Shown: in pieces, positions 1 through 64,000 of the stretch
Layout: each line of letters opens with the position of its first letter
Position numbering within the stretch: position 1 is the first letter of the stretch
NCBI GenBank assembly: GCA_965277715.1
Contig: OZ255836.1
Coordinates: forward strand, 3,488,001-3,552,000
Source: Gammaproteobacteria bacterium
GTDB taxonomy: Bacteria; Pseudomonadota; Gammaproteobacteria; JBCCGL01
Reading direction: 5' to 3'
Length of the DNA: 64,000 nt
Notes under the pieces: generated by a model
What the model saw: the letters and a program-made list of their open reading frames with translations, nothing else
What the model was told of the DNA's origin: nothing
Databases searched by the model: none
Made by a program: the position numbers and the translations under genes

Positions 1-441
1 GAAATAACGGATTTTAAGGTCGATGTCCTCGGTAATGAATTCCAGGTTGGGGCTAGTGTGTAGCGAGAGGTGTAGGTCTGGAAACTGTGATGAAAAATTT
101 TCCAGATTGGGAATCAACCAATGGACTGCCATCGCTGGCAGCACACCCACAGTGACACTACCTTGCAAGTGCTCGCTGCGAATCCTGCTAGTGGCGTTGG
201 CGATTTGCTCCAGACTGCTGGACAGTTCGGGCAGAAACATACGCCCTGCACTGGTTAGTTTCAGGCCGTTGGCGAAGCGGACAAATAACTTAGTTTGCAG
301 ATGGTTTTCCAGGAGTGACACCTGCTGGCTGATCGCCGTCGGCGTGACACACAACTCTCTTGAGGCTTTGGCATAGCTCTCGTGCCGGGCGGCTGCTTCA
401 AATGCGCGTATCGCGGTTAGTGGGGGGAGTTTTCTGGCCAT
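1..441 (-). CDS. LysR-family transcriptional regulator (GcvA-like), runs off the window start
   Basis: Manual translation from ATG 441: MARKLPPLTAIRAFEAAARHESYAKASRELCVTPTAISQQVSLLE, a GcvA/AmpR-type HTH. Not in the ORF track; divergent from the symporter. Confidence 0.9.
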   Translation of the reverse strand, partial: MARKLPPLTAIRAFEAAARHESYAKASRELCVTPTAISQQVSLLENHLQTKLFVRFANGLKLTSAGRMFLPELSSSLEQIANATSRIRSEHLQGSVTVGVLPAMAVHWLIPNLENFSSQFPDLHLSLHTSPNLEFITEDIDLKIRYF

Positions 442-741
442 CGGCGTAACGTTTATTCAGAATAAGTAAAATTTGCTCTTAGATAAATATTAGCCTAATA
501 CTAAATTGGCCTCATGTTGGTTGAAACAAATCCATCAAGCATTAGTAATTATTACCCTCTAGATAATATATTCATAATTGATACTTTTCCTGGAGTTTAC
601 GATAATTGGTTAGTAGAGTCGAAAAAAAACCCGACAAAAATAAACTGAAATAATTTAGATTAAAACAGGCACCGGGAAGAACCCCGGTTTAAAAATATTT
701 GAATTATCACTGTCACTCACACCACTAGGGGGTACATTCTG

Positions 742-2088
742 ATGGATGGCATAAACAATATTATTAACCAACTAAACGCATTCGCGTGGGGGCCACCCAT
801 GCTATTGCTGCTGGGGCTTACCGGGGTTTTCCTGACGGTGGGCACCCTGTTTGTCTCCTGGCGCAAAATTGGCTATGCATTCAAACTGTTATTCGATAAG
901 TCGTCATCCGAGGGCGAAGGCGAGGTAAAACCGTTTAACGCCCTAATGACAGCGCTGTCGGCCACTGTGGGCACGGGCAATATTGCCGGGGTCGCAACCG
1001 CCATCGCGCTGGGTGGGCCTGGGGCAATCTTCTATATGTGGCTGATTGCGCTGTTTGGCATGGCGACAAAATATGCAGAGGCGGTCTGTGCTGTTTCCTA
1101 TCGAGAGACCGATGAGAACAACAACTACGTCGGTGGCCCGATGTACTACCTGAAAAACGGTGTCGGTGAACGATTTCCCACCTTTGGCCTGGTGCTTGGT
1201 TACGCCTTTGCCATTTTTGGTGCAGTGGCAGCGTTTGGTATCGGCAATGCAGTGCAGGTCAATTCGATGGCCGATGCGCTGAGCACTAACTTTAATTTAC
1301 CGACCTGGATTACCGGTGTTGTTGTAGCGGTATTGGTCGGCTTTGTTATCCTCGGCGGTATTCGCCGTATCGGTGATGTCGCCGGTAAACTGGTGCCGAC
1401 GATGATTGTACTTTACATCGGCGCCGGTCTATTGGTGCTGGCAATCAATATTGACAAGGTGCCAGCCGCTATCGGTTTGATTTTCCACCACGCATTCAAC
1501 CCCGTTGCTGCCAGTGGTGGGTTTGCTGGTGCGGCTGTTGCCGCCGCTATTCGCTTCGGTGTTGCACGCGGGGTATTTTCCAACGAATCCGGGTTGGGTT
1601 CTGCGGCAATCGCCCATGCGGCCGCGAAAACCAATAACCCAGTCCGACAGGGCCTGATCGCTATGCTCGGAACGCTGATTGATACCTTGATTGTTTGTAC
1701 CATCACCGCGCTCTGTATTCTCACTTCGGGCGAATGGCTTTCCGGCGTATCTGGCGCATCGTTAACGTCTAATGCATTTGGCGCGACCTTCGCCGGAGGC
1801 AACTATGTCGTCTCCATCGCCCTGGTAGTGTTTGCATTTACGACGATTCTCGGTTGGAGTTATTACGGCGAGCGCTGCTGGCAGTTCCTTTTCAAAGAGC
1901 GATCAGTAATGATTTACCGTATGTTATGGGTACTGGCTGCGGTTTTTTTCGCCAATCAAAAGGTCGATTTTGTATGGAATTTATCCGATACACTCAACGG
2001 CCTGATGGCGATACCGAATTTGATCGGGCTGTTAATCCTGTCACCGCTCATTTTCAAAATCACTAAAGAGTACTTCGCAAAACACTAA
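742..2088 (+). CDS. Alanine/glycine:cation symporter (AGCS family)
   Basis: Motifs ATVGTGNIAGVATAI, GGPGAIFYMW, GGPMYY and RGVFSNESGLGSA. Confidence 0.95.
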   Translation: MDGINNIINQLNAFAWGPPMLLLLGLTGVFLTVGTLFVSWRKIGYAFKLLFDKSSSEGEGEVKPFNALMTALSATVGTGNIAGVATAIALGGPGAIFYMWLIALFGMATKYAEAVCAVSYRETDENNNYVGGPMYYLKNGVGERFPTFGLVLGYAFAIFGAVAAFGIGNAVQVNSMADALSTNFNLPTWITGVVVAVLVGFVILGGIRRIGDVAGKLVPTMIVLYIGAGLLVLAINIDKVPAAIGLIFHHAFNPVAASGGFAGAAVAAAIRFGVARGVFSNESGLGSAAIAHAAAKTNNPVRQGLIAMLGTLIDTLIVCTITALCILTSGEWLSGVSGASLTSNAFGATFAGGNYVVSIALVVFAFTTILGWSYYGERCWQFLFKERSVMIYRMLWVLAAVFFANQKVDFVWNLSDTLNGLMAIPNLIGLLILSPLIFKITKEYFAKH

Positions 2089-2125
2089 CCTGCGTATGCA
2101 AATATAGATTTAACCTCCTCCTTTA

Positions 2126-2158
2126 GCGCACCACCACTGTTGGTGGTGCGTTTTTTTT
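2126..2158 (+). terminator. Rho-independent terminator
   Basis: GCGCACCACCA-ctgt-TGGTGGTGCG hairpin followed by T8, just after the symporter. Confidence 0.85.
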
Positions 2159-2370
2159 GGATCTAACGACCCTTACCTTTTCCCCCTTCCTCATTCACCC
2201 CCTGTTAGGTGAAGTGGCTTTACTTTATTTATAGGTTGTAATTCCCTGGATTATTCCTCTCTTAAGCTCGCCAAAAAGAGTGTGAGCGACTACAATCACA
2301 CTATCGAACATAGGGGCAATATAGTGCCTATGCCTCTTGAATAGAAGACACAGCAGTTATTGGTTTACAT

Positions 2371-2649
2371 ATGAATATTTCTTTACCTTCAAAAATTGTT
2401 TTATCGCCGGACGTTTTGTTTCAGGAACTGGAGGGCGAGTCGGTATTGTTGAATCTGGCCAATGAGCAGTATTATGGATTAAACCAGGTTGGCACCGATA
2501 TCTGGGAGGTTCTGGTTGAAGAAAAAGGCGATGTGGGAACTGCCATTAAACGTTTGTTGGCTGTATATGATGTCACTGAAGATATGCTACGACAAGATAT
2601 GGACGCGCTGTTTACCCAATGGAAAAAAGCGGAAATAGTTTCTATATAA
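2371..2649 (+). CDS. Stand-alone PqqD-family (RiPP recognition element) protein
   Basis: 92 aa with FQELEGESVLLNL..YYGLNQVGTDIWE..L...YDV, the PqqD/lasso-B1 pattern. Confidence 0.85.
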   Translation: MNISLPSKIVLSPDVLFQELEGESVLLNLANEQYYGLNQVGTDIWEVLVEEKGDVGTAIKRLLAVYDVTEDMLRQDMDALFTQWKKAEIVSI

Positions 2650-3109
2650 ACCTTATCGGTTTTAAGTTTAATACCATATTTTCTGTGCACGATTGTGGCT
2701 CAAAATCAGCCTCGCTCTGGTAATTGAGAACGATCTTTAGTTTATCTGCGCTTAATCTGGCGCAAATGACATAAAACATGTAATTTAGGGCAAATATGCC
2801 AGAGCCCATCCACATTGCCACTCTCTGTTTTGACCGGGCTAAGCTGTTCTACATCAGTATGATTAGCCAGGAATGTGGGCTCGGTAGTGAAGAAAAAATG
2901 CGCCGGGCTTTTATTCGGCATGTTGGTGTAACCGTGAAAGAATACCGGCAAGGTTTCAAAAATATTTGATTGTGGTGGTGTCCTGATAGATCGTATTCGT
3001 TTTTTTCTGGCTAAATTTAAAAAGCTGTCCTTGCATAGAATGGTTTTATATCAATAAAAGATCAGCATTTGATACCTCTAGAATAAATTGCATCTGGTGA
3101 TAAATTAAA

Positions 3110-4201
3110 ATGAAAATCACAACACTTAAAACCACCCTGGTCGATGTGCCATTGGCAAACCCTATCGCGACAGCTATACACGCTATGCGCAGCGTGGGCT
3201 GTGTGCTGGTGGAACTGGAGACAGACGAGGGGATTACCGGTGAGAGCTATGTTTTTACATTGAATGGTGCCCGGCTGTCTGCGTTGCACGAAATGGTACT
3301 TGGCTTTACACACCAGGTTGAAGGGCGCGATCCGCATTTTGTCGCGCAGATTGGCCAGGCGATGTGGGATGAAATGAACCCGATCGGTCACGCAGGTTTT
3401 TCCATCGCTGCGCTGTCGGCCATTGATACCGCCTGCTGGGACATTATAGGCAAAGCAGCTAATCAGCCGTTGCACAAGCTCTTTGGCGCCTGCCGCGATA
3501 AAGTCAAAACTTACGCCAGTGGTGGCTTGTGGTTGTCGCAGTCGATCGACGACTGTGTGCGCCAGGCGGGTGAGTTTATTGATGCCGGTTTTCGCTCGAT
3601 GAAAATACGCCTCGGCAGCGCAAACAGTGCCGATGATGTCGAGCGTGTCCGGGCGATTCGCGCCGCATGTGGCCCCGATATTGAGTTATTGACCGATGCC
3701 AATCAGGGTTTATCCACCAAGCGGGCGATTGGCTTGGCACGCCAACTGGAGGCGTTTGATATAGCCTGGTTGGAGGAGCCGGTTGTCTACCAAAATCTCA
3801 GTGGTCATGCCGAGGTACGCCGGGCGACGAATATCCCTATCGCCAGTGGTGAAACAGAGTACACCTATTTAGGTATGCACAAAATGTTGGAGGCGGGCGC
3901 GGCGGATGTAGTGATGCCAGACTTGCAACGCGTGGGTGGGTTGACCGGGTTGCGGCGCGCTGCCACGCTCGCGGCGGCGTATCACGTGCCGGTTTCGACA
4001 CATGTTTTTACCGAGCAAAGTATTTGTGTGGCGGCGTCAGAACCAAATTATATTTCGGTTGAGCATATGCCGTGGTTTTGTACGTTATTCAATGAACCGC
4101 TGGAGGTGGATGAGGGTTTTTTACGCGTGCCTGATCGCCCTGGCATTGGGTTTACATTCGATCAACGGGCGGTTAAGAAATTCAAGCTAACTCAGCTATA
4201 A
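3110..4201 (+). CDS. Mandelate racemase/muconate lactonizing enzyme family protein (enolase superfamily)
   Basis: SAIDTACWDI, KxR, DANQG, WLEEP, SGETE, PDL..GG and STH motifs. Confidence 0.9.
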   Translation: MKITTLKTTLVDVPLANPIATAIHAMRSVGCVLVELETDEGITGESYVFTLNGARLSALHEMVLGFTHQVEGRDPHFVAQIGQAMWDEMNPIGHAGFSIAALSAIDTACWDIIGKAANQPLHKLFGACRDKVKTYASGGLWLSQSIDDCVRQAGEFIDAGFRSMKIRLGSANSADDVERVRAIRAACGPDIELLTDANQGLSTKRAIGLARQLEAFDIAWLEEPVVYQNLSGHAEVRRATNIPIASGETEYTYLGMHKMLEAGAADVVMPDLQRVGGLTGLRRAATLAAAYHVPVSTHVFTEQSICVAASEPNYISVEHMPWFCTLFNEPLEVDEGFLRVPDRPGIGFTFDQRAVKKFKLTQL

Positions 4202-4250
4202 GGTAAATTAATACATTTACGAATCCTGGTGTTTATTTCGTGCACGTTTC
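4190..4250 (-). mobile_element. Partial copy of MITE family A
   Basis: Reverse complement matches the first ~60 bp of the 20046 and 38556 elements; supplies the TAA stop of the upstream gene. Confidence 0.7.
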
Positions 4251-4254
4251 TGAT

Positions 4255-4365
4255 ATGTATTAACTTGCAACTAATTGTTCCAGAGCGCTTTTTTCTGGAA
4301 CAATTATTGGCTAATACGTCAGACATCTTGTATTGACTTATGGGCAAGTTAATACATGGGGTCTA
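4255..4365. repeat. Nested-palindrome element, family B
   Basis: Near reverse complement of 10132-10241; contains two internal palindromes. Confidence 0.8.
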
Positions 4366-4545
4366 ATGACGGTTGGAGTGATTTAACACAGATTCGACCA
4401 ATACCAGAAATCGATGCTGATCGACTGCATCGCTACCGTACCGAAAGGCTTAAACCGGCAATGTGTAGGCACGCTGTCGATCTGTGTGCAGTGCTCAGCT
4501 CGGTTAGTCTACGCGATACCATAAATTACCGTAACTATGCGCGGT
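4366..4545 (+). pseudogene. N-terminal fragment of an M24 (Xaa-Pro peptidase/DddP-like) gene
   Basis: IDADRLHRYRTERLK..M......L....S.VSLR...NYRNY resembles the creatinase-N domain; no catalytic domain follows. Confidence 0.45.
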
Positions 4546-4576
4546 GTTTTGTTCAACGCGCAAGGTAAAAAGCCGC

Positions 4577-5101
4577 CTAAGCTACCTTGGTTGTCGCTGT
4601 TGTAAATTCAAGGTTTTTCAGGGTTTTTGCGCAGGCGATAGCCGCCTCGACACCTTTGATTTTGAAGTGCTCGAAAAAGAAATTCTCATGGATTGGGGTT
4701 TCCTGAAAATGGTGGGGCGTCAATACCACGGACAATATCGGTATTTCAAGTTTAAGCTGCACTTTCATCATGGCATCCAGTACGGTGCTGGCGACAAGAT
4801 CGTGCCGGTAAATACCGCCATCGACGATAAGGCCGGCCGCTACGATAATCGCATATTGCCCGGTTTTGGCCAGCAGTTTGGATTGCAGAGGAATTTCCAG
4901 GCTGCCAGGCACAACAAAGAAATCTATTTGGGTTTCGGTGATGCCCAAATTTTTACATTCGCCGATAAAAGATAAGCGCGCCTGGTCGACGATCTCACTG
5001 TGCCAGTCGGCCTGAATAAAGGCGATGCGCTTGCCGCTTTCCAGCAGGCGAAAGCCTTCGTAGTTTTTGACGTTGATACGCGTGGTAATGGTCTGATCCA
5101 T
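4577..5101 (-). CDS. ribH: 6,7-dimethyl-8-ribityllumazine synthase (RibH2-like)
   Basis: QADWHSEIV, VPGSLEIP and DGGIYRHD motifs; ATG 5101 preceded by an AGAGG RBS. Confidence 0.92.
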   Translation of the reverse strand: MDQTITTRINVKNYEGFRLLESGKRIAFIQADWHSEIVDQARLSFIGECKNLGITETQIDFFVVPGSLEIPLQSKLLAKTGQYAIIVAAGLIVDGGIYRHDLVASTVLDAMMKVQLKLEIPILSVVLTPHHFQETPIHENFFFEHFKIKGVEAAIACAKTLKNLEFTTATTKVA

Positions 5102-5232
5102 GTAACACCTCTTTGCTCGATACAGAGGGCATCGGAAACGTTGTGAACGCAGTAGTTTTCGACACCCTTTACAGGGATCAGGGCGACGGGAGCGCACTAT
5201 TGCAGCCAGGCTGAAACAGGTATTTACTGCCC

Positions 5233-5394
<162 letters not shown>

Positions 5395-5576
5395 TGGTTA
5401 ATTACTATTGGATAGCAAGTAACCCGGGTAGAGTATAAATCGTAATACGCCGTTTGGTAATACTGTTATTTATTATTTTACCGTTTAATTTGAAAAGCAC
5501 TGGAATGGCGCCAAACTTGTGCTATAGCAAGTGGTGGCAAATGGTTGGTGCAGACGATTTAAGGTGAGTTAAGCCC

Positions 5577-5622
5577 TAGACCCCATGTATTGACTTGTGT
5601 GCAAGTCAATACATGGGGCCTG
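5577..5622. repeat. Family B core palindrome (short copy)
   Basis: TAGACCCCATGTATTGACTTG-tgtg-CAAGTCAATACATGGGGcCT. Confidence 0.8.
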
Positions 5623-5665
5623 GATCGGTGTGTTTTTCTTTGGTTATAACAATAGGGTTAATATA

Positions 5666-6241
5666 ATGATAAAAGAGTGTATATGGCAGTGTATGGATGC
5701 GTTGGGCCTGGAGCATCTGCGTTTGACGCAAAGTGCGGATAATATTATTGCAGAAAGTGTGGTTATGGGGGTTACCAGCGACACCCCATTTCATACACAC
5801 TACCGCATTTGTTGTGATTTGGCCTGGCGGGTGCTGGAGGTTGACGCAAGCCCGCTTTATCCTGGTGGTAAAGCATTCAGCTTGCGGGCCGACGGTCAAG
5901 GGCACTGGTCGAACCGCATGGGAAAACCTATTCCTGAGCTCAATGGCTGCCTGGATGTTGATATTTCGATAACACCGTTTACCAATACCCTGCCTATTCG
6001 CCGGTTGAAACTACAACCTGTTGAATATGAAGATATCACCGTTGTGCATATTGCGTTACATACACAAGCAATACGCCTGGTACGCCAACGCTATACCTGC
6101 CTGCAGAGTCCCGTTGGCGATGAGCAGGGGATGTACCAGTATCAGAACTTTAGCTATAAATATACTAGCTACCTGTCGGTGGATGCAGACGGTTTGGTCT
6201 GTGATTACCCGGAAGTGTATAAACGTGTGTGGCCGGATTGA
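5666..6241 (+). CDS. Putative glycolipid-binding domain protein (PA1994-like)
   Basis: GLEHL, Y.I.CD..W, GCLDVDI..TPFTNTLPIRRL, QRY and VD.DGLV.DYP motifs; ATG 5666 preferred as start. Confidence 0.85.
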   Translation: MIKECIWQCMDALGLEHLRLTQSADNIIAESVVMGVTSDTPFHTHYRICCDLAWRVLEVDASPLYPGGKAFSLRADGQGHWSNRMGKPIPELNGCLDVDISITPFTNTLPIRRLKLQPVEYEDITVVHIALHTQAIRLVRQRYTCLQSPVGDEQGMYQYQNFSYKYTSYLSVDADGLVCDYPEVYKRVWPD

Positions 6242-6306
6242 TTGGCCAGATCGGTTGGCCAGAACGATTAACCAGGTCAGTTAGTTTGGCTGGTGTTTGT
6301 CAACTA

Positions 6307-6328
6307 TATTTCGATATTACTAGAAATA
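6307..6328. promoter_or_regulatory. Putative ArsR operator, copy 1
   Basis: TATTTC-N10-GAAATA inverted repeat next to TTGACA (6332); repeated at 6723. Confidence 0.6.
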
Positions 6329-6367
6329 CAGTTGACAAACTGATACCTGAATATTAACCTACCCAAT

Positions 6368-6700
6368 ATGACGCTTGATGTAACCAAAACTGCGGGCCTG
6401 CTACAACAGATGGGCAATAGTACCCGGCTTGAAATCGTGCGGTTGTTGGTGCGCGCTGGGCCAGCGGGTATGCCCGTCGGGGATATTCAAACACACCTGG
6501 CGATCCCTGCGTCGACCTTATCACACCACATCGCCAAGCTGTGTGGTGTGGGTCTGGTGAGACAATCGCGTGAGTCAACAACGCTTTATTGTTGCGTTGA
6601 CTACAGTGTGATCGATGGGCTCATTGCCTTTCTCTCAGATGAGTGTTGTATAGGGAATACCATCAATGCCAGTAGGGCATCGGAAAGTGTTGCCAGTTAG
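6368..6700 (+). CDS. ArsR/SmtB-family regulator
   Basis: RLEIVRLLVRAGPAGM, IPASTLSHH and C-terminal ECC. Confidence 0.9.
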   Translation: MTLDVTKTAGLLQQMGNSTRLEIVRLLVRAGPAGMPVGDIQTHLAIPASTLSHHIAKLCGVGLVRQSRESTTLYCCVDYSVIDGLIAFLSDECCIGNTINASRASESVAS

Positions 6701-6722
6701 GGGTTGGTTTTTTTTGTTTTAT

Positions 6723-6744
6723 TATTTCGATAAATCCAGAAATA
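6723..6744. promoter_or_regulatory. Putative ArsR operator, copy 2
   Basis: TATTTCGATAAATCCAGAAATA upstream of the permease. Confidence 0.6.
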
Positions 6745-6762
6745 TAGAATTAAAGAGGTATT

Positions 6763-7815
6763 ATGAAAAATATACATGCAGTAGAGTATGGGCCGTCGTA
6801 TTGGTATGCGGGGTTAACCGCCGTGCTGCACGACCGGGTTGTCCAGGCACTTTTAATCGGTATTGGTCTGTTGGGTGTAGTGGATACCCCACAAGTTTGG
6901 CCCAGTGTGCAGTTTACCGCGCAGGCATTTTGGGGAATGTTGCCGTTTTTTCTTATCGCATTGTCGATGGCGGCCTACACCCGCGCTGCTGGCGCCGATG
7001 AGATCATCGCCGGTCTATTTGCCGGTAAACCGGTTGTCGCGATTATTTCGGCGGCGGTATTTGGCGCGGTATCACCTTTTTGTTCTTGTGGGGTAATCCC
7101 AATAATTGCGGCGCTATTGGTTGCCCGCGTACCGCTGGCCCCTGTGATGGCATTTTGGATTGCCTCGCCTATTATGGACCCGGAAATGTTTATCCTCACT
7201 GCGGCGGGTATCGGTAGCGGGTTTGCCATCGCCAAAACACTGGCCGCAATGGCAATGGGTTTGCTGGCGGGGTTTACTGTAATGCTGTTGTCCGCAAGTG
7301 GCTTATTTGATCAACCCATGAAAGTCGCGGCGAGCGCGCACTGTGGCAGCAGTTGCCGCGCTGAAAAACCGTCGATTCGCTGGCAGTTTTGGCATGACCC
7401 TGATCGCAATGAGGTGTTTTTTAGCGAATTTATCAAAAGTGGTTTATTTCTGGGTAAATGGTTGGCGATGGCCTTTTTTATCGAAAGCATCATGCTTGCC
7501 TACCTGTCACCGGAGCAGGTGGCGTCTGTCGTCGGTGGTAATAGCTGGTTGGTGATACCGCTGGCTGCACTGATTGGTGTGCCTGCGTATTTGAATGGCT
7601 ATGCGGCGATACCTTTGGTGAGTGGTTTGATCGATCTGGGGATGTCACCGGGTGCCGCGCTGGCGTTTATTACCGCAGGCGCTGTGTCATCCATTCCCGC
7701 TGCGATGGCCGTTTACGCACTGGTGCGAACGCCCGTGTTTATTACCTACCTGCTATTGGGGTTTGTAGGGTCAATTGCAGCAGGTTCGCTCTATCAGTTG
7801 TTTGTGTTGTTTTAA
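6763..7815 (+). CDS. ArsP/DUF318-family permease
   Basis: SPFCSCGVIP, FWIASP and GVPAYLNGYAAIP motifs; multiple TM segments. Confidence 0.88.
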   Translation: MKNIHAVEYGPSYWYAGLTAVLHDRVVQALLIGIGLLGVVDTPQVWPSVQFTAQAFWGMLPFFLIALSMAAYTRAAGADEIIAGLFAGKPVVAIISAAVFGAVSPFCSCGVIPIIAALLVARVPLAPVMAFWIASPIMDPEMFILTAAGIGSGFAIAKTLAAMAMGLLAGFTVMLLSASGLFDQPMKVAASAHCGSSCRAEKPSIRWQFWHDPDRNEVFFSEFIKSGLFLGKWLAMAFFIESIMLAYLSPEQVASVVGGNSWLVIPLAALIGVPAYLNGYAAIPLVSGLIDLGMSPGAALAFITAGAVSSIPAAMAVYALVRTPVFITYLLLGFVGSIAAGSLYQLFVLF

Positions 7816-8000
7816 TGCATAGCTGGCTATGCTTTGATGCATATAGAAAGCCGCCCTAAACCGCACCGTTATCCTGCCACTGGCGGTCACCGGGACGCTG
7901 ATTTAGGCGGGGATGTTTTATGTTTTCCCCGCCTTATTACTGCAATAGGAACAAGACCTCGGCGGGTCTAAAACGGCTTTGCCCAGTGCCTTTTCGATAC

Positions 8001-8164
8001 AGCAACGCAGGAGCAGTTGTCGGCGACTGTATGGATACAAGAGATAGAGCAACGCAGGAGCAGTTGCCGACGACTGTATGGATACAGGAGGTAGAGCAAC
8101 GCAGGAGCAGTTGCCGACGACTGTATGGATACAGGAGGTAGAGCAACGCAGGAGCAGTTGCCGA
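8001..8164. repeat. 47-bp tandem repeat, about 3.5 copies
   Basis: CAACGCAGGAGCAGTTGCCGACGACTGTATGGATACAGGAGGTAGAG starting at 8003, 8050, 8097 and 8144 (partial). Confidence 0.95.
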
Positions 8165-8192
8165 GAAGCGGTAGCTTCGCTCTGCAAAGAGT

Positions 8193-8236
8193 AAAGAAAA
8201 ACACCAAAACATCGCGAGAGAAACCCCATAACACCC
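8193..8236. repeat. Dispersed ~44-bp element, family C
   Basis: Reverse complement of 30934-30976 with one mismatch and one indel. Confidence 0.8.
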
Positions 8237-8254
8237 CAGGGCAATTGCACTACG

Positions 8255-8464
8255 ATCCTTTGATTGGTGCAATGGCGATGGAACCATACTTCCCGCCTGC
8301 TTGGCCTCGGTCGGAGTCAACAATAAAGCAATATCAACATCGCTGTCTGCCGTAGTCTCGCCGGTGACCTGATAACCAAATACATCAATCGCCTGCAAAC
8401 CTAGAAGGCATTCAGAAACCAGGGAAGTTATCGTTGCAGTGCCATTGGTGCTTAGAGGATGCAT
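8255..8464 (-). pseudogene. Degenerate minimal nucleotidyltransferase (MNT antitoxin-like) fragment
   Basis: AIDVFGYQVTGETTADSDVDIALLL resembles the MNT motif FGS...G.....SDxDI; GS is altered and the frame runs into repeats. Confidence 0.55.
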
Positions 8465-8722
8465 AACTATTCAAACAAAAAAATTTCAGGTAAAAACGCG
8501 TGGTGTTGGCGCGAAAACCGAGGCTCCCTCAGCATCCGCAACACTATAATCCGTTCAGTAAAGAGGCAACAGGGGTTTCTGGCAGGCGCTATTCGACCGC
8601 CGCTGGTAGCGGACTATAGCCACCTGGGCGTGGCTGGAACTGTGCGAAAAACATCGCTTTATCCGTTTGTTGCACACCTTAATTGTTATGATAGTGGCAG
8701 ATTTTCAGACGGTATCAGTAAC

Positions 8723-9367
8723 GTGAACGCAAAAATAACAACGCTGGATTTGCATGCACACTTTGATACAACAGATGCCAATATGCCCATTGAGACCGAT
8801 GGGCGCACCGCTTCTGTCGCGCTGATTTTTTGGTGTGATGGCGGTAATCTGCGTTTGTGTTTGGGTCGTCGTGCAATCAGTGCGCACGATCCCTGGTCTG
8901 GTGACCTTGCGTTTCCAGGCGGCAAGGCAGAGCCTGAAGACCATTCACTTCACGATGTCGCATCACGCGAGACGTTTGAGGAAGTGGGTTTAACACTGCC
9001 CACCACCGCCTTGATCGGGCGAATGGAAAAAGTCAATGCCAATGGCCGTAAGCAGCGTAAACCAACCACCGTGTGGCCACTGGTTTACCTGCTCGAATCG
9101 CAACCGCCCCCGTTTTCCCTCAGTGAAGAGATGAGCGAGGCGTATTGGGTATCGTTAGCTGATTTGTGGAACCGCAAAAACTGGATAGCATTTTCATTTC
9201 CCGCCACGCGTGCACAGTACCCCGGTATTCATATTGGTAACCATTTCCTCTGGGGGTTTTCGCTACGCGTACTAATGACGCTGGGTGACCGACTGGGCAG
9301 GTCATTGCAGCCTATCCTGGCCTTGGAGCAGATAACCCACATTGGCGATATGCCCCCTAGTCGATGA
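8723..9367 (+). CDS. Nudix hydrolase, CoA pyrophosphatase-like
   Basis: DPWSGDLAFPGGKAEPED..L..VASRETFEEVGL Nudix box and LWG motif; start uncertain. Confidence 0.85.
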   Translation: MNAKITTLDLHAHFDTTDANMPIETDGRTASVALIFWCDGGNLRLCLGRRAISAHDPWSGDLAFPGGKAEPEDHSLHDVASRETFEEVGLTLPTTALIGRMEKVNANGRKQRKPTTVWPLVYLLESQPPPFSLSEEMSEAYWVSLADLWNRKNWIAFSFPATRAQYPGIHIGNHFLWGFSLRVLMTLGDRLGRSLQPILALEQITHIGDMPPSR

Positions 9368-10125
9368 TTTCGTTATTACAACTCGATGGAGCACTGCTAC
9401 TGACCGTGCTTTCTATTATGTTGTTTGCCGGTTTAGTGCACGGCACACTGGGCCTGGGTTTTCCAATGGTTGCAACGCCCATGCTGGCGGTTTTCTTTGA
9501 TGTGCGTGTGGCAATATTGCTGACATTGTTACCTACAGTGGCGGTGAACCTCGCCAGTATTTACGCTGCAGCCAACGCCGCCGCCACAATACGCCCGTTC
9601 TCGCCACTCGCTGGGTTTGTGCTGCTGGGTTCGCTGGCCGGAGCTTATATTCTCGCCAACACTGACCCCGAACCTTTTCGATTGGTTTTGGCCGGGTTAA
9701 TACTGTTATATATGCTAAGCCATTTTTTTGCGCGCATTCCCCGTGAGTGGCTACAGCTAAATAAGCTGTTAGCGATGGCCGTATTTGGCGTATTGGCCGG
9801 TTTATCTGCGGGCACGACAAATGTAATGGTGGCGGTGTTGATTATCTATTTTTTATCACTGGAAACGCCACGCAGTGAAATGGTGCCCGTACTCAATACG
9901 TGTTTTTTAATTGGAAAAATATCGCAAATCGCGGTACTTGCCCTGGCGGGTTTCGTCAGTTTTAGTTTGCTCTATGAAACAGCCCCGCTGGCTATTGCTG
10001 CGATTATTGCCCTACTGTTTGGCCAGCGTATTCGTGAAAAAATTGCTATCGATACATATAAAAAAATATTACAGGGATTGCTGGTGTTATTAGCGGGTAT
10101 TTTAGTTGTGCAGTTTTATTGGTAA
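9364..10125 (+). CDS. TauE/SafE-family membrane transporter
   Basis: AGLVHGTLGLGFPMVATP; ~250 aa hydrophobic protein. Confidence 0.85.
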   Translation: MISLLQLDGALLLTVLSIMLFAGLVHGTLGLGFPMVATPMLAVFFDVRVAILLTLLPTVAVNLASIYAAANAAATIRPFSPLAGFVLLGSLAGAYILANTDPEPFRLVLAGLILLYMLSHFFARIPREWLQLNKLLAMAVFGVLAGLSAGTTNVMVAVLIIYFLSLETPRSEMVPVLNTCFLIGKISQIAVLALAGFVSFSLLYETAPLAIAAIIALLFGQRIREKIAIDTYKKILQGLLVLLAGILVVQFYW

Positions 10126-10131
10126 TAAACC

Positions 10132-10241
10132 TAGACCCCATGTATTAACTTGCACACAAGTCAATACATAGGGTCTGCTGCATCAGCCAATAATTGCTCC
10201 AGAAAAAAGCGTTCTGGAACAATTAATTGCAAGTGAATACA
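10132..10241. repeat. Nested-palindrome element, family B
   Basis: TAGACCCCATGTATTAACTTG...CAAGTCAATACATAGGGTCT plus TAATTGCTCCAGAA...TTCTGGAACAATTA, between convergent genes. Confidence 0.8.
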
Positions 10242-10271
10242 GGTCGGGAACCTGTCGGATTCAGGACTGCC

Positions 10272-10898
10272 CTACTGCCAAAAACCCGACAACATATCAG
10301 CATCAGGATTCCCCCCGGCAACGAGTGCCTCTCTAACACCCAGCCGATCCTGCTGGGGTTTGTTTTGGTTGGCTTTCCACTTGCCACACAGTGTCGTTAC
10401 CGCCATTTCTAGCCCGACGATGGCGGAAAGTTGTTTTTCTATAAACGCCTCCGGTGCATCAGATACCGCCCAGGGTTTTTCCTGGCTGGATTCCTGATCG
10501 TTGGTGAGTTTTTCCAAAAAGCGGTGTTTCCAGTGGGCATCGTCAATAAACTTCAGCGTACCGCTGGCATGAACAACAGCGTAATTCCAGGTAGGCACGA
10601 CCTTGCCATGCACCTGCTTTGAGGGATACCAACCGGGTGAAACATACGTATCCGGCCCCTGAAATATAGCCAGCGCCCCGCCGGTTACACGTGCTTTCCA
10701 CAAGGGATTGGCCAAGGCTATATGGCCTTGCAGCAGCCATGCATTTTCCTGCTGTGGGTTTTCGCATAGTCGCAGCGGGATGTGATTGGCAGACAACCCG
10801 GATTCTGTATTGACCACCAGCGTAGCCAACGGGTACGCCTTGATCAAACCGTGAAGAACGTGAGGGTCAGACTGCTCAAAGTGTTTTGGTATATACAT
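10272..10898 (-). CDS. paiB: FMN-binding negative transcriptional regulator (PaiB family)
   Basis: MYIPKHF, GHIALANP.W, FQGP..YVSP.WY and VPTWNYAVVH motifs. Confidence 0.92.
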   Translation of the reverse strand: MYIPKHFEQSDPHVLHGLIKAYPLATLVVNTESGLSANHIPLRLCENPQQENAWLLQGHIALANPLWKARVTGGALAIFQGPDTYVSPGWYPSKQVHGKVVPTWNYAVVHASGTLKFIDDAHWKHRFLEKLTNDQESSQEKPWAVSDAPEAFIEKQLSAIVGLEMAVTTLCGKWKANQNKPQQDRLGVREALVAGGNPDADMLSGFWQ

Positions 10899-11165
10899 AT
10901 CAATTGATCTATTAATTTAAGGCATCAGCAGGAATACATCAGAGGCACAACCTCATACTGCCAGCAATTATAACCAGGCCACCCTCCACGGAACAGTTGG
11001 TGTGCATTTATCTTGATTAGCCGGGCATTCTCACGGCCTGTGCTGCACTTATCTGCGGCCCTAAAGAAGTCCAGATTAGCCAAGGTGATATACGAATCTG
11101 GTTAGATATCATTGTGCAGCGCGCATAGAAAGTGTCGATTTACGTCTGTATCGTTAGCAAGGTAG

Positions 11166-11336
11166 GCCGGTTGGTCTGCCCAGAAAAAACGCTTGCCCCA
11201 TATCCATATGAGAGGTTTATTCACTGAAAATATGGTGAGGATGGGTATCGATCATGGTGTATTGTGCGATACACCGCAAGAAAGTGTATTTTTCAGCTAT
11301 AGTCTAAGCAAGGCAATAACAATACTCTTGTTTTGA
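11166..11336 (+). pseudogene. cas6f: Remnant 3' end of cas6f (csy4)
   Basis: Open frame after TAG 11163 reads KRLPHIHMRGLFTENMVRMGIDHGVLCDTPQESVFFSYSLSKAITILLF*. It aligns by eye, without gaps, to the recalled Csy4 C-terminus (LPF..LRS.STGQ.FRLFI.HG........F..YGLSK...VPWF*) and sits directly before the leader. Confidence 0.65.
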
Positions 11337-11466
11337 CCTTCTTTTTTCACGCTCTTTAACAATTCAATAAAATCAATAAGTTACAGATACACTGAATTTC
11401 ATTGGTATTTTTTGTTATTTGAAGTTAAGTATTTGTTGTGACTTGTTTTTTTTGCTTTATACTCGC
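11337..11466 (+). promoter_or_regulatory. Type I-F CRISPR leader with IHF-like site
   Basis: AT-rich 130 bp; AATCAATAAGTTA at 11371-11383 fits the IHF consensus WATCARNNNNTTR. Confidence 0.8.
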
Positions 11467-14400
11467 GTTCACTGCCGCACAGGCAGCTTAGAAAAGACTT
11501 CCCCCGCCCCTGTTCACCCTCCAAGAGTTCACTGCCGCACAGGCAGCTTAGAAAGTAATAATTAAATCGGGCGTCAATATCATTGCGTTCACTGCCGCAC
11601 AGGCAGCTTAGAAATCAGCGATATGTTTATCTGCTTTATCTGCCAAGTTCACTGCCGCACAGGCAGCTTAGAAAGTCTGATGATAATTTATCTCAAGTGC
11701 TTGCTGGTTCACTGCCGCACAGGCAGCTTAGAAAGTCACTGCCGTTGGCTCGCAGCGTGGTACCATGTTCACTGCCGCACAGGCAGCTTAGAAAAGACAT
11801 ACTCTGCCAATCTTCATTATCTTTCTGTTCACTGCCGCACAGGCAGCTTAGAAATGAACTGCAAGCGATGTATCCATGCCATTTAAGTTCACTGCCGCAC
11901 AGGCAGCTTAGAAAATTTATTATATAGACTCTTCCATACGATATTCGTTCACTGCCGCACAGGCAGCTTAGAAATGATATTGCCCTGGCCAGCGCGCTGT
12001 CTCACAGTTCACTGCCGCACAGGCAGCTTAGAAAAAAGTGGGGGCACTGCCCCCAGTAACACTCGATGTTCACTGCCGCACAGGCAGCTTAGAAAAACAA
12101 ACGGAATCAGGAAAAACGGCTGATTTTTGTTCACTGCCGCACAGGCAGCTTAGAAAGTATTCGATAACGAGTGGGTCGATGGTATTGAGTTCACTGCCGC
12201 ACAGGCAGCTTAGAAATTGAGTATCTGGCAAAGGGTAACAAAATGAAGGTTCACTGCCGCACAGGCAGCTTAGAAATCTCAGTGCGGGTATTACCTGAGT
12301 GTATTTTGTGTTCACTGCCGCACAGGCAGCTTAGAAATTCTCTAGCCATCTTCCATCCATTCCATATAAGTTCACTGCCGCACAGGCAGCTTAGAAACTC
12401 TGTATGAGAAAAAACAACGTGATGAATCAGTTCACTGCCGCACAGGCAGCTTAGAAACGCAGGGTTTCGTGTCACGGCGTATACGCAAACGTTCACTGCC
12501 GCACAGGCAGCTTAGAAATATATCACCGAGTTGGGCGTAGAGCATGGTGAGTTCACTGCCGCACAGGCAGCTTAGAAATGTAGAAATGGCAACAGCGGGC
12601 GTTGCTCGGGGTTCACTGCCGCACAGGCAGCTTAGAAAGCTTTACACGGTGTGGGTCTACTCGAAGGTGAGTTCACTGCCGCACAGGCAGCTTAGAAATA
12701 GAGGTAATTATTAATTATGTCTCATATAACGTTCACTGCCGCACAGGCAGCTTAGAAAACAGGTATCCGTTTACGCTCAGAACGCCACCCGTTCACTGCC
12801 GCACAGGCAGCTTAGAAAGTTGAGTGGGTTTTTTTCGATTAAATCGTCGTGTTCACTGCCGCACAGGCAGCTTAGAAATTTGTATTATGAAGATGGAAGC
12901 TTTGAAGCGGGTTCACTGCCGCACAGGCAGCTTAGAAAGTTCACTCAACAGCAGATAGATATATTCTTGAGTTCACTGCCGCACAGGCAGCTTAGAAATT
13001 AAATCCACATCATCTAGATTAAAATCATCAGTTCACTGCCGCACAGGCAGCTTAGAAAGCTGGCTAAGCACGATGATATTGTAGACACATGTTCACTGCC
13101 GCACAGGCAGCTTAGAAAAGTGAATCTATTACATTCACTGCCAACTGTTTGTTCACTGCCGCACAGGCAGCTTAGAAAGGATACACCCCCTAGACACCCA
13201 AATTGTCGATGTTCACTGCCGCACAGGCAGCTTAGAAAATACGGCTTTACGCCGCAAACTGAACGATTACGTTCACTGCCGCACAGGCAGCTTAGAAACT
13301 GAAATCACATTGACGGCATCTGAAAATTAAGGTTCACTGCCGCACAGGCAGCTTAGAAAGCTCATACCTTAAATTTTCTCAGTTATGTATTGTTCACTGC
13401 CGCACAGGCAGCTTAGAAACTACGTTTATGTCATTGGCATTGGCCCCTGGGGTTCACTGCCGCACAGGCAGCTTAGAAATTGATTTTGTCAATCTAACCA
13501 TATCTTCCAAGGTTCACTGCCGCACAGGCAGCTTAGAAACGAACCTTGCCCATTTTCAACCGCCATTTCCTTGTTCACTGCCGCACAGGCAGCTTAGAAA
13601 GTTGTAAATCGGAACGAACTCATCACACAAATGTTCACTGCCGCACAGGCAGCTTAGAAACTCAGATTAAAGCTATGATTTGGGGGTAAATAGTTCACTG
13701 CCGCACAGGCAGCTTAGAAAATCGATAATACGACTCAAGTATTACAATTAACGTTCACTGCCGCACAGGCAGCTTAGAAAGTTTTGTCTGCTTTGCCGAT
13801 TAACTGAGACAAGTTCACTGCCGCACAGGCAGCTTAGAAACTACTGGCCTGGATCAAACAAGTTATTTTTGCGTTCACTGCCGCACAGGCAGCTTAGAAA
13901 GTATGTTTTATCTTTTTTGTTGGCCTCGCAATGTTCACTGCCGCACAGGCAGCTTAGAAAATACACGCCCCCTCGCATCACGATACCACACGGTTCACTG
14001 CCGCACAGGCAGCTTAGAAAATTAAATCTTGTGCCACCGCTGGGTTTCTTTTGTTCACTGCCGCACAGGCAGCTTAGAAACATAATCGAAGCGAACTTTG
14101 TAGTGAATGTACGTTCACTGCCGCACAGGCAGCTTAGAAAGTTTCGGCGGATAAGGACGTATTTGTCGAGAGGTTCACTGCCGCACAGGCAGCTTAGAAA
14201 TTTTAACAATCTTTTTTGTTCAACAGATTGCAGTTCACTGCCGCACAGGCAGCTTAGAAATGGTAAAAAAGGAATGAAAGCGCTAAAGGGCAGTTCACTG
14301 CCGCACAGGCAGCTTAGAAAGTTACTTATTAAATAACTCGCATATCTTTTTTGTTCACTGCCGCACAGGCAGCTTAGAAAATTAACTTTAAATATGTCAT

Positions 14401-17400
14401 CTTCTGTCATTTGTTCACTGCCGCACAGGCAGCTTAGAAATTCGAGAGCCTTGACCACGCCGCTGAATCTCTGTTCACTGCCGCACAGGCAGCTTAGAAA
14501 GATAATTTAGTCTCTCAAGTCGATGATTTTTTGTTCACTGCCGCACAGGCAGCTTAGAAAAAATTGCCCACGCCTACCCCGGCGGACGCGACGTTCACTG
14601 CCGCACAGGCAGCTTAGAAAGTAAAAAATCTTTGCATCTAGTTCATCAAAAAGTTCACTGCCGCACAGGCAGCTTAGAAAAATTTTTTCAAATAAAGCCG
14701 ACGGATTTTACAGTTCACTGCCGCACAGGCAGCTTAGAAAACATCGATCTAATAGATGTGGCACCGCTTAGTGTTCACTGCCGCACAGGCAGCTTAGAAA
14801 AGACTAGCGGCCACTTACCCCCGGGCAACTTTGTTCACTGCCGCACAGGCAGCTTAGAAAATTTGCTTAATTTTAAACATAACAACTCTCTAGTTCACTG
14901 CCGCACAGGCAGCTTAGAAATTTTGGGAAAAGACGTTTCAAAATATTGATAAGTTCACTGCCGCACAGGCAGCTTAGAAAGGTGTAATCACCGAAATTAT
15001 CATTGAATACCGGTTCACTGCCGCACAGGCAGCTTAGAAATTATATCTATTTCATCCATCAAATATTGAAGCGTTCACTGCCGCACAGGCAGCTTAGAAA
15101 ACATCCTGATACATTTCCCTGCAATCCTGATTGTTCACTGCCGCACAGGCAGCTTAGAAACATCGTCTGATAGATTTATTTCAATAGAAATAGTTCACTG
15201 CCGCACAGGCAGCTTAGAAACTGATCATCTGGAACCCCGGTGTTGATTGAAGGTTCACTGCCGCACAGGCAGCTTAGAAATGCATAGTGTCGTGCGTATC
15301 TCTAGTTCGTCCGTTCACTGCCGCACAGGCAGCTTAGAAAGTACTGTTGCCAACGCCCTTGTGTTAATTCATGTTCACTGCCGCACAGGCAGCTTAGAAA
15401 CGTTAAAGCGCTTGATGAATTAAAAGCCGCGTTGTTCACTGCCGCACAGGCAGCTTAGAAATAGGGGCGGGCGGCAATATGTACAATTCAGCTGTTCACT
15501 GCCGCACAGGCAGCTTAGAAACGGCAGAGGTGCAGGAGCGCGTTCCTCGCTTAGTTCACTGCCGCACAGGCAGCTTAGAAATTGTTCTCGATATTTGATA
15601 ACAACTTCGTTAAGTTCACTGCCGCACAGGCAGCTTAGAAAAGCCTGTACCCCCGCACTCGTGACATTTCACAGTTCACTGCCGCACAGGCAGCTTAGAA
15701 ATTATGATAAATCATCTCGAACTTCTATTGTAAGTTCACTGCCGCACAGGCAGCTTAGAAAGTTAAATAACGGAAGCAGGGGCACTAAACCGCGTTCACT
15801 GCCGCACAGGCAGCTTAGAAAAATAAATCCAAGCGATAATGTAGCCTTGTCTGGTTCACTGCCGCACAGGCAGCTTAGAAATTCTAATTGATATAATGAA
15901 CTTTTGCCGTATTGTTCACTGCCGCACAGGCAGCTTAGAAATTCTGCGTTTTCAAGTTCATCTGTCATTTGTAGTTCACTGCCGCACAGGCAGCTTAGAA
16001 ATGAAAATTCACGTGAACGTTTTATTGGAAATTGTTCACTGCCGCACAGGCAGCTTAGAAAAGAGGTTCCACGCGGTAAGTCGCTTATTTCGTGTTCACT
16101 GCCGCACAGGCAGCTTAGAAATGTGATATAAAGTGATCATTGAGCTGTTTCGTTGTTCACTGCCGCACAGGCAGCTTAGAAATTTTTGACCTGCTAGATC
16201 TTTTGCGATTTTGAGTTCACTGCCGCACAGGCAGCTTAGAAAATTCGATATACACTCTAATTTAATGAATGCTCGTTCACTGCCGCACAGGCAGCTTAGA
16301 AACGTTCATTCCACTGGTGGGATGGCGATGCCGCGTTCACTGCCGCACAGGCAGCTTAGAAATTATATGATGGCACCATGAATACGGGCAATGTGTTCAC
16401 TGCCGCACAGGCAGCTTAGAAATGATTCAAGATGAGGGATTTAATTCATATATTGTTCACTGCCGCACAGGCAGCTTAGAAATTCTGTTTGTTTATCCAC
16501 AAAAACTAGTGCATGTTCACTGCCGCACAGGCAGCTTAGAAAGCTTATGTCTTTATTCTGATCGAACTCCTTGAGTTCACTGCCGCACAGGCAGCTTAGA
16601 AATGACCTTGCCTGCAATACGGGCAATTAACATCGTTCACTGCCGCACAGGCAGCTTAGAAAAGTTATCCAAAGCAGTAAAGCGCTGAACTCATGTTCAC
16701 TGCCGCACAGGCAGCTTAGAAATGTAAATAAAAAGTGATCGGCTGTCGCCGCTTGTTCACTGCCGCACAGGCAGCTTAGAAATTTTGTATTGTTTTAACG
16801 CCCCACCACTGATTGTTCACTGCCGCACAGGCAGCTTAGAAAATTCTCGTCAAAAATATTAACGCCTTCTCTTTGTTCACTGCCGCACAGGCAGCTTAGA
16901 AACGTTGCTGAATACAGCAACGGGGTACCTCAACGTTCACTGCCGCACAGGCAGCTTAGAAAGTTCCATCACCCACGCACGGCAGTATTCATCTGTTCAC
17001 TGCCGCACAGGCAGCTTAGAAAAAATAAATTAGGTAGCGGAAGAAAGTTAGATAGTTCACTGCCGCACAGGCAGCTTAGAAACTGATCGTCAATGTCTAA
17101 AATTGGTTTAAGCGGTTCACTGCCGCACAGGCAGCTTAGAAATAAAATCCCTCACTTAAACTCTCCCCACCACAGTTCACTGCCGCACAGGCAGCTTAGA
17201 AATACTGTGTCAAGCCACGAAAAAACACCGGTCGGTTCACTGCCGCACAGGCAGCTTAGAAAAAAAATCTAAACCCAGATGCTATCCATATCATGTTCAC
17301 TGCCGCACAGGCAGCTTAGAAAGTTCTTGACGTTACTATTAATACAAACATATTGTTCACTGCCGCACAGGCAGCTTAGAAAGTTTATTACTAATGTATC

Positions 17401-20026
17401 AACATCAATGGAGAGTTCACTGCCGCACAGGCAGCTTAGAAATGATGCACTGCACGTAATGCTTCTGTTCTTGCGTTCACTGCCGCACAGGCAGCTTAGA
17501 AAAACAGGAACAGGAAAATCTATTGTCATTGCATCGTTCACTGCCGCACAGGCAGCTTAGAAAAGTAACTACTATTGCACCCGGCGCAGCTACCCGTTCA
17601 CTGCCGCACAGGCAGCTTAGAAAGTTAAATCGCTTCCATCTTGCGTGTTGGGTTTGTTCACTGCCGCACAGGCAGCTTAGAAATTTTACCCGACTCATAA
17701 TGAATACACCCCTCTGTTCACTGCCGCACAGGCAGCTTAGAAAACCAAAATCATTTAAAAATTGTTAACCCCACAGTTCACTGCCGCACAGGCAGCTTAG
17801 AAAATATCATAATCCCAGACCCATTCCTTCTAGCGGTTCACTGCCGCACAGGCAGCTTAGAAAGTACTCGAATCGTGACGTAGGCCCGCCTAAAAGTTCA
17901 CTGCCGCACAGGCAGCTTAGAAAGTTTCCCGCTGTTTGCTCAACATTCATCTCCGGTTCACTGCCGCACAGGCAGCTTAGAAATTTCTGCAAAAACTTCC
18001 AGGTCTTCTTTTACAGTTCACTGCCGCACAGGCAGCTTAGAAATTTTGCTGTTTCTTTGTATTCAACATTACCTCGTTCACTGCCGCACAGGCAGCTTAG
18101 AAATGAAAAATCCGGCACATGTTGAAGCAGATGAAGTTCACTGCCGCACAGGCAGCTTAGAAAGTTTGGCACGATGGAGTTGACGGAGGTTGGTAGTTCA
18201 CTGCCGCACAGGCAGCTTAGAAAGCTTAGCTTTAACACCACGAGAGACCACTATGGTTCACTGCCGCACAGGCAGCTTAGAAATTATCCCAAATCGCAAT
18301 ATTATGATAATAAACGTTCACTGCCGCACAGGCAGCTTAGAAAACTTAACACCTCGATTGCATTTATAATTAGCAGTTCACTGCCGCACAGGCAGCTTAG
18401 AAATAGTCTACGTGCATATAAATTTTATCGTCTATGTTCACTGCCGCACAGGCAGCTTAGAAAGTTAAATTCCGTTCTAAATATCATCGATGTTAGTTCA
18501 CTGCCGCACAGGCAGCTTAGAAAAAATTGCCTTGGTCACTCGCCAACGCTTTGGAGTTCACTGCCGCACAGGCAGCTTAGAAATTTTTTTGTTATATGTC
18601 TAACCGCTTCTAATAGTTCACTGCCGCACAGGCAGCTTAGAAAGGATTGGACGGTTGGAATGAAGGCCGGGTTGTGTTCACTGCCGCACAGGCAGCTTAG
18701 AAATGATTATTATCCCGCTTCATTACCAACCTCCGTGTTCACTGCCGCACAGGCAGCTTAGAAAACTGTTGTGTAACGGGCTTAATGAAGAGTGGCGTTC
18801 ACTGTCGCACAGGCAGCTTAGAAATTTATTGATATAGCAATCCTGCTGCATTTGATGTTCACTGCCGCACAGGCAGCTTAGAAATCTGCGCTAGGCATTT
18901 TTAAATTAATTCGTGAGTTCACTGCCGCACAGGCAGCTTAGAAAAGAATATACGGGTAATCAAACCGACAACCGTTCACTGCCGCACAGGCAGCTTAGAA
19001 ATCCCCATGAGCCGCGTATTCAAAAGCGACCATGTTCACTGCCGCACAGGCAGCTTAGAAAACATTTTGTCGAGCCGGTGCAGATTTTATTGCCGTTCAC
19101 TGCCGCACAGGCAGCTTAGAAATCTAGCGGCTATTGGTACGCCGCACATTCCCACGTTCACTGCCGCACAGGCAGCTTAGAAACGGTTCGCAAAGCCAAA
19201 CACTCAATCTCGAATGTTCACTGCCGCACAGGCAGCTTAGAAATGCAAAAAAGCCGGTGCAACTATTAGAATGCAGTTCACTGCCGCACAGGCAGCTTAG
19301 AAATCATCAGCCCGCACCCACTTGTCCCCATTCCTGTTCACTGCCGCACAGGCAGCTTAGAAACTCGAATAATAAATTTATTAATAGTGCTATCGGTTCA
19401 CTGCCGCACAGGCAGCTTAGAAATTGTGATGAGTTTGGGTGCCACCGTTTTGGACTGTTCACTGCCGCACAGGCAGCTTAGAAAATTCGTCGCCCATCGC
19501 AGTAATTGCAGTAGAAATGTTCACTGCCGCACAGGCAGCTTAGAAAATAACGACGGCTGAAACGTTTAATTTATCAAAGTTCACTGCCGCACAGGCAGCT
19601 TAGAAAACTTGGTTCGGGGCCGATTTTCGGCCAATAGAGTTCACTGCCGCACAGGCAGCTTAGAAAGGGACAAAATATTTTGTTGATGACCTGGAACGGT
19701 TCACTGCCGCACAGGCAGCTTAGAAAGTTAGCCCTTTTGGGAACTTATACCCGGGCTTGTTCACTGCCGCACAGGCAGCTTAGAAATGTAGAATCAAACA
19801 CCGCCATGTGTACCGCTAGTTCACTGCCGCACAGGCAGCTTAGAAAATTTAAAGCAGTGTATCAAACTGCAAATGACTGTTCACTGCCGCACAGGCAGCT
19901 TAGAAAGTACAGCTCCGTCACGCGTCTTTGTAGCGTGTGTTCACTGCCGCACAGGCAGCTTAGAAAGTCTGGAGTGATTAAGTGGTCTGACGCTAACTGT
20001 TCACTGCCGCACAGGCAGCTTAGAAA
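11467..20026 (+). CRISPR. Type I-F CRISPR array, 143 repeats and 142 spacers
   Basis: 28-bp repeat GTTCACTGCCGCACAGGCAGCTTAGAAA. Spacer lengths from repeat offsets: 127 x 32 nt, 13 x 33, 1 x 29, 1 x 34. One variant repeat seen (C>T at 18805). Confidence 0.99.
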
Positions 20027-20045
20027 ACTGTAAATTAGTGAATTA

Positions 20046-20181
20046 GGAACGTGCACGAAACAAATTCCGGGGTTTGCAAATGTATCGATTTACCTTATAG
20101 CTGAGTTGGCTGAGTGTTATTAACAAATAGCGCATTATCTAAATAACATGATAAAAGTGGACATTATTTTGTGTACGTTCC
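20046..20181 (+). mobile_element. MITE family A (IS5-like ends)
   Basis: Imperfect TIR GGAACGTGCACGAAA...TTTTGTGTACGTTCC; nearly identical to 38556-38684. Confidence 0.8.
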
Positions 20182-20580
20182 ATAACGTCCTACGCTGCCC
20201 ACATAGAATAAAGAGTAGACGTTAGCTTACCTTTTATTAATCTTTGTATTTATTCGTGGTGCTGTAGGGGTTTCGTTCGCGAGGCGTAAGTGTCTTTCTC
20301 CACTGTATACAGCGCGAAGCTGTGGTGAGCGTTGGGGAAAAGTCAATGCAAGAACATTGGCAGGTAAGATACACGAGAGACGAGTAAACCCGAATACGTG
20401 TTGACGTGTCGAAACCAAATTGACAAGACATCAGAACCAGGGGCGGGAGGTAGAACTGGGATAAGTCTGTGCGTGAATGCCGAATGCGGCGCAGGCGGTG
20501 TCTGGCATACAGTGTACGTGACTGTGTATCAGGCTTTTTATGGGAACTGTGGGAACCAGTCGTTGTGATGCAAAGAACGC

Positions 20581-20721
20581 CTAATTATCATCCTCCAATA
20601 TCCGCTGAGCCGGTCCCTCCAAATCATCAAACTGGCCACTTTGCACAGCCCAAAAAAACACCCCCACAATAAGACCTGCGAGCAACATTGCTATCGGAAT
20701 CAACAGAAAGAGAATATCCAT
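20581..20721 (-). CDS. ccoS: cbb3 oxidase assembly protein CcoS
   Basis: MDILFLLIPIA..FFWAVQSGQFDDLEGPAQRIL. Confidence 0.93.
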   Translation of the reverse strand: MDILFLLIPIAMLLAGLIVGVFFWAVQSGQFDDLEGPAQRILEDDN

Positions 20722-20728
20722 CCCGCTG

Positions 20729-23050
20729 CTAGCCGCCCCCTCGCGCTCGTCGCAAACGCGAGGCATTTAACACAACCACCAAAGAACTTATCGACATACC
20801 GATAGCCGCCATCCACGGCGTGGTGTAACCCAAGGCGGCAAGCGGTAACGCGGTAGCATTATAGGCAATCGCCCAGACAACATTCTGTCGCACAATGGTC
20901 AGCGCCCGCTGCGCAGTGTGCAACCCGATGGCGAAGGCCGGAAGGTGATTGTTGAGCAACACCAGATCGGCGTTGGTCACTGCAATATCAGTACCCTCTG
21001 CCATCGCCACCGACACATCGGCGCGTGCCATCGCCGGGGAGTCGTTGTCGCCGTCTCCGAGCATCGCGACAACCGCGCCCGTGTCTTGCAGGCGGTGGAT
21101 GTGATCGAGCTTGTCGGCTGGGCTAAGCCGGTAGTGAAATGTGCTGATACCCGCCTGGTTGGCTATGCGCGACACGGCCATCTGGCTGTCTCCAGAGAGT
21201 ATCGATACCGCCTTACCGGCACATTTGAGCTCATCGACCAGGCGTGCCGCCTCTGGGCAAAGCTGATCGACAAAGGAAAATGCTGCCACCAGCGTGCCGC
21301 CGCGCATCAGCAGTGATTGGGTGCCGCCAGTGGTTGCATCTTCAGACACCGACCTGAAAACATCGGCAGCCACATCCAGAGCGGTAACTTCGACCAGGTA
21401 GTCGAGTGAACCGAGGTGCCAACGCTGGCCCGCTATCGTCGCGGCCATGCCCACCCCCGGCGTGATGACCACGTCGCTCACGCGCAGAGTTTCATCACCG
21501 CTCGTGTGTGTGTGGAATTGGCACAGCGCCCGCGCCACTGGGTGTTGTGCGTGGTGGCCGATGGCGGCGGCGATACGCAGTGCGGTGTGTTGATCGAGGT
21601 CGGCGAGCACGCGTGTATTGCACAATTGCAACACGCCATCGCTGAGCGTGCCGGTCTTGTCGAATACCACGTGGGTGACACGCGCCAGCGTCTCCAGTGC
21701 GCCAGCGCGGGTGGGTAACAAGCCATTCCCGGCGAGTGCTGCACTGGCGGCGCTTATCGCCGCCGGTGCGGCCAGCGACAAAGCACAGGGACAGGTGATG
21801 ATCAATACGGCGACGGTGGTCGATAGCCAGTCGGCGTCACCGGCAAGCCACCAGTACGCGGCCACCAGGGCGGCGATGGCGATCACAGCGGCGATGAAGT
21901 AACCGGCGATACGGTCGGTAAACTGCAACAGGGGTGGTCTTTCGCTCTGCGCACGCGTCAGCAGGCGCTGCAACTGGCTGGCGAAGCTGTCGTCCAGCGA
22001 TTCGGCCACGCCGATCAGTAGCTCGCCCTCAAGGTTGATCGAGCCGCCGATAACGGTGGCGCCGACGCACCTGGCGACCGGGGCACTCTCGCCAGTCAGC
22101 AGTGACTCATCGACGCAGCCACTGCCCTCCAGTACATGACCGTCGACCGGCACTGCCTGCCCTGGCAACACCCGCACCCGGTCACCGGGGCGTAGTTCAA
22201 GCGCCGCTACCCGCTCGATAGTGCCGCTCACATCGACCCGCGACGCCATTTCCGGCAGCGCCCGCTGCCAGGCGGTAGCCGCACGTGTGGCGCGAATGCG
22301 CACCAGCAGTTCAACGTGCCGCGCAGTGAGCAGTAAAAAGGTGAACATTGCCACCGAGTCGAAATAGATTTCCCCCCGCCCCTGGTAGACGGCCCCTATG
22401 CTGGCGACGAAAGCGAGGGCAATGCCCAAACTGACGGGTGCGTCCATCGTCAGCCGCCCGGTTTTTGCACCGCGCCAGGCGGCGCGGAAAAACGGCCCGG
22501 CGCTATACGCCACCACTGGCAGGCACAGCAGCAGGCTGGCCCAGCGAATCAGCGCCGCGTAACGGGGATCGATGGCACCGTCCGCCAGATACAGGGCGAC
22601 CGCCAGCATCATCACTTGCATACCGAATACGCCCGCGACCGCCAGGCGTTTGAGCGAGTGGCGGTACTCGCTGTCGAGCTGCTCGCGCTGCCGATGCGGC
22701 GCGTAGGGGCTGGCGCTGTAACCCAGGGCATCGATGGCACCGATGATGTCTGCAAGCGCTGCCGAACCCGCCTGCCACACCACACGCGCCTGGCGGGTGG
22801 CGTAGTTTATCGACACTGACTCTACGCCCGCCTGGCGCTGTAAGTGACGCTCGATTGCGCCAATACAGGCGGCGCAGCGAATCCCCGCCACCGCCAGCGT
22901 CACCTCGCACCGCTCCTGCGGCAGGTGCCTGACGAAACGATCGCGCAGTGCCGGGCGGTCATAATCATCGGCCTGGCCCGGTCGGTTACCCGGTCGGCGG
23001 CCTGGCCGGTTAAAAATAGTCGCCGCGCCAACGGTGGTATCGAATGACAC
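20729..23050 (-). CDS. ccoI: Heavy-metal (Cu) P1B-ATPase CcoI
   Basis: CAAC HMA motif, TGES, CPC, DKTGT, GDG.ND and YN motifs; operon context. Confidence 0.93.
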   Translation of the reverse strand: MSFDTTVGAATIFNRPGRRPGNRPGQADDYDRPALRDRFVRHLPQERCEVTLAVAGIRCAACIGAIERHLQRQAGVESVSINYATRQARVVWQAGSAALADIIGAIDALGYSASPYAPHRQREQLDSEYRHSLKRLAVAGVFGMQVMMLAVALYLADGAIDPRYAALIRWASLLLCLPVVAYSAGPFFRAAWRGAKTGRLTMDAPVSLGIALAFVASIGAVYQGRGEIYFDSVAMFTFLLLTARHVELLVRIRATRAATAWQRALPEMASRVDVSGTIERVAALELRPGDRVRVLPGQAVPVDGHVLEGSGCVDESLLTGESAPVARCVGATVIGGSINLEGELLIGVAESLDDSFASQLQRLLTRAQSERPPLLQFTDRIAGYFIAAVIAIAALVAAYWWLAGDADWLSTTVAVLIITCPCALSLAAPAAISAASAALAGNGLLPTRAGALETLARVTHVVFDKTGTLSDGVLQLCNTRVLADLDQHTALRIAAAIGHHAQHPVARALCQFHTHTSGDETLRVSDVVITPGVGMAATIAGQRWHLGSLDYLVEVTALDVAADVFRSVSEDATTGGTQSLLMRGGTLVAAFSFVDQLCPEAARLVDELKCAGKAVSILSGDSQMAVSRIANQAGISTFHYRLSPADKLDHIHRLQDTGAVVAMLGDGDNDSPAMARADVSVAMAEGTDIAVTNADLVLLNNHLPAFAIGLHTAQRALTIVRQNVVWAIAYNATALPLAALGYTTPWMAAIGMSISSLVVVLNASRLRRARGGG

Positions 23051-23052
23051 GG

Positions 23053-23235
23053 CTATTCCCCTGTGTAGTAGCGGGATACCGGTTCGCTATCGGTGACCAG
23101 GCCGTCGTCACTGACAATAGCGATCACGATGGTCACTGCGCAGGCGACCACGGTGGCGGCTGGAATGGCAATCAGTGCCCAGGGCCAGAATTGCCTATAC
23201 CAGGGTATAGGGTCGCTTTTAGCGTGTGTGTACAT
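23053..23235 (-). CDS. ccoH: Short FixH/CcoH-like protein
   Basis: PWYRQFWPW.LI..P...V......IA....DGLV N-terminus, but only 60 aa. Confidence 0.7.
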   Translation of the reverse strand: MYTHAKSDPIPWYRQFWPWALIAIPAATVVACAVTIVIAIVSDDGLVTDSEPVSRYYTGE

Positions 23236-23261
23236 GGCTATTCTCCTGTGTGAGGATACGC

Positions 23262-24659
23262 TTATAAATCTGGCGCCGGGCCTAGAAACCGGGCGGGTTC
23301 CCGCCGCTGCAATACCGGCTCACCGTGCGTACTGATGGAAAAGAAAATCTCGCTGCTGCGTGCCTTTAGCACGCGGGGGTCGGCGCGCAGGCTGATAACG
23401 CTGGAAAGCACCTCACCCGCCGGGGCGCTGAATGTATCTGCGCCGACCAGTTGCAAACCGGGTATTCCATCGACGCCAAGCGAGTAGTCGTGCGTGCGGG
23501 TATCCATATTGATAATGCGCAGGGTATAGGTATTTTCCACCCACCCCTCAGGGGTTTCGCGGTACAGGGTATTGCGGTCACGGATAATATCCAGCTCCAG
23601 CGGCACACGCGCATGTAACCCAAGCCCCAGCACAGCGATCAACAGCACTAACAACACAGCGTAGATCAGTGTACGTGGCCGCACGATGCGGCTGAGCCCG
23701 CCCTGCAGTGCGTTTTGGGTGGTGTAGCGAATCAACCCCTGGGGGCGCCGTACTTTGCCCATCACCGTATCGCAGACATCGATACACGCCGCGCAGCCGA
23801 TGCACTGGTACTGTAGGCCGTCGCGGATATCGATGCCGGTAGGGCAAACCTGTACGCACAGGGTGCAATCGACGCAGTCGCCAGTTGCGCCACGCGGCTC
23901 ACCGCGTGTTGGGTCGTAGGCGATAATCAGTGTGTCGCGATCAAACATGGCGCTTTGAAAGCGTGCATAGGGGCACATATAGAGGCACACCTGCTCGCGC
24001 ATCCAGCCAGCGTTACCGTAAGTGGCAAACCCGTAAAACAACAACCAGAAGAGTTCCCAGGGCCCCAGGCTGGCGTCGAGTATTTCCGCCATCAGCGTGT
24101 ATGAAGGCGTGAAGTAGGCGACAAATGTAAACCCTGTGAATAACGATAACAGCAACCAGATCGCATGCTTTAACGACTTTCTGGCGAATGTCTCGGTATT
24201 CATGGGCGCCCGGTCACGCTTGATCTGCTGGTTGCGGCTGCCCTCGACCCTGGCTTCGATCCACAGAAACAACTCGGTCCAGACGGTCTGCGGGCAGGCG
24301 TAGCCACACCATAGGCGCCCGGCCAGCGCCGTGAAAAAAAACAGCGACAGCGCGCACAGGATCAAAAAACCGGCGAGCAATAGAAAATCCTGCGGCCAGA
24401 AGACCGTGCCAAACAAATAGAATTTGCGCGCTGGCAGATCGAACAATACTGCCTGGTGAACCGCCTGATAAGCGGCCTGATGAGCTACCTGTTCGGCACC
24501 CGTCACCAGCAGAGGCCACTGCAACCAGGGCAGCGTGTAAAACAGGCCCAGCAACACCAGCACACCGGTAACCCGCAGGCGCGCATAGATACCGCTAACC
24601 GCACGCGGATAGATCTTCTCACGCTTTTGATACAGGGTGACGGGGGCGCTATCAGCCAC
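23262..24659 (-). CDS. ccoG: cbb3 accessory protein CcoG
   Basis: GRLWCGYACPQTVW, CLYMCPYARFQ, CVDCTLCVQVCPTGIDIR and CIGCAACIDVC. Confidence 0.96.
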   Translation of the reverse strand: MADSAPVTLYQKREKIYPRAVSGIYARLRVTGVLVLLGLFYTLPWLQWPLLVTGAEQVAHQAAYQAVHQAVLFDLPARKFYLFGTVFWPQDFLLLAGFLILCALSLFFFTALAGRLWCGYACPQTVWTELFLWIEARVEGSRNQQIKRDRAPMNTETFARKSLKHAIWLLLSLFTGFTFVAYFTPSYTLMAEILDASLGPWELFWLLFYGFATYGNAGWMREQVCLYMCPYARFQSAMFDRDTLIIAYDPTRGEPRGATGDCVDCTLCVQVCPTGIDIRDGLQYQCIGCAACIDVCDTVMGKVRRPQGLIRYTTQNALQGGLSRIVRPRTLIYAVLLVLLIAVLGLGLHARVPLELDIIRDRNTLYRETPEGWVENTYTLRIINMDTRTHDYSLGVDGIPGLQLVGADTFSAPAGEVLSSVISLRADPRVLKARSSEIFFSISTHGEPVLQRREPARFLGPAPDL

Positions 24660-24668
24660 GGAAAAGCG

Positions 24669-24956
24669 TCACGGCGGGGTGAATCGACTGGGGGGAAGCC
24701 CCCGCTCAGTGGGCGCGATAAATACCAGGCAGAATACGCTGGCCAAAACCGCCTGCGCCCACAGGAAGAAAAAGCTCAGCGAGTAGATGGCAATATTCGA
24801 AACGCCCAACAGCCCCGCCGCTGCGGCGATGCGCGAGGGTTCGACAATAGCGTACAGCAGCACCAGTGCCACGCCAGCGCTGACGAATGATGGCCACAAT
24901 ACCGCGATCAGCACCTGCCGCAGCACCAGTGTTTTTAGATAGTCGTAGCGGAGCAT
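24669..24956 (-). CDS. Small membrane protein between ccoP and ccoG
   Basis: VLWPSF..AG and IYSLSFFFLW; two TM segments. Confidence 0.65.
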   Translation of the reverse strand: MLRYDYLKTLVLRQVLIAVLWPSFVSAGVALVLLYAIVEPSRIAAAAGLLGVSNIAIYSLSFFFLWAQAVLASVFCLVFIAPTERGLPPSRFTPP

Positions 24957-24980
24957 ACCAACAGCCGATAGCGCGCCGCG

Positions 24981-25886
24981 CTATTGCGACACGGCGGGGC
25001 GCACGTTGCTCAGGCTATACACATAGCCCGCCAGCAGGTGCACCTTATCGTCACCCAGTAATTCACCGTGCGCTGGCATCACCCCATGACGGCCATCGCG
25101 GATGGAGGTCTGCACGGTGGTGGGGAAACCGCTGTACAACCACTCGTTATCGGCTAGATTGGGCGCGCCCAAGGCCTGGTTGCCGCGCCCATCGGCCCCA
25201 TGACAACTCACGCAAAGCGCGAAATGCCTGGCGCCCTCGCGGCGCAGGATTTCACTGACTGGCCTGCCCGACAGGCTGAGCACATAGGCGGTGACTTCTT
25301 TTACGCCGCTTTCACCCAGCACCGCACCAAACGCGGGCATCACACCGCTACGCCCCTGCGCGATGCTCGTAGTGATCGCTTCCGGCGCGCCGCCGTACAG
25401 CCAGACATTATCGGCCAGATTCGGAAAGCCACGCGCACCCTTGGCGTCCGAGCCGTGACAGGTGGCGCAGTAGTTGAGAAATAGGCGTCGACCAATATCG
25501 ACTGCCGATGGGTCCTCTGCAAGCCCGGCTACCGGCGTGCCCGCATACTTGGCAAACAGTGGCCCATAACGCACGTCTGCCTCTGCCAGTTCGGCTTGAT
25601 AGGCGCCGTGCTGCGACCAGCCCAAGATGCCCGCAAACCGCCCCATACCGGGGTATAACAACAGGTAGCCAATGCTGAAAAATAAGGTGATGTAGAACAG
25701 CCACAGCCACCAGCGCGGCAGGGGGTTATTGTACTCACACAGATCGCCATCCCAGTAATGCCCCGTGTGATCACCTTGCGCCGCTTCGCCCTTGCGCGGT
25801 TTTTGCGTCCACCAGATCAACCAGAAGCAGGCGGCGATATTGATCGTCGTCAGTACTACAACCCAGCCATTCCAAAAACCACTCAT
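24981..25886 (-). CDS. ccoP: cbb3 cytochrome c oxidase subunit III
   Basis: EYNNPLPRWW and two heme motifs (CATCH, CVSCH). Confidence 0.97.
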   Translation of the reverse strand: MSGFWNGWVVVLTTINIAACFWLIWWTQKPRKGEAAQGDHTGHYWDGDLCEYNNPLPRWWLWLFYITLFFSIGYLLLYPGMGRFAGILGWSQHGAYQAELAEADVRYGPLFAKYAGTPVAGLAEDPSAVDIGRRLFLNYCATCHGSDAKGARGFPNLADNVWLYGGAPEAITTSIAQGRSGVMPAFGAVLGESGVKEVTAYVLSLSGRPVSEILRREGARHFALCVSCHGADGRGNQALGAPNLADNEWLYSGFPTTVQTSIRDGRHGVMPAHGELLGDDKVHLLAGYVYSLSNVRPAVSQ

Positions 25887-26158
25887 TGCCTGTCCTCTGT
25901 CGGTAGCTTTGTCGGTGCTGTCGATTGCTTACCCGGCGGGGGCGTATCACTCAGCGTATCCTCAAACGTATTGCCAGGGTGATTACCGAGCGCTGAAGCC
26001 TGGTGTAGGCGCGTATCCTTGTCACTGAATATCTGCCGGGCGCTGTCATCGAAACGCTGGTGTTGACGGGCTGACCAGGCCCATACCCAGACGCCGATAA
26101 AGGCGCTAAAGGTGAGCAGTGTCAGAATGGCGCGAAGGGTGTTGATATCCACGATCAC
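25883..26158 (-). CDS. ccoQ: cbb3 oxidase subunit CcoQ
   Basis: [23 protein letters not shown]; low-complexity C-terminal tail. Confidence 0.85.
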
Positions 26159-26769
26159 CTCCTGGTTTTGACGAAAATGCCGAGGTGTTGAAGGTACTCG
26201 ACCAGTGCATCGAGCTCGCTCTTGCCCATCACCGCCCCGGCAGCGGCGTCGATCTCACTGTCGCTATAGGGCTGGCCGAGGCGCTGTAGCGTGCGCATAT
26301 GCCGCTGTATTGCCTCGCCGTCGACATCGTTATCGCGCAGCCATGGGTAGGAAGGCATATTCGACTCCGGCACCACGCTGCGTGGGTCTATCAGGTGTTG
26401 GCGCTGCCAGTCATCGCTGTAGCGGCCACCGACCCGCGCCAGATCCGGCCCGGTGCGTTTGGAGCCCCATTGAAACGGGCGGTCATAGACAAACTCGCCC
26501 GCCAGCGAGTAGTGGCCGTAGCGCTCGGTCTCGGCGCGAAACGGGCGAATCATCTGTGAGTGGCAGTTGTAGCAGCCTTCGCGTATGTAGATATCCCGGC
26601 CGGCGAGCTGTAGCGCGGGGTAGGGTTTGAGACCACTGACCGGCTGGGTGGTGTCTTTTAGAAACATCAGCGGAACAATTTCTACCAGGCCCCCAAAGCT
26701 GATAACAATGACAATAAAAATAATCATCAGGCCAATGTTTTTCTCAACGAGGGCATGACTTTGACTCAT
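26155..26769 (-). CDS. ccoO: cbb3 cytochrome c oxidase subunit II
   Basis: [20 protein letters not shown] and [10 protein letters not shown]; ATG 26769 with GGAG RBS. Confidence 0.97.
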
Positions 26770-26794
26770 CTCGGTCTCCTGGTGGTACGGCCCG

Positions 26795-28276
<1,482 letters not shown>

Positions 28277-28337
28277 CCGTATTGGCTCTGGGTAACTGGC
28301 ATAAACGATACCCTGCCGCAAAAAAACCTAACGGTTA

Positions 28338-28351
28338 TTGATCTAGGTCAA
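28338..28351. promoter_or_regulatory. FNR/ANR box
   Basis: TTGAT-CTAG-GTCAA, one mismatch to TTGAT-N4-ATCAA, between ccoN and fnr. Confidence 0.8.
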
Positions 28352-28414
28352 CTACAGTGCTGATATAGTACGTTTTAAGCGCACGCCCCCGCCGCAACCC
28401 ATTCGAGGCATAAT

Positions 28415-29140
28415 GTGAAACTCACCGACATCAACGTTTCCTGTCAGTCCTGTAGTCTGTCTGAATTATGCCTGCCGCGTGGCTTAAACAGCCGGGAAAT
28501 GGAGGAGCTGGATAGTGTGATCGATCACAAGCACAGCTGTGAGCAGCACGCCTACCTATACAGTAACGGGGAGCCGCTACGCGCCATCTATGCAGTGCAC
28601 TCGGGTTCCTTTAAAGCCACAGTGACCACGCCCGAAGGTGCCGAACAAATACTGGGGTTTTATCTTCCCGGTGAGTTGCTCGGCCTGGATGCCTTTGCCG
28701 GGCAACAACATAGCTGTAACGCCATCGCACTGGAGCAATCCACCGTGTGCGAGCTGCCATTTCCCGACTTCGATACCCTGTGTGGAGAACTGCAGGGCCT
28801 TCGCCGTCAACTAATGTGCCTTGTCGGGCGGGAGATAACCAACAGTAACCACATGTTGCTGGCGCTGGGGCAGATGACAGCCGAGGAACGCCTGGCGACA
28901 TTTTTACTCAGCCTGTCGCGCCGCTTTGCTGTGCGCGGTTTTTCCGCCACCTCCTTTAACCTGACAATGTCCAGGCAAGACCTCGCCAACTACCTGGGCA
29001 TAGCGATAGAAACAGTGAGCCGGTTATTCACCCGCATGCAGGAAAAGCATTTACTGGTGGTGGACCGGCGCAGCATCCACCTAAAAAACCTGCCGCGCCT
29101 ACAGGCGCTCGCTCACGATCACTGCACCACCGCCAACTGA
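28415..29140 (+). CDS. fnr: FNR/ANR oxygen-sensing regulator
   Basis: N-terminal CQSCSLSELC cluster and ETVSR HTH. Confidence 0.95.
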   Translation: MKLTDINVSCQSCSLSELCLPRGLNSREMEELDSVIDHKHSCEQHAYLYSNGEPLRAIYAVHSGSFKATVTTPEGAEQILGFYLPGELLGLDAFAGQQHSCNAIALEQSTVCELPFPDFDTLCGELQGLRRQLMCLVGREITNSNHMLLALGQMTAEERLATFLLSLSRRFAVRGFSATSFNLTMSRQDLANYLGIAIETVSRLFTRMQEKHLLVVDRRSIHLKNLPRLQALAHDHCTTAN

Positions 29141-29215
29141 AAACGCCAAAGCCGTAATAGTCAGTGCACGTGCAAGCCTAAACCTATCTGGCAACACACT
29201 TAGACCGGTGCCTTA

Positions 29216-30109
29216 ATGCAACACACGACACTACTCGCCCCGCAGACCAACTTTCGTGGTATTGCCTCAATGTTGCTCGCTGGGTTTTTCCTGAGCAGTA
29301 ACGATGCCATAACAAAATGGCTGGTGCCGCACTACCCGGTCGGGGAGATTCTGTTTATTCAGGCCGTATTAATCGCACTGCTGGTGTACATTGGGATGCG
29401 TATACGCGGTGAGAACCTGCTGCCCATTGTTAAATGGAAGGCACATTGCCTGCGCGGCCTGTTGTACGCGACGGGGTCGTTCGCCTTTGTCCACGCGCTG
29501 CGTTTTATGCCACTGGCAGAAGTGGTGGCAATTGCCTTTGCCGGGCCACTTTTTATGACGCTGTTTGGCCGGGTATTTCTGCAGGAGCACGTCGGCCTGC
29601 ACCGTTTATTCGCCGTCATTGTGGGATTTATCGGGGTCATTATCGTGATTCGCCCCGGCGCTGCGGTAATCCACTGGGCGGTATTCCTACCGCTGATTGT
29701 GGCAGTGGCCGATGCGTTTCGAGACATCATCACGCGCACCATGACCACCGGGGAATCATCGCAGCGAATCGTATTGACCACAGCGATTATTCTGGCGCTG
29801 ACGAGTGCCACTACCAGCGTCAGCGGGTGGCACAGCATCGAACAATCGCATTGGTTGTGGTTTGCACTCGGCGCGATATGTTTTGTGGTGGCGCATTTTT
29901 TCCTGATCGAAGCGTTTCGCCATGCACAGATAGTGGTGGTCGCGCCGTTTAAATATATCCAGCTTATCTGGAGTATCCTGGCAGGTTTATTGTTCTGGGG
30001 TGAAGTGCCAGAGCCTGTCGTGTTTCTCGGCATTGGCGTGATTACCAGCTCAGGGCTTTACATCGCCTGGCGGGAGGCATTGCAGCATCGGCGCCTTCGC
30101 AATAAATGA
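29216..30109 (+). CDS. DMT/EamA-family transporter
   Basis: Multi-TM; PLAEVVAIAF, GFIGV...RPG and VAPFKY motifs. Confidence 0.88.
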   Translation: MQHTTLLAPQTNFRGIASMLLAGFFLSSNDAITKWLVPHYPVGEILFIQAVLIALLVYIGMRIRGENLLPIVKWKAHCLRGLLYATGSFAFVHALRFMPLAEVVAIAFAGPLFMTLFGRVFLQEHVGLHRLFAVIVGFIGVIIVIRPGAAVIHWAVFLPLIVAVADAFRDIITRTMTTGESSQRIVLTTAIILALTSATTSVSGWHSIEQSHWLWFALGAICFVVAHFFLIEAFRHAQIVVVAPFKYIQLIWSILAGLLFWGEVPEPVVFLGIGVITSSGLYIAWREALQHRRLRNK

Positions 30110-30164
30110 TATGCTCTGTGTTAAAGCCTAGCCTGCTGCCCGCTTCAGAAAACGAGGTATTTCA

Positions 30165-30761
30165 ATGGAAGTTAAATTAAGCAAGCAACAAAAAGTCGCT
30201 ATTTATGGATCAAACGATGTTTATTTAATAATGCGCCAGATTTTGCGCAGAGAGAATAAAATCGGCCAGGGCCAGGAACACTTCTGGATGGTTGGCCTTA
30301 ATCCGATGCACAAAATTCTCTATATTGAACTGGCTGCTTTAGGCTCATCCAATATGGCGAATATCAAAGCCAGAGAAGCGTTTCGACTGGCGATTCACAA
30401 GTTGGCGTTTGAGGTAGTTTTGGTACATAACCACCCAAGTGGTCTGGCTGAACCTTCAGTGGCCGATAAAGATTTCACTGATTACTATATTCAGGCGGGT
30501 AGGTTTCTTAAAGTCGAGGTAGCTGACCATTTAATTCTTGGCGAAGACGATTATTTCAGCTTCGCAGATTCAGGGCTTCTTGATGAACTCAAACAAAGTA
30601 GAAAATATGAATTACCCGATATGATCGAGGCGAGAGCTGCGGCAAAAGCCAAGCAGGAGAAAACCGCTGAAATAGCAAAAGCATTAAAAGATAAGGAGAT
30701 GAGTGTGGATATCATTGCCGACGTTTTAGGGCTTTCAACTCAGGAAATTGAACAACTCTAA
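30165..30761 (+). CDS. RadC-like JAB domain protein with Rpn-type C-terminal tail
   Basis: QEHFW, HNHPSG..PS.AD and DH motifs; tail EIAKALKDKEMSVDIIADVLGLSTQEIEQL. Confidence 0.85.
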   Translation: MEVKLSKQQKVAIYGSNDVYLIMRQILRRENKIGQGQEHFWMVGLNPMHKILYIELAALGSSNMANIKAREAFRLAIHKLAFEVVLVHNHPSGLAEPSVADKDFTDYYIQAGRFLKVEVADHLILGEDDYFSFADSGLLDELKQSRKYELPDMIEARAAAKAKQEKTAEIAKALKDKEMSVDIIADVLGLSTQEIEQL

Positions 30762-30900
30762 GGAACATGCATGAAACAACTTCCGTTTTTATTATATTAT
30801 TTCAATAATGTGTCATTTTTTAATAGCACACTCACGTCGACTCAGCTATAAGGCAAATTAACACATTTATGAACCCCGGCGTTTATTTCATGCATATTCT
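30762..30900 (-). mobile_element. Diverged MITE family A copy
   Basis: GGAACATGCATGAAAC...TTTCATGCATATTCT ends, internal CTCAGCTATAAGG; preceded by CTAA. Confidence 0.7.
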
Positions 30901-30933
30901 TAACGTTTACTTTATTTCTATGCAGGTAGCGTA

Positions 30934-30976
30934 GGGTGTTATAGGGTTTCTCTCGCGATGTTTTGGTGTTTTCTTT
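30934..30976. repeat. Dispersed element, family C
   Basis: GGGTGTTATAGGGTTTCTCTCGCGATGTTTTGGTGTTTTCTTT, an inverted copy of 8193-8236. Confidence 0.8.
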
Positions 30977-31145
30977 GTAACTACTCAGAATGGCTCCTCA
31001 CTATTTTGTATAGATGCCATTTTTCCTCGAAAACGGCAGGGTGAACGTAGTACTAAGCAGTTACCCCAACAGGAAAATATAATTGACATATAATATTCGC
31101 CATATATGATATGTAGCGTGTAAATACGGTACGTTCATATTTGTC

Positions 31146-31406
31146 ATGCAAAAAGCACAGGTTTTTCTACGTGAAGATCAAAAAGTTCAATTGCGGTCAA
31201 TCGCCCGGTTTACTGGCAGAAAGCAAAGCGAGTTGATACGCCGTGGTGTTGATCTTGCTATTGAAGAAGCGCAAAAGGGGGAGGGTAGCTGGCAAAAAGG
31301 CTGGTCCCAGGCCTGCGGCATTTGGCGTGATCGGGATGACATTGACGTAATAATAAAAGAATATCGCGCTGATATGGATACCAGAATAGATCAACTGCAG
31401 AAATGA
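31146..31406 (+). CDS. CopG/RHH antitoxin
   Basis: MQKAQVFL..SELIRRGVD..CGIWRDRDD; overlaps the PIN toxin by ATGA. Confidence 0.8.
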   Translation: MQKAQVFLREDQKVQLRSIARFTGRKQSELIRRGVDLAIEEAQKGEGSWQKGWSQACGIWRDRDDIDVIIKEYRADMDTRIDQLQK

Positions 31407-31777
31407 CCCCTGTTCTGCTGGACACTTGTATCGTCATTGATTACCTGCGGCAAAAGGATGGCGCTATAGTGTATGTCCATAGTCTTAAATCTACTCCACG
31501 CCTTTCCAGCATGACAATAATGGAGCTCTATGCAGGCATTAAAGGAAACAAAGAAAAACGCATGATAGAATCAATTGCTGCGCACTCTATTGTGCTTGAT
31601 GTTACCCACCCTATTGCAGTTCAATCCGGTGAATACTTAAAACAATATCGCCCCAGCCACGGCATCGGCGCTGTTGATTCCGTTATCGCGGCAACGGCTC
31701 AATTTCACGAGATTGCCCTGGCTACACTTAACGTGAAACACTTTCCCATGTTCAAAAACCTGCAAAAACCGTATTGA
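31403..31777 (+). CDS. vapC: VapC PIN-domain toxin
   Basis: LLDTCIVIDYLR, ELYAG, D.VIAATA and TLNVKHFP. Confidence 0.9.
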   Translation: MTPVLLDTCIVIDYLRQKDGAIVYVHSLKSTPRLSSMTIMELYAGIKGNKEKRMIESIAAHSIVLDVTHPIAVQSGEYLKQYRPSHGIGAVDSVIAATAQFHEIALATLNVKHFPMFKNLQKPY

Positions 31778-31928
31778 GTTTTGATTTTCAGGTTGCCGCA
31801 GTGACTTGCATAAAGGCAGGCGCTAATACGACGCGGGAGCGTGAGCTGTTTGAGCTTAACTGATAATAATATTGCGAATGTCCAGGGACAGGCACTTAAA
31901 AATTCCTACAAAATAGAGGGTATCTTGC

Positions 31929-31959
31929 AAGCCCTTTGCCTTCAGGGAGAGGGGCTTTT
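31929..31959. terminator. Hairpin between convergent genes, possible terminator
   Basis: AAGCCCTTTgCCT..AGGgAGAGGGGCTTTT imperfect stem. Confidence 0.4.
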
Positions 31960-31969
31960 AAGGCACTCG

Positions 31970-32203
31970 CTATAGTGTGTTGTAAGGGTTGACCAACTCT
32001 TTCACCAGCCCATCGAGAATCTGCCGAAACTGCTGCTCATCACACCCCATCAACAGCGCATCCTCAAAGCAATCCTGTAATTGTTGGCGCAACTCCTCGT
32101 GGTTTTCACGCAGCACTTTTATTTTCTCGACACACGAAATAGGCTGACCTGCCGGGTCACGCCACACGGTGGGTGTTATCGGTGTTTTTTCAGTGGTAGG
32201 CAT
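31970..32203 (-). CDS. Hypothetical protein
   Basis: Protein-like 77-aa ORF (WRDPAGQPISCVEKIKVL..QDCFEDALLMGC..LVNPY). Confidence 0.75.
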   Translation of the reverse strand: MPTTEKTPITPTVWRDPAGQPISCVEKIKVLRENHEELRQQLQDCFEDALLMGCDEQQFRQILDGLVKELVNPYNTL

Positions 32204-32285
32204 TTAGCAGGTATATTAGTGCAAAAGGGGTATTATCCTCAAAAATGCAGCGGGAACAAATACGCGTGATTAATTCAGGTTTAGG

Positions 32286-32639
32286 GTGATGCTACTAAGA
32301 ATAACCCACAAGCGCACAATAGCCACTGTGTTACTGCTGTTTTTTACCACAACAATACAAGCCTACCCACCCCCAACAGACCCACTGGTAAGGATTCACT
32401 ACGATTTCGAGGTTGCCGGGTATTGCGGCCTGATTAGTCAAACAGTCGGTGCTGGCTTCCAGCGGCAACTGTCCGCCCTGCTGAACCAAATCAGGCCCAG
32501 CCAAAAAATACACGAAAAAGCCCGTTCAGATGCCTGGCAGGCCGCTTACGAAGAATGGCAAAACCGTGGCCTGGGCGGGTTTCGCGCCTGGTGTAAAAAT
32601 GAAGGGCAAGCGGTAGTGGCCCGCTTTACGCTGGAATAA
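32286..32639 (+). CDS. Hypothetical exported protein
   Basis: Signal-peptide-like N-terminus; EWQNRGLGGFRAWC. Confidence 0.65.
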   Translation: MMLLRITHKRTIATVLLLFFTTTIQAYPPPTDPLVRIHYDFEVAGYCGLISQTVGAGFQRQLSALLNQIRPSQKIHEKARSDAWQAAYEEWQNRGLGGFRAWCKNEGQAVVARFTLE

Positions 32640-32727
32640 GCCCGCTGGACACACCCTGATACACCGAGTCAAGCAAACTGGCTTATAATTTGTTGTACCT
32701 TAAAGTATTCACAGCGGGAAACTTCTT

Positions 32728-34245
32728 ATGACGACTATTCGCCAGGACGACTTTATCGACTCCATTGCCGATGCTTTGCAGTTTATTTCTTACTACCACC
32801 CACTGGACTATATCCAGGCAGTACATGAGGCTTACCTCAGAGAAGAATCGAAGGCAGCGAAGGATGCAATGGCGCAAATCCTGATCAACTCCCGCTTATG
32901 CGCTGAAGGTCATCGACCCATCTGTCAGGATACCGGCATCGTTACTGTGTTCCTGAAAATCGGTATGCGCGTGCAATGGGAGAGCACAATGAGTGTGACC
33001 GATATGGTCAATGAAGGCGTTCGCCGTGCCTACACGCACCCCGACAACCCACTGCGTGCCTCAGTACTGGCCGACCCGGCGGGCGCACGCCGAAACACGC
33101 GGGACAATACCCCCGCCGTGATCAATATGGAAGTGGTACCCGGCGATACCGTGCAGGTCGATGTCGCGGCAAAAGGCGGCGGCTCAGAGGCCAAATCCAA
33201 ATTTGTGATGCTCAACCCATCCGACAGCGTCGTCGACTGGGTAGTGAAAACTGTACCGACAATGGGCGCTGGCTGGTGTCCGCCGGGTATGCTGGGTATC
33301 GGTATTGGTGGCACCGCAGAAAAAGCCATGTTGATGGCCAAAGAGTCGCTGATGGAATCAATCGATATACAGGCCCTGCGTGAACGTGGCCCACAAACCC
33401 GTGCCGAAGCGCTGCGCCTGGAGATATTTGATGCCGTCAATCAACTCGGTATCGGTGCACAGGGGCTGGGTGGCCTAACCACTGTGGTCGACGTGAAGGT
33501 ACACGATTACCCCACGCACGCCGCCAACCTGCCGGTGGCGATGATTCCCAACTGCGCGGCGACCCGGCATACACACTTTGTACTCGACGGCAGCGGGTCT
33601 GCGCTGCAGACACCGCCCAATATCGACGACTGGCCACAAATCACCTGGGATGCCGGCCCTGATGCGCGGCGCGTTAACCTGGATACGGTAACGCGTGAGC
33701 AAATTGCCGAGTGGCAGCCGGGTGAAACAATCCTATTGTCAGGCAAGATGCTGACAGGCCGGGATGCGGCGCACAAACGTATTGCCGACTACGTCGAACG
33801 CGGCGAGGCACTGCCAAACGGTGTCGATTTCACCAATCGCTTTATTTACTATGTCGGCCCGGTAGACGCGGTACGTGATGAAGCGGTTGGCCCGGCAGGC
33901 CCCACCACCGCAACCCGCATGGATAAATTCACCGATATGATGTTAGGTCAAACCGGTTTGCTGGGCATGATAGGTAAAGCTGAGCGCGGCCCCGGCGCAA
34001 TTGAATCAATCAAACGGCACCGGGCGGTGTACCTGATGGCTGTTGGCGGTGCTGCGTATCTGGTGTCTAAAGCCATCCGGCAGGCACGGGTCATCGCCTT
34101 TGACGATCTTGGTATGGAGGCCATTCATGAGTTTGAAGTTGCCGATATGCCTGTTACAGTAGCAGTTGATAGTTGCGGCGAGTCGGTTCACCAGACTGGC
34201 CCGGCACAGTGGCAGAAAATACTCTTTGACAAACAGGCTGGCTAA
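32728..34245 (+). CDS. fumA: Fumarate hydratase class I
   Basis: ICQDTG, AKGGGSE, GWCPP, GPTTATRMD and IGKAERG. Confidence 0.95.
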   Translation: MTTIRQDDFIDSIADALQFISYYHPLDYIQAVHEAYLREESKAAKDAMAQILINSRLCAEGHRPICQDTGIVTVFLKIGMRVQWESTMSVTDMVNEGVRRAYTHPDNPLRASVLADPAGARRNTRDNTPAVINMEVVPGDTVQVDVAAKGGGSEAKSKFVMLNPSDSVVDWVVKTVPTMGAGWCPPGMLGIGIGGTAEKAMLMAKESLMESIDIQALRERGPQTRAEALRLEIFDAVNQLGIGAQGLGGLTTVVDVKVHDYPTHAANLPVAMIPNCAATRHTHFVLDGSGSALQTPPNIDDWPQITWDAGPDARRVNLDTVTREQIAEWQPGETILLSGKMLTGRDAAHKRIADYVERGEALPNGVDFTNRFIYYVGPVDAVRDEAVGPAGPTTATRMDKFTDMMLGQTGLLGMIGKAERGPGAIESIKRHRAVYLMAVGGAAYLVSKAIRQARVIAFDDLGMEAIHEFEVADMPVTVAVDSCGESVHQTGPAQWQKILFDKQAG

Positions 34246-34311
34246 ACCCTGTCCACGCAAACTAAAAATAAAATGTACAGGGCAAGAGCCCTGACAACGA
34301 GGACTCTAACC

Positions 34312-35775
34312 ATGTCAATACATGCAAACCGTGGCACTGCGATGCCCGCCGTTATTATCGCACTGTTATTAGTCGCCAGCGGTACGGGATGGACACTGTA
34401 TTACAAAAACGAGCAAATACTCGATGAAATGGCGGGCAATAAAGCGATGCTGGACAAACAAATCAACGCTAATGATGCATTGCAGGCGACTATACAAACG
34501 CTCGAATCCGACAAAATCAACGCCAAAAGCCAGATTGAAACCCTGAATAATCAGGTGGCAGCACTGGACAGCCAGGTGAAGTCCCTGGAGAGCGAGGCAA
34601 GCGATAAAGCAAAATTGCAATCTGAACTTGAGCAGGCGAATAAAAATATCCAGGCGCTAACTGGTGAGCGCGACCGGGCCAAGCAGCAAATTGGGCAAAT
34701 TGCGGAGGCGTACGATAATAGCGAAACTGCATTGGCACAGCGCACCGGGGAATACGCTGAGGCACAACAGCAAATCGCTCAACTGATACAGGAAAAAGAG
34801 GAAGCGCAACGGCAGGTAGATCAGCAGGTACAGGAAAAAGAGGAAGCACAACAGCAGATAGACCAGTTGGTACAGGAGAGAGAGGCGGCGCAACAGCAAA
34901 TAGACCAGTTGGTACAGGAGAGAGAGGCGGCACAACAGCAGATAGACCAGTTGGTACGGGAGAGAGAGGCGGCACAACAGCAGATTGCCCAGTTGATGCA
35001 GGAGAAAGATGGTCTCGGCAACACATTGGCAGAGCGTACGGGCGAGTACGAGGCGGCCCGGCAACAAATTATCGCGCTTGGCGAGCAGCGCGATGAAGCC
35101 CTGGCGTCTGATAAACGCGGTCGTCAGGAGCTGGCTGAACTGGTGGTACAAATGGAGTCCAGCCAGCAGAACAGTGAAGCGTACCGCGAACAACTCGACT
35201 CGGCCCGCCGGGAACTGGACACCACCAGCGAACAGACCAGCACACTGATCAAGCGCCTACAGGCACTGAAAGCCGAACGGGAAAAAGAACAGCAGGCATT
35301 TAATCAATTGCGTGAAAAACTCAAAGAAGAGCTGGGCAAAAACAGCGTCAATATCGAACAGAAACGCAACCAGCCCACCATTATTCGTTTGCAGGGTGAT
35401 GTGTTGTTCAGCAGTGGCTCTGCACAACTGTTACCCTCGGCACAAGCGGCATTGGCCAGTATTGGCGATGTACTGCAACAATACCCGGATCGACGTATCC
35501 AGGTCGAAGGCCACACAGACAACATACCCATTGTAAGCAGCATACGTTACCCCACCAACTGGGAGCTGTCCTCGGCGCGTGCCGGTTCAGCCGTGCACTT
35601 TTTGATTGAACGCTCGAAAATTGATCCGCATCGCCTACAGGTTACCGGTCTGGGTGAATACAGCCCTATTGTCGACAATGCCACAATCGAAGGGCGTGCG
35701 CGCAACCGGCGCATTGAGATTAAGCTGTTGCCCACTGAGTTGGTTGAGGTGAATGTGGAGAGTGTGGGGGATTAG
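34312..35775 (+). CDS. Membrane-anchored coiled-coil protein with C-terminal OmpA/MotB peptidoglycan-binding domain
   Basis: N-terminal TM, long Q/E coiled coil, VEGHTDN, NWELSSARA and RARNRRIEI; ATG 34312 with GAGGA RBS. Confidence 0.88.
   Translation: MSIHANRGTAMPAVIIALLLVASGTGWTLYYKNEQILDEMAGNKAMLDKQINANDALQATIQTLESDKINAKSQIETLNNQVAALDSQVKSLESEASDKAKLQSELEQANKNIQALTGERDRAKQQIGQIAEAYDNSETALAQRTGEYAEAQQQIAQLIQEKEEAQRQVDQQVQEKEEAQQQIDQLVQEREAAQQQIDQLVQEREAAQQQIDQLVREREAAQQQIAQLMQEKDGLGNTLAERTGEYEAARQQIIALGEQRDEALASDKRGRQELAELVVQMESSQQNSEAYREQLDSARRELDTTSEQTSTLIKRLQALKAEREKEQQAFNQLREKLKEELGKNSVNIEQKRNQPTIIRLQGDVLFSSGSAQLLPSAQAALASIGDVLQQYPDRRIQVEGHTDNIPIVSSIRYPTNWELSSARAGSAVHFLIERSKIDPHRLQVTGLGEYSPIVDNATIEGRARNRRIEIKLLPTELVEVNVESVGD
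34789..34998 (+). repeat. Intragenic 42-bp (14-aa) tandem repeat x5
   Basis: QEREAAQQQIDQLV units. Confidence 0.9.
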
Positions 35776-35961
35776 TTTTTTACCAATACTAAAGTGAGAG
35801 GCTTTACCTGTGATTAAGCGCACGTTTCGGGCGGTGAATTCTCTACTGGTGCCAGTATAGATTTGATTTTAAAATGGGTTCTGTCGCTTGCCGACAGATT
35901 TTCTCGTGTATAGAACACAAACACTAACGTCTTACAGCAATAATTATTTGAGGGGAAAACT

Positions 35962-37785
35962 ATGGGTTGGCAAAATCGCGTACTTCGGGTCGATTTGAGT
36001 GCAGGCACTGCGATCAGTGAACCACTCAATCAGGAATGGGCGGACCACTACATTGGCCAACGTGGCCTGGCCAGTAAATATTTAATGGAGAATATGGACC
36101 CATCGGTCGATGCGATGAGCCCGGAGAACTGCCTTATTTTTGCCACTGGGCCGCTGACGGCAACCGCCGCCTCTACCAGCAGCCGCTATTCGGTGATTAC
36201 CAAAGGCCCGTTGACCGGCGCGATTGCCTGCTCTAACTCGGGTGGTCGCTTTGGTGCCGAGCTGAAAATTGCCGGTTACGATATGATTATTTTTCTTGGC
36301 CGGGCAGAAAAACCTGTCTATCTACACATTGAAGACGACCATGCCGAGCTATTGCCCGCTGATGATATCTGGGGCACCAGTGTCTGGAATACCGAGGGCT
36401 GGCTACGCAGGCAACACCAGGACCCACAGCTGAAAGTCGCCTCCATTGGCATTGCGGGCGAAGCCGGTGTGCGCTTTGCCTGTGTGATCAATGATTTGCA
36501 CCGTGCCGCTGGCCGCTCTGGCGTTGGTGCAGTGATGGGCAGTAAAAACCTCAAGGCGATTGCCGTGCGCGGCACTACCGGCGTCAGAGCCGCCCGCCCG
36601 CAAGCCTTTATGGATGCAGTGAAAACCACCAATGCTCGCCTGGCGATGAGTCCGGGGCGCAAGGAGTTTTCTGATTGGGGCACGCAGGCGATGATGGAAA
36701 CCATGAACACCTTTGGCGGCTTGCCCACGCGCAATTTTCAGGCAGTTCAGTTTGAAGGGGCCAGTAAAGTGGGGGCCGAGGCGATGTGGGAAACCACCCG
36801 TGACGGCCACCGCAATATGGTGCAAAACGCCGCCTGCTTTGGTTGCACCATCGCCTGTCAGCGCATCAGCAAGATCAACCCGAACCATTTCAGCGTGAAA
36901 GACCGACCGGAATACCATATTGCCGGCGGTGGCCTCGAATACGAATCCGGCTACGCCTTTGGTCCATTGGTGGGTGTCGACGATATCGACGCCTTGACCT
37001 TTGCCGGTTTCCTCACCAATGAACACAGCATGGACCCGATTTCTATGGGTGGCACATTGGCTGCGGCGATGGAGCTTTATGAGATGGGGGTGATTACCAA
37101 AGAGGATACTGACGGTGTGGCCTTAACCTTTGGTAGTGCTGAAGCGCTGACCGTCATGACGGAAAAAACCGGCAAGCACGAAGGTTTCGGCAAAATACTG
37201 GGCCTTGGTTCAAAACGCCTGTGTGAGAAATACGGTCACCCGGAGATTGCCATGCACGTTAAAGGGCAGGAATTTGCCGGTTATGATTCCCGTGCGTTAC
37301 AGGGTATGGGGCTGGGGTATGCGACCAGCAACCGGGGTGCCTGCCATATGAAACACGATTCCTTTGGCCCGGATATGAAAGACCAGACGGGCAGCGGCAA
37401 AGCAGAGCCAATCAAAAGTTCGCAGGATGAAATCGCCACCATCGACTCCACTGGCCTGTGTTGCTTCGCCGCCAGTGCGGGTTGGAGTCTCGACGATTAC
37501 CGGGTACTGCTGAACGCCGCCTGTGATAAAAACTGGAGCGAAGAGGATTTGCTGCGCATCGGCGAACGTATCTGGAATATCGAGAGGCGCTTTAATGAGC
37601 TGGCAGGTTTAACGGGTGCCGATGACACCTTACCCAAGCGCCTGTTGGAAACTCCGGCCCCCAGTGGCACGGCCAAGGGCCGGGTGAGCGAGCTGGATAA
37701 AATGAAAAAAGAATACTACCAACTGCGCGGTTGGCATACCGATGGCAGTATTCCCGAATCGCTCCTCAGTGAGTTAGGTATTTAA
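35962..37785 (+). CDS. aor: Aldehyde ferredoxin oxidoreductase family protein (tungstopterin enzyme)
   Basis: AAGRSGVGAVMGSKNLKA, C..C...C, EYE and SNRGACH. Confidence 0.93.
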   Translation: MGWQNRVLRVDLSAGTAISEPLNQEWADHYIGQRGLASKYLMENMDPSVDAMSPENCLIFATGPLTATAASTSSRYSVITKGPLTGAIACSNSGGRFGAELKIAGYDMIIFLGRAEKPVYLHIEDDHAELLPADDIWGTSVWNTEGWLRRQHQDPQLKVASIGIAGEAGVRFACVINDLHRAAGRSGVGAVMGSKNLKAIAVRGTTGVRAARPQAFMDAVKTTNARLAMSPGRKEFSDWGTQAMMETMNTFGGLPTRNFQAVQFEGASKVGAEAMWETTRDGHRNMVQNAACFGCTIACQRISKINPNHFSVKDRPEYHIAGGGLEYESGYAFGPLVGVDDIDALTFAGFLTNEHSMDPISMGGTLAAAMELYEMGVITKEDTDGVALTFGSAEALTVMTEKTGKHEGFGKILGLGSKRLCEKYGHPEIAMHVKGQEFAGYDSRALQGMGLGYATSNRGACHMKHDSFGPDMKDQTGSGKAEPIKSSQDEIATIDSTGLCCFAASAGWSLDDYRVLLNAACDKNWSEEDLLRIGERIWNIERRFNELAGLTGADDTLPKRLLETPAPSGTAKGRVSELDKMKKEYYQLRGWHTDGSIPESLLSELGI

Positions 37786-37810
37786 TCCGGTTTGATGCGA
37801 GTAAGATTTG

Positions 37811-38068
37811 ATGCAGCTTAGCATTACACTCGGCGGTCACTTTAAACATACCATCGTGTCTGCTGCCGGGAAAATGCGTGCATTGCAGGCGCGTGAGGCA
37901 TTAACCGTCGCGGAGGCCATACAGCACTTTTCTATTGAAAAGCGCCAGGTTGAAGTATTGGTGACCGTCGATGGCAGGAATATACCACCGGGTGAGCGCG
38001 ATGACTTTCGGCTTGCCGATGGCAATGCATTGGTAATCTCGCCCTGGTATACGCATTTGCGCATGTAA
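37811..38068 (+). CDS. MoaD/ThiS-like protein lacking the C-terminal GG
   Basis: Paralogous to the next gene (LGG..K, V.G.NIPP, L.DG); ends SPWYTHLRM. Confidence 0.6.
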   Translation: MQLSITLGGHFKHTIVSAAGKMRALQAREALTVAEAIQHFSIEKRQVEVLVTVDGRNIPPGERDDFRLADGNALVISPWYTHLRM

Positions 38069-38112
38069 TCAGCTAAGGGCATGATTTATTGCCCTTGCAA
38101 CGGTGCTATAAA

Positions 38113-38364
38113 ATGAAAATAAATATAAAGCTTGGCGGGCGATTAAAGGAGTACTTACCCAAGGCAAAAAATGGCAGTGCTGAATTTACATTGCCCACGG
38201 GTAGCAAAGTGGATGAGGCGATAAAACAATTGCGCATTAGTGAAGATATTGATGAACTACTGGTGATCGTGGCGGGTGAAAATATCCCGCCCAGTCAACG
38301 CCACAACACAGTATTGGAGGATGGGCAACTGATTAATGTGATGCCGCCGTTGAAAGGTGGTTGA
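38113..38364 (+). CDS. MoaD/ThiS-family sulfur carrier
   Basis: Ends LEDGQLINVMPPLKGG. Confidence 0.85.
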   Translation: MKINIKLGGRLKEYLPKAKNGSAEFTLPTGSKVDEAIKQLRISEDIDELLVIVAGENIPPSQRHNTVLEDGQLINVMPPLKGG

Positions 38365-38384
38365 TCAACACGAATGAATTGCTT

Positions 38385-38555
38385 GAGAGCTTCCAGAGGC
38401 TCGAAACGACGGGTAGCCCGGCGGTTGAAACGCTGAGAGAGATACGCAAGAGCGAATCCAAGCGCTTAGCTGGATGAAAACCATCGTATTGGATTCCTGT
38501 GTAGCGGCTAAGACATTTATTGATGAACCGGATTCATCTGAGGCCGTGAAACTAA
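38385..38555 (+). pseudogene. Remnant toxin-antitoxin pair: antitoxin 3' end plus PIN toxin 5' end
   Basis: ..PAVETLREIRKSESKRLAG* overlaps ATG 38474 (MKTIVLDSCVAAKTFIDEPDSSEAVKL), which is cut by the MITE. Confidence 0.6.
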
Positions 38556-38684
38556 GGAACGTGCACGAAATAACTTCCGGGGTTTGCAAATGTATCGATT
38601 TACCTTATAGCTGAGTGTGTCATTAACGCATAGCGCATTATTTAAATAACATTGTAAAAGTGGACATTGTTTTGTGTACGTTCC
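38556..38684 (+). mobile_element. MITE family A
   Basis: CTAA|GGAACGTGCACGAAATAAC...GTTTTGTGTACGTTCC. Confidence 0.8.
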
Positions 38685-38710
38685 ATATACCATTAGTTTT
38701 TATGAAAAAA

Positions 38711-38786
38711 TGGAGCTGGCGACAGGAGTCGAACCCGCGACCTGCTGATTACAAATCAGCTGCTCTACCAACTGAGCTACGCCAGC
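38711..38786 (-). tRNA. tRNA-Thr(UGU)
   Basis: GCTGGCGTAGCTCAGTTGGTAGAGCAGCTGATTTGTAATCAGCAGGTCGCGGGTTCGACTCCTGTCGCCAGCTCCA. Confidence 0.98.
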
Positions 38787-38825
38787 AATAACTTAATCCT
38801 GGCAGTAACGTAACCAGGGGGCGAA

Positions 38826-38854
38826 ATTCTACGTGCTTACGCAAACCAACGCAA
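38826..38854 (-). promoter_or_regulatory. Sigma70 promoter of tRNA-Thr
   Basis: TTGCGT-17-TAGAAT followed by a GC-rich discriminator. Confidence 0.6.
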
Positions 38855-38953
38855 TGCGTACAGCTTTTTCAATTTGCGCCATCTACTAAGCTGTACGAAC
38901 CCGGCGTTTTGTGCAAAATACGCACACACTGTCTTTATATAGAGAATACCCAC

Positions 38954-39370
38954 ATGGCTCACACCCGCATTCGCAAATTCAATACCGCCGATATGTATCC
39001 CGGCAAGGCTCTCAGTAACGATGTTTGTATGGCAGTGCGCGCCGGTAACCGGGTGTTTCTACGTGGCCAAACAGGCTTTGATCTGGATGGTCAGTTCCAC
39101 GGTGCGGGTGACCCCACTGCGCAAGCAGAGATGGCGATGCAATGTGTTAAAACGCTGCTGGAAGAGGCGGGTGCCAAGCTTGAGCACATTTGTAAGACGA
39201 CGATCTATATCACCGACCGGGCCTACCGGGAAGAGGTGTATACCGTGATTGGCAAATGGCTCGAAGGCATCCACCCCTGCTCAACCGGCCTGATTATCAA
39301 TGGCCTGGCATTACCGGAAATGGTGATGGAGATTGATGTCGAGGCGATTATCCCCGACGATGAATTGTAG
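38954..39370 (+). CDS. RidA/YjgF family protein
   Basis: MAHTRIRKFNT, VFLRGQ and PCSTGL...LA.PE...EIDV. Confidence 0.9.
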   Translation: MAHTRIRKFNTADMYPGKALSNDVCMAVRAGNRVFLRGQTGFDLDGQFHGAGDPTAQAEMAMQCVKTLLEEAGAKLEHICKTTIYITDRAYREEVYTVIGKWLEGIHPCSTGLIINGLALPEMVMEIDVEAIIPDDEL

Positions 39371-39384
39371 CTTTAGGAACAACC

Positions 39385-40539
39385 ATGCCCCCAAAGCCCG
39401 CCCAAAGCGCTGGATTAAAACGGCTGTTGGCCACGCTGCAAAGCCTGGCCGCAAAGCCGTTGAACAAGGCGACAAGTATGCCACCTGCGGTGTATACATC
39501 TGAGGATTTCTACGCGCTGGAGCAGGAAAAGATATTTAAGCAACAGTGGCTATGCGCCGGGCTTGCCGGGTCGATCCCCAGGCAGGGCGATTATTTAAGC
39601 CACCATATCGGTGGGCAGCCTGTTGTTGTGATTCGCCAGGGTGATGGCAGTATCAAAGCCTACGCCAATGTGTGTCGGCACCGGATGATGCAATTGGTCG
39701 AAGGGCAGGGTAACTGCAAGCACCTGGTATGCCCTTATCACGCCTGGACATACGGGATCGACGGGCAATTAGTGGTTGCCCCGCATATGCAGGAGCGCCC
39801 TGGGTTTGATATAAAAAGCATCGCATTGCCGTCGATTCGCTGTGAGGTGTGGGAGGGCTGGATTTACCTGACGCTAAACCCCAAAGCAAAGTCGGTAACG
39901 ACAGCGCTTAAACCGTTGCAAAAGATCGTCGCTGACTACCGCATGGCGCACTATATACCGATTGTACAGCGCGACCACGTTTGGCAGAGTAACTGGAAAC
40001 TTCTCACTGAAAACTTTATGGAGGGTTACCATTTGCCCGTTGCCCACCGCGCCACCGTCGGCCCGCACATTGGCCTTAAGGAGACGCAATTCCCCAAGCG
40101 GTTTAATCGTGCCTTTACCTATCAACTGTATACCAAAGGTAAAAAAGCGCTGGTAGGCACCGCCCACCCGGACAATAAAATTCTCCAGGGCGAGCAGCGG
40201 CGCACCTCGGTATTGCCGACTATTTTTCCGTCGCATATGATTTCACTGGCCCCCGACCATCTGTGGTATCTCTCACTGCAGCCCAAAGGGTGCGGTCAAA
40301 TTGCCATCCGCTACGGCGCGGCAATGGCGCCGGAGGTATTGGCGGCGAGTGAAGACAAAGACCAGTTGATTGCCGAGATCAGTGGCTTTCTCGATGACGT
40401 TAACGAAGAAGACCGGTTCGTCGTGGAAGGTATTTATAAAGGGGCGCAAGCGGCTCTTTCAACGCCGGGGCCGCTGTGCTGGCTGGAGCATGAAAACCAC
40501 GACTTTACCCGTTATTTGGCGGGGCAGTTGTGCACATAA
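39385..40539 (+). CDS. Rieske non-heme iron oxygenase alpha subunit
   Basis: NVCRHR..CPYHAW Rieske motif and ENFMEGYH..AH iron site. Confidence 0.92.
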   Translation: MPPKPAQSAGLKRLLATLQSLAAKPLNKATSMPPAVYTSEDFYALEQEKIFKQQWLCAGLAGSIPRQGDYLSHHIGGQPVVVIRQGDGSIKAYANVCRHRMMQLVEGQGNCKHLVCPYHAWTYGIDGQLVVAPHMQERPGFDIKSIALPSIRCEVWEGWIYLTLNPKAKSVTTALKPLQKIVADYRMAHYIPIVQRDHVWQSNWKLLTENFMEGYHLPVAHRATVGPHIGLKETQFPKRFNRAFTYQLYTKGKKALVGTAHPDNKILQGEQRRTSVLPTIFPSHMISLAPDHLWYLSLQPKGCGQIAIRYGAAMAPEVLAASEDKDQLIAEISGFLDDVNEEDRFVVEGIYKGAQAALSTPGPLCWLEHENHDFTRYLAGQLCT

Positions 40540-40573
40540 TAACGACCTTAATAAACCCTACCGGAACGATACT

Positions 40574-41251
40574 ATGACATTTTCGATCACAGGCCACTGC
40601 GCCCGCACCCATATGACCGGTGTTGCCATCACTACATCGAGCATTTGTGTCGCCAGCCGCTGCCCCTGGGTACGTGCTGGTATTGGTGCTGTCGCGACGC
40701 AAAACGTCACAGACCCCAGCCTTGGCCCAAAATTACTGGACTTACTGGCAGCGGGAAAAACCCCTCAACAGGCAATTGACACCATCACCCACGACCGTGC
40801 ATTCATCCAATACCGGCAACTCACCGTGGTTGATACACTCGGCGGAGTGGCGCACTTTACCGGCAGCGAAATTCTCGGCACCAATGCCGTCGCCACGGGC
40901 AGCCACTGTATCGCGGCGGGCAATTTACTCTCGACCACCGCCGTGCCCCAGGTAATGGTCGATCAATTTGAAGCGGGTGCCGATTTGCATTTGGCTGAGC
41001 GATTACTGCTCGCCCTAAAAGCGGGCGTGGACGCAGGGGGTGAAGAAGGGCCGACGCATTCATCTGGGGTAAAAGTCGCTTATCAGAATAGCTGGCCACT
41101 GGTTGACCTGCGCGTCGATTGGAGTGACGAGGACCCGGTTAGTGCGTTAATGGACATATGGCATGCCTATCAACCACAGATGGATGATTACACCACGCGT
41201 GCAATTGATCCGAGTGCTGCGCCTAGTTATGGTGTTCCGGGGGATATATAA
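40574..41251 (+). CDS. DUF1028 (Ntn-hydrolase-like) protein
   Basis: MTFSI, GAVATQN, AAGNLL, AGGE and DLRVDW. Confidence 0.88.
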   Translation: MTFSITGHCARTHMTGVAITTSSICVASRCPWVRAGIGAVATQNVTDPSLGPKLLDLLAAGKTPQQAIDTITHDRAFIQYRQLTVVDTLGGVAHFTGSEILGTNAVATGSHCIAAGNLLSTTAVPQVMVDQFEAGADLHLAERLLLALKAGVDAGGEEGPTHSSGVKVAYQNSWPLVDLRVDWSDEDPVSALMDIWHAYQPQMDDYTTRAIDPSAAPSYGVPGDI

Positions 41252-41858
41252 ACGGGTGGTTAGTGATGGTTCTTAGTGTGCCTTTCAATGCTGAATTGAT
41301 TGATACATAAAGCAATCTATAAGTATTGAGATTAACGTAATTGACCATTGCGTGCACATCCCTTATTTACAAAAACAACAACGCCGGATTGAGTTCGCCC
41401 TCGGTGAGCGCAGTCTGCCGCCACCCCAGCTTTACCGGTTCCGTTACCAATGTATTCCAGTATGGAACGGCAAATTCAGCGAGGTCTACCTTGGGCCGAA
41501 GCAGGTGGGTCAATGCCTGTCCGCGCAGTTCGTAGGCCTGCAATTGTACGTCGTGCCGCCCGGCATCGACCAGCAACAGGGTGTCTTGTTGCCCCTTTGT
41601 CGACCAGATGCAAGGATTAACGGATACAATGCCGTGTAAAGCAATTGCCTCTGCCGTTCTGGCGAGAAACGCATGAAATGTCGGCTGGTTCCTGGTACAC
41701 CGTCCACCTTATGTTGACGGGTTCAGGACTGCTCTGCTGCGGAGAAGCCGATCAAGCTGCGTTTTTTGTCAATTTTCCCCTCGCCTCACTCTCGCTCGTG
41801 ACGTTTTAAGGCACCCACTTACGATATAATAGACGCTACTTCTCCTATAGTTCAGAAG

Positions 41859-42737
41859 ATGCGCGCTGCCCTCATCACTTTTTTCCTGCATGTTTTCGCA
41901 AAACTACCGCTTGGATGCAATCGTCTGCTCGGGTCTTTAGCCGGTCGAATAGCCTATTGCTGCAATACGAATAGCACCCGGATAGCGGCTCGCAATCTGC
42001 AACTTTGCTTCCCTGATCAATCAACCGCTGAACGCAATCAGCTCGTACAAAGCAGTTTGATTTCCACTTTTCAATTTATATTTGAAACCAGTTCGATTTG
42101 GTTTCGTGGTGCGCAGTGGCGTAAAACACATACACTGTCGATTCACAATGAAGCGCTTTTTCAGCGCGCCCGTGAAAGTGGTCGGGGTATTTTGATACTG
42201 GTGCCACACTTTGGTAACTGGGAGTTGGCGGGTATTCACGTTTCAGAGTGGGTGAAAGGCTCAGCGATTTACCGCCCCCCCAAGATTGAACAGTTGGATC
42301 CGTTGTTTCGCAAGGCGCGCAATGTTGGCACCAGTACGTTGGTACCACCCACGGCAAAAGGGGTGATGGCGATATTAAAAGCGCTCAAGCGCGGAGAAAT
42401 GACGGTGATACTGCCAGATCAGGTGCCGATGGGTGAGGGGGGGGTATTCGCCAGTTTTTTCGGTATGCCTGCGTTTACTGTGACGCTGATTTATAAACTT
42501 ATCCAGAAAACCAATCCGGTGGTGTTGCAAGCCTACGCGATACGTCGGCAACAGGGCTTTGAGCTGGGTTTTATGGAGCCACACCCCAGTATCTACAGCG
42601 ATAATCAGCAGGAGTCTGTGGCTGGGTTAAACAAAACGGTGGAGATGTTGGTGGCATTGGCGCCTGAACAATACTTATGGGAATACAAACGGTTTAAAAA
42701 ACAACCGGGTGATGTTAGCCACTACGCTAAGCGATAG
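41859..42737 (+). CDS. Lipid A lauroyl/lysophospholipid acyltransferase family
   Basis: PHFGNWE, LPDQ, FFG and PEQYLWEYKRFK. Confidence 0.88.
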   Translation: MRAALITFFLHVFAKLPLGCNRLLGSLAGRIAYCCNTNSTRIAARNLQLCFPDQSTAERNQLVQSSLISTFQFIFETSSIWFRGAQWRKTHTLSIHNEALFQRARESGRGILILVPHFGNWELAGIHVSEWVKGSAIYRPPKIEQLDPLFRKARNVGTSTLVPPTAKGVMAILKALKRGEMTVILPDQVPMGEGGVFASFFGMPAFTVTLIYKLIQKTNPVVLQAYAIRRQQGFELGFMEPHPSIYSDNQQESVAGLNKTVEMLVALAPEQYLWEYKRFKKQPGDVSHYAKR

Positions 42738-42762
42738 CATTAACGGTTGATTTGCTATTTCA

Positions 42763-44160
42763 TCATGCATGGTTCAATCGGAACGGGTGATCAGTCGGTG
42801 TGTCCAACAGCTTGTCGATGGTCATTTTGGGGCCACCACACAGCCGGTATTTCTGCAAAATTTCTGGTTGGTTCATGGGGCGGTTTGTACCCCCGCTGAC
42901 ATCGGCAATGGTTTTTTCGACAACCTGGCCATTGTGCAGTACAGCACGCACTGTGTCGGGATGGCTGGGGCTCATATCATCCAGGTGTCCTGTCGTTGTA
43001 TACGCTTCTATTTGTATGCATTGCATCAGTGTGCGGACATCGGCCCGCATAAGCGCCGCCGGGGTATATGTGTGTGGGCTGACGACGCCATCGGTCAAGG
43101 CACTGGCGACGCAGTAGGTGATGCTAAACCGCGCTTGTGCGCTGTTGTTTGGGTCGGTAAATGAAGCGACTCGCGCATAAGGTTCGGGTACGCGAACATT
43201 CACTGAACGAATGTTGTGGGCGGAGAATCCATCATGTTGAAATAAAGCAAGCGCGGCCTCAATGCTGCGGTGCGTATAAGCACAGCTTGGCCAGGGTTTG
43301 CGCAGTGGTGGAAATTCATCTATACCGTTTGAGGCGCCCAGTTTGCTCAGCGGTAAAGCAAACCCAGGTGACTCAGGCGTGCCGTAGCAACTTAAAAAGC
43401 CGTGTGTTTGTTCCATGATAGCCAGGTTGGCATCGACACCCACCTCCGCCAGTAAGGATGATTCAACGCCGGTACGGGCAGCCAGCCCGGCGTGAAGTGC
43501 CTTGACGGTTGAGCCAAACTGCCGTTTTAGTCCCGCCGCGCTACTGGTTGCCATCGATACGGCGGCGGCAAATTGTTCACTGTTTAGGTTTAGCAGTTTT
43601 GCGCTGGCGGCGGCTGCGCCGAGCGATCCGATTGTTGAGGTGGCGTGCCACCCGGCCATGTAGTGCCCATAGCCCAATGCCTCACCGAGGCGCACGATGG
43701 TTTCATAACCAACCAGATAAGCATCGATTAGCTGTTGCAGCGAAACTGTGCGCAACCCAGCCAGTGCCAGCAGGGCGGAAACCACGGGGGCACTGGGGTG
43801 TGTCGAGGCGGGTACTTCGTAGTCGTCGAAATCGAGTGCGTGGGCGGTGACACCGTTGATATAAGCGGCAACTGGGGCGGAAAATTTTTCACGGGTGGCG
43901 GGTGATGCCACGCCGCCTAACCCGCCACTGTTGCGCATTGCCGCCACTGCCATGTGTACCTGTGGCTCATCCTGCCCTGCGTAAATACAGGCGAGTGTGT
44001 CGATAAATGATAAGCGCGCCTGGTGCAATGCGGTATTGGAAAAGGTCATTGCCGGGTTGCAGGCCCATTGCGCCACTGCGGGGATAAAATGTACTGGGTG
44101 AGGAGGTATCACGTCGCTTCTTACCGGCAATCTTTCAGTTATCTGTACAGGGCTTATCAA
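42763..44160 (-). CDS. MmgE/PrpD family protein
   Basis: HALDFDD, HPS, GWHAT, KALHAG and KPWPSC; start may be further downstream. Confidence 0.9.
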   Translation of the reverse strand: MISPVQITERLPVRSDVIPPHPVHFIPAVAQWACNPAMTFSNTALHQARLSFIDTLACIYAGQDEPQVHMAVAAMRNSGGLGGVASPATREKFSAPVAAYINGVTAHALDFDDYEVPASTHPSAPVVSALLALAGLRTVSLQQLIDAYLVGYETIVRLGEALGYGHYMAGWHATSTIGSLGAAAASAKLLNLNSEQFAAAVSMATSSAAGLKRQFGSTVKALHAGLAARTGVESSLLAEVGVDANLAIMEQTHGFLSCYGTPESPGFALPLSKLGASNGIDEFPPLRKPWPSCAYTHRSIEAALALFQHDGFSAHNIRSVNVRVPEPYARVASFTDPNNSAQARFSITYCVASALTDGVVSPHTYTPAALMRADVRTLMQCIQIEAYTTTGHLDDMSPSHPDTVRAVLHNGQVVEKTIADVSGGTNRPMNQPEILQKYRLCGGPKMTIDKLLDTPTDHPFRLNHA

Positions 44161-44831
44161 TTGTTTTGTTGGTGCGTTTTCTTTTTTTCAGGGTAAGCCC
44201 TGACAAAGGGATGCTGTGGCCAGGCGTGCTCAAACTGTTTAAATTGTTTATCTGCCTGTTCCCATTGGCCTTGCTCAAGTAGCATTTCAATCATTGACTG
44301 CCACTCTTTGGGGTTGTGGTGTGGTGTGCGTGCCAAGAGGGTTTGCATGTCACTGTCGGTAAGGCCTGATGGCGGTTCCTCCTGAGTTTCTGGTGATAGG
44401 TCGTCGGTCTCTATCATTAATAGGTCAGGCATCGCTGTCCTGGATTGTATCGAATTTGGCTCCAACATGGGTTGTATTGTAGGTGGTGCCTTTTGCTGGG
44501 CTACTGCTGCGGTAGTGTGGGACGCCCGTTTTTTCTGCCTGGTTTCTGGTGTTGGTGCCGGGTTGTTTGATATGTGCTGCTGTTCATTGTTGGGCAGTAA
44601 GATGACCAGTGTTGCCGTTAGCACCAGCATGGCCGCCATTGCCAGTGGCGGTGCCCAGCGATAGGTGGGAGTGCGAAGGGGGCGTGGCTTTGATTCAACG
44701 GCACGGTGCGCTACAGCGAGAATGTCGGCATCAAGTGCGGCGGGCGCGTGCAGTGGGGTCTGCCGGTTTATTTCAGCGTAGGTATCGCTAATATCCCGTT
44801 CAGCTTTATTCTGGTCAGTATATTCAGCCAT
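44157..44831 (-). CDS. Putative anti-sigma factor (single TM)
   Basis: P.ALDA.IL.A..W..PLA.AA followed by a TM segment; coupled to the ECF sigma gene. Confidence 0.6.
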   Translation of the reverse strand: MAEYTDQNKAERDISDTYAEINRQTPLHAPAALDADILAVAHRAVESKPRPLRTPTYRWAPPLAMAAMLVLTATLVILLPNNEQQHISNNPAPTPETRQKKRASHTTAAVAQQKAPPTIQPMLEPNSIQSRTAMPDLLMIETDDLSPETQEEPPSGLTDSDMQTLLARTPHHNPKEWQSMIEMLLEQGQWEQADKQFKQFEHAWPQHPFVRAYPEKKKTHQQNN

Positions 44832-45402
44832 TGGTCACTGTCAGTTGCTGCCTCAGTTTATTGACTGCGTAACGCAGTCGGCTTTTAACCGTTTCCCGGT
44901 CGACATCGGTAACGCTGGCGATCTCCAGCAAACTTAAACCGGCCTCCTCCCTGAGTAAAAACGCCTCGCGTTGTGGCGGTGGTAGATCACCAATTAGCTG
45001 TTTAAGTCGCTGCGCCAGCTCGGTATTGATGGCAGTGTTGTAGGGGTCACTGCCCGTTTCAGCGATTAGTTCGTCGGCTTCTTCCAGTGGCTCGACCAAC
45101 GCCCCCCAGCGGGTATTACTGCGGTAGTGGTCGACCAGGCGATTGTGCGCAATGCTATATAGCCACGTGCTAAATGTCGCATTATCGCGGTAGCGGGTAC
45201 GCGCATTAATCACGCGTGCCCACACATCCTGAAATAGCTCATCCACGCAGCTAGCTGCGTTAAGCTGGCGATGCAGATAGCGATACAATTTATCTTTGTG
45301 CCGAAAATACAGTGTATCAAAGGCGGCGGCTTCACCGTTGGCATAGGCGAGCATCAACGATGCATCACTCTGCTGCTGCCGGTTGTCAGTTTGTGCATCC
45401 AT
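44824..45402 (-). CDS. ECF RNA polymerase sigma factor
   Basis: ELFQDVW, FSTWLY.IAHN, QREAFLL and ETVKSRLRYA; alternative start 45429. Confidence 0.92.
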   Translation of the reverse strand: MDAQTDNRQQQSDASLMLAYANGEAAAFDTLYFRHKDKLYRYLHRQLNAASCVDELFQDVWARVINARTRYRDNATFSTWLYSIAHNRLVDHYRSNTRWGALVEPLEEADELIAETGSDPYNTAINTELAQRLKQLIGDLPPPQREAFLLREEAGLSLLEIASVTDVDRETVKSRLRYAVNKLRQQLTVTNG

Positions 45403-45425
45403 GCACAAATGATAACCGTTTATTC

Positions 45426-47192
45426 TCAATTGGGGTCTCGTTCAGTCTTTGTATTTTGCGAAACCTTTGTTTGCCGGGTGTTTTTAAGCGTGTTTAGACT
45501 TTCGGCCAGCCCGATTAGCTGTAAGAATTCACCACGATAACCAAAGCGGTCATCGCCGCGTGACTGGCTAGCCAGTGTGTGGATTTCACTGTAACTGAAA
45601 TCCTGTAGGTATTTGCTACCGCGCAGTGTTTGTGCGAAGGCGGCGACCGATGCGGCAAAACGAAAGTCCTCTGAGGTCTTGCGCCAGTCTGGATTGATCA
45701 ACGCGTGGCTGACAATCTGTTCAAGCAATTGGCTACTGGGTGAACCGGGTCGCTTATAGCGCAGTCGTAAAAAAGCCAATTCATCGCTGGTGGGGCGCGC
45801 CGCCTTTTGTTGCGTGTAGCGCAGTGGGTCGATCCGCTTCCCTTTACTGGATTGCAGGGTGATTTCATAGAGTGCGGTTACTGTGTGGCCGGCACCAATG
45901 GCACCGGCGTCGACTTTGTCGTTGTTAAAGTCCTCACGTGCCAGCGCCCGGTTTTCGTAGCCAAGCAACCGGTATTCGGCCACCTGTGCGGGGTTGAATT
46001 CGATTTGAATTTTTACATCGTTGGCAATCGTCAACAGTGTTGCGGCACGTTCATCGACCAGGACTTTACGGGCTTCTTTTAGTGTATCGATATAAGCGTA
46101 GTTGCCGTTGCCTGCGTCTGCCAGTTGTTCCATCAGATGGTCATTGTAATTGCCGCCACCGAAACCCAAGGCGGTCAATGCAATACCGGATTCACGGTGT
46201 TGTTTAACCAGGTCTTTAAGCGCGTCAAAATCGGTAGTGCCAACGTTGAAGTCACCATCGGTGGCGAGTAGCACCCGGTTTACGCCGTTTTCAATAAAGC
46301 TTTGCCGGGCAAGTTGATAGGCGAGCTGAATGCCTGCGGCGCCGTTAGTAGTGCCACCTGCACGCAGTTGTTGTAATGCCGGGTCAATTTTTACGTAATC
46401 GTTACCGGCGGTGGGTTCGAGCACTACCCCGGCAGCACCGGCATATACGACGATAGCGATGCGATCCTGGGCGCGCATTTGCCTGGTCAGTATTTTCATC
46501 GCCGACTTTAGCAGGCCAATTTTATCGGGTGAATCCATCGAGCCAGATACATCGACTAGGAACACCAGGTTAGAGGGGGGTAGCTGAAAAAATGATTTCT
46601 GGTAGCCGCGAACGCCAATGTGCAGTAAATGCGTGTGGGGATTCCACGGGCTGGGGGCGATTTCAGTGTACACACTGAAAGGGCGTTGCAGTGATGTCGG
46701 TGGTGTGTAGCTATAGTTGAAATAATTAATCAACTCTTCGATTCGCACGGCGTCGGCGTGTGGCCAGCGCCCCTGGTTTAAAAACCTCCGCACATTCGCA
46801 TAGCTGCCGGTATCCACATCAATACTGAACGTGGATACGGGTGATTCGCTCACTTGTTTGAGTGGGTTGTCGTCAAAGTGTGCGTAGCGCTCCCGGCCCT
46901 GGGTTTGCTGAAAGAGTTGTTTGTAACCGGGTGGAATAGCCTGGTTCATTCCATCCCGGCTCATCCCGGCCACTGCTATTTCTGGTTGCATTACGGCTAA
47001 AGCCTCTGCTGTAGCTTCTGTCTCAGTTGTGTTTGTGTGTGCGTTTGCGGTGGTTTTTGGTTCGAGCGTATTGTTGCACGCGGCTATCGTCATAGCGCTG
47101 ATAAACATCAATGCCAGCTTGTATTTTGGGAAAACCATATTCTGCTCCAAGTCATTAAATAAATGGCGAGTCGTGTGTTTCATCGCCTGCAA
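45426..47192 (-). CDS. YfbK-like VWA-domain lipoprotein
   Basis: Lipobox-like IAAC, STFSIDVDTGSY, DVSGSM MIDAS and ATDGDFNVG. Confidence 0.92.
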   Translation of the reverse strand: MQAMKHTTRHLFNDLEQNMVFPKYKLALMFISAMTIAACNNTLEPKTTANAHTNTTETEATAEALAVMQPEIAVAGMSRDGMNQAIPPGYKQLFQQTQGRERYAHFDDNPLKQVSESPVSTFSIDVDTGSYANVRRFLNQGRWPHADAVRIEELINYFNYSYTPPTSLQRPFSVYTEIAPSPWNPHTHLLHIGVRGYQKSFFQLPPSNLVFLVDVSGSMDSPDKIGLLKSAMKILTRQMRAQDRIAIVVYAGAAGVVLEPTAGNDYVKIDPALQQLRAGGTTNGAAGIQLAYQLARQSFIENGVNRVLLATDGDFNVGTTDFDALKDLVKQHRESGIALTALGFGGGNYNDHLMEQLADAGNGNYAYIDTLKEARKVLVDERAATLLTIANDVKIQIEFNPAQVAEYRLLGYENRALAREDFNNDKVDAGAIGAGHTVTALYEITLQSSKGKRIDPLRYTQQKAARPTSDELAFLRLRYKRPGSPSSQLLEQIVSHALINPDWRKTSEDFRFAASVAAFAQTLRGSKYLQDFSYSEIHTLASQSRGDDRFGYRGEFLQLIGLAESLNTLKNTRQTKVSQNTKTERDPN

Positions 47193-47293
47193 TGGGGTAA
47201 ACGCATAGGCGGAGCAAAAGGGGTTAAAGGCGCTTTATATTCGAGCGTATTTTGGTATGTGCTGAACAATATTCTGTTGGGGATATTTTTTAG

Positions 47294-47680
47294 TTACCAG
47301 ATCAGTTTCAACGGATACTGAGAAAATACCTCATCTGTACTCATCAGCGGCATATTCTCTTCAATGGCCTGCGCTATCAGCAGGCGATCAAAAGGATCGC
47401 GGTGATGAAGTGGAAGGTCGGTGAGGTGATAAGTTTGCGCATGGGTAATTGCCAGTTTATGCAGGCTATTGTTACGGATGCGGTTCTCAATAAATTTTTC
47501 TGGTGTCTCATGTAAATGCAATTTGCCCAGTTTGTATTTGGTGGCAATTTCAAATGCGCTCACCGCACTCAGGTAAAGCTGGTTATTCATATCTAAGAAC
47601 AGTTTTTTTGCGCGTGGAGAAAGTCGTTTATCATCCGTGGTCAGCCACAAAAACGCATGGGTATCCAATAGTATTTTCAT
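47294..47680 (-). CDS. vapC: VapC PIN-domain toxin
   Basis: LLDTHAFLW and HRDPFDRLLIAQA. Confidence 0.93.
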   Translation of the reverse strand: MKILLDTHAFLWLTTDDKRLSPRAKKLFLDMNNQLYLSAVSAFEIATKYKLGKLHLHETPEKFIENRIRNNSLHKLAITHAQTYHLTDLPLHHRDPFDRLLIAQAIEENMPLMSTDEVFSQYPLKLIW

Positions 47681-47693
47681 GTGGATGTATGTG

Positions 47694-47921
47694 TTAACCG
47701 AAGTGTTTCAGAAAATCTTCCGGCAACGTATCAAAGCCATCTTCGATGGTGACAAGGCCTTTTGCTTCTCCCAATTGCCTTGGTTTTTGTGTGGGTTCCA
47801 ATGGCACCAGGCGTACAACGGGTTTGTTGGCTCGCGCAATAAGGACTTCCTCGCCCGCCTCCGCAAGGCGAACTAACTCTGATAGCTGTGCTTTGGCCTG
47901 GTAGATATTGACGGGTTTCAT
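47694..47921 (-). CDS. Phd/YefM antitoxin
   Basis: VNIYQAKAQLSELV..GEEVLIAR.NKPVVRL. Confidence 0.9.
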   Translation of the reverse strand: MKPVNIYQAKAQLSELVRLAEAGEEVLIARANKPVVRLVPLEPTQKPRQLGEAKGLVTIEDGFDTLPEDFLKHFG

Positions 47922-48102
47922 TTTGTTCGAGCTATATAGTCCATAGTGTTAGACTAATATAGCGCCACGGAGTGGTTTTTTCAATTAAGCGAAACCCCAC
48001 CCCTCTTTTGCGGGCCGAGAGAAGGTAGACGGTGTACTGGATTGACGCTTTTCATTTACCAGCCTGTTTGTGCTGTCAATAGTATTTCGTTGCAATAGTG
48101 GC

Positions 48103-48131
48103 TTGACTTTGCTTTAACGCCTACCTACAAT
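48103..48131 (+). promoter_or_regulatory. str operon sigma70 promoter
   Basis: TTGACT-17-TACAAT followed by a GC-rich discriminator. Confidence 0.75.
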
Positions 48132-48282
48132 TCGCCGCTTTTCTGACAGGCCGGATTGCCCGGCCTGTCGTTCGTTTGTCGGCGTGAAACTCTCACTGAC
48201 CGTTTAAGTATCTGCTTTCTTTGCTGTGCTATGCCCGGCGAGGCTGGATACACTTAAAATATCTGGAGCTTAAAAGAGGCCT

Positions 48283-48657
48283 ATGGCTACTGTTAATCAG
48301 CTTGTGCGCAAGCCACGCAAACGCAAGGTGGTGAAAACCAATGTACCGGCACTTGAAGCCTGTCCGCAGCGACGCGGCGTCTGCACCCGTGTATACACCA
48401 CAACGCCTAAAAAGCCGAACTCGGCCATGCGTAAGGTAGCCCGTGTGCGACTTACCAACGGTTTTGAAGTGACGTCGTATATCGGTGGTGAAGGCCATAA
48501 CCTGCAAGAGCACTCGGTAGTGCTGATTCGCGGTGGTCGTGTGAAAGATTTACCGGGTGTGCGTTATCACACGGTGCGTGGCAGCCTCGATACCCAGGGT
48601 GTGGAAAAACGCCGTCAGGGTCGTTCTAAATACGGTGCCAAGCGGCCTAAGAGCTAG
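48283..48657 (+). CDS. rpsL: 30S ribosomal protein S12
   Basis: PKKPNSA and KDLPGVRY. Confidence 0.99.
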
Positions 48658-48687
48658 GGCGTTCACGAATACTAATGAGTAAGTTCG

Positions 48688-49158
48688 ATGTCTAGAAGAA
48701 GAGAAATCCCCAAGCGCGAAATTTTGCCAGACCCCAAATATGGAAACTTAAAGCTGGCCAAGTTCGTTAACATCATTATGAAAAGCGGTAAAAAATCCGT
48801 CGCTGAAAATATTATTTACGGTGCTCTGGATATTATGTCGGCAAAGGGTAAGACCGATGTTATCGAAGCCCTGGATGAAGCACTCAATAATGTAGCCCCG
48901 GCAGTTGAAGTAAAATCCCGCCGTGTGGGTGGCGCAACCTACCAGGTGCCTGTTGAAGTGCGCCCAGTGCGCCGCACTGCACTGGCAATGCGTTGGATTA
49001 TGGATGCGGCGCGCAAGCGTGGTGAAAAATCCACGATGCAAAAACTCGCGGGTGAGCTGCTTGATGCTTCAGAGAAACGCGGCGCAGCAGTGAAAAAACG
49101 CGAAGATACGCATCGCATGGCCGAGGCCAATAAAGCGTTTGCGCACTACCGTTGGTAA
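48688..49158 (+). CDS. rpsG: 30S ribosomal protein S7
   Basis: [12 protein letters not shown] and [12 protein letters not shown]. Confidence 0.99.
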
Positions 49159-49185
49159 CCACATAGAGAGTACGAGTATTTTCCC

Positions 49186-51285
49186 GTGGCCCGCACAACC
49201 CCTATTGGACGATACCGCAACGTCGGTATCATGGCGCACATTGACGCCGGTAAAACGACGACGACTGAACGTATACTCTATTACACAGGCGTATCGCATA
49301 AGATAGGTGAAGTGCACGACGGTGCAGCCACGATGGACTGGATGGAGCAGGAGCAGGAACGTGGTATTACCATTACCTCGGCTGCAACCACTTGCTTCTG
49401 GCGTGGTATGGATCAGCAGTTTGATCAACACCGTATCAACATTATCGATACGCCTGGGCATGTCGATTTTACGATTGAAGTCGAGCGTTCGCTACGGGTG
49501 CTCGATGGGGCGGTGGCGGTGTTTTGTGCGGTCGGTGGTGTTGAGCCTCAGTCTGAGACAGTCTGGCGCCAGGCAAATAAATACAGCGTGCCGAGAATGG
49601 CCTTCGTCAATAAGATGGATCGCTCCGGCGCTGATTTTTTACGCGTGGTTGCACAGTTAGAAGACAGACTGGGCGCTACTCCGGTGCCGCTGCAACTACC
49701 TATTGGCGCAGAGGAAAAGTTTGCAGGCGTCGTTGACCTCCTGCGTATGAAGGCAATCTATTGGGATGCCGATACACAAGGTATGCGCTATGAAGAGCGT
49801 GATATACCGGAAGATATGCTCGATCAGGCTGAAATGTACCGTGAGGCAATGGTCGAGTCGGCCGCTGAAGCCAGTGAGGTGTTGACAGAGAAATACCTTG
49901 ATACGGGTGATTTGTCTACGGCGGATATTCAGGCAGGCATTCGTATGCGAACGCTGGCGAATGAGATTGTTCCCGCATTGTGTGGCAGTGCCTTTAAAAA
50001 TAAAGGTGTCCAGGCGATGCTTGATGCAGTGATCGACTACATGCCTTCACCTGTTGATGTGCCTGCGATTAGCGGTATTCTCGATGATAGCGAAGCCAGT
50101 GAGGCGCAGCGCCTATCGGATGACGATGAACCTTTTGCGGCATTGGCGTTTAAAATAGCGACCGATACGTTTGTGGGTAGTTTGACGTTTTTTCGTGTCT
50201 ATTCGGGCGTTTTGAAGTCGGGTGATGCAATTTATAACCCGGTAAAACACAGAAAAGAACGTGTTGGTCGTATCTTACAGATGCACTCCAATAACCGGGA
50301 AGAGATAAAAGAAGTACGGGCCGGTGATATTGCCGCTGCCGTTGGTTTAAAGGATGTGACAACGGGAGATACGCTGTGTGATTTGAAAGAGGTTATCACG
50401 CTCGAACGCATGATATTTCCCGAACCGGTTATCTCGGTGGCGGTTGAGCCTAAAACCAAAGCTGATCAGGAAAAGATGGGTGTGGCGCTGGGTAAACTGG
50501 CGCAGGAAGACCCCTCGTTTCGTGTGCACACCGACGAGGAGTCGCACCAGACCATCATCTCGGGCATGGGTGAATTGCACCTGGATATTATTGTTGATCG
50601 TATGCGGCGCGAGTTCAGTGTCGAGGCGAATATTGGCAAGCCACAAGTGGCTTACCGTGAAACCATTCGCAATTCTGTTGAACAAGAGGGTAAATTTGTT
50701 CGTCAGTCGGGTGGGCGCGGTCAGTATGGGCGTGTAGTGCTGCGTATTGAACCAAAAGAACCGGGAAGCGGTTACGAATTTGTCAATGAGATTGTGGGTG
50801 GCGTTGTGCCACGCGAGTACATTCCGGCTGTCGATAAAGGCATTCAGGAGCAGATGGAAAGCGGCGTAATTGCGGGCTTTCCTGTCGTTGATGTCAAAGT
50901 ATCGCTGGTTGATGGCTCTTATCACGATGTTGATTCAAATGAACTGGCATTTAAAATCGCCGGTTCAATGGGGTTCAGGTCGGGTATGCAAAACGCTAAT
51001 CCAGTATTGCTTGAGCCGATTATGAGTGTTGAAGTGGTGACCCCGGAAGACTATATGGGGGATGTGATGGGCGACCTGAATCGTCGCCGTGGCATGGTTC
51101 AGGGAATGGAAGACGCACCGGCCGGTAAAGTGATTCGCGCTGAAGTGCCGTTGGCAAAGATGTTTGGTTATGCCACGGATGTGCGTTCAGCAACACAGGG
51201 TAGGGCGACTTACTCGATGGAATTTTGTAAATATGCAGAGGCGCCGAATATTGTCGCTGATGTCGTGATGAAAAAAGCATCTTAA
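49186..51285 (+). CDS. fusA: Elongation factor G
   Basis: [17 protein letters not shown] and GMGELHL. Confidence 0.99.
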
Positions 51286-51318
51286 ACAGAGATTGAGAAT
51301 AGTTAAGGGGTTATAGCG

Positions 51319-52509
51319 GTGTCCAAAGAGAAATTTGAAAGAAACAAGCCACACGTAAACGTGGGCACAATAGGCCATGTAGACCATGGTAAGACGACGT
51401 TGACAGCGGCGTTGACGAAGGTTCAGGCAGAGGCGATGGGGGGTGAGTTTAAAGCTTACGACCAGATAGACAATGCTCCGGAAGAACGCGCCCGAGGTAT
51501 AACGATTGCCACGGCGCACGTAGAGTACGAATCTGCAAATCGTCACTACGCCCACGTTGATTGCCCTGGACACGCGGACTATGTAAAAAACATGATAACC
51601 GGTGCTGCGCAGATGGACGGAGCTATTTTGGTGTGTTCAGCGGCCGATGGTCCAATGCCACAAACCCGAGAGCACATTCTGTTGGCGCGTCAGGTGGGAG
51701 TTCCCTACATTATCGTCTACCTGAACAAGGCCGATATGGTTGACGACGAAGAACTGTTGGAACTGGTTGAAATGGAAGTGCGAGAACTGTTGGATGCGTA
51801 TAACTTTCCGGGTGACGATACCCCGGTCATAATAGGTTCGGCACTTAAAGCGCTGGAAGGTGATACCAGCGAAATTGGTGTGCCTTCAATTAGCCGACTG
51901 GTTGAAGCGTTGGATAGTTACATTCTGCAGCCGGAACGTCCAATTGATCAACCGTTCCTGTTGCCGATTGAAGATGTGTTTTCGATTTCGGGTCGTGGCA
52001 CAGTGGTAACGGGTCGTATTGAACGCGGTGTTATCAAAGTGGGTAACGAGATAGAGATAGTTGGTATCCGCGAAACAGCGAAGACCACTGTTACGGGTGT
52101 TGAAATGTTCCGCAAGCTGCTGGACAGTGGTGAAGCGGGCGATAACGTTGGCGTACTGTTGCGTGGTACGAAGCGTGAAGAGGTTGAACGTGGTCAGGTG
52201 TTGTGTATCCCTGGCAGTATTAACCCGCATACAGTGTTTGAGGCGGAAGTGTATATTTTGGGTAAAGATGAAGGGGGTCGTCATACGCCGTTCTTCAATG
52301 GTTATCGTCCTCAGTTTTACTTTCGCACGACGGATGTGACGGGTGCGTGTGATCTACCGGAAGGTATTGAGATGGTGATGCCGGGTGACAACGTTAAGAT
52401 GAGTGTAAAACTGATTGCACCGATAGCGATGGAAGAGGGTTTGCGTTTTGCGATTCGTGAAGGTGGCCGTACCGTGGGTGCGGGCGTCGTATCGAAAATT
52501 ATTGAGTAA
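51319..52509 (+). CDS. tuf: Elongation factor Tu
   Basis: GHVDHGKTT and [12 protein letters not shown]. Confidence 0.99.
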
Positions 52510-52514
52510 CTATC

Positions 52515-52835
52515 ATGGCAGCCACTGATACCCAAACAATTCGCATTCGCCTGAAAGCGTTTGATCACCGTCTGATCGATAAGTCGGCGCGTGAAATTCT
52601 GGAAACCGCCAAGCGTACAGGTGCTTATGTGGTTGGCCCGATTCCACTACCGACTAAGAAAGAACGGTTCACTGTCTTGATTTCACCGCATGTGAATAAG
52701 GATGCGCGTGACCAATATGAAATACGTACACATAAGCGTTTGATTGACATCGTCGATCCAACGGATAAAACCGTTGATGCATTAATGAAGCTTGATCTGG
52801 CGGCCGGTGTGGATGTTCAGATTAAATTGAATTAA
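52515..52835 (+). CDS. rpsJ: 30S ribosomal protein S10
   Basis: IRIRLKAFD and GPIPLPT. Confidence 0.99.
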
Positions 52836-52861
52836 AAATATCAACCAATGCAATCCAGTGC

Positions 52862-52891
52862 TTGGCTTGCAGATATTTCTAGTGCTATAAT
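52862..52891 (+). promoter_or_regulatory. Promoter between rpsJ and rplC
   Basis: Extended -10 TGcTATAAT (52883-52891) followed by a GCACGGC discriminator. Confidence 0.6.
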
Positions 52892-53070
52892 GCACGGCTT
52901 TCCGGCCCCGTAATAGCTAAGCTGTCACGGGGCTTGGTTTTGCCAGAGGCGTGAAAAATTTATTTTGCGCATGGCAGCTTTTTAGCAACATCGGTCAATC
53001 GTAATCGATGGTAGAGAATACCTGGGCACATTGTGCCCTTTAAGGTGTTGTTGTATTTAGAGGAATAACG

Positions 53071-53709
53071 ATGGCAATTGGTTTAGTCGGCCGCAAGGCA
53101 GGCATGACCCGTGTGTTTACTGATGCCGGTGAATCGGTGCCGGTAACTGTAATCGAGGTCGAGCCCAACAGAATTACTCAAGTAATGACTGAAGCGAACG
53201 ATGGATATCGGGCGTATCAAATTACTGTGGGCAGCAAAAAACCCTCACGTGTCAATAAACCAGAAGCAGGTCATTTTGCCAAGGCTTCAGTGGAAGCAGG
53301 GCACGGACTGTGGGAGTTCCGGCTCGCTGAAAACGAAGGCCAGGACTTACAGGCAGGTAGTGAGGTTTCGCTGAGTATTTTTGAAGAGGGACAAAAAGTC
53401 GATATCGCAGGTAAGACAATCGGTAAAGGTTTTGCCGGTGTTATCAAACGATACGGTTTTCATATGCAGGATGCCACTCACGGTAACTCTATCTCTCACC
53501 GCGCACCAGGTTCTATTGGTCAAAACCAAACACCAGGGCGTGTGGTAAAAGGGAAAAAGATGGCCGGACACATGGGGGCAGTACGTCGTACTGTGCAGAA
53601 CCTCAAAATTATCAAAGTTGACGTTGAAAAACAGTATTTATTAGTCAAAGGTGCTGTGCCCGGTTCGCGGGGCGGTGATGTCATCATTTTTCCGTCGGTT
53701 AAGGCATAG
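53071..53709 (+). CDS. rplC: 50S ribosomal protein L3
   Basis: [19 protein letters not shown]. Confidence 0.99.
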
Positions 53710-53717
53710 GAGATCTG

Positions 53718-54323
53718 ATGGAACTGAAAATGCAAAATGGTTCAGGTGCTTTGCAAGTCTCCGATGAGATTTTTGCACGCGAATTTAACGAAGCGTTGAT
53801 TCATCAGGTTGTCAATGCGTATCTGTCGGCTGGTCGGGCAGGTACCCGGGCACAAAAAACGCGTTCACAGGTACGTGGTGGTGGCGCTAAACCATGGCGT
53901 CAAAAAGGCACTGGCCGTGCACGGGCGGGTACTATTCGCAGCCCTATCTGGCGCAGCGGTGGCGTTACTTTTGCGGCTAAACCACAAAACCATGAACAGA
54001 AAGTAAACCGTAAAATGTATCGTGGAGCGATTGGTTCAATTATTTCTGAATTGATTCGCCAAAATCGTTTGCAGGTCATCGACGGTATTGTGCTTGATTC
54101 GCCAAAAACCAAACAGTTGGTCGGTAAACTCAAGGAAATGGAATTGAACAGTGCATTGATTGTTACCGAGGCGCTTGAGCAAAATCTGTACCTCGCTTCA
54201 CGCAACCTACCCGATGTACAGGTTATTGATGTTGCTGCCGTCGACCCGGTTTCGTTGTTGCGTTACGAGAATGTCGTGTTTACGGCGGGTGCCGTAAAAC
54301 GTGTTGAGGAGTGGTTGAAATGA
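53718..54323 (+). CDS. rplD: 50S ribosomal protein L4
   Basis: [14 protein letters not shown]. Confidence 0.99.
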
Positions 54324-54619
54324 ATCAGGAACGAATGATGCAAATCCTGGTATCGCCGCACGTCTCGGAAAAGTCGACGATTGCCGCTGAAGCAATAAAC
54401 CAGCATACGTTTAAAGTGTTGGTGGATGCCAATAAGCTGGAAGTTAAACAAGCAGTTGAAAAATTGTTTTCGGTAAAAGTGCGTTCGGTGCGCATAGTTA
54501 AAATGAAAGGTAAAAACAAACGCTTTAGTCAACGACTTGGGCGTCGTGCCGATTGGAAAAAGGCATTTGTGTGTCTCGAAGACGGTCACGATATTGACTT
54601 TGTTGGAGGCGGAAACTAA
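54320..54619 (+). CDS. rplW: 50S ribosomal protein L23
   Basis: PHVSEKS and WKKA. Confidence 0.98.
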
Positions 54620-54621
54620 AC

Positions 54622-55449
54622 ATGGCGCTGGTAAAAACAAAACCGACTTCTCCGGGTCGCCGCTTTGTCGTTAAGGTCGTTAACAAAGACCTGCACAAAG
54701 GCGAACCTTGGGCTGGTCTGGTTGAGAAAAAATCCAAAACGGGCGGGCGCAATAATACCGGTCGAATTACCACACGCCATCGCGGGGGTGGTCACAAGCA
54801 ACGCTATCGTATTATCGATTTTAAACGTGATAAAGACGGTATTGGCTCGCGTGTTGAGCGTATTGAATACGACCCTAATCGTACAGCCAATATTGCATTA
54901 CTGGTTTATCTCGATGGTGAGCGCCGTTATGTCCTGGCGCCCAAAGGCGTCAAAGTTGACGATAAATTGATGTCAGGTCGTGAAGCGCCGATTAAACCGG
55001 GTAACTGTCTGCCATTGAGCAATATCCCAGTAGGTACCACTGTTCATTGTATTGAAATGAAACCCGGTAAAGGTGCACAAATGATCCGCTCAGCGGGTGG
55101 GTATGCGCAATTGGTTGCTCGCGAGGGTGTCCATGCGACACTTAGGTTGCGTTCTGGTGAGATGCGGAAAGTGCCTGTAACGTGCCGCGCCACTATCGGT
55201 GAAGTAGGCAATGGTGAACATGCACTGCGTAAATTGGGTAAAGCAGGTGCTAAACGCTGGCAGGGTGTGCGCCCAACAGTGCGCGGTGTTGCCATGAACC
55301 CAGTCGATCATCCACATGGTGGTGGTGAGGGTCGTACTTCTGGTGGGCGTCATCCTGTATCGCCTTGGGGCATGCCGACGAAAGGCTTTAAAACGCGATC
55401 TAATAAACGCACAGATCATATGATCGTGCGCCGACGTAAAAAGAAATAG
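54622..55449 (+). CDS. rplB: 50S ribosomal protein L2
   Basis: [13 protein letters not shown]. Confidence 0.99.
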
Positions 55450-55461
55450 GCGGAAATTATT

Positions 55462-55734
55462 ATGCCACGTTCATTAAAAAAAGGACCGTTTGTCGATACG
55501 CATTTGCTCAACAAAGTTGAAGTTGCACATGCTAATAACGACAGACGGCCGATTAAAACCTGGTCTCGCCGTTCAATGATTGTTCCAGAAATGGTCGGAT
55601 TGACGATTGCTGTTCACAATGGTCGCCAACATGTGCCTGTATTGGTCAGTGAAAACATGGTAGGTCATAAATTAGGCGAGTTTGCGCTAACACGACTCTA
55701 TAAAGGTCATGTTGCAGACAAAAAGACGCGATAG
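55462..55734 (+). CDS. rpsS: 30S ribosomal protein S19
   Basis: [10 protein letters not shown] and GHKLGEF. Confidence 0.99.
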
Positions 55735-55742
55735 GTGTTGAT

Positions 55743-56072
55743 ATGCAAGTAAGTGCCAAATTGAGACACGCGAGAATATCGCCACAAAAAGCGCGTTTGG
55801 TAGCCGATCAAGTACGTGGTATGCCGGTTGAACGTGCATTGCAGGAGCTTCAGTTCAGCAATAAAAAAGCGGCATCAATTACCCGGAAAATACTTGAATC
55901 GGCCATCGCCAATGCGGAGCATAACGAAGGTGCTGATGTTGATGAGTTGGTGATCTTAACCATCTTTGTTGATGAAGGGCCGGTAATGAAACGCTTGCGC
56001 GCACGTGCTAAAGGCCGTGCTAACCGAATTGTAAAACGCACTAGCCACATTACGGTTACCGTGGCCGATTAA
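55743..56072 (+). CDS. rplV: 50S ribosomal protein L22
   Basis: [15 protein letters not shown]. Confidence 0.99.
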
Positions 56073-56091
56073 ACGTTAAGGCGATAAGTTT

Positions 56092-56775
56092 ATGGGACAA
56101 AAAGTACATCCGATTGGCATCAGGCTTGGTATTTCCAGTGACTGGAATTCCACCTGGTATGCAAACAGTCAGGACTACGCAAATTACCTGAATGATGACT
56201 TGCGCATTCGTGAGTTTCTCAAAAAGAAACTTGCTCATGCTTCGGTTAGCCGTATTCAGATTGATCGACCAGCACGTGCGGTTGTGATTACGGTTCATAC
56301 TGCACGACCAGGTATTGTTATTGGTAAGAAAGGCGAAGATATTGAAAAATTGCGCCGTATTATTGCCCCGATGATGGGTATTAATATTAATAACGTGAAA
56401 ATCAATATTGCCGAAATCCGCAAACCTGAACTGGATGCTCAATTGGTTGCCGAGGGCGTTGCCCAGCAACTTGAACGCCGTGTGATGTTTCGCCGTGCGA
56501 TGAAACGCGTTATTACCAACACAATGCGCCTAGGCGCACAAGGCGTAAAGATTAGTGTGTCAGGCCGGTTAAATGGTGCAGAAATCGCACGCCGGGAGTG
56601 GTATCACGAGGGCCGTGTGCCGCTGCATACGCTGCGTGCAGATATTGATTACGGTGTTGCCGAAGCGAATACTACCTACGGCATCATTGGTGTAAAGGTG
56701 TGGATTTGCAAGGGAGAGGTTTTTGATCTCGAACAAAAACGTGCCGCTGATCGCAGCAACGTAGCAGCAAAATAA
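56092..56775 (+). CDS. rpsC: 30S ribosomal protein S3
   Basis: MGQKVHP and [14 protein letters not shown]. Confidence 0.99.
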
Positions 56776-56790
56776 GAGGTTTCGTTAACA

Positions 56791-57204
56791 ATGCTACAAC
56801 CAAAACGAACAAAATTTCGGAAACAGCAAAAAGGCCGCAATCGTGGTCTCGCTGTTAACGGTAACAAAGTCAGCTTCGGTGAATTTGGCTTAAAAGCAGT
56901 TGTGCGTGGTCGTATTACTGCACGTCAGATTGAATCGGCACGGCGTGCCATGACCCGCCATATCAAACGTGGTGGCAAGATCTGGATTCGGATTTTCCCC
57001 GATGTCCCGGTTACCAAAAAACCCATCGAGGTACGCCAGGGTAAAGGTAAGGGTAATGTCGAATACTGGGTGTGCAAGATTCAACCTGGAAAAATGTTAT
57101 ACGAAATGGAAGGCGTATCGGAACAGATTGCGCGTGAAGCATTTCGACTCGCCGCCGCAAAATTACCGATAGCCACTTCTTTCGTAACCAGAACGGTGAT
57201 GTGA
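56791..57204 (+). CDS. rplP: 50S ribosomal protein L16
   Basis: [11 protein letters not shown]. Confidence 0.99.
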
Positions 57205-57410
57205 TGAACGCGAAAGAATTGCGAGAAAAAGATTTGCCTGGCTTAGAACAGGAATTAATTGCACTGCGCCGTGAGCAATTTAATCTGCGTATGCAACAGG
57301 GGTCTGGGCAGGGTGTACGCCCTCACCAGATTCGCGATGTACGTAAAAATATTGCTAGGGTCCATACGGTTATTAATCAAATGAAAAAAGCGACGGGTGA
57401 GGCATCATGA
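57204..57410 (+). CDS. rpmC: 50S ribosomal protein L29
   Basis: EQFNLRMQ and RKNIARV.T. Confidence 0.97.
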
Positions 57411-57658
57411 ATGCTGAGTCAAAACTTCAACGCACCACTATGGGGCGCGTTGTCAGTGATAAAATGGACAAGTCAATCGTTGTCCTGGTTGAACGTATGG
57501 TTCGCCACCCGGTGTATGGGAAATTTATCAAACGCTCTAAAAAAATGCACGTGCATGATGCGGAAAATACCTGCCGGATCGGGGATGTTGTGCAAATTAA
57601 AGAATGCCGTCCATTGTCCAAAACAAAATCCTGGGAGCTGGTGAAAGTTGTCGATTAA
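57407..57658 (+). CDS. rpsQ: 30S ribosomal protein S17
   Basis: VVSDKMDKS and [11 protein letters not shown]. Confidence 0.99.
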
Positions 57659-57743
57659 GCCCATTGGTTTAATAATTGATGTGAACTAAACAGACAAATA
57701 TAGATACCATCCGAGAGACTGGCCCAAGAGACTAGATACTGAA

Positions 57744-58112
57744 ATGATTCAAATGCAAACCGTTTTACACGCTGCGGATAATAGCGGAGCTAAAAAAGTT
57801 CAATGTATTAAAGTGTTGGGTGGTTCACGTCGTCGTTACGCGGGTATTGGTGACATCATCAAAGTCAGTGTAAAAGACGCTATTCCCCGTGGTAAAGTTA
57901 AAAAGGGTGAAGTGTATAACGCCGTGGTCGTGCGTACCCGCAAAGGTATTCGTCGGGGTGATGGTTCTGCAATTCGTTTTGACTCAAATGCGGCCGTTAT
58001 TCTCAATGCTAAACTTGAGCCGATTGGCACACGTATTTTTGGCCCAGTAACACGTGAGCTGCGTAGTGAACGGTTTATGAAAATTATTTCATTGGCACCT
58101 GAAGTGCTATGA
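57744..58112 (+). CDS. rplN: 50S ribosomal protein L14
   Basis: ADNSGA and [10 protein letters not shown]. Confidence 0.99.
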
Positions 58113-58144
58113 GTCTCGAAGTATTGTGAGCTGAGAATAGAATC

Positions 58145-58462
58145 ATGCGAAAAATAAAGAAAGGTGATGATGTCGTCATCATCTGTGGTAAAGATAAAGG
58201 ACGTCGTGGCACAGTACAAAAGGCTTTGGCTAATGGCCGTTTGATCATAGATAACATCAATATGGTTAAAAAGCATACAAAGGCGAATCCTAACGCAGGT
58301 ATCGCCGGTGGTATTATTGAAAAAGAAGCATCGATTCACGCTTCTAACGTGATGCTCTTCAACCCAGCAAAAGAAGCGGGTAGTCGAGTGGGTTTTAGGG
58401 TGCTTGAAGATGGCAAAAAAGTGCGTTTCTTCAAGTCGAATGGCGAAGTAGTGGACGCTTGA
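58145..58462 (+). CDS. rplX: 50S ribosomal protein L24
   Basis: KKGDDV..GKDKG and IHASNV. Confidence 0.99.
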
Positions 58463-58471
58463 GGCTGAGAA

Positions 58472-59014
58472 ATGGCACGTTTACAAGAATTTTATAGAGA
58501 GACCGTTGTTCCACAGTTGAGTGAGCAATTTGGTTATGCTAGCGTTATGCAGGTACCGGCGATTACCAAGGTTTCGTTAAACATGGGCCTCGGTGAAGCC
58601 TTGACAGATAAAAAAGTCATCGACCATGCCGTTGGTGATATGTCAAAAATTGCGGGTCAAAAGCCTGTTGTCACCTTAGCCAGAAAATCGATTGCGGGTT
58701 TTAAGGTACGTGACGGTTGGCCTGTCGGTTGCAAAGTCACCTTACGTCGTCAACGCATGTATGAATTTCTTGACCGCCTAGTCAGTATCGCCATACCGCG
58801 AATTCGTGATTTTCGTGGTTTTACACCAAAAGCCTTTGATGGTCGTGGCAATTACAGTTTAGGTGTTAAAGAGCAAATTATTTTTCCGGAAATCGATTAC
58901 GATAAGATTGATGCAGTACGTGGTATGGATATAACTATCACCACCTCGGCAAAGACTGATGAGGAGGCGCTGGCTTTATTGCGTTACTTCAATTTTCCGT
59001 TCAAGCGAAGCTGA
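58472..59014 (+). CDS. rplE: 50S ribosomal protein L5
   Basis: PRIRDFRG and FDGRGNY. Confidence 0.99.
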
Positions 59015-59026
59015 CTGGTTACATTT

Positions 59027-59332
59027 ATGGCTAAGAACTCAATGGTTGCACGCGAAGAAAAACGTGCAAAACTAGTAAAAAAATACGCTGCCAGACGCGA
59101 TGCGTTACGTGCAATAGTGAAATCTGCCTCTGCTTCATTTGAGGAGCGTATGGATGCCAGTGCAAAGCTACAGGCTTTGCCACGAGATTCCAGCCCTTCG
59201 CGGCAGCGTAATCGTTGCCGTGTTAGTGGACGGCCACACGGTTTTTACCGGAAATTTGGTTTGTCCAGAAATAAATTGCGTGAAGCCGCTATGCGCGGTG
59301 ACGTGCCCGGTTTGGCTAAAGCCAGCTGGTAA
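59027..59332 (+). CDS. rpsN: 30S ribosomal protein S14
   Basis: LPRDSSP.RQRNRC and GL.KASW. Confidence 0.99.
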
Positions 59333-59376
59333 CTCGTTGGCAGTCAACTGCCCGAAAGTAGAGACAGGTAACTAAC

Positions 59377-59772
59377 ATGAGTATGTCCGATCCGATTGCC
59401 GATATGCTAACGCGCATTCGCAATGCACAACAAGTGAACAAAACCTCGGCTTCGCTGCCTTCTTCAAAGCAAAAAGTAGCCATAGCCAAGGTACTTGAAG
59501 AAGAGGGCTACATTAACGGGTTTGAAGTCAGTGATGCTGATGTCGGTAAAATCTTACGCGTTGATTTAAAGTATTTTCAAGGCAAGCCAGTTATCGAAAT
59601 GATTAAAAGGGTTAGTCGCCCGGGTTTGCGGATTTTTAAAAATAAAGATGAACTGCCAAAGGTACTCGGTGGCTTGGGTGTCTCTATTATTTCAACATCC
59701 AGTGGTGTAATGAGTGATCGCCGCGCACGTGCGAACGGACAGGGTGGTGAAGTACTCTGTTACGTAGCCTGA
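59377..59772 (+). CDS. rpsH: 30S ribosomal protein S8
   Basis: [12 protein letters not shown]. Confidence 0.99.
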
Positions 59773-59796
59773 TAGTCGCTGTAGGTAGATATAAGT

Positions 59797-60330
59797 ATGT
59801 CGAGAATTGCAAAAAAACCGATTTCAGTGCCGGTGGGCACAGAAATCAATATCGACGGTCAAAGCGTAACAGCTAAAGGTGCTTTAGGCACTAAAGAGCT
59901 CATATTGCACAGTGCCGTGAGTGTGAATCAGGACGGCGGTGTGTTGCAGGTAATACCCAACTCTGATGCCAAGGGTGATTTTGCTATGGCGGGTACTATG
60001 CGTGCTTTGCTGAATAACCTGGTCAATGGTGTTACCAGTGGTTTTGAGAAGAAACTCACCTTGATTGGGGTTGGTTATCGTGCACAAATGCAGGGTTCCA
60101 CGCTCAATCTTACACTGGGTTTTTCGCATCCAGTTGAATATTCAGTGCCTGAAGGTATTCAGATCGAAACCCCAAGCCAAACAGAAATTGTGGTCAAGGG
60201 TAGCGATAAACAGGTAGTAGGCCAGGTTGCTGCTGATATTCGCGCTTACCGTCCCCCTGAACCTTATAAGGGTAAGGGTGTTCGTTATACCGATGAGTAT
60301 GTCATCAAAAAACAAGCCAAGAAAAAGTAG
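59797..60330 (+). CDS. rplF: 50S ribosomal protein L6
   Basis: PEPYKGKGVRY. Confidence 0.99.
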   Translation: MSRIAKKPISVPVGTEINIDGQSVTAKGALGTKELILHSAVSVNQDGGVLQVIPNSDAKGDFAMAGTMRALLNNLVNGVTSGFEKKLTLIGVGYRAQMQGSTLNLTLGFSHPVEYSVPEGIQIETPSQTEIVVKGSDKQVVGQVAADIRAYRPPEPYKGKGVRYTDEYVIKKQAKKK

Positions 60331-60342
60331 GCAGATAGTTAT

Positions 60343-60696
60343 ATGGACAAGAAATTAAATCGATTACGCCGTGCAAGAAAAACACGTGCGAAAATAAGAC
60401 AACTGGGTGTTTGCCGGTTGACGGTTCACCGTACACCGCGTCACATCTACGCACAGGTGGTTTCTGCCGATGGTGTTTCGGTGCTCGCTGCTGCATCAAC
60501 GCTTCAGGCGGGTGTTCGCAGTGAAATTAAAAATACCGGTAATGTTGATGCCGCTGCTGTCGTAGGTAAAGCTGTCGCCGATAAGGCAAAGGCAGTGGGT
60601 GTGGAAAAAGTTGCCTTTGATCGATCAGGCTTCCAATATCACGGTCGTGTAAAAGCGTTGGCAGACGCTGCGCGCGAAGCCGGTTTGCAATTTTAG
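60343..60696 (+). CDS. rplR: 50S ribosomal protein L18
   Basis: [12 protein letters not shown]. Confidence 0.99.
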
Positions 60697-60721
60697 TTTG
60701 GCGCTTTAAAGGGTACTCGCA

Positions 60722-61228
60722 ATGGCAAATGTCGAAGCACAAGCAAATAGTGATGGTTTTATTGAAAAGCTGGTGACTATTAACCGTGTCGCCAAGGTAG
60801 TAAAAGGTGGTCGTCAATTTGGTTTTACCGCGCTAACCGTTGTTGGTGATGGTGCGGGTAAGGTTGGATTTGGTTATGGTAAGGCTCGGGAAGTCCCGCA
60901 GGCTATTCAAAAAGCAATGGAAAAAGCACGTGGCAATATGATTGAAGTCGCGCTTAACGAAGGGACTTTGCAGTACTCCTTAACGGGTAAACACGGTGCC
61001 GCTCAGGTATACATGCAACCGGCATCTGAAGGTACAGGTATTATCGCCGGTGGTGCTATGCGCGCTGTGTTTGAGGCCGTTGGTGTACGTGATGTATTGG
61101 CGAAGATTATGGGTACCAATAACCCTATTAACGTTGTCCGTGCGACAGTTGAGGGTTTATCTGGCATGCATTCCCCCGAGCTGATTGCTGCGAAACGCGG
61201 TAAATCAGTTGAAGAGATAACGAGTTAA
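60722..61228 (+). CDS. rpsE: 30S ribosomal protein S5
   Basis: [10 protein letters not shown] and GTGIIAGG. Confidence 0.99.
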
Positions 61229-61232
61229 AATA

Positions 61233-61427
61233 ATGGCTAAATCGGCAAATAAAACGGTCAGACTCACGCAGGTGCGTAGCAAAAATGGTCGACTCAAAAA
61301 CCACAAAGCCTGTCTTTTGGGTTTGGGATTGCGCCGTATGCACCAAACTGTGGAAGTGATCGATACCCCTGAAAACCGTGGGATGATCAATAAAGTAGCT
61401 TACCTGTTAAAAGTCGAGGAAGTGTGA
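61233..61427 (+). CDS. rpmD: 50S ribosomal protein L30
   Basis: LGLRR...DTPENRGMI. Confidence 0.98.
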
Positions 61428-61428
61428 A

Positions 61429-61863
61429 ATGCGCTTAAATGAAATAAAACCGGCGGCGGGCAGTAAAAGTACAGGCAAACGCGTTGGACGCGGTATTGGC
61501 TCTGGATTAGGTAAAACCTGTGGTCGTGGCCATAAAGGGCAACACTCGCGTTCAGGTGGTTATCATAAGGTAGGCTTTGAAGGCGGACAAATGCCACTTA
61601 AACAACGGTTGCCAAAATTTGGTTTTACTTCACGCATGGCACGCTACAGCGCTGAAGTACGTTTGCACGAGTTGGCCGGGTTAGATGCCGATGTGATCAC
61701 CTTGCAGACTTTAATTGAGGCCAATGTGGTACCACTGGAAACCAAAAAGGCAAAAGTGATTAAATCGGGTGAGTTGAATAAAGCGGTTAGCCTGCAGGGA
61801 ATTGCTGTCACTGCAGGAGCAAAGACAATAATTGAAGCGGCTGGCGGCAAGGTCGAAGCATAA
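61429..61863 (+). CDS. rplO: 50S ribosomal protein L15
   Basis: GFEGGQMPL. Confidence 0.99.
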
Positions 61864-61866
61864 ATT

Positions 61867-63216
61867 ATGGCGACTTCAGCGACAGCAATGGGTGGATTGG
61901 GTGGACTGGGCAAATCTGCCGAGCTGCGTTCGCGTTTGTTTTTTGTATTGTTTGCACTGGTTATCTTTAGAATTGGTTCGCATATTACTATTCCAGGTGT
62001 TGACCCACAGGCAATGGCTGCCATCTTTGATCAACAGCGTGGTGGTATTCTGGATATGTTTAATATGTTTGGCGGCGGGGCTCTGGCACGTATGTCGATT
62101 TTTGCGTTGGGGGTTATGCCCTATATCTCTGCATCAATCATTATGCAGTTGATGAGCCATGTTATTCCTACGCTTGAACAATTGCGTAAAGAAGGTGAGA
62201 CTGGTCGGAAAAAAATTACCCAATACACACGCTATGGCACGTTGATATTGGCTACAGTACAGGCTATTGGCATGTGTACTTTATTGAAAGGGCAGTCTTT
62301 TGGTGCAGTACCAGTAGTCTATATTGGTGGAATAAGCTTTGTGGTAACCGCGACGGTGACATTGGTGACTGGTACGATGTTTTTGATGTGGTTGGGTGAG
62401 CAGATTACTGAACGCGGTGTAGGGAATGGAATTTCCATTATTATCTTTGCAGGTATTATTTCAGGTTTACCGTCAGCAATAGGGGGCACTTTGGAGCTGG
62501 CGCGCACAGGTGAGTTGTCATCTTTTGTTGTTATTATTTTGTTCTTTATGGCAATTGCAGTGACTGCGTTTGTGATTTTTGTTGAGCGTGGGCAACGCCG
62601 GATAACGGTTAATTATGCCAAGCGCCAACAGGGACGTAAGATGTATGCGGCACAAAGTAGTCATTTACCGCTTAAACTGAACATGGCGGGTGTTATTCCA
62701 CCGATCTTTGCTTCGAGTATTATTCTGTTTCCGGCGACGATGGGTGACTTCGTTAGCAATGCCGAAGGGCTTGGTTGGTTGCAGAATGTTGTTGCAACCT
62801 TGCAGCCGGGGCAGCCTTTGTATGTTGCCTTTTATGCAACGGCTATTATGTTTTTTTGTTTTTTCTATACCGCATTGATTTTTAATGCGCGTGAAACAGC
62901 CGATAATTTGAAAAAATCAGGTGCGTTTATTCCTGGTATTCGCCCTGGCGAGCAAACGGCAAAATATATTGATGGTGTATTGACACGGCTTACACTTGTC
63001 GGTGCTTTGTACATTACGGCTGTTTGTTTGTTGCCAGAGTTTTTGATTCTATTCTGGCGGGTGCCATTCTACTTTGGTGGTACTTCACTGCTGATTATCG
63101 TTGTTGTGGTGATGGATTTTGTCGCTCAGGTTCAATCACACATGATGAGCCATCAGTACGACAGTCTGATGAAAAAAGCTAATTTAAAAGGTTATGGTTC
63201 GCGAGGTCTCCGCTAG
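61867..63216 (+). CDS. secY: Preprotein translocase SecY
   Basis: [24 protein letters not shown] and GGTSLLI. Confidence 0.99.
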
Positions 63217-63240
63217 GAGGCTGTACGTGGGAGAAATAAG

Positions 63241-63354
63241 ATGAAAGTAGGGGCTTCAGTTAAAAAAATTTGCCGCAATTGCAAGGTAGTGAAACGCAAT
63301 CGTGTCATTCGCGTGATATGTAAAGATCCTAGACATAAGCAGCGTCAAGGCTAA
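63241..63354 (+). CDS. rpmJ: 50S ribosomal protein L36 (not in ORF track)
   Basis: [37 protein letters not shown]. Confidence 0.97.
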
Positions 63355-63419
63355 TCACGTTAGAAGGCGTGCGTGAAGCATTATTCTTCACTCCGCTGAA
63401 ATAAACAGTTGTTTTGTAT

Positions 63420-63448
63420 TTGAGTGAAATGGATCACTTGCGTATAAT
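63420..63448 (+). promoter_or_regulatory. alpha operon promoter
   Basis: TTGAGT-17-TATAAT upstream of rpsM. Confidence 0.65.
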
Positions 63449-63512
63449 TCCGCGCTTTTCGCTTTATTGAAGCAGGCGAAACAAACAGTCAAAAATCGGG
63501 AGTCATTTACTG

Positions 63513-63869
63513 ATGGCACGTATTGCCGGTATCAATATACCGATGAACAAACATATATGGGTTGCACTGACGTCAATTTACGGTATTGGTCGAACCAGTG
63601 CGTATAAAATTTGTGGTAGTGCATCAATCAATCCAGACATAAAAGTACGGGATTTATCTGAGAGTGAAGTGGAAATTTTGCGTGGCGCTGTGGCTTCCTA
63701 CACGGTTGAAGGTGATTTGCGTCGTGATGTAGCGATGAATATCAAACGCCTAATGGATCTCGGTAGCTATCGTGGTATTCGCCACCGCCGTGGTTTGCCA
63801 ATGCGTGGCCAGCGGACCCGTACCAATGCGCGCACTCGTAAGGGTCCTCGCAGACCGATTAAGAAGTAG
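63513..63869 (+). CDS. rpsM: 30S ribosomal protein S13
   Basis: MARIAG and [14 protein letters not shown]. Confidence 0.99.
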
Positions 63870-63899
63870 TAGCACTTACGGATTTATTGAGCACAAATT

Positions 63900-64000
63900 A
63901 TGGCCACCAGCAGCTCCAGTAGTAAAAAAACGAAACGAAGTGTTTCAGATGGCATTGCCCATGTACACGCATCGTTTAACAACACGATTATCATGATCAC
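63900..64000 (+). CDS. rpsK: 30S ribosomal protein S11, partial (window end)
   Basis: ..[15 protein letters not shown]. Confidence 0.95.

Follow-up and report, generated by a model that had tools for sequence, protein, structure and literature searches.

Remote type I-F CRISPR arrays

In Yersinia pestis, the type I-F arrays YPb and YPc have a repeat identical or nearly identical to that of the array presented here and are located far from the single cas locus. They are short arrays of a well-studied genome whose cas operon is known, and differ in these respects from the present one. On a broader scale, the available excerpts of a survey of CRISPRs state that distant arrays account for ~23% of CRISPRs, that 75% of them have a counterpart of the same subtype among the cas clusters of their genome, and that the mean number of repeats is 13 in distant arrays and 8 in orphans (Bernheim et al., 2020, PMC7145637). 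Distant arrays are proposed there to originate from the loss of one of two similar cas loci, with the compatible array being kept (PMC7145637). A functional example is found in the accessible part of a study on Pseudomonas aeruginosa ATCC 10145, where the isolated I-F array CRISPR3 lies 1.3 Mb from the cas operon and supports interference and primed adaptation in trans (bioRxiv 2026, PMC13142298). As far as these excerpts go, distant I-F arrays working in trans are already well documented (PMC7145637, PMC13142298), and the present array is notable mainly for its size. The description of this locus as an unusual split system, given in an earlier note, was thus overstated.

Anatomy of the array and its leader

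The stretch of DNA analysed here (the window, 64 kb) shows 11.4 kb upstream and 44 kb downstream of the array, which is flanked by a paiB-like gene on one side and by cbb3-oxidase maturation genes on the other. The features of the locus are:

11166..11336, + strand: 3' remnant of cas6f (csy4), a decayed open frame of 56 codons (Pfam Cas_Csy4 and a profile of our own)
11337..11466, + strand: CRISPR leader, 130 nt, AT-rich, with the cas6f stop codon immediately before it, an arrangement shared with intact I-F loci
11467..20026, + strand: type I-F CRISPR array, 143 repeats of 28 nt and 142 spacers (repeat search, Rfam)
18797..18824, + strand: the sole variant repeat, no. 123, C to T at repeat position 9 (45.9 bits, 50.1 for the others)
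20027..20044, + strand: stub of 16-18 nt after the perfect last repeat, adjoining a dispersed element of ~140 nt

The repeat (GTTCACTGCCGCACAGGCAGCTTAGAAA) occurs in 143 copies, which run from 11467-11494 (first) to 19999-20026 (last), and a search of both strands with up to 5 mismatches yielded no further copy elsewhere in the window. All copies but one are identical (142/143), amounting to a single changed base among 4004, and all 143 pass the gathering score of the Rfam family CRISPR-DR4 (RF01317). Variant repeat 123 sits in the older, trailer-side portion of the array. Most spacers have a length of 32 nt (127 of 142), the remainder measuring 33 nt (13), 29 nt (1), and 34 nt (1). None is an exact duplicate of another, and the longest word common to two spacers comprises 13 nt. 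The counts of the earlier note (143 repeats, one variant base, no duplicated spacers) are thereby reproduced; the span it gave for the array, 11337-20026, ends correctly but includes the leader, the array proper starting at 11467.

With 40.8% GC, compared with 50.9% in the rest of the window, the spacers are of foreign composition, and none of the 142 targets the window. Protospacers, which would be expected to lie beside the I-F PAM (GG), were detected for them neither among 50,697 phage records nor among the 288 loci that were fetched, and none of the spacers matches the intact I-F loci L240 and L241 or 30 cas6f loci at E≤0.01, as spacers directed against cas genes would. The repeat itself is widespread: it is identical to the cas6f-adjacent repeat of three fetched loci (L247, L248, and L257), differs by 1-3 mismatches from that of 13 further cas6f-bearing loci, and 17 viral contigs carry solitary copies or mini-arrays of exactly this repeat.

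In the leader, an IHF-like site (AATCAATAAGTTA, 11371-11383), which fits the IHF consensus, belongs to a block that 22 other I-F leaders have in common. Of 34 positions shared by at least 70% of these 22 leaders, 29 are retained, in agreement with the intact leader described earlier. A candidate promoter, by consensus match only (TTGTGA-16-TATACT), is located at 11436-11463. The leader shows 71-73% identity over 141-153 nt to Acinetobacter and Legionella plasmid leaders and 83% identity over 64 nt to one Vibrio leader. Moreover, relative to the cas6f stop codon, the leader keeps the register found in intact I-F loci. Two such loci, L240 and L241, have leader and array immediately downstream of cas6f, an architecture that the window reproduces. 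With a repeat family bearing a hairpin recognised by Cas6f, unique spacers of ~32 nt and foreign composition, and a leader directly after cas6f, the array is a genuine type I-F CRISPR on the chromosome of an uncultured sponge-associated gammaproteobacterium.

At its distal end, the array lacks a degenerate terminal repeat and its old end has therefore probably been cut off. At least one rearrangement of the array is evident from its perfect last repeat together with the truncated stub.

The cas6f remnant and the missing cas operon

With its residues 3-54 (11172-11327), the remnant corresponds to the last 51 positions of Cas6f. Pfam Cas_Csy4 matches over profile positions 130-178 of 181 with 20 bits (E 8e-4), short of the cut-off of 25, and a profile built from 29 Cas6f proteins recovers the remnant at positions 140-190 (18.1 bits, E 1e-5) as its only match among the six-frame pieces of 10100-11470. 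At the C-terminus, 27 of the 29 real proteins score at least 49 bits versus 18 for the remnant; the exceptions are L241 (38.9) and L263 (24.7), the frame of the latter stopping one base before its locus end. Identity of the remnant to real Cas6f C-termini does not exceed 29%, whereas the nearest-neighbour median among the real ones is 56%. Of the 11 positions that at least 80% of the 29 proteins conserve, five are retained and six are lost, among the losses a serine (29/29), a glycine (28/29), and a proline (28/29). A search for relatives of the remnant in a large protein set returned six candidates, none at E≤0.01.

Further pieces of cas6f were not detected by the 29-sequence profile between 10899 and 11165 in any frame. 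A stretch on the minus strand (11041-11133) resembled the Cas6f N-terminus (E 0.001 in a small database, E 0.03 by tblastn) but was rejected, as the profile gave E 16. The heavily eroded cas6f of the earlier note is accordingly real and decayed, although it consists only of a 3' stub (11166-11336).

Intact cas genes were found in the window neither by NCBIfam (32 ORFs) nor by Pfam (19 + 32 frames) nor by PADLOC (49 ORFs), and a tblastn comparison of the entire window with 11 Cas proteins from two complete I-F operons had no match below E 0.03. The absence of intact cas genes from the 64 kb, as claimed before, is thus upheld by four approaches, and the remnant is the only credible cas match: of cas1f, cas3f (cas2-3), csy1-3, and cas6f, nothing adjoins the array in the window except the decayed end of cas6f, comprising ~52 codons. 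No cas cluster lies within the 44 kb downstream or the 11.4 kb visible upstream, the distance that defines a distant array being 20 kb. A 'Csa3' reported by PADLOC at 6368-6700 is matched in its HTH only; NCBIfam assigns it to ArsR/SmtB, and it is regarded as an ArsR-type regulator, not a cas gene.

Little is added by related genomes. No close relative turned up in the contig collections searched: the best matches of the paiB-like protein reach 55-56% in genome and metagenome contigs, and those of the flanking P-type ATPase 51% in genome contigs. Cas_Csy4 occurs in none of the five genomes carrying the best P-type ATPase matches, which are too distant to be informative.

Variation among sponge-associated strains

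Four public sponge-associated runs from three studies were compared, one of which (X1) may be the source sample. The junction from paiB through remnant and leader to the first repeat is bridged by contigs in all four, so the cas-less state is real and common to strains that differ by ~1% in the flank; the misassembly that the earlier note had named as a possible refutation finds little footing here. The passage from the last repeat into the trailer (20000-20094) is bridged in two of the four (X1 and X4). Array stretches without contig cover in some runs (e.g. 15864-16217 in X7) were excluded as evidence.

The remnant and its surroundings vary at different rates. Conserved positions are changed at 5 of 34 in the leader versus 6 of 11 in the remnant (Fisher p 0.014). 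Between strains, the remnant differs at 16 of 499 run-sites (3.2%), compared with 13 of 1657 in paiB (0.78%; 7 synonymous and 3 non-synonymous sites; p 1.7e-4) and 3 of 389 in the leader (0.77%; p 0.017), where run-sites are not independent of each other; counted as distinct variable sites, the difference between leader (3/130) and remnant (10/171) is not significant (p 0.16). Divergence of the remnant is thus about four times that of the neighbouring gene. From the lost invariant residues and the divergence between strains, the scar left by the cas loss is judged to be old.

The runs also contain spacers absent from the window. Listed were 230 joints, in which foreign letters stand between two contig sides matching the repeat, together with 127 loose ends. 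In the 12 of these 230 joints that were inspected, the foreign stretch measures 8-33 letters, and 11 of the 12 range from 21 to 33, about the length of a spacer. All 12 stem from X4 and have depths of 913-1310, close to the flank depth of 1026-1081 in this run, which indicates that spacers absent from the window, with the repeat of the array, exist at approximately single-copy depth in a sample whose strain has the same scar. Spacer turnover is seen for spacers carrying the array's repeat in the same samples and not strictly for the array itself: possible sources of the additional spacers include a second array, minor strains, and a different organism with this widespread repeat, and differences in spacer content between strains could arise from loss alone. 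One X4 contig, in which 33 other letters link a repeat to a 95% copy of 20322-20449 of the window, hints at a second array with the same repeat. In X1, loose ends at 10933, 16505, and 20321/20322 represent structural variants around the locus, with unlike sequence preceding 10933.

Origin and function of the array

The explanation that appears reasonably probable involves an ancient loss of the local cas operon, after which the array remained in service, its Cas proteins being provided in trans by an I-F module located beyond the window. Leader and repeats are undecayed and strains with the same scar differ in spacers, hence the array is most likely used to this day. What we observe is the anatomy of the locus, its scar, a 64-kb window devoid of intact cas genes, a junction recurring in four runs, and decay of the remnant set against conservation of leader and repeats, while we infer every step that requires Cas proteins. 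The array was originally part of a canonical locus (cas1f-cas3f-csy1-3-cas6f-leader-array), whose operon has been deleted except for the final ~52 codons of cas6f; these decayed afterwards. Transcription would start from the leader promoter, Cas6f would cut within each repeat, and the resulting crRNAs would be loaded into the Csy complex, recruiting Cas2/3 to matching DNA. Cas1-Cas2/3 together with IHF would add spacers at the leader end. The Cas proteins may be supplied by a second I-F cas locus beyond the window, perhaps beside a second array with the same repeat. Spacer gain after the local loss of cas, as put forward in the earlier note, is partly sustained: the old scar, the intact leader and repeats, and the spacers of same-scar strains missing from the window favor continued use, but these spacers may lie elsewhere than at the leader end of this array.

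Less probable, though still to be reckoned with, is an orphan fossil in a genome devoid of I-F cas genes, i.e. an inert relic still awaiting decay, or an array whose trans module was lost recently. The window without any cas gene and the truncated distal end would agree with it, and orphans are no rarity: in the excerpts at hand they represent ~12% of CRISPRs (PMC7145637), and 148 orphaned I-F arrays are counted among 1,198 P. aeruginosa genomes (PMC13142298). Yet, right beside a decayed cas6f stub, decay has spared 4003 of the 4004 bases in the repeats and 29 of the 34 conserved positions in the leader, the array with its 143 repeats is far from the orphan average of 8 given in the accessible text of PMC7145637, and same-scar strains carry other spacers with its repeat. 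Degenerating repeats, a degenerating leader, and a short array, the traits of a fossil, were not found.

It is rather improbable that leader and array are younger than the scar, having been replaced by recombination from an active array of the same genome or another strain instead of growing in place. Isolated I-F arrays of P. aeruginosa appear, according to the part of the study available, to be laterally transferred, with leaders like those of cas-adjacent arrays (PMC13142298), and the dispersed element at the array end and the structural variants of X1 would suit such an event. The collinearity of cas6f stop codon and leader in the canonical register, however, fits one ancestral locus better, and an active I-F donor system would still be required somewhere.

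Slightly less credible again is the idea that a mobile element, either a plasmid or a phage-like element, circulates within the sponge microbiome and provides the machinery; memory on the chromosome would be permanent and still growing, and the machinery transient and shared. The 17 viral contigs with the exact repeat indicate that mobile elements interact with this repeat family.

A use of the crRNAs by a type III system or an I-F3 CRISPR-associated transposon (CAST), in place of a defence I-F module, is very unlikely. Precedents exist in the excerpts available, with a Marinomonas type III-B system using I-F crRNAs (PMC5576922) and CASTs co-opting defence arrays (PMC11300857), but the window shows no sign of a type III system or an I-F3 transposon, and neither adds spacers without Cas1-Cas2/3, while both still need Cas6f processing. 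An assembly artefact that parted array and operon is largely refuted, since, difficult as long repeat arrays are to assemble and despite the X1 loose end at 10933 with its unlike preceding sequence, both array ends are bridged (leader side in four of four runs, trailer side in X1 and X4) and the decayed stub is itself the scar of a deletion.

Comparison with known systems

The locus leaves the understanding of how I-F systems work unchanged. Its value lies in being a clean natural example of how a distant array can originate, the local operon being lost and the array kept. It carries an internal clock, with a decayed cas6f stub and an intact leader and repeats within a few hundred bases, and strains from several sponge samples available for comparison. 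If the trans module proves true, the locus will be a good system for addressing how much immune memory a symbiont keeps at a site free of machinery.

With the distant CRISPRs of Bernheim et al. (2020), as described in the excerpts available, the array shares typable repeats and the lack of a neighbouring cas cluster (PMC7145637). It differs in its 143 repeats, and the 20 kb free of cas genes are spanned downstream only, with 11.4 kb visible upstream (PMC7145637). Its 142 spacers place it far above typical cas-less arrays, for which the same excerpts give means of 8-13 repeats (PMC7145637). A close parallel is CRISPR3 of P. aeruginosa, likewise an I-F array with no cas genes nearby (here, within the window) and with a leader like that of the cas-adjacent array (PMC13142298). 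For CRISPR3, the accessible text reports a located cas operon and measured activity, whereas the cas module of the present array would lie outside the window (PMC13142298). Unlike CRISPR3 as portrayed there, the present array is much longer and adjoins a cas6f scar that marks the loss of an operon in place, not a translocation of the array (PMC13142298).

Anatomy of the array and its surroundings

The feature is a real and unusually large type I-F CRISPR array that lacks cas genes and carries a dated deletion scar. It is built from 143 copies of a 28-nt repeat, all of which exceed the gathering score of CRISPR-DR4 (RF01317) in Rfam and 142 of which are identical, so that 1/4004 repeat bases is changed.

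Features at and around the array
10272-10898, minus strand: paiB-like FMN-binding gene, upstream of the array
11166-11336: 56-codon frame resembling the Cas6f C-terminal end
11337-11466: leader
11467-20026: array of 143 repeats
18797-18824: variant repeat no. 123 (single C-to-T change)
20581-20766: ccoS, downstream of the array

The 142 spacers are mostly 32 nt long (127), the others measuring 33 nt (13), 29 nt (one) and 34 nt (one). No exact duplicates occur among them, the longest sequence common to two spacers is 13 nt, and they are poorer in GC (40.8%) than the window without the array (50.9%). Elsewhere in the window there is no further repeat copy on either strand, and no match to a spacer beyond 16 nt with a mismatch. 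The repeat number, the single variant base, the absence of exact spacer duplicates and the coordinates given in an earlier note are thereby confirmed, 11337-11466 being leader and the array proper starting at 11467. Protospacers for the 142 spacers were found neither in 50,697 phage records nor in 288 fetched loci, and 0/142 spacers match the fetched I-F cas genes.

Farther upstream than paiB lie transporter, NUDIX, ArsR and riboflavin genes. On the other side, ccoS is followed by a P-type ATPase gene, ccoG, ccoPQON and fnr, then by housekeeping genes and the fusA-tuf and ribosomal-protein operons. The claim that the 64 kb contain no intact cas gene is upheld by NCBIfam (32 ORFs), PADLOC (49 ORFs), Pfam (a further 32) and tblastn with 11 Cas proteins from two complete I-F operons, none of which detected a cas gene in the window. 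As the window shows only 11.4 kb upstream of the array, a cas operon may lie just outside it. The window also harbors an FMN riboswitch (106 bits; 5229-5397, minus strand) upstream of a lumazine-synthase gene (4577-5197), five tandem 42-nt (14-codon) units (34719-35009) within an OmpA/MotB-like gene (34273-35775), two PIN/VapC-type toxin genes (31403-31777, plus; 47294-47680, minus) and a RadC-like gene (30165-30761).

A remnant of cas6f adjoining the leader

In an intact I-F locus (L241) the gene order is cas1f-cas3f-csy1-csy2-csy3-cas6f, followed by leader and array; the I-Fv form (L240) has cas7fv-cas5fv in place of csy1-3. The 56-codon frame ends exactly at the leader start and matches positions 130-178 of 181 of Pfam Cas_Csy4 (20 bits, E 8e-4) and positions 140-190 of a custom profile (18.1 bits, E 1e-5) of 29 Cas6f proteins, 27 from a 399-genome sample (family present in 34/399) and two from plasmids. 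Since the Cas6f profile matches nowhere else in the frames of 10100-11470, the remaining operon was deleted, not scrambled.

Judged by its sequence, this remnant is decayed. Of 11 positions with at least 80% conservation across the 29 proteins it retains 5, and the losses include a Ser (29/29 proteins), a Gly (28/29) and a Pro (28/29). Its identity to real Cas6f C-termini is at most 29%, while the nearest neighbour of each real one is at least 39% identical (median 56%). Its score is 18 bits, compared with at least 49 bits in 27/29 real C-termini, the exceptions being L241 (38.9) and L263 (24.7), whose cas6f frame stops at the locus edge. A stop-free run of 56 codons is unremarkable (chance 0.065), and no relatives of the remnant were found in a large protein collection. 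The description of cas6f as heavily eroded was apt: 6/11 conserved positions are lost and only a 3' stub is left. One genome of the 399-genome sample contains, in addition to a full cas6f, a separate 67-codon frame (G110:C148:12248-12445) matching only Cas_Csy4 117-181 (47.9 bits), which may represent another 3' scar of this gene.

Evidence from public sequencing runs

The stretch is present in eight public runs from five studies, most labelled sponge metagenome and none of them RNA runs. Logan contigs from X1 (possibly the source), X3, X4 and X7, four runs of three studies, were aligned to 10200-20800. The passage from paiB through remnant and leader to the first repeat is bridged by contigs in 4/4 runs, that from the last repeat to the trailer in X1 and X4. 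The cas-less junction is therefore no assembly error and is common to strains ~1% apart in paiB; a misassembly splitting the array from its operon is ruled out for this junction. One X1 contig matches from 10933 on and carries at least 255 unlike letters before that point, an alternative sequence on the left side, shortly before the scar, that stems from a minor strain or from a second copy.

The remnant differs at 16/499 run-sites (3.2%), as against 13/1657 in paiB (0.78%; p 1.7e-4), where 7/10 variable sites are synonymous, and 3/389 in the leader (0.77%; p 0.017), run-sites not being independent. Counted as distinct variable sites, leader (3/130) and remnant (10/171) do not differ significantly (p 0.16). 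By this pattern the remnant evolves like unconstrained DNA, and the leader may be under constraint.

The contigs also show 230 joints with other letters between two repeat-matching sides and 127 loose ends, 24 of the latter listed. Among 12 joints listed, inserts measure 8-33 letters, 11/12 at 21-33 (about spacer length). All 12 stem from X4 at a depth of 913-1310, close to its flank depth (1026-1081), so a strain with the same scar has spacers with this repeat that are absent from the window, at about single copy. These cannot be placed in this array or its leader end, because contigs break at every repeat and only 12/230 joints are listed; their source could also be a second array, minor strains or another organism, the exact repeat being widespread. 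One X4 contig joins a repeat and 33 other letters to a 95% copy of 20322-20449, which hints at a second same-repeat array. In X1, X4 and X7 the read data break at 20321/20322, where unlike sequence adjoins on both sides, and X4 covers the segment 20322-20576 at ~3-fold depth; this segment is therefore multi-copy in the genome, though single-copy in the window.

The series closes with a perfect repeat, beyond which come a 16-18-nt stub and a dispersed intergenic element of ~140 nt; this element accounts for the loose ends of reads at 20106 and 20117. The array has probably lost its old end, where a degenerate repeat is usual. The element may be MITE- or REP-like.

Copies of the dispersed ~140-nt element (74-97% identity)
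20042-20184, plus strand: begins 16-18 nt past the last repeat
38555-38687, plus strand: 27 nt off the 3' end of the tRNA gene at 38714-38786 (minus strand)
30759-30903, minus strand
4185-4254, minus strand

The leader and the uniformity of the repeats

Compared with I-F leaders on plasmids, the leader shows 71-73% identity over 141-153 nt to those of Acinetobacter and Legionella, and 83% over 64 nt to a Vibrio one. Among 22 leaders, all from loci with cas6f, 34 positions are conserved in 70% or more; the present leader agrees at 29 of these and keeps the T-rich stretch preceding the first repeat and the block around AATCAATAAGTTA (11371-11383), which fits the IHF consensus; an intact leader with an IHF site had been noted, and these data agree. 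Conserved positions are changed at 5/34 in the leader vs 6/11 in the remnant (p 0.014). A promoter-like TTGTGA-16-TATACT (consensus match only) is located at 11436-11463.

The identical repeat also occurs in three loci with cas6f (L247, L248, L257), where the gap from cas6f to the first repeat is ~800-1300 nt vs 100-400 nt in other loci, and on 17 IMG/VR viral contigs (L272-L288): 10 with a single copy, 6 with mini-arrays (2-4 repeats) and L286 with 19. The latter appear to be solitary repeats or mini-arrays carried by viruses.

Repeats merely standing since decay of the remnant began would differ often; with 1/4004 changed bases they must have been renewed, selected or replaced. Renewal proceeds at the leader end, where each new repeat is copied.

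Interpretation and comparison with known systems

The most economical account, and a reasonably probable one, is use of the array in trans by I-F Cas proteins from elsewhere in the genome. The cas operon would have disappeared long ago from a complete I-F locus, and compatible Cas proteins made elsewhere would have kept the array useful; the array is probably still served in this way. A fossil or recently orphaned array is unlikely. Refreshment by recombination appears still less likely than an orphan. Co-option by another effector and misassembly, the latter contradicted at the cas-less junction, share what little likelihood is left.

The size of the array is not unique for I-F, since an A. 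lwoffii plasmid (L240, NZ_CP046295.1) carries an I-Fv locus (cas7fv, cas5fv) where the 9.5 kb after cas6f contain at least 159 repeat-like matches; very long I-F arrays thus also exist on plasmids. Bernheim et al. suggest that many distant arrays arose in this way, through operon loss with the array retained; they give 23% of CRISPRs as distant and 12% as orphan, mean repeat numbers of 13 (distant), 8 (orphan) and 24 (cas-adjacent), and a subtype match to a cas cluster in the same genome for 75% of distant arrays (PMC7145637). For I-F, a further study shows an isolated array of P. aeruginosa ATCC 10145 to be used in trans, adaptation included, and counts, across 1,198 genomes of this species, 281 isolated I-F arrays and 148 orphaned ones (PMC13142298). 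Cas-less I-F arrays used in trans are an already known kind, to which the present array probably adds a member.
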